From Tubulanus polymorphus (Eukaryota; Animalia; Nemertea), in the NCBI RefSeq assembly GCF_964204645.1, contig NC_134025.1, positions 26,020,299 through 26,084,298 of the forward strand: 64,000 nt of DNA, given 5' to 3'. The notes beneath the pieces were generated by a model that did no database searches, was not told where the DNA came from, and worked only from the letters and a program-made list of their open reading frames with translations. How positions within the stretch are numbered: the first letter of the stretch is position 1; each line of letters opens with the position of its first letter. A program made the position numbers and the translations under genes. Shown piece by piece: positions 1 to 64,000 of this stretch.

Positions 1-40
1 TCAATCTTGACAACTCCCTGTGGGCAGTAAACAAACAGTG

Positions 41-113
41 ATAAATAGGGATTCGAATCCAATAGCCATGTGATCCGTAGGGCACGTGCTATCCAGGTTG
101 CGATGCGAGCTGC
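41..113 (-). pseudogene. Decayed tRNA-Arg(ACG)-like sequence (tRNA pseudogene or tRNA-derived SINE head)
   Basis: The minus strand reads GCAGCTCGCATCGCAACCTGGATAGCACGTGCCCTACGGATCACATGGCTATTGGATTCGAATCCC. It has a D-loop-like TGGATA, the anticodon loop CTACGGA as in tRNA-Arg(ACG), and a B-box-like (G/A)TTCGAATCC. The acceptor and T stems are broken. Confidence 0.5.
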
Positions 114-114
114 C

Positions 115-340
115 CATCAATTGGTCGCCGATGCATTGTAAACCGCGCGTTGATTGGTCAATAATGACATCATTGTTATTTACGTTCTATTTTTAGTAAT
201 CACATCCGGGTAATTTCAGCGGGCATGCCCAGTACTGTACGTGTATGTATTATACGGTGGTGGATGATTGAATGTAACTAACTCTGAAGTAGAACCACTG
301 CTGTTGTGTTGTTGTTGGAATGTTTTCGGACGGGTGTAAC
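115..340 (+). promoter_or_regulatory. Probable PPM1 promoter / non-coding first exon region
   Basis: Locally CpG-richer stretch with CCAAT boxes (ATTGG at ~120 and ~154), about 1.2 kb upstream of the acceptor tttattcag|G at 1487 that precedes the PPM1 ATG. The TSS is not determinable. Confidence 0.4.
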
Positions 341-1080
341 TGTAGTCGTTATTCTAAGCCGAAATTAGGAGCATGAAGTGAAAGTTTGTCACTTTTTAAG
401 GTCTGACTCGTCACACTCATCAACCACAGACAGTCTCACGTCAACAGTAGGCCCTAAATCATTTTAATAGGACCGGCGCAACATGCATGCAATGACTAGG
501 CCGAATTTTGAAATACCAGTATTTATTTAAACAAACCTACTTAAGGGCACCGGTATTTTGAGGTTAGAACTAAAAGCTGACTTAATCATGTTATAGTTCA
601 AATATTGAGTTCTTATTTTTCATCATGAGCAACCTATCAAATTAGGCCCATTTTTAGTAGTGTTCATAATTATTAGCGTGACGCTTCTGATCAACTGATG
701 TGAGTCTGTCATCTTTTTTCAAAGTGGAACGTAACCCATCAAGCGCCAAGCATCGATCTTACAACTTAGACCTAATATTTAATTTCATCCAGTTGATGGA
801 TGCCATATGGAATATCTGAGTTAGTTTGTTTAGCGGTCAGAGAATCGTTTCAGTCACTTAAACAAACGTAGTTTTTGGAGCAATAGCATAGGCCTACTTA
901 TGCAATTGGTCAAAGCCTTCTTTTAAGGCAGATTCAGATCGATTCTTGAATACTAGATAAGTCATGCAGCTGGAGCTTTTGTAATTATGATTTCCGTTTC
1001 CTGTTAGTGTTAGTACAAGAATTTCTATTCCCGAACAGAAATCTACCTCTAGTTGTTCGTTAATGATATATCTACAATAC

Positions 1081-1230
1081 CAGGGCATGTCCAGGATTTT
1101 CAGCGGGGGGTCTTCCACCTGTGTAAAACTGGCCAAAGACCCAAACCAGAAAAGAAAATTGTGAATGCCGCAAGTCACCTAAAAATCTGGTTGGCTCTGG
1201 TAGGGGAAGTCTCTTGAAACAGGCGCCTGG
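1081..1230. mobile_element. Degenerate short MITE-like relic in PPM1 intron 1
   Basis: Begins CAGGGCATGTCCAGGATTTT and ends ...CAGGCGCCTGG. This resembles CAGGGGCG..CCAGGATTTT-type non-autonomous DNA elements common in invertebrates, but the TIRs are poorly matched. Confidence 0.3.
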
Positions 1231-1512
1231 TGTGGTTACATAAGGGCTATCATTGATTTAGTAACTCGTAAACAACTTATCTGACGTTGGTCTAGAAGAC
1301 CAAATGCGTGCAATTGCCCTAGGCTTAGGGGCAAATTTATAATCCGGGTATGGAAAAAGTATGGAAAATGATATTGGCTAACCCGTGGGAACCCTGAACC
1401 ATGACAGTTGTCCGAGGATATATGCAAAATTTGTCCACTTTCTCGGCACTTATAGACCCTTACTGATAAATGAATTCTTTTATTCAGGATAGCACAGTAC
1501 TAAGTAATAAAA

Positions 1513-3639
1513 ATGGGAGCATTCTTAGACAAGCCTAAGACTGATAAAACTAACCAGCGCGGTGAAGGAAATGGATTACGTTATGGCCTTAGCAGTATGC
1601 AGGGATGGAGAGTTGAGATGGAGGATGCGCATTGTGCTGTTACGCAATTGCCGGCAAGATTAAAAGATTGGTCGTTTTTCGCCGTATTTGATGGGCATGC
1701 AGGTGCTAAGGTTTCGTTTTACTGTGCCGAACAACTGCTGGAGCACATTCTAACTAATGATGATTTTCGTAGTTCTCTACTCGACGCTCAACCCAGTCTG
1801 GAGAAAATCAAAAACGGCATACGCACCGGTTTCTTAGATTTGGATCGAAAAATGCGCGATATACCCGAAATTTCGAGCGGTGAAGATAAGAGTGGTTCAA
1901 CTGCTGTTGGACTATTGATTTCGCCGCAGCAATTATTTTTTGCGAATTGCGGTGATTCGCGCGGCATTTTGATCCGCGACGGGAAAGTGGTTTATTCGAC
2001 TAAAGACCATAAACCGAGCAATCCGGTGGAGAAAGAACGAATTCTTAACGCTGGCGGAAGCGTTATGATCCAACGAGTCAATGGATCGTTAGCCGTGTCG
2101 AGGGCGTTGGGCGACTATGAATACAAAGGCGTCATGGAGAAAGGTCAATGCGAACAAATGGTGTCCCCAGAACCGGAAATAGCAGTGTTAGATCGACAGC
2201 CAACTGATGAAATCTGTGTTTTAGCCTGTGATGGAATCTGGGATGTCCTTTCGAATGAAGAACTCTGTGACTATGTTCGCAATCGAATGCAGCTCACTGA
2301 CAGTTTAGAGGATATATGCAATCAAGTAGTTGATACCTGTCTATATAAGGTAAGCGTCAGTGCCAAAGAAATACTGTGAAAATCAATTTTGGTTGAAAGA
2401 ATTTTTTCTTGAATAATGGTTTGGTTGCAAAATGTGTAAATGCTGGAATTATTGGTTATTTCAGGGAAGTAAAGACAACATGAGCATCGTGCTCATAGCC
2501 TTTGAAGGTGCTCCAAGACTTTGTCCCGAAGCGGTAAAACAGGAAGAAGAATTAAACCAAAGGATAGGAAACAAAGTAAAAGGTAATCATTGCGTGATAG
2601 ATGACCACTTTCATTTGTTCCTTATACCTGTAAGCCTGCATTGATTGATATTGGTTTTGAGATTCTTAAAAATTATGTGCATCGCTCATTTTGTTGTTAT
2701 TATATTGTAGAAATCATGGAAACTTGTGACCCATATCCTCGCAATGTTTCGACGTTGATGCATGAATTGTCCCAAGTTGGTATAGAAGGTTTACCTCCCG
2801 GAGGAGGTTTACATGCGAAGTGAGTACGAGAAAATGTGATAAGTCTAATCTTGTGAAAGGATCTGTGATGTTTATGACATTGATGCAGGGAGAAAACTTG
2901 ATTGAAAACTTTTCTTTTTCAGACACAATACAATTGAGGAATTTTACCATAAATATCGTCCCATTACAGATAAAGACTCTGAATCGGTGAGAACTTCTTG
3001 AAAAGCCCATCTGGCCATCAAACATTTCAATTCACAACTAAAACTAATAATCTTCATTTTGCATACATAAAGGGTGGCCACTGACCTCAAAAACCTGGAA
3101 AACTCAGGGAATCAGAAAATAATCTTGGATAATTCTATTGAAAAATGAATTGTTACATTTAAAAATGTAGAAGTTTATCACTCGGGGGATTTGTAAATGG
3201 GGTGGAAAGTAGCAACCCTGGTTAACATTATTGATGAAAATCATAAGTTCATATCAAGATTATTCATAAATAGTTCTGTGTTTAAAGCCGGCTAGTAAGG
3301 AAGCTCAGGTATTCACATTAAGGTCATCTTTGTTCTTGGCAAATTGTTAGGTGACATCTAGCTTCCTTTCACCCAGACGGTTGATTGAAGGTGTCGGTCA
3401 CTCCTCAGTAGATTTGAATCAATTGCATTGATTGTATGTGATGTGGTAGTTTCTGGCTGTATGTATGTATATTAGTAGGACATGAACTGTGTTTTCTACA
3501 GGACTTTGCACTCGATTCGGCCAACATTTCAGTAGTGTTAACGCGCATATATGATAATGCTTCTTACCTGCGGGTATATTTTATCACATTTGTGTTTTCG
3601 TTTCAGACCGAACAAGAGAAGTTTTGGGATGGTCCTTAA
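1513..3639 (+). CDS. PPM1A/B: Protein phosphatase 2C, PPM1A/PPM1B orthologue (multi-exon, alternative C-termini)
   Basis: N-terminus [10 protein letters not shown] (myristoylation Gly2). PP2C motifs [67 protein letters not shown] and C-domain GLPPGGGL. Phase-consistent GT-AG exons: 1513-2349, 2465-2582, 2711-2819, 2923-2986, then a terminal exon, most likely 3607-3639 ([10 protein letters not shown]). Alternatives are listed in the findings. Confidence 0.95.
3071..3220. mobile_element. hAT-type MITE relic (CAGGGTGGCCAC-like TIRs)
   Basis: Left end AAGGGTGGCCACT, right end AGTAGCAACCCTG (reverse complement CAGGGTTGCTACT). A related end, GTGGCCACCCTG, occurs at ~36164-36175 in an INVS intron. 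Confidence 0.55.
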
Positions 3640-6057
3640 CATTAATAGGTAAAAATCACTATTGTTTAGTAATCACCCTGGAATTCTTTGATGACTGATT
3701 GTTAGAATTAGACATATAAATGTGTTTCTTTGATTTCTTTTTAGATTCAATGATTAAGTGCCAATTGATAAGTTATTCACCTAAATGCGGTTCAAATGTC
3801 ATCAATGATTCCGAACACGCTGACCATCATCATCAAGGAGCTACGTGGAAATCATACGAACAGTTGACTTAAATAACGTTGTAATGACACGATTATGAAA
3901 AGTGCATGATTTTTTGAATTGATTAATCATGAGGATAAGATTGACGACATTATTTCACTATTGAACACAATACACCATCAATGAGGGTTTGCTTTCGTGA
4001 AGAATGAAACACCATTCGATTTCAAGCTCAGTAAGCGAGCTCTGGTTAACGTATACTTCAGGTCTGTCAATTCAGGATCAAAGACGATCAGTCTTCCAGT
4101 GTAACTGATCAGGTGAAGCTTACTGACATCCAACTGAGATGGGATGTAGTATAACAGTTATCTGCATTGTCAATTGCGCCCATGCATTCAGTACCCCTGG
4201 AAAACCATCGCCACGCAACAACTGTGCTGAAATAGTAAATGTATATACCGGGGTACGGTAGGATCCCGTGTAAATTTAGTGTGTGATAGCGAAACAAGCT
4301 CGTTCGTTCATTGCGTGGTGGTGCATGAGATTCGTTTCCATCAAAGTCTTTAGTGAACACTATTAACTGTTCACTATGATATATCTCGTAGTTCCAACGT
4401 GAGGACATTAGTCACTACGAGATATCTCATATAGGCAGATATGGAAGAATCGTCATGGCGTTTTAAAGCATTAGGTTATCAGCAATTCCCCCAGCTTCTT
4501 GTATCATCGACCTAACTCATGGAATCATGACGCGTTTTTGTCAAAAATAAAGGTGCAACTCATCCACTGGCTATGTATAGGTGTTTATACTGTGTAAATA
4601 AGGTATACATTAATCATATATATTATAAATAATTATTATATGTAGTTCTTATATGAAATTTGGTATGATAACGAAGTCATCTTAAAACAAAATTGTTCCT
4701 TGGTAAATTGATGCGTGTCTGAACAGATAACATCCGGTATAGAATTTGTTGAATTAAGGTTGGGTCTGTTTATCCGATCAGGTAAATTTGCCCGGGTGAC
4801 AAAAAATCAAAATATTTGATAATTATTTTTGATGAGAATGTGATACAGGTTTTGATAAAACAGTTGTCTTACCAACAAGATAGTTCCTTTCCTGTTTTGC
4901 CTCTAAACAGTCTTATGTTATTGTGATTTCATATTAATAATTCAACATTTCAGTTGGTAATCAATTATATTCCCTATAGTGTATTGCTGTCTATTCCGTA
5001 ATTGGTCTTTTAAGTTTCGATATTTGATTAAGTCATAAAAAGTTTTACAGACATTTATCGAAATCACAGGATATGAAAACGTGAAGATTTTTTTGGAAAC
5101 TGCTGAGATTTTCTATTTTGCTTCTATCAATCACTCTGTTCAGTCGCTGAGTCACTTAATGTCTTGTCAGAATTCTCGATCTTTGACAATTTTCCTTGGG
5201 ATTGGCAGTATGTAGCTTGTGAATTGGCAGCCCACTACTAGCCAATATAACTGACTTAGCAAGAGTTAGTTCGGGTTTTTCTTCCGCTGCAATATTCTAA
5301 GTTTTAACGCACATTCGTCGAAATAGAAATATGTAGATATAGTTTTCAACGTTTGAAGAATAGTCTGAACAAACTTCAAACCATCCCAAAAACTACTCCC
5401 TGGATGTTCAAATCCAACACTTTAATTGGCATCACTTCTAAGAGTCTTTTCAAGCTTTACTAATTTTGTCCTATGTATAACTGGTCTAAAGGTTTAGCCA
5501 AATTTGTTTTGACGCAAATCTTGATTCTGTAACTGGGTTAATAGTATCAAAATTAGGTAATTATGGTATTGTTGTATGCTCGCCTAATGCAGCCGAAGAT
5601 TGCATAGCAGATGCTCCATAGAAATATTCACACCATTCACTTAAACCGGTAAGCTTATAAACGAAGATGCATCGCTTTATGTGTGCTAAAATTTGAAATG
5701 AACCATCAACCAAAAGTTGTTTGAAACTGTGATATATTGCGCACTCGGAAATCTATAACAGTATTATTCAACGGTGAATAAATGTTTGTTCAGACAAAAG
5801 GAAACCTCATGTCGTGCATTCGTTTCACTATCAAAGAAAAAGAGCAGTACAGAAGCATATTTCAGAGATATTGATCACCCGAACATCAGTTTCCGTAACT
5901 TACCGACACGATATTTTGTATTCATTCAATTTAGTCTTGATATATTTGTTATGCTGTATTCAAGAACCTCCAATGCCCAATTTTCCTGAAGCCATAATGG
6001 ATGTGAATTGTTAAATTATTGAGAAAACATTGTCATAAGTAAATTATTCTGTTTAGT

Positions 6058-6249
6058 GAGACCGGGTCCAGACTTTTCTACTATTGATACTGACTGAATA
6101 TTTGGCATAGCCAGGAAGGGTACATACAGATAAAATTCATCTGATATACTGGTATATGTAATGTAAACCAATAACAATGGTTCCAAGATATATTTGATTT
6201 AAATTTGGGAATGTATTAACCTATGATCTATAGTCTAGGACCCGGTGTC
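6058..6249. mobile_element. MITE-like inverted-repeat element in the presumed PPM1 3' UTR
   Basis: ACCGGGTCCAGACT (6061-6074) and AGTCTAGGACCCGGT (6232-6246) are reverse complements apart from one indel; the interior is AT-rich. Confidence 0.55.
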
Positions 6250-8673
6250 CTGACAGTAGTCAAATAATATGTTATTTTATCTAGCATACTCCTGATATTG
6301 ATAGCTTATCGTGCATTCTTTAATCAAGACTGTGCTTTTAGTTATAAAATATCACCCTTCAGTTTAGTCTCTTGTACGAAGCTATTGCCATTTCAGTGCA
6401 CCTAGTACCTCTTCAGCTGGATTTTCAACAAAAACAAGTGACTTGAGTGAGAACCAAGCTTTTGAGGTCAAACTTACTGAACTATTGTATGATATGTTAG
6501 GCAATGTCAAAGAGCCGTATTTTTCAATAATTACATGTATAATGTTTCTATCAATCAGGGGTTACTTAATAAAAGTATTTGAAACTTTATTTGAATTTCA
6601 TTGCAGTTGTCTTAATGATTTATGGATATCAGATTGATTTCATAGCTGAGAAAATCTGTGTTAAACATCAGTTTGCTGTTCATTTTAAACTAAGCATGAA
6701 GTATATTGAAATCAAGATCTTGAGACGTCAAAAGATGAATACGGGATTAAATCATGAATTGTTGAATAAAAATAGTCTTCAATACCGTAGATCATGGCTG
6801 TAGCATAATTTTCTCAGTCATTCTTTAAATGAACTAGCTCCTGTTAAATATTGTTATGAGCTGCATGTATTTTCAACCTCAGGTTATGTACATGATATTT
6901 TTAAGGGCAGGTCTCTAATCCTCTCTCTTGATCAAAGATTAGTTGGTGTGACATAATTCTAATTCCAGAGTTAGATCTCAATTTGAGGTTTGATATTTTT
7001 CAACTATCGGCAGCAGCAAAATCTTAATCATTTGCCATTGTGTTAAGTTGATTGACATTGATGTATTGTTTTATGCTTCGAGCATAACTGTGAAGCTTCG
7101 AGGAAGGATTAAGGGAGTGCCCTTGAAATAAAGCCTGGATTTACATGATCCAAGCTATGTTGATCTTAAAAAAGAATGTTGATAAAGAATTGCTCTGTAA
7201 ATTCATGTATTTTATATTTGGCTTTATTTTTCAGATACGAGGGGCATTGAAATGATATTAAATCTTGTGTGAGATGGTTCTGTTAAACTAGTTAAGATAA
7301 ATAAAATTGACAGTTTCATTGAAATAGCTTTTAGCTTAGCTTGTTTTACACATATGTCAGGACTTAATGACACCGCCTCTTGAGGAAAGATTTTCTAAGA
7401 ACGTACTCTCCTAGTACAGCCCCCACGACCACATTTCTTTACCAGTACTGCAATGGGCTATCGTTCATCTTTTGAGCATCTTAGTTAAGGACTATAGCTG
7501 AATAAATGCAAAACAAGGGCTTCTTAAGGAGAATGGATGGAATAATGCTCGTAGTCCAGAGTTATCGTTCATGGAAACCCCTAACCAGATAGTGTTTCTG
7601 GATGGGAGATACACCTAATATGGTACATTCGAAATTGGCTACTACTGTGTCTTGTATTTAATCATCATCTTAATCATGATACAAGAGTCCATGTTATGAC
7701 AAAGAAATTTCATACAACATACCTCATTTATTTGATTTAAAATAAAGATTTACAACATGATCTTCCAAAAATCGATATACATAAACTTCTAATAATATAA
7801 TAATAGATATATTGACTATACATATGGGATATACAAGAAATTCGCTTTTAATACCTAAAATATCCTTAAATTTCGATGAACCATGCTTAGAAATAAAGAA
7901 AGTGCAAGTTGGAGACAGCACGACTAGACCATACACCTACCACCAAACACTAGATTTTGATTATGCTAAAACTCCATTGATAAGTACATGAATTACGTTG
8001 TATCACAGTTATAGACATGATGTAGTAGCGCTTACCAACTCTCTCATTCATAGAAAATAACCGGTAAGGCACATTGTGGATGAAGAAAACATAATATATT
8101 GGGGATACTGAAAATAATGGTAATTGGTACGATAAATATACTCTTTATATACAGTGATCAACAACTCAAAATTCATTTCCTATAATTATACAAATACAAA
8201 TATTTAATTATACTAAAAGTAAAATAATACCTGAATCAATAATGCTAGTGGTTGGTCTGATTACATTAGATAAGAAATGTCAATTTTCAATTGAAGAAAG
8301 TATCATATCAAAAATTATATAGAATTTCACAGTACAAATATTTGAATTTTTGTTTTATACACGATATCGAAAATATCCTCTATGAAAAATGCAATTAATT
8401 ACCCATTACATTTGTCAACACATTTATAACTCTATTTACTAGGGAACGTTAATTCCATAAGATTAACAAAAGATTAACATAGCAGTATACATGTATAATG
8501 ATTAACTTCATGTGATAATATAGTTGATGCTGGCAATCACTTTTTGACAAAGTTTCTATTGCAGACATTTTATGAAATGATAAGCCAGTAGCATGCAGCA
8601 CAAAAAACAGATTCTTTTCGAAAAATAAACTAGATCCTGTAGGAAATCAATTCTCGTGTTTGCAGGTGCCATT

Positions 8674-11600
8674 TCATAGATCAGAGGATTCCATTTCAGA
8701 ACCACCTACTTCAAAAGAAGGTTTTTCACTCCCATCAAACATAGGATTGTCTTTAGCATGTGGCGTATCATCAGTGTTCTTTAGTTCACTACTCGAATAA
8801 GCAGTTGCTCGTCCTGATTTCCGGCGATTGTAGAAAATTGCGAGCACACCAAACATAAGAATATCAACACCCATCAAAACAGCAAACACAAAGAACTGGA
8901 CAGACTGGAAAAAATATAATTGGTACCAGTAATAACAACTCTTGTCAATATATGCCACATTGTGTGATGAAACTGTCACCTGAATATACACATTGCAGCA
9001 AAATGTATTCATGGATAACAGCTGTGTATTTATTTGAGTCACTTCAGCAACTTACCATAGCTGTTAAATATTAATATACTGGTATGCTAAATTTCTGATA
9101 AAACATTCTTCAATTATTCAAACATATCTTCAATCAATATGGCTTTTAGAAATAATGGTTGAATCACTACTTACCCTTATATTAACATCAAACTGAACTA
9201 TCATTTGATTTTCATTAGTGATCATAAATTAAATGTATTGTAATCTATTCCGACAACCAGGACCCATGAGAAGATAAATATGATGACTAAATTCGATAAT
9301 TGAAATATTTGAATAAATAACAATTACCGTAATCAGTTAAATTGATTAGAACATGCTCCCAAGAGTATATAGGAGGGTGGGGCTGAGTTGATTTTATCTA
9401 CAATCTTACCGCACTATCAGAAATGGTGACAGTGGATGCAACAATAACAATAAGGTTACCAAAAGCTGTTGTTAACAAGAAGAAAGACTGCACGACCGAT
9501 TTCATAGATACCGGAGCCTGAAAGTTTACAGAACAAAATTGATGAAAATACAGATAAATAAAGTACGAAATACTTACACCATGGCTCATACTTGTCATTT
9601 CAAATAACAATACGATCAAATTGCCGATAGCGATTGTCAATAACCACACAGCCATCAAAACTGATTTCATAGTTTTAGGAGCCTGTCATTGAAAGGAATT
9701 GAGAATCGTCAAAAAATCATTGATAAGTGATAAATATGCGATTAATGGATGTGTCATGAGCAAGAAATGAGTGTCTCCATGGCTCAGCTCTGACTGCATG
9801 CCTCCATAGGAGGTGTTTCAGAAGGGGTAGTTTGTTTGGTTCTGAGCTTCAATCTTACAATCCTTTTAATACAATCTTATTTGGATGAGAAAGGAATTTC
9901 AATCAAATATGGTAAAAGGTGAAAGAAAATGGTACAATAGTTACCTCTGAATATGCAAATGAAAGACCAGTGACCGAAAAGAAGATCTCACCAATTGTAA
10001 TAATGACATATTGAGGTATCTGCAGTAACATTGAGATCTTGTTTGGATTGACATCAGTAAATGTTGCCAAAGAATTCTGTTTGACATACAAATGACACAT
10101 TTTAACATTACAATACCACTGGGAACGACATCAATTTTTGAAAGATGTTTTCTAATTCGCTTACAGTTAGAATAATCACAGTATAAACACCGCCCATTCC
10201 AAGTTCAGGATCTACAGGAATAGTCCTATTGTTTATTATATGAGTACCATTATACACCGGAACTTTAAACTTGTAGCTAGAAATAGTAAGAATGATGTTG
10301 TTGATACATATCAATGATACTATTTAGTGATATAATGACAACTGACTTTCATTGTGTGACATGGATAACTTACATGGGATCAACAGAAATATATTCTGTC
10401 GGTACTGACTTTTTTACTCCATGGAAAACATACTTATCACCATAATACATAGTTCTATTAACAGTATCTGGGATTGAATCATCAATCATATAGACAACTC
10501 TGAAATTAATATTTGATGACATTTAATTTTGTCACCTCATTCTAAACTATTCAACTCATCAAACTTTAAATCTTACCTTACTCTTGCTAATCCTTTGTGT
10601 GGCTTTGTTAATTCATCATGCAACTAAAAAACAATGTACCAATGAAATCTCAATTTTCTTCTAGCTTTTCAACCCCAAGGTATCATACTTAAAAAGACCT
10701 ACTGTTTGAATAACAATGTTTCCAGCAGTAGGTTCTGACACCATCAATGTTGTTTCATTATTTCCTAAATGAACTACTTGATTTTTCTTTGATATATCAA
10801 CACCATTTGGGCAGTGAAGAGTAATGTTCAATGACACATCACCAGATGTGGTCAGTATAGATGGAGTATCCTGAAAATATTGAATAGAATAGAATTTTTA
10901 GTCTAGATTCTACAGATGTAGAAAAACATTACATGTTACCAGTAGGCCTACTTACAGTTAGAGGCGGTACAGGGTTTTCAGATATGTAGAATGGGCTTCT
11001 AATATCCATAGTGCAGTTTTGTACAACATTTGAAAACTTAACACGACTTTCACCCATTTGAAGCTGTGGTACTATTGTTTTCTAGAAATATACATTGATG
11101 AAATGTTCATGCAAAAACATACTAAACTTGGACGGCAGAAGATTCGCAAAAAATTGTTCCGAAAAACACAACTTACATCAATACTAATTTGGACAAATCC
11201 TGCCATTACAAACGCTAAAGCTGCCAGTGCCATGCCAAGTACCATTTTCAGTAACGGTCTATAATAGAGGTAGATTTATATCACCAACAAATTCAATCTT
11301 GATTTTAAATTGCTGTTCATATTTATTACTGAAGACAAATCTAAATGAATTCTATACATACCTATTCATTTTACACTTAGTCATAAGAGGATAAAGACAA
11401 CTTTCAAATATCGGAATGAATATGATGATGAGTATAGTGTTGATTGCCTAAAAATCAAACAAAATCATAATATTTGGTAAATGAAATCAAGAACTTCTCT
11501 ATTTGATTGAAATTTCTATATGTACTACTATTGGTTTTCATTTCTGGATACAGCAATAAACATAGTTATGCAAATGCCCCACCTGTATTTGATCTGGTTT

Positions 11601-14248
11601 GAGAACCATAAATCCCTGAAAAAATATATTGAAAGCTTACAGATGGGGGAACCTGTGTTTGAAAAGGCAGATGCAAGTAAAAAACATCTAAATTTCTAAG
11701 GATAATTTCAATCTATTCCTGATTATATACATACCAAATCGCCATCCATTTGTTCAGCTTGGAGAGTCCAGGTGGATCCCTATAAAATAAGAAAAATTTC
11801 AATCAATAAACTTCACTCCATGCTGTAAGCGCTTTTTACTATTTCATCATCCCTACCTGTTGATCATAGAGAGCCCAAAATACTGGTAGAGGAAGGAATA
11901 TCAACAGTACCCATAACACGGCCTTTACATCTTCAATGAATGTTTTCTAAAATTGAAAATGTTTCAAAGCTATAGAATTTCATCCACATTGCCTAACAAA
12001 TTATTCGTATTGCCTTATGCCTACTCAACACAATAATCTTATAGCCTACCTCATACATATCATCTGCATAATCCAAGACAGAATCTCTTTTGATAGTAGA
12101 CATCGTAAACTTATTAGTAATACCTCTCTGTAGGAGAAAAACATAACTAATTCAAAATAGGATAGTACTTAATAATAGTTAGGTTCTATTTCATTATAAA
12201 AACATACATAAATACACATGAAGAATCTTCCTACAATGTTTCCACTAGGTGGTGTTATTTTGTATGCATTCTTACCACTGACAAAGAAGACTAAAAGACA
12301 AAGCAAAATATTTTGTTATACGAAGAACTTGCCTCTATTCTTCTACCAGATAAATTTCTATTTGAATGATTGATATGAAATGAAATAAACATACTTATTG
12401 CAATAATCATAAGCAATGCAGGAACTCCAAATGCAAGTGGGTAGCAATCTCCACCAAAACACTGTACATCCTCTGTAAAAATATTTGAAGTTTTATGCAA
12501 ATGAAATTGGATCTGTGTATTTGAGAAAGTACAATTTCATTTTGACTAACCTCTGAAAATAGGAGTCAAAAAGGTTGAAATCAGTGACCCAGCATTTATT
12601 GCCAGATAGAAAATGGAAAAGAACTGAGCTAGAAGTCGCTCCTAAAATAAAAAGAATAGATACGATATAGTACAAATAGATAACTTTGAGATATGATGAG
12701 AATATTGTATACACGAATGTCCAGACCTGACTAGGTTCAAATTGGTCACCACCAAAGGCAGATACGCAGGGTTTGATACCACCAGTTCCAATAGCTATCA
12801 AGAGAAGAGCCACCATCGGTCCGGGTACTCTGAAAAAGCCAAATCAATGTCATAGATAGGTTCCATTTGCAATTTTGGAATAGTTTCTATCTCAACTTCA
12901 CTCACCTATTTTCTAATGGAAATGCTGTGAATGACATGATCACATTACCAACAGCATAAACGATAGACAGATAGGTGATTGTCCTAAAATGGCACGTCAA
13001 AAATCATAAATTATCTCAATCAGCATTGGTTTACCGGTAATTTGATTTCCTGCCACTTTTCTTTAAAAGACTGCATTAACTTACTTGAATTTACCGATCC
13101 ATCCATCAGCTATACAAGCCCCGATAATAGGGGTAAAATAGCAAAGCATATTGAAAGCATGGAAAATTTCAGTAGCTGCGTGAGCCCCAAATTGCAGGTG
13201 ATTCTTCAAGTATAAGGTCAGTACAGCTAAAACAACACAGAATGACGAGGATAGAGATTTCAACTGATATAAGCACTGTAAATGCTATTGGTGACATGAC
13301 TTTCTACTTACTTCTCATTCCATAGAAGGAAAACCTCTCACAAAACTCTGTCATGAGAATTAAGAACACCGGTTTTGGATAATCTCGACATGATTCCTAA
13401 AATTGCAAAATGTAAATCACTGGAGTAAGATTCTAGTATTTTGTTTGTTGAAAGAACTGCAACTGTTCAACAGAAATTGATAAATATATATCTATAATAT
13501 ATAATTTCTACCGAAAGTTCTTGGCAACAATTTTTCTTTTCCTTGATTTCATCATCAGGGTCTCTGGCCACATCAAGATCGCAAAGATGGTCTTTTGACA
13601 TCGCACTAGATGTGTTTCCAGTTTTGCCACTTTCAAGTAATCTAGTGCCTACAAACAACATTGAATATGTCAAAAGCATTATAGCTATATATTTCTGCAC
13701 AAGGGCAACAATTACTCCAATACTTTCTATATACAATGTATGTATGTGTTTTTGCAAAAAAAAAACCCATTTTGATATCTGATGAATTGATGTATGTTGT
13801 TAAGGTAAAGAAAAGTCACACTCTTGAATTCATATGATATGAATAAGACAAAATCAGTTATAATTAGATCAATGTTTAAAGTCAATGTCCAGAAAATCTA
13901 AGCATACCAGCATTTGAGTAAGTTGGCCAAAACTCTTTCTAAAAATAGGCGAATATCCAAACCGGGATGTGGATGAAAATTTGAATCAAAATTAGAAAAT
14001 TCCAGGACATATTCAGGGTAATTCTTTATTCAAAAAGAAGGGGCCTAGATCCCATGTGGATCTACCACCATCAAAAGCCTGAGATATGATAAAGAATATA
14101 CATATTTAGTAGAAATTGACAAAATAAAATAGAAATGTTAGCAACAACACGATAAAAAGTAAGTTGATACATTAAGTCTACCTTCATCAATAGGCTTGCC
14201 ATTGCTGCCAGTTGATGATGCACTATCACTATCATGATTCTCCATCAT
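8674..14248 (-). CDS. SLC15A1/2: Proton-coupled oligopeptide transporter (POT/PTR family, PepT1/PepT2-like) with large extracellular domain
   Basis: More than 20 small phase-consistent exons, starting MMENHDSDS (14248). Motifs YPKPVFLILMTEFCERFSFYGM (ExxERF), CYFTPIIGACIADGWIGKF (PTR2), GTGGIKPCVSAFGGDQF, FYLAINAGSL, CYPLAFGVPA, LPLPVFWALYDQQGSTWTLQA and QIPQYVIITIGEIFFSVTGL. Two versions of the TM11 exon (9578-9682, 9410-9517). Last exon 8674-8904. Confidence 0.95.
9410..9517 (-). other. SLC15 TM11 exon, copy B (108 nt, phase 0-0)
   Basis: tttcag|GCT CCG GTA ... AGT GCG|gtaaga encodes APVSMKSVVQSFFLLTTAFGNLIVIVASTVTISDSA. Confidence 0.9.
9578..9682 (-). other. SLC15 TM11 exon, copy A (105 nt, phase 0-0)
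   Basis: tgacag|GCT CCT AAA ... CAT GGT|gtaagt encodes APKTMKSVLMAVWLLTIAIGNLIVLLFEMTSMSHG. Confidence 0.9.
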
Positions 14249-16678
14249 CAATCTTCAGTTCATCTCCATCTAATTAAAAACGATGATTTCATTATTTAGG
14301 GTTTAAAGGATCAGAGTTATATATAGGCTTATATATGCAATATGTTCCAAATAATCAAAAACTTTCAAATTAGGTTAATGCTCAATCCAGACACATGTCA
14401 ACATACGTTTTATTCACATATGTGTTAATAGTGCCTCAAAAACATAAGCCTAACATTATGCGTTTTTATCATCACATTTTCTATATCCTTTTCTTGTGTG
14501 AAATATTGAAAAGAATTTATTCAAAATGCCTGATATAGTACATGAATATGATGTGTTTGTATGAAAGTTAATAAACTTTGTGTACCAAATGACAGTTCAC
14601 ATACCCAAATCAGAACGCCGAATACTGCTAACAAGACTAATGAAATGGAAAGTTTATGGTAAAATTCCGAAGATGAACGTATAAGAAATCCTTAGATCCT
14701 AAATCCTTTGAATGAATATTGTGTCACTTAAGAAAAAGAATCATTAAATGTTTTTAACATAAACCAATGGAATCCTTAAAACTAGCTGAAGGCCACTATA
14801 TGAGCCACACTCATCTAAATATTCATCCTACATAGTGGATAACAGAATCTACATTGCGTTTTCAAACTGTCCATGTAGGTGAAAAAATAGTCCATATGGC
14901 ATTAATGGAAATCCTTGCCGGCTGGTTTTATATGCACGAATGCTGTTCACTGTGAGCAATGATATGGTGGCGACGCAAAACAATGATTAACCCACTGTGA
15001 CCTGTTCTTGCAGAATGCACAGCATATTAAATTGTAATGAAAATGACCTTTATCTGCAATGCTGACAAAAATATAAGTGATTAACGCACTTTTTGTTACT
15101 TTAAATACCATGCCCTAAAATATAATCATTGTTATTGCGTGTTATTGCCCTATACATATCAAAATTTATCAAATGACCTGGCAAAAGAAAATATTAATTA
15201 GAAAATAGTTAATCAATGTGTCTTGTTTGACACCTTTGTAAAGAATCAGATAGATTTTCATGATAAGCCTCATAGATAACTACTACTAGAAATAAGAAAA
15301 GACCACAAATGGTTAAAATGCAATTATCTTGCCATGTGATAGAATCACACAGAATTGTTGAATAATGAATGATAAGCAAGTTGACCATCGCTCTATGACA
15401 AGAATAATCATTACAGGTGCTTACCTTAGGTTTATCAGTACATCAACAGCTTTACTGCACAGACCAATTCTACTACCTGCAATGACAAAATAGATGACTT
15501 CATGCATCACAACGATCCTTAGACAAATAGAATCGATAATGGAACAGTTTGAATATTTAAGAGTGTAAATCTAACCTAACATGTACTTAGAATCATGGAG
15601 CAGAAGTCTCAAACCTAACCCTAATCTTATTCCTCAGCAAGGATATTTACCAGAGAATTGAATGCCATACCATAATGGCATGAAAAATTTGATAAATTGG
15701 AAAAATTTAGGTATGTTTGTCTTTAATAAACTTTTATGACCAAATTGAATTTAATAACATTATGTAGGAGTGTGTGTATATCAATTGGATTATTATCAAT
15801 ATTGAGATTTTTATTCAGATCACATTAATATTAAGCTTCTATGGCAGATTCTGACTTACCCAATGTTACTACGATATCATTCCATTAACAGAAAGGTAAA
15901 TATTGATGTAGGATCATATTTAGGCTGTGATCATTGCTGTGTTAATTACACTATCAATCACATCAAGAAGTCAATTTACTCCATTTCCCCACCCCCTTCC
16001 GCTAGGTTTCTAGTTTCATTTTACTTACAAAGTGTTTTGTTGCATAAAATACAAACAATTGAAAGACGGAAGTAGATATTAAAATCTGGAAACAGAATCA
16101 TTGAGATGCATCACAATAAAGGTGAATTAAATCGCCACTTACTGTACTGGTATCGAATTAGAAATTTCAGCTAGGAACCAGTAAACTGCTTTACGTTTAT
16201 GATAATATTCAATTGACTATCTCAATCAGAAGATAGTTGGACATTACTAAATGCTGTTTTTAGGTTATGACCCTTTATAAATAGAGTTTCGTATTGACAT
16301 ATTAGACTCTGATAAGTGATAATCTAGGATATAGGTACAAAAGGTTTTAAAAATGTATCGGAAAGGTATAAAAATATGCAAGGGATAGATCTGATGTCTC
16401 TAATCGACTCTAATCAATATATGGTGTAACTCAATGTTTAAGAAAATTTCCCTTCATCAATAGAAGAGTTTGAAATTGATGAAGCTGTGTCTATAGAATA
16501 TTGCAAAATACAATCGTCTTAACTGCGATTTCTATGGGACTTATTAATCAACTGCATTAAATTAAAGTACAAAATTGGTAGCCTATGTGACAAGGCTTAA
16601 TTAATGGCATAAATTTCGAAGATTTTCAACCTTTTCAAATTCTAAGATTTCCAAAGCAGTTGTTCCAATCAACTCACT

Positions 16679-17100
16679 TCACATTTTCACCATCTACAGC
16701 TAATAACATGGCCAAATGCAGTCCTACCCATTTCACATGCAATGCCAACGGTCTGTATGGTCTCATCTTATCGCAGCACACTGCGTTGCATTCTGAAGGA
16801 CATAGCAAATATAGATAACACTCTCCAAAGAAAGCCTGTACTGTAGGGTGCTGTAGCACGCAGAAGCAAGAAGATTTTCTATGCCCAATCAACATTAAAA
16901 AATTAAACTTAAGACTCATCTGAATCAGCATGCATCAGCAATTTTGACTTGACTGATGACTGGCTGAGCAGAACAACAGTCAAGAAAGGCATCTTATCAC
17001 AGACATCACAGCAACACAATCTAATTCAGGCCATGGTGGTCATCTTTGATCGCCATTGATGGACTCACTAGGCTACCTTGATTGGCTCCTCCTTTATATT
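16679..17100 (-). promoter_or_regulatory. Candidate SLC15 TATA promoter and non-coding first exon
   Basis: Minus-strand TATAAA at ~17093-17098 and a consensus donor GAA|GTGAGT at ~16678. The coding exon has an acceptor (ttaattag) at 14270, so an upstream UTR exon is implied. Its exact position is inferred. Confidence 0.3.
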
Positions 17101-17371
17101 TTGCTGGGCTGGCTCTTGCCTGGTTGATAACAAATAATCATCAAATTGATCATATGATGACGGGCTAGGCATGACTCACAAAATTTAAATTAATTACCGG
17201 TATCAACAATTCTCCGGTATTGGTATTGGTACTGAAAGTGTACCGGTACATCCCCCACAGGAGAAAAATATTTCAGACAATATTCTTAAAGGAAATCATA
17301 AGGTACAAACTTTGGCATGGTGTGCATAAAGGGGAGTATGGTGGGCTGTGTGTATTGGACCACAATAGAGC

Positions 17372-17957
17372 GGTATCTTCCCATTTCTCCCCCCACAACC
17401 TATTTCCATTTTACATTTCGCCTCGGATCCTGTCTATTTCTTTCCTAGCTTCCCAATTCGCCCTTTTCCCGATTTCGCCTTATATCAATCTTTAATTTCT
17501 GCCCACCAATTATTTTCAACCTGGAGCTCCCAGGTGGAAATTTGATTTGTGATTTCATTATTCTTGACTAATATTTTGGTTTAAGTCTTTTAAATTTGTT
17601 GTGGGTTTTTAATTAATGAGTGAGGGTTTAAAACGAGTACGTTGCTGTTTAGGTCTGATAAGTTAAATTTAAAAAAAAATATTTTTCTCGTTACATTTTT
17701 CTTAGAACTTTGTTAGAACTCAATTATCAGTAGTCCATACTTTGAAATAGGCCTATGTTGCTATTATGTTATTAATTGAAATAATAAACAACATAACAAT
17801 AACATGATTGATAGCATATCAAACTTGCAAAATTTGCAAAAATTGGCGATAACAATGGGAAATGGGTAGCACAAAATGGTTAAGGGTTAAAGGAGAGAGG
17901 GCGAAATGGGAAAAAGCTGAATCGGGAATAAATAAGGGGCGAAATGGGAATAAACCC
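17372..17957. mobile_element. MITE with TIRs and inverted subterminal repeats (CCCATTTCGCCC / GGGCGAAATGGG)
   Basis: Left end GGTATCTTCCCATTTC, right end GAAATGGGAATAAACC. Several (C)ATTTCGCC(C) units on the left (17379-17480) mirror GGCGAAATGGG units on the right (17853-17950). The core is AT-rich. Confidence 0.65.
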
Positions 17958-18649
17958 ATCAGATGTGACAGTTGTTTACATGTGACTTGCACAGGACACC
18001 ACGTGGAGTTGTTTCGCATTACCTTTCATAGTATTTGGCATCGGTAACACCGGTCGATATAGTCCGGTTTTAAATTGCTTAAAACATCAATTTAAAACTC
18101 ATATCCACGGTCTATTTACAAATATATGTGGTAAAATACGATCTTGATTTTAAAGATAGAATTGTTCATTAATTATTGTTAGATACTGAGATTTATTTAT
18201 ATGAAAAATTAAGACAATTAGGTACAAGGTAAATGGGCGGGAATCAAATAAACCAATCAAATAGCTTGTTACATCTCACATGGTTAGGTAAACAAGGTTT
18301 CGATATCTCCACTGAATAGTATTTTCGTGGATTTAACGGACACTAAAACGCCTTGAAAAAACTATTCCATTGATTTCAAAATCTACAATTTATCCTAGAT
18401 ATAAAGAATAATTCCTTTAAAGATATTCATTTAGAGATTTATGAATTATCTCTTGGATTTTTCAAATTTTATCTAATTCGCGAATTTTGCCAGCGATTAC
18501 AACGCTCTAGAAACCGCCGTGTATGTATCTAAACATGGTGGATCCTCCTCCATCTTGAATGTTTACTCTGCTAAAACTTGCCGTTCCATTTTTACTCGAA
18601 CTCACCCCGATTTACCACGCGACGGAACTGATAATAGAAGGCTATTTAG

Positions 18650-21600
18650 ATGGACAGTACGTCCATTATTACCTCAGTGAGGGAAGATGACGGTATTATA
18701 CCTCCATTCTCGCCCACCGCAGAAAAAGGTTTGTTGTTTCTTAGTATTTACAAATTAATTCGTGGCCTCGCGCTCACTCGCTCCGAATCTAACCTTCCTT
18801 TTCCTCGACATGTTGTGCTATTTTTACAGTGCTACTCTCCTGTCCCACCCATTGATATTCAATAACTCGTTGTGTGTTCTAAGCCTTCCTTTTACCAGCC
18901 CGTACTGCTGATGTTGCACTTGCCAAACAAAACGGTAATCTTGCTTTGACATACTGCTTCTCCTTTCCATCAAATAAACTGTTGGCAAGTCTTAAAGTCA
19001 AAGAGTTAAATGTGCTGACCTTGTTACAGTAGCCTTTTTTGTTAGGCCAAGCCCAACAAGGCACGTATGGCCAGCTGGAGTATGGCACAGTTAAGTTGGC
19101 TAAGGCTTAGCGTGATTAAATGCAAGCGTACATACATTATGATGTAAAAATGCTGAATGTACCTATATTAATTTACCCCGATGTATGGCTGAACGTTCTC
19201 ATCAGTGCTGTAACCTGCTACTGCCTTTTTTTAATTCTGTGAGTAACATGATTTATTACACATGTTTTATGAGGATTTTGATAGGGTTTTGTGTGGCCTG
19301 TTTGGTTTAAAACACTGGCCACTGAGGATGACATACTCTAATGGAATTATTAGCGTAGGTATTGTACTGATAGGCCTACTTGTCAGTGGTAGGGATGTTT
19401 GTAATGTTGGCCCCCACGCATTCTCTAACTCAGAGAATCTGATGCGAGTGCTACACTGTGTAGGTGTAGGCGAGTTCCAGATTCCTACATGTGCAGTGAA
19501 GATAGTTGAACTGTTTGTAATTTGAGCTTAACAAAATTAGTAAGTTTGAGTCTATAGGCCTAAGGAAGTATTGGGTATTTGTGTCACATGCTGACCTTTT
19601 GAGGCAAGCTAGCGTCTTCGGCAGTTGCTATGCCTCACATGATATCAGTTTGATGACAGGCTTCAAAAATACTGGCAACATTTCAAGTTGTTCGAAAATG
19701 ACAGCGCGATAATTGGAGTTAGGCCTATATGCCGAGTGTAGTACCATTTAGGTAGGCTGCAGACTGTCGCATAGGTATTTGTATTGTGAAGAACCTACTG
19801 GTAATCAATTCTGATAAGTATTGGTAGGCCGATATGGCGAAAAAACAATTGATGTTCTAATTATCATATCAATAATCAATAGTGGGGCAGATACACGCGG
19901 ATACGCTATAGGCCTATTGTATTTATCAGGAAGTGAGTGGAATTATTTTGTTCTTTTACGAGTTGAAAGATTTACTGATGTTTTATTTTTAACGCCTGGG
20001 ATCTACAGTAGAGCTGGTCTATTACTGTGGTTCGTATTTGCTGTTTGAAATAAGTTGGTCATCTTGGTGAAACTTGATATAACCTTGATTATTACGAAAT
20101 ATCTTTAGTATTGACCAAAATCTAGTTCATACACAGTCCATTCCTGTTCATTATGGTCAGTTCTTAATCTTGAATTAGATACTCAACATGGATACCTAGT
20201 TTCGTTGAATTCGAATAGTCCACTTTTTCATTTCCATAGTAATATTTATTAATCAATTATTCATTGCCATTATAAAAATCATGCATTTCAAATTATTATT
20301 TATCACGAAGTAAATTCATATTATAACATGTAGTGTAGGTGCCTAAGCGCGCAGGCGCGTGTATCAATTCATATTGAATATTAAAACAACGGAATCGTAA
20401 TATATGAATTTAAAAATATTGATGAGTAATTGTGTGCATGAAATAATAATAGCGCTGCCTGTATCGTGTGATGCGCCCTCCTACATGTATAGTAGATATT
20501 CCGGTATAATGACCTAATGTGGTAACTGTGTTTCGTACAGATTTTTCAACCAGCATGATAAATGTATTTGTTATGGTTGTTGGTTTCAATTGAAAGGAAT
20601 GTCCCATATATTTTCTTTGGAATTGTGCCATATGACATTCAGTCATAAAAATTTAACCACAAACCATGAATGTTTTCAAGCGGTCATGCTTCGTAGAAGG
20701 CTATATTGTTATGCATATATATTGTTATTGTAAGCCAAGTTTAGTTATGTTGAATTGTAATTTGCTTTGAAGGTTGAAGTTGTCGACCCAATGCCGACAA
20801 AACTTGGCGATTATACAAACTTCCAGGTCAGCACCAATTCCTGGCATTTTTAAGGTTTCCTGAAATAATGTTTCAAAAATATGTTAGGTGGCATTCAAGT
20901 CGGCATATGTTATCACAAAAATGCCGCATGATGGCAGCACATGTACCAGTCGTGTGTGATACTGAGTTTTCACTTTATAGATTGAATTTTTTAGGAAGAT
21001 GACGTATTTATTTTACTGATAGGGCTAGGTTGACAAATATAATAAAATAGATAAAATTGATTGCTTACAAAGAATTTTTTGTCCCTTATCAGAGCATAAA
21101 GCACATTTAGAATGCGAGGCCTAAATTTGAATGCAAACTGCTTATGATATTACAGGAGAATGAATGAATTCATTTATAGGTTAAGGAAAATTGGTTGTTT
21201 ATGTAGTTAAGTTAGTTTTCAAGACATTTCAAGTCATGCACGTTCTTGAAAATTATAGCCCAATTATTTTCAATGATCTACGATTCAATGCATGTCTAAT
21301 ATTATTGGCAGTAATCCATGGTATGGTTTGACTAGTCGTTTTCAGAGTTTTTATATATATATATAGCCTATTTCAAATGGTTTGTGCGGGCGTGTATTGT
21401 ATGGGTGCGTTTTACATAATCTATACGTTGTTGTTCGTTGTTCGGTATAGTGCGAAGATTTTATTGATGAAGTTGTTGCGATTTCATCCACCAGAGGGAG
21501 GAGATCTCTAAGTTCATTATCATAATTTGTCTACTCCCGTCGTCTATGCCTGTGAGCTGCATATATGTACGTGATGTGATGGAATATCATCATTCCGGAT

Positions 21601-24600
21601 ATACCCGCCGCGCTGCGCTTGTTTATTTGTACACAACATTATAACTGATCTAATAGGATTAACAACTCCCCGTTATATCATTGATAACCATCAGTAGTTC
21701 ATTGAGTTAACTTTTTCTAAAAGGAACGCTGTGGCGGCACCCATGTCTATTTATTATGGTGCTGCTGCACATTATCCAAATCTCATCTGCAAGTCAACGG
21801 CTGTAACTGTTCGACCTCAAAAAAAATATCGTTGCAAAAAAGGTGGGTTGCTTTACATACAACGGTGCTGTTTGGAAGAGTGTAGGGTGGACCTGTTTCA
21901 TTAATAAGCCTTTATTTTCTGGTTGTTGATATTTAACATTTCAAACGGTTCAAGTATTGAATCCTGTCCGTTATGTATGATTTAGTTTCTTTCAGTTCTC
22001 TATAGCTTGTAGACTATAATGGAAGATTATTATGTATTGTATTTATCAGTTTCTGGTTGGTGTATTGTGGCGTTTTTTTTTTTATTCGTTTGTGTAATCC
22101 ATATGCACGTATGGTAACATATGTGGGATTATAAAGCCTATAGAATTGTAAATTCTATACTGTTATCGGTGAATATGTTATGATTAGTGTAGGGCGACTA
22201 GTTATTATTATGTGCAAATCGTGAAAAGAATATTTTCCATTCATCCCGATATAGGGCGTATATACGCCCATTCATAATAATGTAAGTGTGGTTTTTCCTC
22301 CTTTCGGGAATTTTCAGCTCCTAAGATGTTAAGCCATCAATGGTCGGTATATATATATCTTTATTAACATGTCATCTCGATTAACAAGCCAGCCTATAAT
22401 AAGGCTTACAAGACACATTGACATTTACAAGTACAACAAACATGTGGCATTGGATTAAAAATTAAGAATTAAGAATTTCGAAGTTTCATTCCTATGTAAT
22501 GCCTATTAGCATTGTTTGAATTAGCCTCAGTTCCTGTATTAAATCAATTTTCATTCTCATCAATAATGGTTGTTTGATGAACTCATTGATTGCTTAAATC
22601 ATTCATTAGACAGATCAATAACAAGGTTTGTTTATGAACAGGCTTTGTTTTGCACGAGTTTGCTCGAGAAAAAAATGACATTTATTTGATTGGGGAATTT
22701 GTTCAATGAAAGGTCATCGGATCTAGGCCGCTGAAGTAGTTTTGTGGTTAGATTTAGGTCAGTGTGGTTCATTACCTGCGGCTGTGGCGAGGTAGCATCA
22801 CAACAACGAATGTATCATGGCTTCGTTTTGCGTTTATAGCAATTTCATTACTCAATATCCCACATGGCAGTATCCACAAAGGGCGTCAATTGTTGAGCAT
22901 AAACTGGGAAAATTTGGTGAGTTTTTTAGTGACCTAAAACTGCTTAGTGTATTTTTATGAATGAATGTAATACGATTCTGTTGACGTGATGTTCTACACG
23001 CGAATAATGGCTGCCTTTTAAAAACCAGCAGAAGAACCGAGCTGTATAAGGGAAACCGTCGATGCTTTATAAGGCTATGCATAATTGATTTACAAATATT
23101 GGTTCATTAAGGTATCTGACTGTGTAATGATTATTGATAAGGGAAATATGTCGATCAATCGAAAGTGATTTGTTTCATTCCAAAGAAGTGTACGTCTTAA
23201 GAAGGTGTTTTTCTCAATTGTTAAACATTGTTGTTGGTTCTCAGTTATTGTTGCGATGCTCGGCGTGGATGATTTTTATTCACTTATTTGAATACCGGAT
23301 ATGTTTCTGTACAAACAAATGTTTGGCAAATAGTCAATTTCTACAGATCCTTGAGCTACTGAACTGTGGTGAACTCAGAAAATAGTAATAATATCTGGAC
23401 TTTAGGTTAGTTTCATGAAAAGGTTTTCGAAAAAAAGGAAGGCAAGCCCTCGATCATGGTTGGCACGTATGCCTTCTTTGTATTGTGCAGCTTGTGCAAC
23501 TCCACGAATACTCCCGTTTTTAAGGTCAGACTATTTACAAATCGTGTCACGTGAAGAATGTTTGAAATTCTGGCACAATGCAAAGCACGTAGATCAAAGT
23601 CGTGGTGAAGACTGACTAAGGAAGAAGAAGTAAGGACTTCGCTTAGACAGATGTGACCTATTTCAACAGTTGTTTGAGTCATTAAGGCCAGGTCTGGTCA
23701 TGTGAACGTATATAATCAGCATTGGAGATAGTTGTGACTGATACTGTATGGAATATACGTGCACAGACTATAGTTCACTAAATACTGGAGATAATATGTG
23801 AATGGATACATATGCTATTGTTCATCGCCGTTTTTTAGCGACTTTCATTTTGTGGTCATGTCTATGCTTCAGCTATTCGGTACACAAGCGAGTTTGTACC
23901 CGGTTCATAATCAGAATGTGAGAAAGTCGGCTGTCCCGCGAAGATGTATGTATCATCAGAAATAATTTGTAGGCATGGGATTTTTTCAGAAGGGTGCTTG
24001 CTCTTATAGGGTGATGTATGTCTCTTCTGTGTACTGGAAGAAGAGTACTTCATCAGGCGTCTTGAATTAGATAAAGCGATCTTTTGGTTGATACGTATTT
24101 CTTTTTCATATATTTTCAGCACCGTCCTCGAAGGTGAAACCACGAAAAGGTATCTTTGGTTCGTTATTTTGCTGTTTCGGAAATAATGCGACAAATTCTC
24201 ACAATCAAGCAGTGCCTACTGAAGAAAATGGTCATCCGAAGGTGAGCGTTTTGTTAAATCGATGGATATTTCTGACTGAATTTCTCCAGTGAAGTTCTCG
24301 TTTCTTTGCGGATCGTCAGCGATGAATGTCGCAGTTAGTTTAATCAAATCGATCTGAAGGTCACAAGCAACATTAACAGCTTTTTGTACAGCATTAGAAT
24401 CGACAATAGATAAATCACATCTAATTGCCCTACAGATTAACTGCGACAGTGCATGTATAAATTATTTTGGGATGGCTGGGTCGGCGTAGCATATATTTAG
24501 TTGTTCGAATGTTCTCAAGAGTCGTGCGATTTTTATTTGCAGACGATACAAAAATATCTGTTGCCACCGCGGAGGCAGACTGATTTAACGAAAAAGACGT

Positions 24601-27198
24601 GTATTATAGATTTGGACGAAACTTTAGTTCATAGTTCTTTTAAGGTATGTAAAACTATATGTGTGTGTGTTTGCGCGTTCTTTTCTTGTTGTAGTGCGAT
24701 GATAAATCTGTGAATATTACGAACCTATCATTGATTTCCCGTGAGAGTAGAGAATTAATAGATCACTCGTGCTTCGTTGCACATCTCTGTTCGAGAAAGT
24801 AAATCGAGTAGCAACATCCTAGCATCGATTTCACGCTATAATGCCACTAACTATTCTGTAACGTCGCCTATTCATGTATTAAAGTCTCCCGCTTAACCTC
24901 TTCAAAAAGACTGCAATATCTCGGCTATGTGCAAATACGATTTTAGGGCCAACTGTATAAACTATCGACATCTGATACATGTAACTGTAATACATGTATA
25001 TATTCATAAGTATTTCGATTTTCATTATTGTTAAAGGTCCTGTTACTGTAAGAATGCGTTTCAGCACTTAATGAATGACCCTTTGTCTACTGTGAAGTCT
25101 TAATTAACCTTTTACATATTCAAGGCATTGCATGGTTTTATCAGATGTCAGTCTCTCCGATGAGACGTACTCGATAGTCACATTAAATTCTAGTTTTTTC
25201 AATTCTATGCAGCATCTTCATCAAAATGCGCCGAGGTCGATGTATTTCAATCTTCTTTGATTTGCTTGATGCTAAGGAAAATGAACCATAGTGTGTTCAA
25301 GCGTATTTGCAGCCCTAATTAATTTCTGCGACGTATTAATCTTGCGCTGGTGGTGACAAATTTTAATTACAACTTCAAACAGACGGGAGTGATCTAGTGT
25401 AGAGATTCTGTCAGCTTTACCTCTTCCTACAGGCCGTAAAACACAGACAGTTGATGATTTTAGCTGGCGCGCTATCTCCCAGTCAGACATGTCTACACGA
25501 CCTTGGTTAAACGAATATGACTCATCCGATCCGAGTTTAATGCATATTAATGCTATTTGACGAAGATGTCGCTATTAATGCACAATTCAGATCTTGAGCG
25601 GGGGACCTAGTGTAAAGCCATTTCCCAATTTTAGTATTATATAGCTACGTGTATATGCAAAATACTGTGTTCATATATTTTTTCATGTCAAGTGCGTTTG
25701 CATTTGAAGTGGTCGCATTTTTACCAATAACTCCTGACGTGCGGCTACGTATATATAAGCATAGTACTGGCATTTAACTTACTTCTGTCTAATTCCCTCT
25801 CTCAGAAATGGCCTTCGAAGTGTTTCGGTAATTTTCGAAATAGATTCTTTAAAAAATAAGCTATGAAGGCACTCTTCATTTCACCGAAGAGCAATTAATA
25901 TTTTGAACCAATACCCGGGGAACCTTAAACCGCTCAAGGGTCTCTGTTTAATTTTCATAATTTCATTCACGACACTCTGATTTCAGCAGTAATTAAAAGT
26001 GTCTATGATTAATTGAATAGGCTCGGGGCGAACAATCCTGTAATTGTTGTTCTGTGATGGTTTTTGCCTTCGCTCAAGATTTTTTCTTTCTTAAACAAAT
26101 TTTTTTTTTTTTGAAAATATTTGCAGGAAGTTCCTAATGCTGATTTTATAGTTCCAGTTGAAATAGATGGAACAGTTCATCAGGTGACTATTGATTGCTA
26201 TGTTATTTTCATTTCTGTCTATTTATATCAGTAATGCTGGTTACTCATTCATAATATTCATTTCACAGGTTTATGTATTAAAGCGGCCTTTTGTAGATGA
26301 ATTTTTACAAAAAATGGGAGAGCTATACGAATGTGTATTATTTACTGCAAGTTTAGCGAAGGTAAGTTTTTTTTTGGCATTTTGATCTCGATCATAAATC
26401 GAGCGGCGTGTATTTGAGGCCCAAAAAAACGCTGTCATCAGCTGAACATAATTTGTCTTCTTGACGATGGAATTCGATGCTATATTCACTATCTAAGGAA
26501 GCATCGGTTTTCATACCAAATTTGCGCATCATTTGTAAGCTGAGACTGAAGCTGCCACTGGGAACATTACGCATTTTATGGCCCAGACATATGTCTGTAA
26601 ATCGACAGGAGCAGCTGAAGGCGTGACTAGTGTGATTATTTTGTTTTTCAGTATGCAGATCCTGTGGCTGACCTGCTCGATAAATGGGGTGTCTTCCGGG
26701 CACGATTATTCAGGGAATCCTGTGTCTATCACAGAGGAAATTATGTTAAGGTAACTGTAAAAAAAATTACGATTACTTACATCTCAAATCTTAGATAAGA
26801 ACCGCCGTATTTATATAGTGCTCATATGATACTTGTTACAGGACCTAAGTCAGTTGGGGAGAGAACTTTCACAAGTAGTGATAGTGGACAACTCGCCAGC
26901 CTCATACATCTTCCATCCAGATAATGCAGTATGTATATTTATGTTCAGTACAATATTTGTCTAATCGACTTTTTACCCGTATCTTATGAATGTTGCGCCG
27001 GTTGTCTGTCTCCGGTTGTTATCTTCCGATAAAAGTTTCTTTAAATGTTATTTGCAGGTACCTGTACAGTCATGGTTCGATGATATGTCAGATTCGGAAC
27101 TGCTCGACCTGCTACCGTTCTTTGAATCGATAGCGAAAGAGGACAATATTTATACGATATTACGGAATGCCAACACTCACCACGGCCCACCTTCATAG
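18650..27198 (+). CDS. CTDSP1/2/L: Carboxy-terminal domain small phosphatase (SCP/CTDSP family, HAD DxDxT), 259 aa
   Basis: Exons 18650-18728 ([13 protein letters not shown]), 24120-24241 ([10 protein letters not shown], palmitoylation motif), 24543-24644 (catalytic [12 protein letters not shown]), 26127-26183, 26269-26361 ([13 protein letters not shown]), 26652-26750, 26842-26928 ([14 protein letters not shown]) and 27058-27198. All are GT-AG and phase-consistent; total 780 nt. Confidence 0.96.
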
Positions 27199-30100
27199 TG
27201 CACAAGAAAACCCAATGCAAATGACCTTCGAGGAAACGTGTGGCCAAAATTTTCTACGATTGTTTTATTTCGGGAGTTGTTGGGCGGGTGTTGTTATTGT
27301 TGTTATCGCCACCCCTCGCTGCTTCATTTCATCGCCGACTGTCTTTCAACAGAAAAACTCCTTGTCGTGAAAATACGCGCGCGCGTGCACGCACGTGCGT
27401 CGTGTACAAACTGAATCACATCCTGTCCAAAAAACATGTCGTCATCGAAACGTGGAGTAAAATATAAACGCGATGTTGAAAACGATGTATTTTGAACGGC
27501 GGAACGAAACCTGGTGTTTTTTGTGTGAACGTGAAAGTCTGAATTTGGCATGACTCTGGATATCTAAAAACGAAGCTGTTAAAAGCGGATGGACAAAATA
27601 ATTCTTGTGTGGTCTTGATAAGGCTAGGCTTACAGGAGGTTATGTGCTCCACGAGATAAGTTTCGGACAGCGGGTTTCTCCAGTATTAGAATGTAGGTTA
27701 GCACGATGTCTCTCTTATTATTGCTATTTGAGAATGGGGTATTTGTTTTGGAAAATTTCATACTAACTCCTAGTGATTATCAGTTGGTTTATTTCTTTTG
27801 CCCCTGGATTGTTCAGAGTTTATTAAAATTAGTTAGTCAAGGCTGTACGAGACCTCAAATTTGAATTAACGTCAAGCAAACAAAGTAATGTATCCCTCCA
27901 AAGTGCAAATTTTGTATCTGGAGTTTCAACTATTATGAGAAAATATTTGAGAATTGCTCTCACTGACGGAATTTGTAGAAAAAAAATATTTTTGTTTGAG
28001 CTCACAAAAAAACTAGTCCAAAACATATTACGCTAACCAGACGCAGCGTATTGGAATTTCCGACTCATTGTATAGTTTATCAAAACCTAAGAATTTTGAT
28101 TTGTTTTGTTTTCTGTTAGTTCTTTAAATGATTATTACGCTATTATGCACTGGTCGATTCAAAAAAGAATAATTTTAAAAGAAAAAGAAAATATATAGTA
28201 TACAAATGTACCGGACGAAAAAAAAAGTCTGCTGTTCGATAGTTTTGTACATAGCTGTAAAGACGAAAGAGCCAATGTATTGAATATTATATATAGTTTG
28301 TACAGGTAAATTACATAATTTCATACAAGGATGCTGTTCTGTGCATCTTCGTTGAGCAACAGATTTATACATACTGAAAAACGAATATCTTTGTATGTCA
28401 TAATCTAAAGAAGAATATATATATATTGAGAGAGGTGAATATAGTAGATTATGAAGGCTGTCTTGAATAAGCCATCGAAAATTTAATTTATAGTGATAGA
28501 TACAGTGTGTGCTATTTATTAACAAGCATGTTGATATTAGACTTGTTCTTTACCACATGGCTAATTCGCATGCTTGCATGTCTAACAAATTGACTTCTCT
28601 TGTCCTGATTGTTTTAACCGTAGAATTAATTGTACCCATCCACTGGATCTGCTTAGGCCTTTGAAATGAAAGTTGTTAATATCCTTGTGGCTTCGTGAAC
28701 TATGTAATCTGGAATGCTCGTCATTTTGTCAGTCATCTTGAGAAATTTAATGAGCTATCTATAGAATATATACCGTGTGATTTGAACCATTCTTTGATTG
28801 AAATTCTGATAGAAATTCATCTCCTATGGAGGTTTAATAATACAATTGGTGAATAATACATTCGAAAAACCATTATCAATGATTACAGTTATTCTTTTGA
28901 TTTTCATAAAATTACATTTTGCGAAAAAAATTATGTTCATGATGATAGTTATTGTTCTTGCTCAATTTTGCTTTTATGTGGTCAATATACTTTATGTATA
29001 ATTGTCCATGTAGACTTTGCATTCGGTAACACAAAAGGTTCATTCGGACCATTCGTTTAAATGGTTACCTCTTAAACCCTTGATTAGCTGGGGTCATTTG
29101 TTCATCCATATCAAGTCGACTGAGAAGTGAACCATTTTTATTGTACTGTAAAATTGCATGGTTATTTATTGTTTGAGTTGATCTGTCAGAACTTGTTGTT
29201 ACCTCTGATATGAAATGATCACATAATCAGTGCGTTACAGATAAAACAATGAATGTTCAGGCATATCACGTCGCCAACACGTGCGTGAAATTGGACTCCG
29301 TCTGAAATGTCTGTTATCTCGAATTTGAAATTGAAAACTTGTTTACTCAGAAAACTGACTGAAATTCGACTTATTCGTGAACGTTGTTCTCATCGGAAGA
29401 TTAGACACGTCAAAATGTTGGTCAGGAGCTATTTGGATGTTGGTTGCAGAGTTGAAGAAAACGCTATGTTCATGTGTTTGTGTATTTCACATGATAGCGA
29501 AGGCTTTATGACTTCGCACATGTCACCTCAAGTATGGAATCAATATTTGAAGTACAGTCCTACTATTGACAGTGGACACCAGTTAAAGGGGTGGAATACG
29601 ACTTGCAGTGCCCTCTGATTATAAATTATCCAACAATATTGAATATTGAACCGTTCAATAGTTGCGTATTATGCTTTGCAAATTTCTCATTTCGAACTAT
29701 TGTTGCAGACCCATTATTGTGAACGTCAGGGTCGTTGCTATTTAATGTGATTACACTGAAGCTAAATCTTCATGAAATATGAATATAATGGTGCTTAAAA
29801 TAAGAATAAGAGTTTGAAAGTATCATTGTTATTTTCTTTCCTATATAGAGTTACTATGCAACATCTTTAGCTGGCACTGTTTTATGTTGATATCGCACTG
29901 GTTAATGATGTCACCATTTTTAGCGCGGCAATAATTGATTTCATTTTCTCCTAGAAATTCTCGTCATCAAATTGAAAGTCAATTACGGTATGCACACTTC
30001 TGCACCAAATCTCAAAGTTTTTCTCTGAAGAATTTCACATCAGATCCTCGAATGTTAGGCATCTTGACATACTTTTCCTTTGATACTAAAAATACTATTC

Positions 30101-31505
30101 GAATGAGTATAAATGATGTGTTCATTTACTATTCTCCAGTGACATATGTGGAAAAAAGCTAAAAATTGTTTTAAAAAACCTATTAAAAGTCAAAACATTA
30201 TTCGAACTACTGCCAAATTAGCTGTACAAGATGTATAAGTCTATTTTATGACACCATAATCTAGATGTAAATGGCTTATGTATTCCTCATTTAACCAAAG
30301 TTGAAGAAAGTCTTGTTATTTCCTGTGAAGTGATTCGTATTTGCTGTATAGTGTCATGTATTAAATGGATTTTGTTGTATGTGCTCAAAGACAGACTTTA
30401 AGCCTCTCGTATGTCACTGACCTCAACATCACAAGTTCAACACCTTTGGCTCCTTACCCTATCACTTTTGTTGTGCCACCCCAATCCAACTCCCTTTAAT
30501 TGAGCAATTCTGAATTACAGGATTTGTTTTTTCGTTGATGTGATGTTAATATGTATGGTGCTCATTTTAATGAGGCTTTGTTTATTGTTTTTAAGTGAAT
30601 ATTTGAATAAAAAGAAAGCTGTTTTGTGGCTTTATGAACACTGCGCAGGTGTTTTTCAAAGAAACTGCCCAAACAGATCGAAACCGCATACATTTTGACC
30701 TGCATGTTTTTTTCACCAGGTCAGCACTTCAGCTTTTCTTAGCATGTGTTTGTCATGAAATAAGTACTGAAAGTAACTGAAGATTCTTATTCATCTGAAT
30801 TCTGGAACTAAATGTTTGTCAGTTTTTCTCATTTTGAGTTTTTGACTATGAATAAACAACCATGGATTATGAATTTATCGCTCAACCCGGGTTTGAAGTG
30901 CAATTGCCTGTAACATGATGTCAGTTCTGATCTTTAATGTATATCTATGTAACTTCAATCTTGCTAATCTTTTGTCATTCTTTGTGCAAAATTAGGCCTC
31001 ACTAAGGTCACAAATGTACAGTTGTGTACAACAACTACATTGCGGATACAAAATAGATATGTGTGCTGATCCAAAATCGTGAATTATATTTATTTGAGGC
31101 CACAAAAATACTTGCAATAATAAATGAAAGTTAAGACACCTATATAATATATATAAATCTCTATGTATAATCAAGAAGAACTAGGTATACGTGAACAAAT
31201 TATCATTGCATATTGATGGAAATTGTAATAATGAAGTCTCTTGTGAATCTTATAATTCAGATGTGTGGATGGTCGCAATTATTTTGATAAATTCTAAACT
31301 AGTCCATTGATAAGATTGTAGTAATTTTTGTGTCAAAGTAAATCACTGTACATTATGGATCACTATTTTTGCTACAAAACCAAAATGTTTCAAAACCCAT
31401 TTCTATACATAGATAATTCTGTCAGTCTGTTAAACATAGAGATAAGAAAAAATAATAATTTTCTATATTCATAAAGCCTATAAATATGTATGATACTAAC
31501 ATGTA

Positions 31506-31546
31506 AATAAAAATACAAGTATTGAAATTCATGAATGTCTTTTATT
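31506..31546. terminator. Candidate back-to-back polyadenylation signals between CTDSP (+) and INVS (-)
   Basis: AATAAA on + at 31506-31511 and on - at 31541-31546, each followed on its own strand by a U-rich tract. Confidence 0.4.
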
Positions 31547-33389
31547 TTTTTGTCTCGCTTATGCTTTCACAGATTTTCGATTTACAGTTCAATACCGCCA
31601 ACTCCCGTGTGCTATAGTTACTCTGGAGCAGTACCTTGATAAGCAATCTATAACAGGGAAGACCTTGGCTTCACATACTTAACAGGCCATCAACTTAATC
31701 TTGATTTTAAAGCGCAGGCTTATGATGCAGGTGTCCTTTAGGTATTCATCTACAGCCCGACACACCACCCCGTTCAATACTTATATCATCATTCTTCCAA
31801 TTCTTGATTCTCAAGGCTTCTCAAGGCTTTGCCTTTGTGTTCTGGTCCTCAGAATCGAAGTAACAGCTGGACAACAAACAGCAGAAATTGGTCATTGTAA
31901 TGCAACACTTTAATGTCTTAAGGTCTTGGGACCACACTGGTTCAACACTTACTTCACTGTTACTGATTAGCGGGTACGTAGCTGTTAGATGTTAGATACC
32001 AGTACTGTTAACTAGGGAAGCGATGAAGGACCTCGAGTTGTCGTGTTCCGAGTCGTCATATTTAGGTCGATGAAAATCGGTCGAAACTGACTTGAAACTC
32101 GGTCGTATTTCTGGCATCCTCATCTTACATTTTGACGTGTTGTCAAATGACAACTTGTCACGTGGAAAATGGGTGACAAGGTGTAAAAATGTCACGATAT
32201 GTCAACATGTTCATGTCGACTTGACGCAATATATTGATATAAATATGACGACTTGTTGCATTGGGATGCAACAACTGGAGGCCCCTTATCACTTCCGTAG
32301 TAAACAGTCAAGCAGAGATTTGCATATCTTTTACAGTAATTCAATTTCTTATCAAAGAGTATATAGTCTATGGTTTTATGTACCAGCAAGCATCTGTCAG
32401 ATTGACAACAAGTCAATGCCCCTTGATTATACAAATGAAAAAAAACTTGCAAGTTTTCTATAACAAGAAAAAATCTTTTTATTAGAAGTCAGGTGGAAAA
32501 TATGAATATCCTTCTATCAAAATTATGTAACAACCATATTCACAATTCAATTACAGCAGTTATTATAAAACCATGGACTCAAACAAATTTACAACAGATC
32601 AAAAGAAACTTCACATCAACACATTCATTTCTTATTACCAGTACATATTAATCAGTATAGAATTCATGAATTACATATCCTTTTGTTAAACCAATCTTAT
32701 CAAAAATCAATTTTGATTAGAAAAGCATAATTACATAATTATAACTCATAACTTATTCATAATTCAGGTACCAGGGTAATGTATTTTCTTGGAGTAGTAG
32801 ATATGACATTATGCTGGCTTAAAATTACTCACATTTGCCTTAGATAAGAAAGCTGGTAATGAATCATCACATACCGGTACACGATGATGGGTAACAATAA
32901 AAATCAATTTATCATAATAAAAATAAACTAAATCTAACAAACAGCCCAAATCTACTGGCATTCAGCATATTGTGGATATAAGAAAGCTGACTATGAGTCA
33001 ATCTCTTACATGATTATGCAGAAAAGTGAAGTCAATACATGTATATCCTGTTATGAAACTATATTTAATACTTTTTTGTATTTGATATGTATATATACCA
33101 GTAATGAACAGGACCTGGAATATTCAGCAATAAATGCACATACAGTTGCTAAAAGAGCTCAAATTTTTGGAAGGACTATTTAAGGAACCACTTAAAAACA
33201 ATTGAATGAATCATTTAAAAACTCTCACCAAAATGTTAAAAAAAATATCTTTCACAACGACAATGTTTCAGCAGTTGACACCACTTGGAATTAGTACAAG
33301 AGCCTTTATCCTAGTTCAAGGGACAATCCTCTGATCGAGTACATATGACACATCAACTCCGCACAGTTCAGATCCACAGCAGCACAGAT

Positions 33390-36300
33390 TCATTTCATCA
33401 TATTATATGACCAGTGTTTTTTTGAATTTTTAGATGAACTTCTGGACACAGAAGGCTTACGAATACCAGCTGAAATAGAAATGATAGATTTATCACATAT
33501 CTAATTAACAATTAAATAGCAATGATAGATTTATCACATATCTAATTAACAATTAAATAGGTTGTAGTTTAAGAATGAATTTGTATCAATATCAACTCAG
33601 GAGCGAAATCCACAGTTTTGGTCTAAATTGTGTGTATAGGGGAGACTGATTGTGACTACAGAGTCAAGTTTAAGACATGATTGGAACCAACTCCTGAGAA
33701 GTTGGTGTGAATGTTTAATGTACCGGTACCTTTATTACTTTCATCGCTTGATCCTACAATATCACCATTACTACTACTACTGCTAGTATTACTATTACGG
33801 TCACTACTGCTAGGAACTATTTGTGACTTTGAATGACCTTGTCTAGCAACAACAGGGTGATACTGATCGACTGCAAAATTATAGGATAATGCTGAAAAAG
33901 AGAAGTAAAAAATTGGCCAATTTATAATGAAAATGAGTTTTTGAACATAAACCTAATGGGGGGGAGGGGGTGGCACGATCAAGCTTACCGGCTGGAGATG
34001 GAACATATTTTGACCAAGTCGGTCGCGTTGGACGGTTATTTGTAGGAGTCCATCCACCTGGCTTAATTTTTTCACCTTCAAGAGGAAGAAAACAATGATT
34101 TAATGTAGCAACTTAATATTCATAAACTCTCATGCCAAGTAAAAGTAGAACAAGCCATAGGCGACAACGGTTCTCGGGCTCAGACTCGAACTCTGAAATC
34201 ATCACGTGTTAGTTCCCATTGCATTTTGGAAATTTTGTATCTAGGGCCAATAGCTAAATTTTGTTAAGATAATTTTTTGAATTTCAATCCTAGTGCCAAT
34301 GGGGCACTGGGCCCATTCTTTAGCTCTCTGCACAATTAGACCCCATAATGACATTGTACCAAAGTTTCATCAAGTTCAAACCGCTGAAAGACAGACACAC
34401 ACACACATTCAAACAGACAGTACAAGGATAAGGGTCTCACGGAAGCCCAAGAACCAATCAGAACTTACTGTATATTTCTTTAACAATCGTTTTTTGTTTC
34501 AGGGATACACTTTCAGGATCCCATGTATGTACAACATGTTTTCTATTTGGCGTTATAGTTTTCAACAAGCGTTTTCTGAAAAGATGAACAAAATATTCTA
34601 TACCAGGTAATTATGATCTTTATAACATGACAATCAATTATCAGTACCGGATAATATGTTATTCCAAATACCTGCAGTATTTTCTCCAGGCGAGTTGAAT
34701 TGTTAGAGCAGCTATCTGTCGAATCCACTCCTCTTCTCCGGCTTCTAAACGCTTATTTCTTATCGCATCCTGGGCAGTTTTCAGAACTCCCTTTTTGATG
34801 TACAAATAACTGGAACAAAAGAAGTAAATAAACAAACTGAAATTATTCAATTTTAAAAAGCAAGATGGCTTTTCTTCCAACACGCACTGTCTAAATCCAC
34901 GCTGAATAGTCGAAGCAGCTTTTTGCTTCAGTCTAAATTCATCTTGTCGGCTTCGTTCGGCATCAACCACTTTTTTCCGGTTTTGTTGCTTGCGTAGAAT
35001 TCTTTCTTCTTCCGTTAGAATGATCTCATTACGTTTACGCCTTCGCCGAGTGGTAGCCGGCTGTTCATCTAAAAGAGCTTCTGCTGCGATGATTTCCTCG
35101 ATTCGTCGGTTTTCTATTTCTTGTAAGTTTTTAATATTCTGACGACGTTTGTATTCATCATCAGCTTTTTTCCTTAGAAAAAAAAGAATTTGAAGTAGCC
35201 CTGTTAAAACTAATTGAATAACCTAAGCATTTTTCGATCTACTGATAATACTGACTTAGCTGCATCTTTTCGAAGTTGTTCATGTTTCATCAGCAATTGC
35301 TTTCTCTCGAGGAAAGTTTTACGAACTCTGTAGCCGCGGAAATACGACTGAACTTTAGCCGCTGCGATTTCCTGAATTCCGCTGATTGACAAAGATCCCT
35401 GTTCAATGAGAAACTGCGCAACAGCGTGATGTTCACCCATCAGTGCATAATCCAAAGGGGTATATCTAAAAGGTATACATAACATAATAATCAATTTCAT
35501 GGTAACTAAGAGAGAATTTCACCCTTAGCAATAGCATTAATTACTTTTTTCTAATACAATTGATAATCTGCATATTTGTTGGTAATTTCATTCATCTTTG
35601 CCGAATATGGCCTTCAGAGAACCTAAATATGAATTGCACTTAAAACGTTATTACCTGTCCTCTGTAAATTCCATACGGTTTGAAAACGCATTATATTCGA
35701 GCAGTAGTTTTACTGCGTCGAGATGTCCTTTACTGCAAGCCCAATGTAAGGCACTCATTCCCTGAAAGATTTAAGTAATGCTCATTCAAACATCACGTTA
35801 GATGAATGAAGATTTATCAAAGAGTAAGTCGCTAATGTGCTACAGTGTCGTTTATAGACATACCTCATTATCTTGCGTGTTAGGATCAGCTTTGTTCTCT
35901 ATGAGCACAGACATACAATTTACACAACCACCATATGAAGCACAGTGTAATGGCACCCGACTACAAATAAAATGACCAGATTTGAAAACTGAAAATTGCC
36001 ATTAGAGTAAAATCATAGGCGAAAACTGTTTGATTATGCTAACTATCTAAACAAATCTCCCTGACATTCGTTGATTTTTAGCTTTTTTACAAAATTCCCT
36101 GACGATTCCCCGACTTTTTTGAATTTAAGAAAATTCACCAATTTTTCGTTGATTTCCAGATATGTGGCCACCCTGTGTACTGTAGGCTACATACCCCGAT
36201 AGGTCTCTGAAGTTGGGATCAACGCCGTACTTGATAAGCATTTGACAGATATACGCATGACCGCCGAGAGCAGCCCAATGAAGTGGAGATCGACCGTCAT

Positions 36301-39196
36301 TATCGACTAGATCGACTCGAGCGCTGTGATCCATTAGCGTCTGCACCACATCAGTATGACCCATTTCACACGCTCGAAACAATGGCGTATGTTTCAGTAG
36401 ATCGGTACTGTCTATTTGTGCTCCGTTATCGAGTAGAAGTTTCACGGTTGATGCGTGACCGGACAATGCAGCGGCGTGAAGAGCTGAATAGATATATTAG
36501 AAAATGATGCAGTCATTTAAATTCTTAATCGAATGAATATTGCATGAATTGGAAAAGTTAACAATTGCATTAACAGTTTAATCAAGGTGTTTCAATCAAG
36601 CTAACTATGGTTATCTTCTATTCTAAATCATAGAGAATGATCACCAGGGACTGTATTAACCATCAGGTGAGTTAACCCCCTGATAAGTTGGGTGAAATCT
36701 CACAATTTTCATTAATTCATTGTAGGATTCTTGCAGAATTCTAAACTAGTCTCTTCGACATACATTAATAATACCAGTAGTGTACATTTGCCCTCACCTG
36801 AAGCACCATTTTTGTCAACATTTTTTATATCTACTTTCTCAGTATACTTCATCCACACTGTTAACACTTTATCGGCACCTTTACTACACGCCCACATGAA
36901 AGCTGTTCTTCCATCTACATCAGGCTCATCGACTATTTTATCACTTTTGAGGAAGATCTCTGCAGTTTCCTACAACAGAAATTTGCATTATTTACATCGA
37001 ATTTAACAGACAACCTAATTGTTATACTGCCGACATAAGTGCAGTGTAAAATAGCTAGAGAATTTTACTAAAATAGAGACAAGAAAACCATTCTATTTCA
37101 AAAGCTCAGATGATGTCTTAAGGAAAACAAAGATTTAAGGAAACTTACAGCATAATTGTTCTGCGCCGCATAATGTAAAGCAGTAGCACCATTTGAATCA
37201 GAACTTGCATAGTCAGCACCTCTTGCTAGTAACATCGCAACCACACTTGTATGCCCTATGTATAGATTTAAAAAGGAGACATGAAAATATTTCACAAAAT
37301 TCTAACGACTAGGAAATTGATATCACCAAGTTTACAAACCTAACACAGCAGCCCAGTGAAGGGGTGTACGAAACATGTTGTCTAATGCAGAAACATTACA
37401 TTTCGGAGTCAAGGTCTAAAAATTAAAAATCGTAATTCTTGAAATGGAGACTACTTTCAAGAGTTTAAGGGCAGAAACTAAGATTTCCATATCATAACTC
37501 ACTAAAACATCAACAATGGCTTCGCTTCCTTCAGCAACTGCTAAATGTAATGCTGTTCTACCTTCGTAATCTTGCCAATTTATTACACTCGGAGCAACTT
37601 CCTACATAGAAAGAAAACAAATTCAGTAAGTCGAGATATTAAAGTGTATATTCATGACAGGGTTTGCACAGCTCTCACATAAAAATTAATGACTATTTAA
37701 CACAAATATCACTTTTCATGTCTGTACACAACCTCGTTGAAAAACTTACAAGTAATAATTTTACGCAATTAACAGCCTGGTGGTCATGGCAACTCGCCGC
37801 CCAGTGAAGAGGCGTTTTTCCTTCTGTATCCGGAATTCCGATATTAGAATCTTGTTTTAGCAGCATTCTCATATGATCTAAATTCCCATACGATGCACTC
37901 CAGTGTAAAGCAGTCCTCTAGATAAATGAAGTATCCAGTTTAGTGTTCTAGTATCATCATTTTTGCATCGTTTACAGGACAACTTACTTTCATATTGTCT
38001 TGATCATCTACTTCTCCGGGCATAACGTACTTCAGCAAAAGGGCTAAACATTTTGAAGCCTTGTGTCTTGTACATAATTGCAAAGCAGTTTGACCTTCAA
38101 GATCTTTTTCTTTCCATTCAGAACCTTTTGATAGCAACAACTTCATCAGCCGATGGTTACCCTGTTTAAATAATAATTAAATGATATATTTCATACATTT
38201 TTTCAGTTAACTTCTCAACAACAAATACCTTTGGTTCTGGGCAAACCATTAGCAATGGATAGGTATAAACTGTGAGCATCACGCCACCTTATTGTTCATT
38301 CTATTTTTCTAACATACACAATATAGGCCTACTCATTAAGCAAAATTCACCTTATGAGCCGCCCAATGTAAAGCAGTTCGTCCTCCTTTATCAGTTTTAT
38401 CTATGAAACAGCCAGCTTTGATGAGAATTTCCGCACATTCTAATCGATCAGCCAGAACACAGTACATCAGAGGTGTTCGACGAAACTGATCTCCAATATC
38501 AATTTCTCTTGGATGGCCTGTCAATTGCACAACAGTAGACATAACGGTAAACACATTTGTTTGGAATGAATGAGGGGTGAAGACAACATAGTCAAATAAT
38601 GAATTCACAAGATAGTGTGTGTTGGTAGTGTTTGAAAATCTGAAAACTACCTCCAGAAAGATAAGCATCAAAGTATTTTCAAGAATGTACATTTCTTGGC
38701 TTTAAGCTGTAGCAGTTCTGAGACAGAAAAAACTTACTGATTATGAATTTTCCGAGTGTATTTTTATCCCCATTCACAGCAGCTGCGTGTAACTGCGTAA
38801 TGAACTGATTTGCCAGCTTTGTTTTTGACATATTCAAAGCAGCTTCGCTGTCCATCTGAAAATACATATCAGCTATAATGTATCCTGTGAGACATACTTT
38901 GCCGTTTTCTAAAACGCTGGGATGTGTCAACCTTTGAAAGTCAGGGTCAAAGTATCTTAGATTTAGGGTCGAGAATCTGAATTCCATAGGCTTACTACTG
39001 TATTGATCATCATTATTCATGTAAGGTTGGTTAGGATTAGGGATAAGGGTTAGGTCGAAATAGTGATCATTTGCCGATGATTTGGATTGTATCCGCGTAG
39101 GCTTAATATTGGCAAAGCCAAAAGTATTCACTTTTGCATTCAATTCGATTTACTCACTCTACTCAACATTCCTGGACGATGGCCAGCAGTAGCCAT
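33390..39196 (-). CDS. INVS: Inversin (NPHP2): ankyrin-repeat array plus IQ motifs
   Basis: Colinear with vertebrate inversin: QLHAAAVNGDK, DQFRRTPLMYCVLADRLECA, KCLALLLKY..PGEVDDQD, SGHASTVKLLLDNGAQIDSTDLLKHTPLFRACEMGH, RYTPLDYAL and IAAAKVQSYFRGYRVRK..LLMKHEQLRKDAA. Proposed first exon 39158-39196 (MATAGHRPGMLSR). Proposed last exon 33390-33469 (..KHWSYNMMK*). The termini are less certain than the core. Confidence 0.93.
33480..33560. repeat. 41-bp tandem duplication next to the last INVS acceptor
   Basis: AATGATAGATTTATCACATATCTAATTAACAATTAAATAG(C) occurs twice, identical over 40 nt. Confidence 0.95.
34149..34457 (+). mobile_element. Helentron-associated non-autonomous element (HINE/DINE-1-like) in an INVS intron
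   Basis: Starts AACAAG. Subterminal inverted repeats GGTTCTCGGGCT (34169-34180) and AGCCCAAGAACC (34444-34455) match 11/12. It also carries an internal ACCAAAGTTTCATCAAG motif and a GACA/CA microsatellite near the 3' end, the typical HINE layout. Confidence 0.7.
37658..37736. mobile_element. Short degenerate MITE relic in an INVS intron
   Basis: CAGGGTTTGCACAG ... CTGTACACAACCTCG form imperfect TIRs. Confidence 0.35.
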
Positions 39197-39399
39197 TGTT
39201 AACAGTCAGTAGACTCCCTTAGTCTTTTTCACTGATTTAGCGTGTGTAAGCCGTTTTCTGTGTAATGTACCACCAACAGACGTCAGGACCAGTAGTCCCA
39301 GGTGGCTGCCGTTCTTTTGTTTTAACAATTCACATTCAGTGAACAAAAAATTATCGTCAACGACATCGATCCAGATCAGCAATTGTGAATAAGCCAAAG

Positions 39400-40080
39400 T
39401 AACAATTTTGAGTTCGCCATCTAATAAGGGCCAATTTATCAGTTTTGAAAGAATTTATTTTGGATCATTTTTTTACTTCCTGGTTTTGGTTGTCAACGGG
39501 GTTAAATCTCATACGCGAAAGGAACATTCTAGAAAACACGGAAATGAAATAATGCGTTAAACCACGGACACGGATTATCAACAACTATCGCACGATTTCG
39601 GGCGGGCCGGGGATCAATAACCACCTCATCACACGTGAAGATTTTATTTTCTACCTGCTACAATTACGATACGATTAAGAAATTTGTCCGGATAACTTAT
39701 GTAAATTGTTGCGCCTGGTCCTTCGTCAAGGAAAGAAAAGATCCATGGGAGCGGCGAACGACTCCGGTCCGCGGACCGGATGGCAATCTTTCCAATCCAG
39801 GAATTTTTATTTGGCCTGACTCTCCAGTTATATATTTTTTCGATATTCACTTCACCCAAGCCATATTCATACCGGTCAAATACTGGCTAAGGTAGGCCTA
39901 AACCGTAACCTAGAAAAATCTTCAAACACTTTAAATAGACTATTCAAACTCGCGAATGACGAGCATGTTGGTGTTTTGCCCATACACGCATATCAGCCCG
40001 ACCGACCGCACAGTGACCAGTGTCTGACCGGCGTATAGACACTATACTCAGTGGCATACGTATATGTTAGAAAAAGGTGA
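39400..40080. promoter_or_regulatory. Divergent (bidirectional) promoter region of INVS and the fucosyltransferase
   Basis: CpG-rich. YY1-like CGCCATCT (~39415), ETS-like ACTTCCTGG (~39476) and GC box GGGCGG (~39600). A + strand donor AAG|GTGAGT at ~40076 pairs with the acceptor ttttcag|G at 41509 just before the FUT ATG. Confidence 0.55.
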
Positions 40081-41519
40081 GTAAATAATGAAATACAATC
40101 GTTTGAATCCAAAACATTAATGTGCACAGGTTGCCGGTTTCGTTAGATTCAACTTAATGAATTCAAACTAAAGATATACAAACTCTCCAACTATTAATGA
40201 ACTGTTCCACGTTAAAACTGTATACATTCATACGTGGAGTTATATCGTGATAAGTTATCGCGATATCGCGATAATCAAAGCGTTTATATCGATCAAGTCT
40301 ACAAACTAGTCAGCAACTGTTGAAGATGAGATTTTATTTGTTGTTTTGCCATTGCAGCTCACAATGATTCTGCTCCGCCGGGGAGCATTTGATAACTCTA
40401 ACCAAATTATAGGTAATCTCCAATGTCATCCGTGATATTGATGATAACTGTAGACTACTTTGATCCTTTCAATCATGGAATTCGTTTTAGGGTCCATGTT
40501 TCAACTTAGGACATTTCAACTACACTAAATGATAAAAACTGGATTCTTGATGGCTACCCCCACATGCATATCATTTAAATATCTATTGAAATATAAAATT
40601 CATTCATTCATATCCTCAGTTGGCTATTGGCCAAGAGGATAACTACAGAAAATGATCAATCGTTATGGAATATCGTTTTTGAATTCAGAAATTATTTCAT
40701 CAAAATCCAGGATGAAAAATGAATGTTTTATATGTTTATTCACATTTAACGATGATCGCGCCGTTAAACGTATTTTCATAAACATATGCGACGACTAAAA
40801 AGGATCGTCTGATTTCTGCGGTTACATTATCGTTGTTCTGATACTGGCTTTTAGTGAATAGTAAATCAGTGAGGCACTGATGATTTTCTGGTGAGTTTCT
40901 GGTCGGTGAGAGCATGGATTCTTCGTTTTTAGAGTCCATGCTCTAAGTAACCGCCATCGTGGTTTTCGTACCAAAAGTTTTGAACTATGATGGACGCGCT
41001 TGTTAGCTTTTCATTGTTCAAACATACGCGATATTGTCAGACTATTTATCAATATACCGTCGGTCAACATGATGGTGGTGTTATTTTACAGAAATCACGT
41101 GTGACGTTTGTATTTTCATACCGCAACGCAGGTATATATAATACATTAAATCGAAATATACGGGCCACATAAAAGTCCAGGTTGTCAATATATATAGTTG
41201 GAAATTACCGGTAAAAATATATATCGGTTATTGAACTCTAAATTTGATTCGCACAATCGGACTGTGACGGCTGTGACAGAAATGTATTGGTATAAAAGAC
41301 AAAAAATATCGTATGTTGCAAACAAAAAGGGATCTGGATTACAAGGGTCGAACTCCATCACACGCTATGTTACAATTATTTTGACACCTGATTTTTCTAA
41401 CCGGATAAAAGTACTTAAAAGAGCAAAAGTCCATAGGCAAATTCACAAGGAATAAGCGAGGAGATATCGTACTTTATTCTTATTCTTGTCATTTCTCTTA
41501 AATTTTCAGGTGCCGGAGT

Positions 41520-42581
41520 ATGCAAGGAAGAATGGGCAAGCGACTCGTTCCATTGTTCACCGTCTTCTCGTTATTTGCCATTATCGGTATGATCGGGTAT
41601 CTACGAATAATTCCCCAACGCCAAGAAGCGTATCGTCTTGAAACATCTGACTTAAATACTGCTGCAGCCAAAACAAACGCCCGTACAGAAATGACAATCG
41701 AAATGAGTGGTAGACTTGGAAACAATATGTTCCAATATGCGGCCCTGCTCGGTATCGCCAAAGCAAGAGGCAATATTCCAGTGGTTCTCAACAAAGGCAA
41801 CGAGTTAAGGGTAATATTTAATTTGTCGGCCAAGTTACTATCGGATAACGAATACAAACACCGAATTGGATATAGTAAAGATAATTACGTAGAGAATTGC
41901 TGCCTCTATAATCCGAATTTAATGAAGAATATTCCGATAAAAGGAAAATTCGTATTAAAAGGATTTTTCCAGAATTGGAAATACTTCCATCCGCATGTGT
42001 CCGAACAGTTACGCCGAGAATTTACATTTCGGAAAGTGATCGTCGACGCCGCAAATTCGTTCATCTCATCATCCAGTGCAGGTTTTAAACGAGAAGTACT
42101 TTATTTTAATAAACAAGCAAATTACGTGAAATCTTTGCGGAAAAGAAAAACGCGTTCAGATAAAGTAACATACGTAGGTGTACATGTTCGTCGTGGGGAT
42201 ATTACTAGCCACTATTACATAGAAGCTGGTATGAGGCAACCGACTATGGATTATTTCAAAAAAGCGATGGCGATAATGGAATCGTTGTATGAAAACGTTT
42301 TTTATTTAGTATGCAGTGATGATTTGGATTGGTGCAGGAACAAATTCGGCCACATGAAAAATGTTGCCTTTTGTCCTGGTAAGGATCGTGTGGTCGACAT
42401 GGCGATACTATCGCATTCAAATCATTCCATCCTGACTGTTGGATCGTTTGGTTTTTGGAGTGCCTTTTTGGCCAATGGAACAACCACATACTTCGGAAGC
42501 GCGCGGGCTCCTGGCTCTAGTGTTGATGTGGTTTTTAGTTACGCCCAATATTTCATGCCGAAATGGATCAAAATTCCATAA
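41520..42581 (+). CDS. Galactoside alpha-1,2-fucosyltransferase (glycosyltransferase family 11), type II membrane protein, single coding exon
   Basis: 353-aa ORF with an N-terminal TM (LVPLFTVFSLFAIIGMIGYL) and GT11 motifs GRLGNNMFQYA, GFFQNWKYF, VGVHVRRGD, VCSDDLDWC and DMAILSHSNHSILTVGSFGFWSAFL. AATAAA at ~42613. Confidence 0.95.
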   Translation: MQGRMGKRLVPLFTVFSLFAIIGMIGYLRIIPQRQEAYRLETSDLNTAAAKTNARTEMTIEMSGRLGNNMFQYAALLGIAKARGNIPVVLNKGNELRVIFNLSAKLLSDNEYKHRIGYSKDNYVENCCLYNPNLMKNIPIKGKFVLKGFFQNWKYFHPHVSEQLRREFTFRKVIVDAANSFISSSSAGFKREVLYFNKQANYVKSLRKRKTRSDKVTYVGVHVRRGDITSHYYIEAGMRQPTMDYFKKAMAIMESLYENVFYLVCSDDLDWCRNKFGHMKNVAFCPGKDRVVDMAILSHSNHSILTVGSFGFWSAFLANGTTTYFGSARAPGSSVDVVFSYAQYFMPKWIKIP

Positions 42582-42952
42582 TCCTCGAATCTCAATATCT
42601 ACTTACGTCCACAATAAATATTTGCTTTACTTGAAATATTTACTATGTATTTGTACATTCTACAATACTAGATGATATATACATTTCGCAGCCAGAATGC
42701 ATGTAATTTATTGCAAATCCAAAGAATGTTAAAGATTTTTCTATTGTTATTCAAAAAGATCTATCGTATTTTGTATATATTTTACATAAGTACTATTTTG
42801 TTAAATTCGGGGACGAATCTATGATGACGAGCATTCTCGATTCGAGGGTAGGGACCTCATAACATACCCAGAGAATTAAAACTTTCAAATATTCGCTAAA
42901 GAAGTGAAACCATAAGGATACAATGCTACATTTTATATTTCATTTAGCGTGA

Positions 42953-43024
42953 TCAAAACCGGGGATCTGAACCGCCGCGTTATTCAGTTAAGAACCGAAT
43001 ACACAGCCGGTTCAAACTTCGAGA
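42953..43024 (-). pseudogene. Decayed tRNA-Asn-like sequence (pseudogene or SINE head)
   Basis: The minus strand ..AACCGGCTGTGTATTCGG TTCTTAA CTGAA TAACGCGGCGGTTCAGATCCCC parallels eukaryotic tRNA-Asn (AATCGGTTAGCGCGTTCGG CTGTTAA CCGAA AGGTTGGTGGTTCGA). The anticodon loop is mutated and the acceptor stem is lost. Confidence 0.45.
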
Positions 43025-46000
43025 AAATGGAACAATTGTTTGTCGTTAATTTCAAGGTTCATGCGTAGAGGAATTCGGAGTATCAAACAATCAGTCCAAT
43101 TATACATATATTTTGATCTGAAACAGGTACCGTTCGGCTATTTTCAATAAATCGCACTTTATGTGCGGCCCGCTGCATACAACTAACCAGTTATTGCTTT
43201 GGCTCAAAATTTAGTGTCACGAATACATCGATTGATTTCTCTGGTACTGGACATAATGACTCAGATATCCGACGTCAGCAAAAGATATTAGATTATTTTA
43301 TGTTCATTGTTGAAAACGACTTGAAGAGACGGGTTGAAATCGATCGGAACATGTAGATGAAATCTATCTTTATAATGGAGATTTGTGTTTCTTATAACCT
43401 AACTATCTGCACTCTTCATGAACTCAGCTTCTACCAAAACGCTGACGTTATTACAGCAATCAATACTGTGACTCAAGACCCTCTGGACGCTAAATTAACG
43501 AAAGGTTTTCTAGAAAAATTATTCCACCTCGGGATAAGTTGGGACCGCTAAAATCGGTCAGAGGTACCGGTAAGCGAACTCCGAGGTTAAGGTAGAACAA
43601 TTAGTTGTCCATGTCCGAGTAAGCTGAGAGTTTACTGTTTTTACCCAATATATTATCAGATTGTTACGGTTCAAAAGAAATACAAAAAAGAACAACTTTG
43701 CTACGGATGAACATTTATTCGTCGTGCCAGAAGTACCAAAAAGTAATCAATAATGGCATAGAGTCTAATTCGTTTTTCGATTCGAATGATTATGTATATA
43801 ACAATTATATTTTGACACTCGATAGGAAAAAATGCAAAAATTTACACAAAATAGTGACATGCAGCAGAAGTGATAAACAAACTTCAATGTGAAGTGAAAA
43901 ACTCCTAATGCGCTTTGAGCTTCAACTTTTTTTCGCTTATTCAACAGTAATAAATCTATCAGATAATCAACAATAAATCAATGGGGCATTCATTAAGTAT
44001 GCACACTGTCCAACGCCAAGGAAAAAAGTATAAATTTCTCATTGAATCTCGGGCTTCTTTCCCATTCATGTCGTATATATAAGATACTGATAGGAACGCT
44101 CAGGAATTGACGATTTTATTTTATTTTTTGTATATTAATCATGAGCCAAGGAAGGGTATGCTAGATTTCAAGAAAATTAAATTAATTTTCTTCATTAGTT
44201 TTTGGATACGTGTATTTCGAATTCATTTACAATGCGTCTATGTAGTTTTCTGGCTGATCAGCTCAATGATCGTTCATTATAGAATACGCCTAACAAACCA
44301 TTACTATAAAATCTAAATCATTTCCATGGATGTAATTAATCAACATTTATTGGCAAAGAGTTGATCGGTTATGCAATATTTTTGATTCAATGTGTGATTC
44401 ACCCGCCAATCCAGAGATCAAATATAATGCTAAGTACATTCACAGATCACACACGTAAATAACATTGAATTTTGCATAGCTAAAATATGGATAAAAAACC
44501 AATAGACTGGGAATCTGAAGCTTGGAACAGCAGACAAAAATTTGATGACCAGAAATGTTCGAAACGAACAGGTTAAGAGTCTAGGTGTAGTAACCAGTTT
44601 CATATTAGTCTGATATTTTAGTGCAGGCAAAATGGCATTTATCACAAAACCGCTCCCTACACCCATATATGTAAGAGGAGAGTTCATAACCAAACAGCAT
44701 CGGAAAAACAACTTTTGGATGAAAACATTATTTCGACAAGTACATCTACTAATGATCTTAGGTGGCTAGAATTATTACATCATTGATATTATCACCGATG
44801 AATACTTACTTACATCTCTATCACAATAAGTTCATGGCAGTTTTTATGCCATCTGTACAATTTTGATTACTATAGTGACAAACCTGGGCAAGTCTTCTCA
44901 GAAACATGAATAGCCTACAAACATTCTATACACATGTGTGTTATATACGATTTTATTTATACATACACGTCAATTCGAAACGAGTGAATTAACAAAATCT
45001 AAAAAAAAAGAAGAAATTACTTCACTTTTTTGGATTCCATCAAAAAAGATCTCTGTTAATAGCAATTGAATTATGACATAAAACCGTTTTATTGCTTTAC
45101 TATAAATACAATGTAACTTTAAAAGTACATGATGAAGTATAAAAACTGCTCTGGACACAACACACAGATCAGTTTATCCGCAAAATATTCAACTGTTTGT
45201 GCACGAGAAATCTTGAATAATTCATCGAATTAAAGCGATTCGTTAACTATAGCGACAATGTGAATAACAAAGAAACAGTCTATCTAAAAATCAATCATTG
45301 TCAACCACACAATACATACAGATTGTCCGATAGCTTGATGCAAAATTTCCACACGATTAATTAAATAATCGATAATCATTGATAATCATTATTCGGTCAT
45401 GATGATTTTGAAAGCGATTTGATGTAAAAACGATTAACATATCATTTCATCAGAACAAAAGCGTTCAACAAAATCATTCCTCACTCTCGACTTTCCATCT
45501 CCAACATTCACTCATTCACTGACATACAACATCCATGCTAGTGAGCCTAATGAAAACTTTCGAAACAATTTGGCAAATAGTAAACATCAATTTTCCCTAA
45601 AAATCACATTAGATAGTTGGCCGCTAAGTGATGCACTGCAGTTTGCTTCAGCCAAAGCCTATATGTAATTTAAGAAATAGCTTATTTTTTACATACTCTC
45701 ATTTGTCCATCCAACATCTATTTGAGCACCACAAACACACGTATGAAATACAATCGTATGATGATCTGGCGATCCAGCACCAAAAACAGCAATTAACACA
45801 ATTAGAGTAGTTTTTATCATCGCAAATTATTATGCACTTTCATAACCAAAGGTGTAAATCAAAACCTACATGTAAGAGTTATGGTGAATGTTAAGTAATT
45901 TGATACTCAATATTATACAAAAGAATGAATAAATCTAAGGTATTTAATCTAAGTCATTTCTGCTGAAGTTGGAGCAAAAAGTGCCATAAACTGAATTGAA

Positions 46001-46420
46001 AATCAATGCCAAAATGCTGAAAATAATGAAATAATAATAATGCTGAAATAAGAGGACGCTAAAACACCCGTAGAATTGGCTCACTTCTAATGTGGTATTT
46101 CATTCAGCAGAGTTTGATGGTACCAGTCACTAATGAGAAAAGGTACTGGTAGTGATTCAAAATTTTCAGGTACATGGTATTATTATATATACGAACAATC
46201 CTATGAAAGCAGATCTGTTACTTTATACAACAACAGTGTAACGTGAGAGTTGATTTGAGATTAATTTGGAACATCATGACAGGTGTACAACCATTGGCTG
46301 AAGCGTGCCAGTGTCTCGGTGTACACCGCGTATAATCCAGGCCGCAGTGAACAGACGTAAGTACAACAACTTATCACAGAAATTTGCTGGTAAAACCTTG
46401 CTGAAACAATGCACGTCCAT

Positions 46421-49400
46421 TCAAGCATGTGAAATAGCATTAACAGATAGAGCGTAAGGATCCAGTAATTGCTTTCTAGTTGGAGAAGGAGACCGCGAAT
46501 GGTTCAAAGTCAAATTCAATGAGTTCCGACTTCCGAAGCGGTCTTTTGGAGGGGTCATGCTGCGATTATTACTGTCCATACTGGCAGAGCGATCTCGCAC
46601 CGCGCCGGGAACTGATAACAGATTATTTTTCGTTTTTGCACGATTCATCTCGTTTATATAGTCTTTCATAAGATGAGCAATTTGTGAGGCCTGAAAAAAG
46701 AAAGTAAATTCGCTAATGACTACAAATTATGCATAGGTACATATACAAATAAACAAATTGTATATAATTCAGTATTCAACTCCAAATTCAGATTTTCAGA
46801 TTTCAGATTCAAATTTTGGGCTGCAAATAGGTCTAGGGTAGATACATGTATATAACAAGTATCAAGACAATCCATTGAAGCGTCATCAAAACTTCGCAAA
46901 ATAAGTGTCATCTGTCTATGATAGGTGGTAGGTGAAAAATGAACACAATAGACCTTTGGGGTAGGCTAAAAACATTATGCTGATATAAAGGCTGAATTAC
47001 CAACCTGATTTGTCATGAATATGAATTTGGTTCCTTTCGCGACGTTTCCTATAATAACTAACAAGCTTTTCATGGAAGGACTGTAGGAGACTATTTCGCT
47101 GTAGTTATAGAATTGAAGAACTTCCTGAAAATAGATGAATAAATAGATTCCTATACATACATCCATAAACTTCATCAGCTGGCTGCACGTATTGTTAAAT
47201 ATCTTTCTTACTTTTCCTTTGACAGCCATCATGTGTATTCCAGTTTTATTCACGAATAACCATAAATCTTTTGGAAGTGAAGACACATGTGATTGCTGAA
47301 AACATATTCGAGTCAACTTTCATATAGATGAATGATTACAGACATGAATCAGTATCAAGATTCGAATCAACGGAACTTGTCAGCCAAGCATATGAAGTAT
47401 TGATCTCACCGTTACTTCATAAACCATAGCCCCATAAAGTGGCCAGTTCCTGAGTACATCCATAGATGCTAAATGGGCCTGAGTAGCATCCATGCCCTTC
47501 AACGCTCCATGCATAGCCATTATATCATTGTCGTGTACAGAATCACGTAATGATCGTGGAAGAATTCTAGTCACCGTGCTGAAATTAAACCAAAAAATCT
47601 GACAAAATTGTTCTAATATAATCCAATGAATTGTGTCAACTCGATTCAATTCAAATATCTCTTACCTGTAGTCGATTTTCCCAGCAGTTTGTGTGTCACC
47701 AAACTCTGATTGAGCTCGCAGGGCACACAGGTGGACCTGAAAATGATGAAAATATCTTATCAAAAATCTGTTGTGGTGCCGGCAATTGTCTTGGTGAATA
47801 AAGATGAACGTACAGCATCTTGAGTTGACAAAGGAACCTTCTCCTCAAATACATCTATCACAGACTGATGGTGAATAAGATCGACTTCAACTTGATCCGC
47901 AGGATTCACAAATGGCTCAATAAAAATTCTTTTCTGAAAATTTGTCATGTAATATTGAGATATGAATTGCACTATAGTCAAAAGAATAAGTTGAAATTAA
48001 ATTTTTTAACTTCTGCAGTTTTCACTGCATTTTAGCAGATAAAAGATGAAAACTGCCAGAAAGAATGCACTCCAAATGTGGAATTGCAAAATATGTTTAA
48101 ATTCAACGTAGAATTTCACAATATGTTTAAATTCAAGCTCATGTTCTATTAATCATTTCAATACACATGTGCTAACCAACAAATTATCATTCTTACCCGG
48201 AATGTAAATTTGAGGTCTTTATTTGATTTGCTCGATCTCGACCATCTCTCCCATTTATACATCGCGTCAACTAAGCTATCATCTAGTAACATGTTGCGTT
48301 CCAACTGGCCGCATACTTCATACAACGCCCAGCCTTTTGCGTCAGACATCATTCCTATTTTCGATTTGACCATCTGAATGACCTCTTCAGCCGTACATGT
48401 TGAATCAAATTCCAGCATGCGATGTTGCCCATCCAAGAAGTGAATCTTTTCGTGGACATATTTTCTGAAAATCATTGACAAAGCCTTCATTCCAGCGAGA
48501 CTTAGTAAGCTAAGGGGCCAGTTTCAGTTGAAAGCTGAAGTTAGTTTGCTCATATGGAAATATAAACTAGATTATAGTTTATATGTCCATGTTCAGCTGG
48601 AATGGAACTTATCACACACCTTTGGATAATGAACGATATTTCTCTGTAAGACGGTGGGAATTTTCTATTTTGTTTTTCCAATGTTTTATTCAGGCACTGA
48701 AAAAATATGCAAGATTATCAAAACCTCGCGATACACATTCATACGGGAACAAATTACCGATCAAATTTTAATTGTACTTACCTTCTGGCAAAAGACAGCA
48801 AATTTGCCCTCTTCAGTTATTCGTTCTATGGCACACTTGCGTAAGTGCGATTGTAAGTAATGTAGGATAGTCTGATTGGTTGGCACAATAACGGCACAGG
48901 CCATTGCCAGCAGCTGCCAATTTCGTACATTCACACGACTATTCGGATCTGAAAACAGATAGATTTGAAATGTCGATTTGAAAAAATTAGAATGAGAGGT
49001 GCATATCAGGAGTATGAAATAACAATTGAGGAAGCAAGACAAAGAAATGCTTGATGACTATTGACAATGACCAAAATAAGATAAAGTTGATGTTATATAT
49101 TACCTGGATGATCTGTAGTTTGTTTAATCAGCTGAAGGTAAAACTCATTGCATATATCTTCAGATTCCAGACATTTGTTCAACAAAACTTGTATTACTCC
49201 AAGGTGGTCGTCACCTTGAAGGTTAGCTATAATAGAAAAACTTACAATTGAAATCTAATATTCCTAATGCAAACCCATTTCCATTTTAAGAGATCTAATG
49301 TTTGATCTAGCATCTTAATCTAACGTTTGCATGATACCGCTGAACCTGCGAACCATTAACTCACAAATTCTATATTCGACACTGTACTTACTGGAATTAT

Positions 49401-52400
49401 CTAAACCTGCATAGATTAAAGTGGAATTGAACATTTTCACGGCGATTTCTTCCAAATCAGAATCACGAAATGAGGACAGCGACTGTCGAAGAGGCGACTT
49501 TTGGTAAGACCAATAACTGACTTTGAATTCGCAATCATCACCATCCCTGAATCTCTCTATCTTTGGTCGACTCAATCTGAGATATAAAAACAGGCAAATT
49601 AGTTATGAATTTGTAGAAATACCAATGATGTGGTGTTACTGACAATATGTACTGGTCGCTCATGGTCTATTTAATTTTCAAGGACATTTTCTTAAATATG
49701 AATTTGCTATTACATCTGATTCATAAACACTCACACTGCTGTGTAAATCTGGCCCAATCCAATTTAGAACGGACCAAGCTTCACACTAACAGTTTGATCC
49801 AAATAAATCTATCATTTGGATTTAAATATTGGGGTAAAACATCTTGAACGTCTGGAACAGGTGTTTGAACACACACTCTGATTTGGCCGGTTCCAAATTT
49901 GGCATGTTCCAGGTAAGGACCCATTTGGAACGGTCTTACTAGTGATAGTGTGAATGTAGCTATTGATTGACATCGATTACCTTCTGATAGTGTTTCTGAA
50001 GAATCCAGAACCTTCTGCAGGCGGCTTCTGAAGGATACCACTTTCAATCAATGTTCTCCGAAATGATAAGATATCATCGTATAATTTCAGCTTGTCGTCA
50101 TCAGTCAGTTTCATCGGCTAAAAAAATCAAAAATACTTTGTCGTAGGAGGGAAGAAAATTGCCGGTAGGAGGCAAAGAAGGCAGATCAGAATGTACGATA
50201 ACTATAAACAATTGCTAATAATAAAACCAATATAGAAATATGAACTGATGGCCTGTGAGCCTTCAATCAACAGAACTAATAACACCAATAAATTCTGAGT
50301 GATTGTTGAAAGCTAAGAGGCGATAGAAGTACATCATTCAGTTTGAACCGACGCGAACATGTAATTTACCCTTAAGACCTGAAGCTTAGCTTGCTATTAC
50401 TCAGTCAACAGACCGGTATTACATGGTTTTTCCTAAAGACGGGTTGTACAATCGATAAGCAAGAAAGAGCTGCACAAAGACGCCTTCGCAGTTCTCAACA
50501 GCAGCAGCAGCAGCCCACATCCTAGTTAGTGACTTTCACTTGAATCATGAAATCACCACACATTAAATCGATTTCAGACTCTATACTTATCAAGATGGGT
50601 ATGAATTTTTGTATGTTTTTAATTAGATTTTAAGATCTGTTAGATTCGTGGAGTCTCTTATCCTCGAGGAACCATTTATAGCGAATAATTAAACACAATT
50701 ACTAATCTACATAGGAGGCACGGGATAATCAATTCTGTAATAGTTTAGGGGTGTTGTTGTTCTTTGATCAGTGAAAGATTGCGTGTGAAGGGCTGGCTAT
50801 TCACTTGTGAAAATACCTTCAAACTTCAAATCACGAGTGTGAAAATGGTGTTTGCATTACAACATGTAGAAAAAAATATATATTCATCGTTAGATGGTAG
50901 ATTTGTCGGTTTCGAAGGAATTATCCCTTGGCTACCTATGAATAGTTAAAAAGTTGAAAATACAAAGATTTAACATCAATTTCATAAGCTAACCAAGGGA
51001 TAGAAGCTGTAACAAAGTTGAAATGTAAGATGAAGGGAAACACGTAGAGTTAATCATCCACGTAGAGTGAACATTTTGTCATGTAACATTATCGAAAACC
51101 ATTAAAGTAGGAGTAGGCACATAGATTACAATCACCCAGTAAAATAAACATAGAAATGTATACATGTTTCCGTAAAAACCTATAGAATAATGACAGTAAA
51201 ACAATATCGTATTGACTAGTGATAGGGCTGCCATCTTTGGCAATAATACGCTATCAGTAACAAGTTGAAATGTCTTCAAAGGAACATTGTCATTCGACTG
51301 GTTCTATCGTGTAATGTAACTACGCGATACTCAGTGACGAAATCTAATTTACTGTCATGAATCGCAAGGTGTGGAGAGAGAGTGATGTGTATATCGAAAG
51401 CCTTTTTAACAACAAGCAATTACCCGTCTTCCCCCAATTAGGAATGCAAAATACGATTTTGAAACTCGTTTGCCCTGAAAAGCAAAAATAGGACTGGATT
51501 ACACAAACACAGAATGTACAACATGCAGGTGAATTGTGTCGAATATTTTGGAATTTTCAGCTCCGATACGTGAACCGATGACTAAAAAAACGGACCAACA
51601 CACAAAAAGGTCTCAACAACGTACACGCATATTGATATATGATTGTGCTCGTTTGATGATAATCAAAACATATGAATTATTATAACATGCCGATAAAGCT
51701 AAGTATCATAAGAAATATTTGTGTGAAATTTTCCCTTATTCCGTAACATTAGTACAGTGCACATAAGCCATAAGCTTAAAGAATATTATGTTGAAAAAAC
51801 TTCATTTCGAACACAGAACTCATGCATGCCGAATTGATTTTTCAATATCAGTAGTCAGAAGTAATTTTCAATCCTAAACGATCAACTCATAGATGCATAT
51901 TACCATATATCTTATACACCGAGGGCCCAGTTTGTAAACAAGTCAAGATGAACTAATCACTTCAATTGCTTATGACGATAAATTTTCAGAAACTGGGCCC
52001 AGAACCTCTTAGTCTACTCAATATTTAACACGTAAAGGTCAGTAAATTTGGTATTCTAACTTTTCTAAGGTTCTAATGTACAAGATACTAAGTTATACGT
52101 TTAATGCTAAGCATGGTCATCCATATTTTCTTACATAGGTGCATACATACCTGTCTTCCCTGTTTTGGGAATACATCCGGTCCCTGGCGTTTCCAGCCAG
52201 ACAGAGAAGGTGCGTAGCTACTGACCAACGCGACTATATCTTCTTTCGAACGGCTTTCGAACATGTACGACTTCTGTTGTCCTTCCGTGTTCGTTTTCAG
52301 CTCGAACGTCACGAAATTCTCGATCGAATCGACGGACATCGATTCGATGTCCGCATACTTGTAATCCTGGATGATCGATTTGTCTTTAGATTTGAGGAAC

Positions 52401-54883
52401 TTGACGCCCTCCGAGTTGACGGCCAGTATGACGTCGCTGCCATGTGACCACGTGCCTCGATAGCAGGCTGGAAACATGGCAGAACCGTACAGCGATAACT
52501 GCTTTACACACGACAGGTAAAACACCTTCGATTCTAATTCTGTTTTGCCACAGCCATAATTCTACAAATACAGAACATATAAACATCTTCATTATATTTC
52601 AGATGATCAATTCAATTAATAAGGACGGGTTCGGCGCATCGGATGATAGTTGATATCGGCCAATGAGGGAGCTGGGAGGCATTGAAAAAATCACGTCGAA
52701 TGTTATGGGAAAATCAAGTCAAGTTAATGACGTTTAAAAGCATAAAGTTATCCAACGAGAATTGATATCTGAAGGGTCAGTACATGTTCCATTAGCAACT
52801 TGAAATCGATGATTAGCTGCGGTAACTGGACGAACGTATCAAATTACGAGGGTTTCGCACAGTTATAAATCATCGGTGAAAACACTCCTTATAACTCGAC
52901 ACAGGCAAATGCGCAAATACCGCGCGCGAATTCCTGAATTGAGCCCCACGGGCCATACGGCTGGATAACCCTCGTAAACGCATCGATCAAACATATTCCC
53001 TTACCGGATATGAGACAAATTAAAACTATGACCGCAGTTGAACGAGTGCTCCGGGCAATATGTGATAGACGTAAGCGGATGGCGAAGAAAATTCTGCTTG
53101 AATTTATCAATTCTGAGAAATATTCACAAACTAACGGCCGCGCTTACAACGAGCAGCGATTTGAATAAATATTCCCGCGTACTGATTGAAGCGAGTCAAA
53201 ACCACGGTCGATCGGTTTAACGAAAATGTAAATCGAATTAACGTCGGTCTGATGTAGAAGTCATCTCATTAGTTGCCAATGACCGGGTGATATTTCATCA
53301 TTAGAAACGAATGGTTAATAGTTATAGGGTAAGTCAATGACCATTATTAATTCCCGAGACATCAACCTAGCGTTTAATGAGACCAATCACCATTAATTTC
53401 CAGTCCGGACCTACACTTATGGCAGCGCGGCGAAGTGTACCTACGCTGATTTTTCCTTCGCCGTTCCAGGTACATAAATATCAGTTTCCCCTACTGCGCA
53501 GCAGGTAATTGCAGGCAAAAGTTTTCCGCGAGATTACTATTCAGTTGTGGGTGAAATAGACGACAATTCTCTCAACTTGCTTCGATTAAATGACAACTTT
53601 TTTGCATCGTGGTCAATGGCGAGTGCAAATAGCCGGTGGTAGAATGAGCAAATATCGTTTCGACAATAAAGGGATGCTCCAAGTCACTCAGGCGCCAGCA
53701 TCATATAAATACTGCGGTCAAAGTCATCTCGGAATTTATCGGAAAACTATCTTTCAAACGTGGTCACAAGAATGTTCATGCATTATGAATAGCTGTATAC
53801 ATACTAATATAGAAGGGATATATATTTGACAAGATATAATTATAATATGTGATGAGTTGACGGAGTACTTAAGGCAGTAATAAAGTCCCATCTGTACCGG
53901 TAGGTAGTCGGTATCTTTTGGGAATATTCATTTAACAGTATCCAGTAGTGACGAGATAGCAACCATACTAATTCATTCAGTTATAGCTAGTGATGCCAGA
54001 GATATAAATTGTGGACAGGAAGCTGACCACGACAACGTAAAGGCTGTATAATAACCTCATAAAGAAATGTCTCCCCTCGTGCCACGTGCGATATCAATAC
54101 CTCAGCCTCGAGGATTCTACCGGTTCTCGGATTAAACTAATGAGACTAGCTGGAATAAGCCGGCCTACACCAATTGCAGCTCATTGCAAAGTGCTTCATG
54201 CTTCGGGGTAATCATCGACGCATTCGCGTAATAATTTTTATATCTCTCTCGCTGGATAAACCTTTCTTGAAAATCGCATTCGTGCTACAAAGCGGCGCTT
54301 TTTTTTAACGGGGTACATAGCCTAGAGTGAATGAAGAATCCTTCTTTTAACTAGTGAACGAGTGAGACTCATCCATCTGAAATGTCTCTACGCAACATTG
54401 ATTTTTCACGCCAAGACTTGACGCATACAAGACGGAATACAAATTGGATTTCGTAACAATTATTCATTCACACGAACGACGCCATAAATTGAGCACAAAA
54501 TATGAAAATAAATCATCATTGATGACGATACATCGAGAAAGTTTCGTCGATGCATCAAAAACCATATAAAACAACAAGTCAATACATGAGTACTTTCTTG
54601 CACTGGGACTGACCTCACGACGTATAGGCAACAAAAAGTATATTCACGATTGTATTGGAAACCGCGATGGATAACTTAATTAGAATTGTAGTAAATCTCG
54701 AGAGCAGGAACTAAAGCAGAATATAATTATGATTTCATTGAACACCGAGAATGATTTCTATAGAGGAGGACAGTCAACGTCGAACTCGAACTTACCTTGT
54801 GCGCATGGGCGATCTCCTTGCTCCAGTTCTTTCGGCTGCTGTTCAAAATGCGCCGGCATAAGTACTGGTCAGTATCTTCATAC
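46421..54883 (-). CDS. 3' part of a FERM-MyTH4-FERM tail protein, probably an unconventional MyTH4-FERM myosin (class XXII/Myo81F-like; class not certain); 5' exons lie outside the window
   Basis: First FERM end: exon 54796-54883 (..EIAHAHK) and 52151-52561 ([30 protein letters not shown]). MyTH4: [46 protein letters not shown]. Second FERM: [45 protein letters not shown]. Stop at 46421. No SH3 domain is seen between the modules and no motor domain is in the window. Confidence 0.85.
48513..48610. mobile_element. Foldback MITE relic in a myosin intron
   Basis: Starts GGGGCCAGTTTCA (similar to the 51923 TIR) and has an internal hairpin ATGGA-A-ATATAAACTA/gatta/TAGTTTATAT-G-TCCAT. Confidence 0.45.
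49725..49960. mobile_element. Harbinger-like MITE relic (TTCACACT/AGTGTGAA ends, TTTAGAACGG units)
   Basis: Right end AGTGTGAATGTAGC, internal GCTTCACACTA and AATTTAGAACGGACC. Related units (AATTTAGAACAGAC, TAGCGTGAAC, GTTCTAAAT) recur at ~55820-55920. Confidence 0.45.
51923..52000. mobile_element. 78-bp PIF/Harbinger-type MITE
   Basis: Perfect 11-bp TIRs GGGCCCAGTTT (51923-51933) and AAACTGGGCCC (51990-52000). Confidence 0.7.
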
Positions 54884-55438
54884 CTGAAAAACATAAAAAA
54901 TTCATTATCATTATTCTCCCGTATCATAGAAACCACGAAAACTGTACGGCACGCAACGACTAAAGCGAGACATTAGAAAATTGATACATTATTGAAAATG
55001 GTAACAATCTACAGGCGTGCGTAGGAAGATTAATCCGATTACCAGTCACGTTCAACCAAGACATCGGATAATGTTAGATGTAAATTTCCATTGAAGACAT
55101 CGTTCCGAAATTGTGAAGATTCCATATTATTCGCAGACATCTGGACAGTACACACTGAATCGTTGGATGTTTATCATATGAATGTATGTAATATAGTACA
55201 GTTATAATGTACGTGTGTTTTGATCAATGATCAAGTGTCTGGTAAAAAAAAAAACAGGTGGCAGCATGTTAAGCGTTATTGGGAAAATAATATTTTTAGA
55301 TTCTAATGTTTTCCAATTTTTCTCATCGGCAAAAACTTCAAGCACAATTTACATATGCCGCGTACACGCTATCGTTAGTTAGTCCGTACTTATTAGGCCC
55401 ATACCTGGAACGGACCTATCAAGAATAGACCAAATCAA

Positions 55439-55750
55439 TGCTGTGTTTTCAGGGGTGGCGAGGGTAGCACAACTTATAAAAAGGGCATAATGAAATAAAA
55501 AGGGCATTCTGAAATTTTGAAAATCTGCTTTTTTTGCTGCGATTTCCAAGCAATTTCCCGACACGAAGTGCTTTCTAGCAAATTAACTGCATTGAGATAT
55601 AGTTTCCAGGTAATAAAGACAAAATCATGAAGAATTACGTGCTGTTTGTTTAAAATCATCTACTTCGTCTTGTAAAAATGTGCCCTTTTCTACTTTGGGC
55701 ATGAGAAAAAGGGCACGAGATTTTCACGCCTGGTTTTTAAACACATCAGC
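55439..55750. mobile_element. MITE-like element with AAAAGGGCA subterminal repeats
   Basis: Ends GCTGTGTTTT and TAAACACATCAGC. It carries three AAAAGGGCA copies and one inverted TGCCCTTTT. Confidence 0.45.
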
Positions 55751-58700
55751 TGTTATCACTGGTCCCAAACACTGACACTGACTAGTAATTAAAGCAAAGT
55801 TTGGATTGACACAGCATGGAATAGTCCGTTCTAAAATTCAGAACAGACCTTGGAACGAATCAATTTAGAACAGACTTTTTGCTAGCGTGAACACTTGGTC
55901 TGTTCTAAATCTAAACAGAGAAGATTTAGCCAGTTACAATAAAATATAACACAATTAACTTAATTTGCATAGAAAATATCATGTTAAATGGACATAGAAT
56001 GAATGGACTAGATATAGACCGCTCTAAATAATGCAGTTAGAACAACAGGCAAACAACATTTGCTACATCGAAATCATTTACTGAAATATTATCAAAATGG
56101 GCATGTGTCCCAATGATGGAATGGAAACTCAACAACTGTCACTAAGTTGTATTGATAGAAAAACAACTGAAGGAAAATTTTATTCCGGAAACTTCACTAC
56201 AGGATTTTGGATCTGTAAGTAAGCGTTCGATTGTTGATTACGCGCGTATCTGGAGGGTGTCACCTCTGCCATTAATGTGCGTGTGAAGCAAGCATCGGTT
56301 CAATAACACTCAGTAAAACCCAGTGTCAGTACAAACTCATTCATATATGGACAACAACCTCTCGGTGTGCATCATGTGGAGCACAGAACTGTATAACTCA
56401 TATCCGTTCTAAATTACATCTCATCACAGCAACTTAATTAGGACGGAAACGTAACTAATTCTTCGCATATAAACTGTTAATCACAGAAGATGCTGGCTAC
56501 GATAGTACGTTTTGCAACTTTGACTTTCAGAGATTTCTCGACGAAAAACATTTTCTATTAATATCAGCGCACTTATTCTTTGTAGATTGAGTAATGAAGA
56601 ATTCAAAATAATAACAAACTATTCATTGATTTTATCGAAAATTCGTATTCTACCCAGGCAAATGTTTCGGTCTCCACGCAGATCAGAGAACAGTACTGAA
56701 TTTTGCTCAGCCCACTGATCACACCATAAGCCACTTCATCTTCTAACAGCGCGAAATCTTCACATGGAAAATATTCCCTTTGTGTACATAAATACAAATA
56801 TCAGCTTTCGATAGATACTTTCATCAAAGCAACCTCCACAGCTCCGCGGTTACAATCCGGTTTCAAGGACAGTATTCTGGTACTGGCATTTGCATCCGCT
56901 GGGTTGTAGTAACCTGCTTAAGCGTTTCGCCGACGAAAATCGATAGGAAAACATCTAAACCGATGATTTCGCATCAATACTACCAATATTCAATCACCAA
57001 CCAACAATTGACTTTGGGTCGGCAGTTTCGGCAATACCCTGATAACTGATAACATTTTCACATTCCCACAAGCAACCGACAGACTTTTTTTATACAATTT
57101 TCTTCCGCAGTAAAAAGAATATTTGATTTTCTCTTCATGTACACTACTTTGTCCGCAATATTTGCATTGCCGACAACTTTCTTTGAGTAAATTACATGTT
57201 CGCGACCCACACTTGTATTTCATATTTGACAGAAATATGTACTTTACGAAGAAAAGATGAGATGTGAATAACTATCAATAACACAAATCGACCGAACTCA
57301 ACCTCACTTTTTTCGATTAAAAAGTGGATTTAGTGCTTAAAAAAGTACGGTTCTGTGTTATTATATCGCAACAGAGAATATCATTCCGGCCTAAAAATGG
57401 CGTCATTTATCTTTCGATGTAATCAGGATGATCATGGCAGCCGGCCATTAGTGTTTTCCGCATCAGCGGTACATTGCGGCAATGGGTCTGCGGCAATTTC
57501 CCTTGGCCCATTGAACAGACGAGCCGGTTTTATTGGAAACGTATCGCATGTGTAGGTAATAAAATATCACTCTAATGATGAAATCTGCGACGAGGGAAAG
57601 TTTTCTACATCTTGCGACAAGAAACAAACACAAGAAGCATGAGACGCCGATCAAAAGAGCTCAACAAGTTTTAAAAAGAGAATCTCCAGAAATTATTCAT
57701 CAATACAACCCTGCAGTCAGGCATTCTCTCGTATAAAGACTACGACGCCGACAGAGAGATACTGAATCAATAGGATGACGAAGTTCTCGTCATTCTGGCT
57801 GTCATCTATGGCAGAATTTTTCCGAGATATAATTTGACTTTCCGCGATGAACTATCTGCACGGAACAGACATTTCATGCACTACTGAGAAATGAATTGAT
57901 AAATTGTCAATAAAAATGAGTTTCCTACGTAAGTCTTAAATAATCTGCGAACTCCAGGGGGAGTCAGAAAAAAGGTATCAATCACGGAAAAGGCACTAGG
58001 CCTATCCATGGAAATATAAGTTTGGCAGATATAATTTTCAAGCCATGCTGGGCCAAAGTGTGCCGTTCACAATGTGAGCATTCTGGAATTCTTAGAATAT
58101 GCTTTAGTTCTCTGATAGGTTTTCTCGTGCATTACACTGATTAATAATATGGATTAGGGCATTCAGATTTGCTTTTATTTATCAGGAAAAAGAGGTCTCC
58201 TAAAAGCAGTAAAAACACTATCCCCGTGGACTGATTTATAGACAGCGTTGGACACAAAATTATGTAGCAGTCTGGTGGGCTTTATCTCCCAAGTGGGATA
58301 AAAAAGTGTTCAGTTAGTTACCACGATGTGCAAATCAAACAGCAAACGTTCATGTAATCATAGACAGAGGTGATTGCCCAATTTTCCGTCATTTATTCTG
58401 CTCATGTAGCCGTAGCGCGAAGCATTGCGGTCGACATGATCAATAAAGGGACTGAAGCTGCAAATACAAAATCACCGATGACCCGGCTGACATTCTCAAC
58501 ATACTCCTGATAGTATCGAGAGATATTCATAAGCGCAATCGCTACCCGTGTTTCTAAAAAGCAATTTTCTCAACATGTCGTAACGAAAAATGTTTCCATT
58601 TTCCGCAATTGTTTCACTCACATAAAGATCCATTTCTTTATCGTACGGTTTTGGCAAAAACGAAATGATGCTGTTGATGAAGAAAAGCCACGTGTGGGGA

Positions 58701-61621
58701 AATTCTTTTTCTATCGATGAAGTCCGAGAGCTGGATTAAAACAGATGACTGATTAGAAAGAAAGGCAGCACAGATTTCATGTTCCAACAGGCAGGTGCAA
58801 TGTAAAGGAATTCAATGAATAAAACGTGACGTTCTATACCAGAATTCAATATCAGAACCTGTAAAGCTGCATGTTTTCCCAGCTAAAGAGAACAATGGAT
58901 AAATACGAAATAAGATTATATATCGTAATAAAACGTCGACATGGCGATAGCGAACAGCGAATCATCGTTAGTCACAGCGGGCGAGAATAACGAATTACTC
59001 GCTACCAGTAACACTCTTGTGTGTAAGTTATGTCTTTTTTCAATCGCGAACGATATTGACAAACTCGATTAACTTTCCATCATATTTACACAATAACCGT
59101 CGGCGAATTATAACCGCTTGAATTCCCCTCAGACGGCCGCCACGTGATGCAATTTCGTACCCGACGCGAATTACTCGTAGTAGGAACATCAACGTCACGC
59201 AATGATACGAAAAATTTATGAGAATAAACAAACATCGCATGAATCGCCGGCTTTTCGATTGTTTGTACGTCATTCTCTCGTTCTCGTCGTCGTGAAGCTT
59301 AAGTATGCTAATCGATGGCGACGACGAATCTCGTCCCCGAACTTCGATTTCTCCTCTCGGGAGACATAATAGACTGTATTTGAAATTCGAAGCCTTATTG
59401 GTATTTCTTACGCGTCGCTCCGCGAGACACGAGAAGTTTGTCATACGCGGCTAGTCATGTCAAATTCAAACCGACGTCATCATTATCATAATCCGAAGCG
59501 GCAAGCATGCCGACTTCAATTCGTTTTTTCGAGAGCGCTATTTACGAGATTCGCCCGTAGCGAAAATGCAAAACGACGAATCTTTTTACCGTAATTTACA
59601 TAATTCCGTCACGACAAGCGATGTTTTCATTTCGAATATTCCCACTACTGGTTATATAAGGGCCCTTTGGATAGTTCGAAATCAATGCCGCCTTAAAAAA
59701 AGCGTCTACTTCAGTCTGAATACATCTCGACTAAAATGATAAATCGCCGGCAGTTAAATTAAATTAAACACAATTTTGGCACCTCATATTTCATTATTTG
59801 CGTTCGTATAGACCGCTTCCCTCGAGTCATACATTAAACACCTCATTTAGAAATATGACATCTACCAACAAGTCTCTTTATTTGACTTAGCCGCAAAGAT
59901 TCTTCATCCTTTTAACTCGTATCGGAATTTCGTCTCAATAAATCTCTACGATGGATTCGATGAAGTCGATTCTTACACCCAATTTATTCCCACCTCAATC
60001 CTAGACCGAAGTCTACTGAATAATTTCGATCTATTTCAAGCCCTGGCAACGTAGCGTACGAACATTTTTATCACAACGCGGTAAATGATGTAGAGAAACT
60101 CTTCACATTCAGTTTCAAGACCATAGAATGCGGAATATGCGGACCGATGAAATACCATTACCGGTAACTCCGCAGTCGGGACCTGATACTGTGTATCGAG
60201 TTGTTAATGCATAATTGCTGTCTTATTTCACGGTGCCTGAAACTTTAATGTTGTCTTTAGAAATCGGTAGGACTGAAGTGTCTCCCACTTTCATGGAATC
60301 ATCAACAGGCCGCCGCGTATACAGCCGATCGAATATAATGATTTTCTGAATTTCATGTCGCAAATGGCACGGATTAAACAAAAAATCCTAATACGACCTA
60401 TCGGTTAAAAATAATATTTTGATTGCGTCGCGGATGACTTTCGCGGCAAACTCAATTACGCTTGAATGCAGCCGTCAATTTCATAACTGGTGGAAACACT
60501 TTGATAGTTGTGCGTACAATGAAACACAAATTAGATTCGATTAAACATTGATCTGTAAGAGTGCGCGGCGATGTACTTCGCGTTGATCAGAAACGCAACT
60601 GATGGAACGCATCCCGTGACCGTAGCCGGTCAAACTAGCTCGCCGAGTCATCCACTGCGATGGGTACAAATCGTTAAACACCTATCCCCTAGAGAAATTT
60701 GTCAATCGAGATCAAAGAACCCAACACTAGACGCTTCGTATAGCCCGCGTATGATATTAGATATTTCATCTCAAAATATGGATTATCTGTCGTATTGTTT
60801 GGCAGCACTGTGCTCGGAATCTTTCCCAAAACCCATCATCTGAAATAACTAACTCCATCCATCAAAATGTCATTAGTTCACTGGTATATATCTTATTTCC
60901 AAGCAAAGTGCGACACATATCGTTCAAACGTAAATTTTCTTCATCTTTAAACTTGTACATGTATAGAGTTGCAGATATTTGATTTTGAATAAATTCTCCC
61001 AGCCAACTGGACTTTCAAATATCTTCAGATAGGAACAAAGTTAGAACGAATAGTATAACCTCAAGAGCATATATGCGATCTTCGGTGAAACGTATGAAAT
61101 TTCAGAAAGGCCATCTTGATATCGATCCTGGAAAGCGCAGGCTTCATTACATGTATCACTCATTCGTAGAAGATGGAATAACCATTACACAATCAATAGT
61201 TTACTAATTGCTATCAATAAGATATCGCCAGAGGTTGTGTATAAGTACTTAATACATTATAACACATTTCACTCATATCTCATACGCTGAATATATGCGC
61301 TCAAAATCATGTAATCAAAAATCAAAATTCTTAATACCGACGGGAACCGAACGAGTTGATTAAATCGTAACTAGAAGTGGCAAATTAGAGCGCTGAAACG
61401 TAAGACTCGCGCCGGGAATTATAGCAGCCAAAACAACGTAGAAATATGAACACTATCCGACTGATCGCACAGCAACAACGAATCAATCATTGATCAGGTT
61501 TTTTTGCATTTTTTGAAGTTGATTTCTTGCAACCGTATCACATACGCGCGCGCGCACGCTAGGAAACAATTCTCAACAATAACACTGCGGTGCCAGTTTT
61601 TTTGTTGTTGTTAATACTTAC

Positions 61622-61680
61622 TCAGCAAGTAGAGGCTGCCTCGCTATTTCGTATTTGATCTTCCTCCAGAAAAACGGCAT
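61622..61680 (-). CDS. Candidate alternative first coding exon of the MyTH4-FERM gene (MPFFWRKIKYEIARQPLLA)
   Basis: The ATG at 61680 is the first in frame after an upstream TGA. The exon ends GCT GA|GTAAGTA, a consensus phase-2 donor matching the phase-2 acceptor of exon 54796-54883 (GA+G = Glu, then YEDTDQ..). Confidence 0.5.
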
Positions 61681-61989
61681 ATCGCCATTAAGTGTAGCAG
61701 CGACGAAACAACATCAGTAGCGAACAAATGACGAACTGCAATTGTCATGATCCGATGCACGGGTTTTAATTATCAGAATGTCACCGTTCCTCTGACGATC
61801 TAACGCGTGTTGTATAAGTACGTATAATGTTATTGCTTCATTAATCCTGCTTACCCGAGTGCTTTCTACTGCGATGAATATAATTCAACCATTATAAGAC
61901 GTGACTCCCGAGAATCGCGAGTCTTTTGTCACCGATCTACTTCGCGATGACGACCGATCACTACACCACGCGCGAGCCACTTCGCGACC

Positions 61990-62700
61990 GTTCGCGGCGT
62001 TTAACTAAGTTCTAGTTAAGGTCTCTCTCTCTCTCTCTTGACTTCGAGTGGGCATTTTTCTGACGTGGCGTCGATGGGCGATCGGCTCCTCGCGAACTGT
62101 CCGCGAATTATTGCGAACTAATGAATATATAATCGTTATCGCTATTAATTCAATGATGGAACGTCGACGTGGAAACCGCGACAGTCCGATACGCGCTCGC
62201 TTGAAATAACGTCGTCCCGCCGAATAACGACGAACGATCGATCGATTCAAGAAAAAAACTGCCAACTTTCATTAGCGGTGACGCTTTGTCGCACCGATAT
62301 CGAGTCGATATAATATTGCAAACGCGTGCCCGCTGATGAAATCCGGCCAATAAGCAAAGCCATTTAACACTCTCCAATAATTGGCTCGAGCAATTCGCCA
62401 CGCATCGTACAACGACGATCTTAACTCGTAAATAGCGATATTATCAAAACTAAACTCATAATTCACCCGCGTTATCCATCAATCTTCTTTCATGAAATCC
62501 TCTTCAATTTCGACGTGATTGAATCCGCCGCGGAGCCTCATCAACCGCCGACGATATCAATAACACACCAAATATTCATTATACCGTCGCTAAACGCCGC
62601 GCTTGTTTCGAGGTGCAGAAATGACGTCTGACCAGAAAACGATAACGACCCGGGCGCAGCGCGACGGATGAGCTAACGACACTATCAATCTTACAACTTC
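61990..62700 (-). promoter_or_regulatory. CpG-rich candidate internal promoter
   Basis: Dense CpG, CCAAT boxes (62347, 62374, ATTGG 62380), and a (GA)n run on - at 62022-62038 followed by Inr-like TTAGTT (62003-62008), upstream of the candidate exon at 61680. Confidence 0.4.
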
Positions 62701-63395
62701 TTGAAGTATGAATAATGAAAGACAAGACATTGAGTCAAGTGATTCTCATCAAAAGCCAACCGCGACGAATCCGATGGAAGTGAACCTAATCACAAGTTGT
62801 CGACTAACTGATAGCTGGCAAATTCAATGACTATACCTGAAAAATGTTTCTTTCAGTATCTAAGCTAAGACGAGTCTGTAATAAAGAAAAACCAGAGCTA
62901 TTCCCTATTCTTCAAAAAAACGGTTTCAAATTCAGGGACAAATGAATAGAAGCCCCAACACCGGCAACATCCCGGTTACATTCCGAGATTCGCGTTTGAC
63001 CTTTAAATCTCCTCTCCAAAATAAACTCAAATCTTAAACGAAAAAAATCTATAAAGCCAACCAGGCACCGGTATCCGAGCTTATCGTATTCCCTCGACGA
63101 TGATTTCCGAAAGAAGAGACGTTTCGCTCACATGGCAATAACTAATAAGCACATTCCATTTAAATGCCTGATGGCGAATATAAATCAAAAAGAAGATCAG
63201 AATATCTTAGGCTTGCCGGTATAATTCATCAAATTCACCGCAGCCCGACAAATTGATTTCTACCAATAAACTGATGAGTTTGCTTATTCTAGAAAACCTT
63301 CATGATCTCTATCTTTGATTGGCTTCCATGGCTGGAGGAAATTAAGTGGGAAATACACATATACATGTATATACAATATATATACATAATCCATA

Positions 63396-63398
<3 letters not shown>

Positions 63399-63437
<39 letters not shown>
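63399..63437. repeat. (TA)n microsatellite
   Basis: Uninterrupted TA run; it explains the IYIYIY ORFs in the track. Confidence 0.95.
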
Positions 63438-63438
<1 letters not shown>

Positions 63439-64000
63439 TGTGCATCGCTTGTGGTTTCATTGACGCAAACAATAATTGAGATGACGGAGCAAACGTCAAA
63501 AGGGAGCGTGTAACTCATGATGTGCATTACTAAAAAAAACTTTGTAAAAAAACGCGAGTCTATCCTTGTCAGCGAGAGCAAATTGAAAATTACAACAGGT
63601 AATTCTGTTGGGATTGGGTTATGAGCCGACCGCCGGTTAAATTACGTATATGCGCTTCATATTCGCTTCGGGGTGAAAGATTTTGCAACCAATCTGCGGG
63701 AGCACGATTGCCACGTAGGTGAACTAAATGAAGCAAATCAACTTGGCTGATGAAAGTAAGTGCTCGATGCCATACATGAATGCTTCCATTTACTCAGGGT
63801 ACATACAGTGAGATCACCTTCGCAGATTCTTCTTCCGAAAGGATTTTTCTATTGCTTGAATTTTCTTCAAACTTTTTTTCAATTTTGTTGAAACTTTTAT
63901 CAATTCATTATCAAATCAGTTTAAATTCAACACAAACTAGATGCTTCTTTCTCATGCAAACTGAAATTCTCACTCTCTCTCCCTCTCCTCTATTGATTAG

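Follow-up and report, generated by a model that had tools for sequence, protein, structure and literature searches.

The window, a 64,000-nucleotide stretch of the genome of the nemertean Tubulanus polymorphus, carries on its minus strand a gene of the PepT1/PepT2 type of the SLC15 (POT) family. Its coding span (8674..14248) comprises 23 coding exons per isoform, as delimited by exact spliced mapping of both RefSeq proteins, a Pfam PTR2 match (E 2e-109) and the joints of RNA contigs. The two proteins, XP_074660939.1 (isoform X1) and XP_074660946.1 (named SLC15A2-like isoform X2), map letter for letter to the window in 23 GT-AG exons running from 14248 to 8677, and the protein cluster of the latter has these two as its only members. 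They have 739 identical residues, and their difference is confined to transmembrane helix 11 (TM11) and its loop: X1 contains exon B and X2 contains exon A, with no difference elsewhere. The A/B alternative is already annotated in RefSeq, as two automatic models that leave mechanism and function uncommented. Alternative RefSeq models usually require transcript support.

The PTR2 domain (PF00854) of the protein scored 366 bits against a cut-off of 27. Alignment to 7S8U and 7NQK revealed the ExxER motif, TM2 His, TM4 Lys, FYxxIN, TM7 Trp/Asp, TM8 Asn and TM10 Glu, and the TM11 Lys is retained in both exon A and exon B. The predicted structures of both isoforms have 12 membrane helices (pLDDT 85, pTM 0.83) in an MFS fold, with an extracellular beta domain between TM9 and TM10; in both models, the alternative exon corresponds to a helix (residues 666–691/692) and the loop to TM12. 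The best structural match of the A-isoform model was 7PMY (Foldseek E 1.7e-44, TM-score 0.87 by target, 39% identity). Human PepT2 (SLC15A2; 7PMY) and PepT1 (SLC15A1; 7PMW/7PMX) resemble the T. polymorphus protein in fold, beta domain and the ExxER, PTR2, TM7, TM8 and TM10 motifs. By Pfam, motifs and modeled fold, the protein is classed as a PepT1/PepT2-type carrier, and proton-coupled transport of di- and tripeptides is predicted. A tblastn search found no second PepT gene in the window.

At the 5′ end of the gene, RNA contigs of sequencing run X2 leave the first coding exon at ~14270 towards two upstream stretches, at 14606 and 15427, each of which adjoins a GT donor (window 14270–15440, minus strand). 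The PepT gene likely has a choice of two 5′ untranslated first exons here. Elsewhere in the window, a single 291-codon open frame (1504–2379, plus strand) encodes nearly a whole PP2C phosphatase domain (E 8e-75) and is apparently intronless here. Another single open frame, of 359 codons (41502–42581, plus strand), matches glycosyl transferase family 11 (alpha-1,2-fucosyltransferase-like; E 4e-30) and is partly covered by a low-depth RNA contig. The minus strand also holds a spliced multi-exon gene with ankyrin repeats (33000–39600), the source of 15 intron lengths compared below, and exons with MyTH4, RA-like and FERM/PTB-like domains (46900–52600) that likely belong to a MyTH4-FERM protein.

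Two TM11 exons in one transporter gene

The alternative exons lie on the minus strand between constitutive exon 21 (9945..10076), which encodes TM10 and whose donor is used towards A or B, and the last coding exon (8674..8904), which encodes TM12, the cytoplasmic tail and the TGA stop; both neighbors are placed by spliced mapping and RNA contigs. Exon 22A (9682–9578; 105 nt, 35 codons) is the one in isoform X2, and exon 22B (9517–9410; 108 nt, 36 codons) is found in isoform X1 and in assembled RNA. Each encodes TM11 and the following loop, is stop-free and of phase 0-0, and is preceded by AG and followed by GTAAG. A GT..AG intron of 60 nt (9577–9518), itself in frame and stop-free, divides them, and a protein search with the open frame across both exons retrieved isoform X2. 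Upstream of A lies an intron of 262 nt (9683..9944), with a branch-point-like TTGAC 27 nt from its acceptor; both of these introns were delimited by spliced mapping and a sequence scan. The intron downstream of B measures 505 nt (8905..9409; spliced mapping and RNA contigs). An earlier note on this DNA had described two homologous phase 0-0 exons 60 nt apart, with intact AG/GTAAG sites and no stops, and this description was confirmed on the minus strand. Adjacent, homologous, similar in length, equal in phase and encoding the same structural element, A and B are tandem duplicates.

A TM11 profile derived from 234 distinct segments of relatives and run against all six frames of the window matched exons A and B at i-E 1.2e-15 and 6e-16, respectively. 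No third TM11 exon copy was found in these frames, the other two profile matches listed having i-E values of 2.5 and 6. The scores of A (58.3 bits) and B (59.5 bits) fall in the lower quarter of those of the relatives, with 43 and 47 of the 234 segments scoring lower. Both exons align to human PepT1 residues 610–637 (7PMW) and PepT2 residues 637–664, and exon position 13 corresponds to W622 in PepT1 and W649 in PepT2. The alignment bears out the proposal that the exons encode TM11 of a POT transporter and that the Trp position is that of W622. The contrast drawn in the note between Trp in A and Phe in B is also correct, but it is one of 20 differences between the copies in the aligned proteins.

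In PepT2 numbering, Lys642, Leu650, Gly656 and Asn657 are kept in both exons. At Trp649, A keeps the Trp and B has Phe; at Gln646, A has Met and B keeps the Gln; and at position 653, A has Ile where B has Thr. Published descriptions of human PepT2 place W649, L650 and I653 in the lining of the side-chain pocket (bioRxiv 2021.07.07.451464; PMC11464717), in support of the claim that the TM11 Trp lines this pocket, and assign Lys642 and Gln646 to the inner gate (PMC8386928). Two of the three TM11 pocket positions differ between A (Trp/Leu/Ile) and B (Phe/Leu/Thr). Of 99 aligned relatives, 98 retain the TM11 Trp, so Phe in an expressed form is unusual; in a wider, partly redundant set of 290 segments, Trp occurs in 271 and Phe in 4. 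Met occupies the gate position in 11 of the 99 relatives.

Over codons 1–24, A and B agree in 16 residues and in 46 of 72 bases, with pS of 0.72 and pN of 0.25 (Fisher p 0.001). Codons 25–33, the C-terminal third, are without sign of constraint (pN 0.75, pS 0.86). The synonymous distance is based on 14–17 sites. Of 14 degenerate codons common to both copies, 10 differ silently, a count that simulations reached in 5% of cases only at ~1 substitution per site summed over both copies, and synonymous sites are near saturation. Conserved columns were defined as the 19 columns at least 75% conserved among the 99 relatives; A keeps 16 of them, and so does B. A simulated neutral copy kept at least 16 in 7% of cases at 0.2 substitutions per site, in 0.7% at 0.3 and in 0.01% (1 of 10,000) at 0.5. 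The splice-site scores of both exons are within the range of the gene's other sites, the acceptors being mid-range and the exon A donor on the weak side (5.3 bits; 3 of 21 others are lower and one is equal). The sole variant listed in exon A, at 9626 in DNA runs X1, X3 and X4, is synonymous, which as a single point is weak.

Because 16 of the 19 conserved residues survive in each copy despite near-saturated synonymous sites, exon A is no drifting relic and was constrained for most of its history, which leaves room for a very recent silencing. The comparison was made copy against copy and against family columns, with both copies from a single species. Neutral evolution of one copy, which the note had named as an observation that would speak against its reading, is at odds with these data: both pS/pN and the conserved columns point to purifying selection on each copy. 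The long retention of two constrained copies suggests some use.

Exon use and exclusivity

Four sequencing runs contain the stretch; none is on record as RNA, and run X2 proved spliced. Run X1 shows even depth and no splicing, and runs X3 and X4, also without splicing, have loose ends that resemble adapters. In the contigs of run X2, exon 21 is spliced to B (9944 to 9516/7), with A skipped, and B in turn to the final exon (9410 to 8904). Among the joints listed for this one RNA run (15 of 21), no junction of exon A and no joint of A to B was seen, in assembled contigs, which drop rare forms. The same contigs leave exon A uncovered (depth 0 in bins 9524–9931). Contig depths were 138 over the last exon, 125 at the junction of B with the last exon and 16 over a retained intron; though a poor measure, they leave little room for A in that sample. 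In the sample of run X2, B is included and A omitted, which is compatible with use of A elsewhere. The contig of depth 16 (as against 125 for the spliced junction) crosses the B-to-last intron unspliced (window 8876–9439), with indels at 9312 and 9380, and represents a retained intron or pre-mRNA.

These data bear in two ways on the suggestion that A and B are mutually exclusive. Alternative use is supported by the RefSeq models, X1 with B and X2 with A, and by the RNA contig that skips A. Of the two chains of junctions that the note expected in RNA, upstream–B–last was found, but upstream–A–last was not among the assembled contigs of the one run. Exon A might have been functional for long and now be silent or spliced as noise, B being the sole real product and isoform X2 a model drawn from stray reads or protein alignment. 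Such a silencing would accommodate the skipping of A in assembled RNA, its weaker donor, its lack of the conserved gate Gln and its being one residue shorter. It sits poorly with an open frame, intact sites, a profile score equal to that of B, conserved residues that include the Trp lost by B, a synonymous variant, and a gate Met with counterparts among the relatives, and we regard it as unlikely. That both isoforms are made as protein is, in our judgment, a claim that deserves good confidence, with the B transporter common and the A transporter probably rarer or tissue-limited.

The arrangement of the introns suggests how A and B could be kept apart. The 20 other introns of the PepT gene span 76–533 nt, and the neighboring-gene introns span 70–393 nt (15 listed of 29 joints). 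The 60-nt A–B intron is shorter than all 35 of these (minimum 70), which fits steric exclusion. For human introns, the steric criterion for exclusive exons has been given as a donor-to-branch-point distance below 50 nt (Hatje et al., PMC5740500). The A–B intron has no strict branch-point match; loose candidates are predicted 19, 23 and 35 nt from the donor, and any branch point at least 14 nt from the acceptor lies at most 46 nt from the exon A donor, within the steric limit. We infer that this intron probably does not give the spliceosome enough length to join A to B, so that exclusivity would be enforced sterically. Frame surveillance cannot enforce it, because the lengths of A, B and the intron are each divisible by three. 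The flanking introns (262 and 505 nt) are longer than all other introns of the gene except the first, and leave room for regulatory elements.

It is conceivable that A and B are included together, or that A, intron and B are kept as a single continuous exon, to give a longer protein. The combined stretch is an open frame of 91 codons and would be unaffected by the decay of frameshifted messages. However, 43% of shuffles of the intron are stop-free, which with a 1-in-3 chance of a fitting length leads to an expectation of ~14%, and the intron-coded stretch is too little hydrophobic for a helix (19-residue mean 0.2–0.8). With no helix coded by the intron, TM12 and the tail of such a product would be inverted; on the 12-helix fold, a protein with both exons would gain a helix and have TM12 inverted. 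The RNA skips A, the two-member RefSeq cluster contains no such model, and the 2 of 312 proteins with two TM11-like segments hold them 515 and 635 residues apart rather than adjacent. A product containing both exons is therefore highly improbable. The open frame through the 60-nt intron, and an apparent likeness of its translation to the start of TM12, were treated as chance on the basis of the shuffles and the hydrophobicity.

RNA pairing was considered as a further basis for exon choice. Intron–intron pairings were no better than those of shuffles, and flank similarity between introns was not above shuffles (76, 245 and 39 of 300). Exon A pairs with the downstream intron near 9017–9069 (1 of 100 and 1 of 150 shuffles were as low) and with the upstream intron near 9800–9770 (3 of 150 as low). 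A long helix of about −46 kcal/mol is predicted between 9017–9069 and 9656–9572, from the core of exon A to the downstream intron; in a fold of the whole cassette it also covers the exon A donor, and B passed a similar control. Seven pairings were tried. Exon 2 reached −24.4 compared with −24.8 for exon A, two exons outscored A in pairing with the upstream intron, and exon B with its donor beat 40 of 40 shuffles. A docking-site and selector pairing at exon A was not counted, given the seven trials, the like scores of other exons and the passing of B.

Predicted transport by the two isoforms

A bacterial homologue provides a guide to the Trp-to-Phe exchange. In PepTSt, the Streptococcus thermophilus POT, the helix-11 residues at W, W+1 and W+4 are Trp427, Phe428 and Ser431, as against Trp649, Leu650 and Ile653 in PepT2; this equivalence is taken from published pocket descriptions, our own sequence alignment of PepTSt covering residues 77–268 only. 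Trp427Phe was reported to leave transport unimpaired, and Trp427Ala to abolish it (PMC3419923). For W427F, the di-Ala IC50 was given as similar and the tri-Ala IC50 as 98 versus 340 μM, an affinity increased ~3.5-fold, while mutation of Ser431 severely reduced transport (PMC4149780). Exon B carries the same Trp-to-Phe change plus Thr at W+4. W427F is a single substitution, engineered into a bacterial protein that is only distantly related, and the analogy spans a large evolutionary distance. In the one homologue tested, then, Trp-to-Phe alone is a mild change. Our best prediction by this analogy is of two working transporters, of which B, the form in the RNA, would bind tripeptides more tightly, with small dipeptides little changed.

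Both isoforms may instead be made and transport alike, the copies persisting for regulation, trafficking, loop differences or redundancy, and the pocket changes being tolerated drift. W427F leaves overall transport and di-Ala affinity unchanged (PMC3419923, PMC4149780), the exons agree in the Lys642 and Leu650 equivalents and in the TM11 Gly and Asn, and most A/B differences fall in the poorly conserved exon end. These points have to be set against the divergence at the gate and at two of the three pocket positions in TM11, the tri-Ala shift upon Trp change and the sensitivity of W+4 in PepTSt (PMC4149780), and the retention of two constrained copies over a long time, which suggests use. Equal transport includes the splicing part of the explanation that we prefer; judged by its share of the total, it is somewhat unlikely, if the most serious of the alternatives.

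We consider it probable that of A and B, two old TM11 duplicates under constraint, one is spliced in per transcript, which would give two transporters of modestly different peptide affinity. The A form would rebuild a pocket like that of human PepT2 (Trp/Leu/Ile at 649/650/653), with Met replacing the conserved gate Gln646. The B form would combine the Phe/Leu/Thr pocket with the gate Gln and, by analogy with PepTSt W427F, may bind tripeptides more tightly. Provided that both are made as protein, we lean towards a measurable kinetic difference between them. More tentatively, and with slightly less than even chances, this would be the first SLC15/POT transporter with a pocket and inner-gate helix exchanged by splicing, a canonical Trp/Leu/Ile carrier and a Phe/Leu/Thr carrier of higher tripeptide affinity serving different tissues.

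Relatives and known systems

Sixteen other protein clusters were looked up, of which 14 are multi-member, including those of Lineus, Lingula and Owenia; four short or partial members were left out. No TM11 swap within one species was found among the differences listed for the 14 multi-member clusters, and the members compared differ, among these listed differences, at the N- or C-termini or by scattered substitutions. In a quick tree, the Lineus longissimus protein joins the Tubulanus protein (SH-aLRT 95), the duplication being undated by the tree. The single TM11 segment of L. longissimus has 20 identities to A and 21 to B, compared with 16 between A and B. It resembles each copy more than the copies resemble one another, as would fit their divergence from one Lineus-like exon. 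Among the proteins of relatives compared, the A/B pair is so far known from one species. In two database proteins (P0022 and P0059; 1158 and 1183 aa), a pair of TM11-like segments lies widely separated; these proteins are likely fused models of tandem PepT genes.

The parallel that the note drew with the vertebrate PepT1/PepT2 pair is a loose one. Vertebrates have two genes, both with the TM11 Trp, whereas T. polymorphus has one gene with two TM11 helices, one of them with Phe. Because both vertebrate proteins keep the Trp, their difference is not due to this residue. A closer likeness is found in SLC12A1 (NKCC2), whose exons 4A, 4B and 4F are described as tandem-duplicated exclusive membrane-helix exons of a solute carrier, with differing ion affinity (PMC8373072, PMC6873903). 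SLC12A1 is reported to have three such exons, vertebrate-wide, with a frame shift upon double inclusion and measured kinetics; the T. polymorphus cassette has two exons, in one species so far, with the frame kept and a kinetic difference that is predicted. SLC7A2 and SLC25A3 are named among tandem-exon substitutions (PMC8373072), and SLC25A3 and SLC39A14 among mutually exclusive exons (PMC5740500). For SLC7A2, a table in PMC13394352 gives CAT2A as the low-affinity and CAT2B as the high-affinity form. These three belong to other families than SLC15 and have other substrates. Tandem-duplicated exclusive exons are reported to be enriched in Drosophila transporters and channels, in a paper whose main text does not contain the term "SLC15" (PMC8373072).

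Searches of the openly accessible literature, at the level of titles and abstracts, found no duplicated or mutually exclusive exon in SLC15, in line with the note's impression that the case is apparently undescribed; the accessible parts of PMC5500509 and PMC8246967 add nothing further on exon structure. The literature search also found no paper on Tubulanus intron sizes. The splicing pattern itself is known, and the SLC15 case would join the established pattern of duplicated exclusive exons tuning solute carriers.

The structural basis on which PepT transporters tell apart thousands of peptides and peptide-like drugs is still being sought, and near-identical natural isoforms that differ at two pocket positions and one gate position allow a direct comparison. 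If our interpretation is correct, SLC15 would be added to the transporter families that tune affinity via duplicated exons, and the T. polymorphus gene would provide a natural isogenic TM11 swap for probing di- versus tripeptide preference in PepT1/PepT2.
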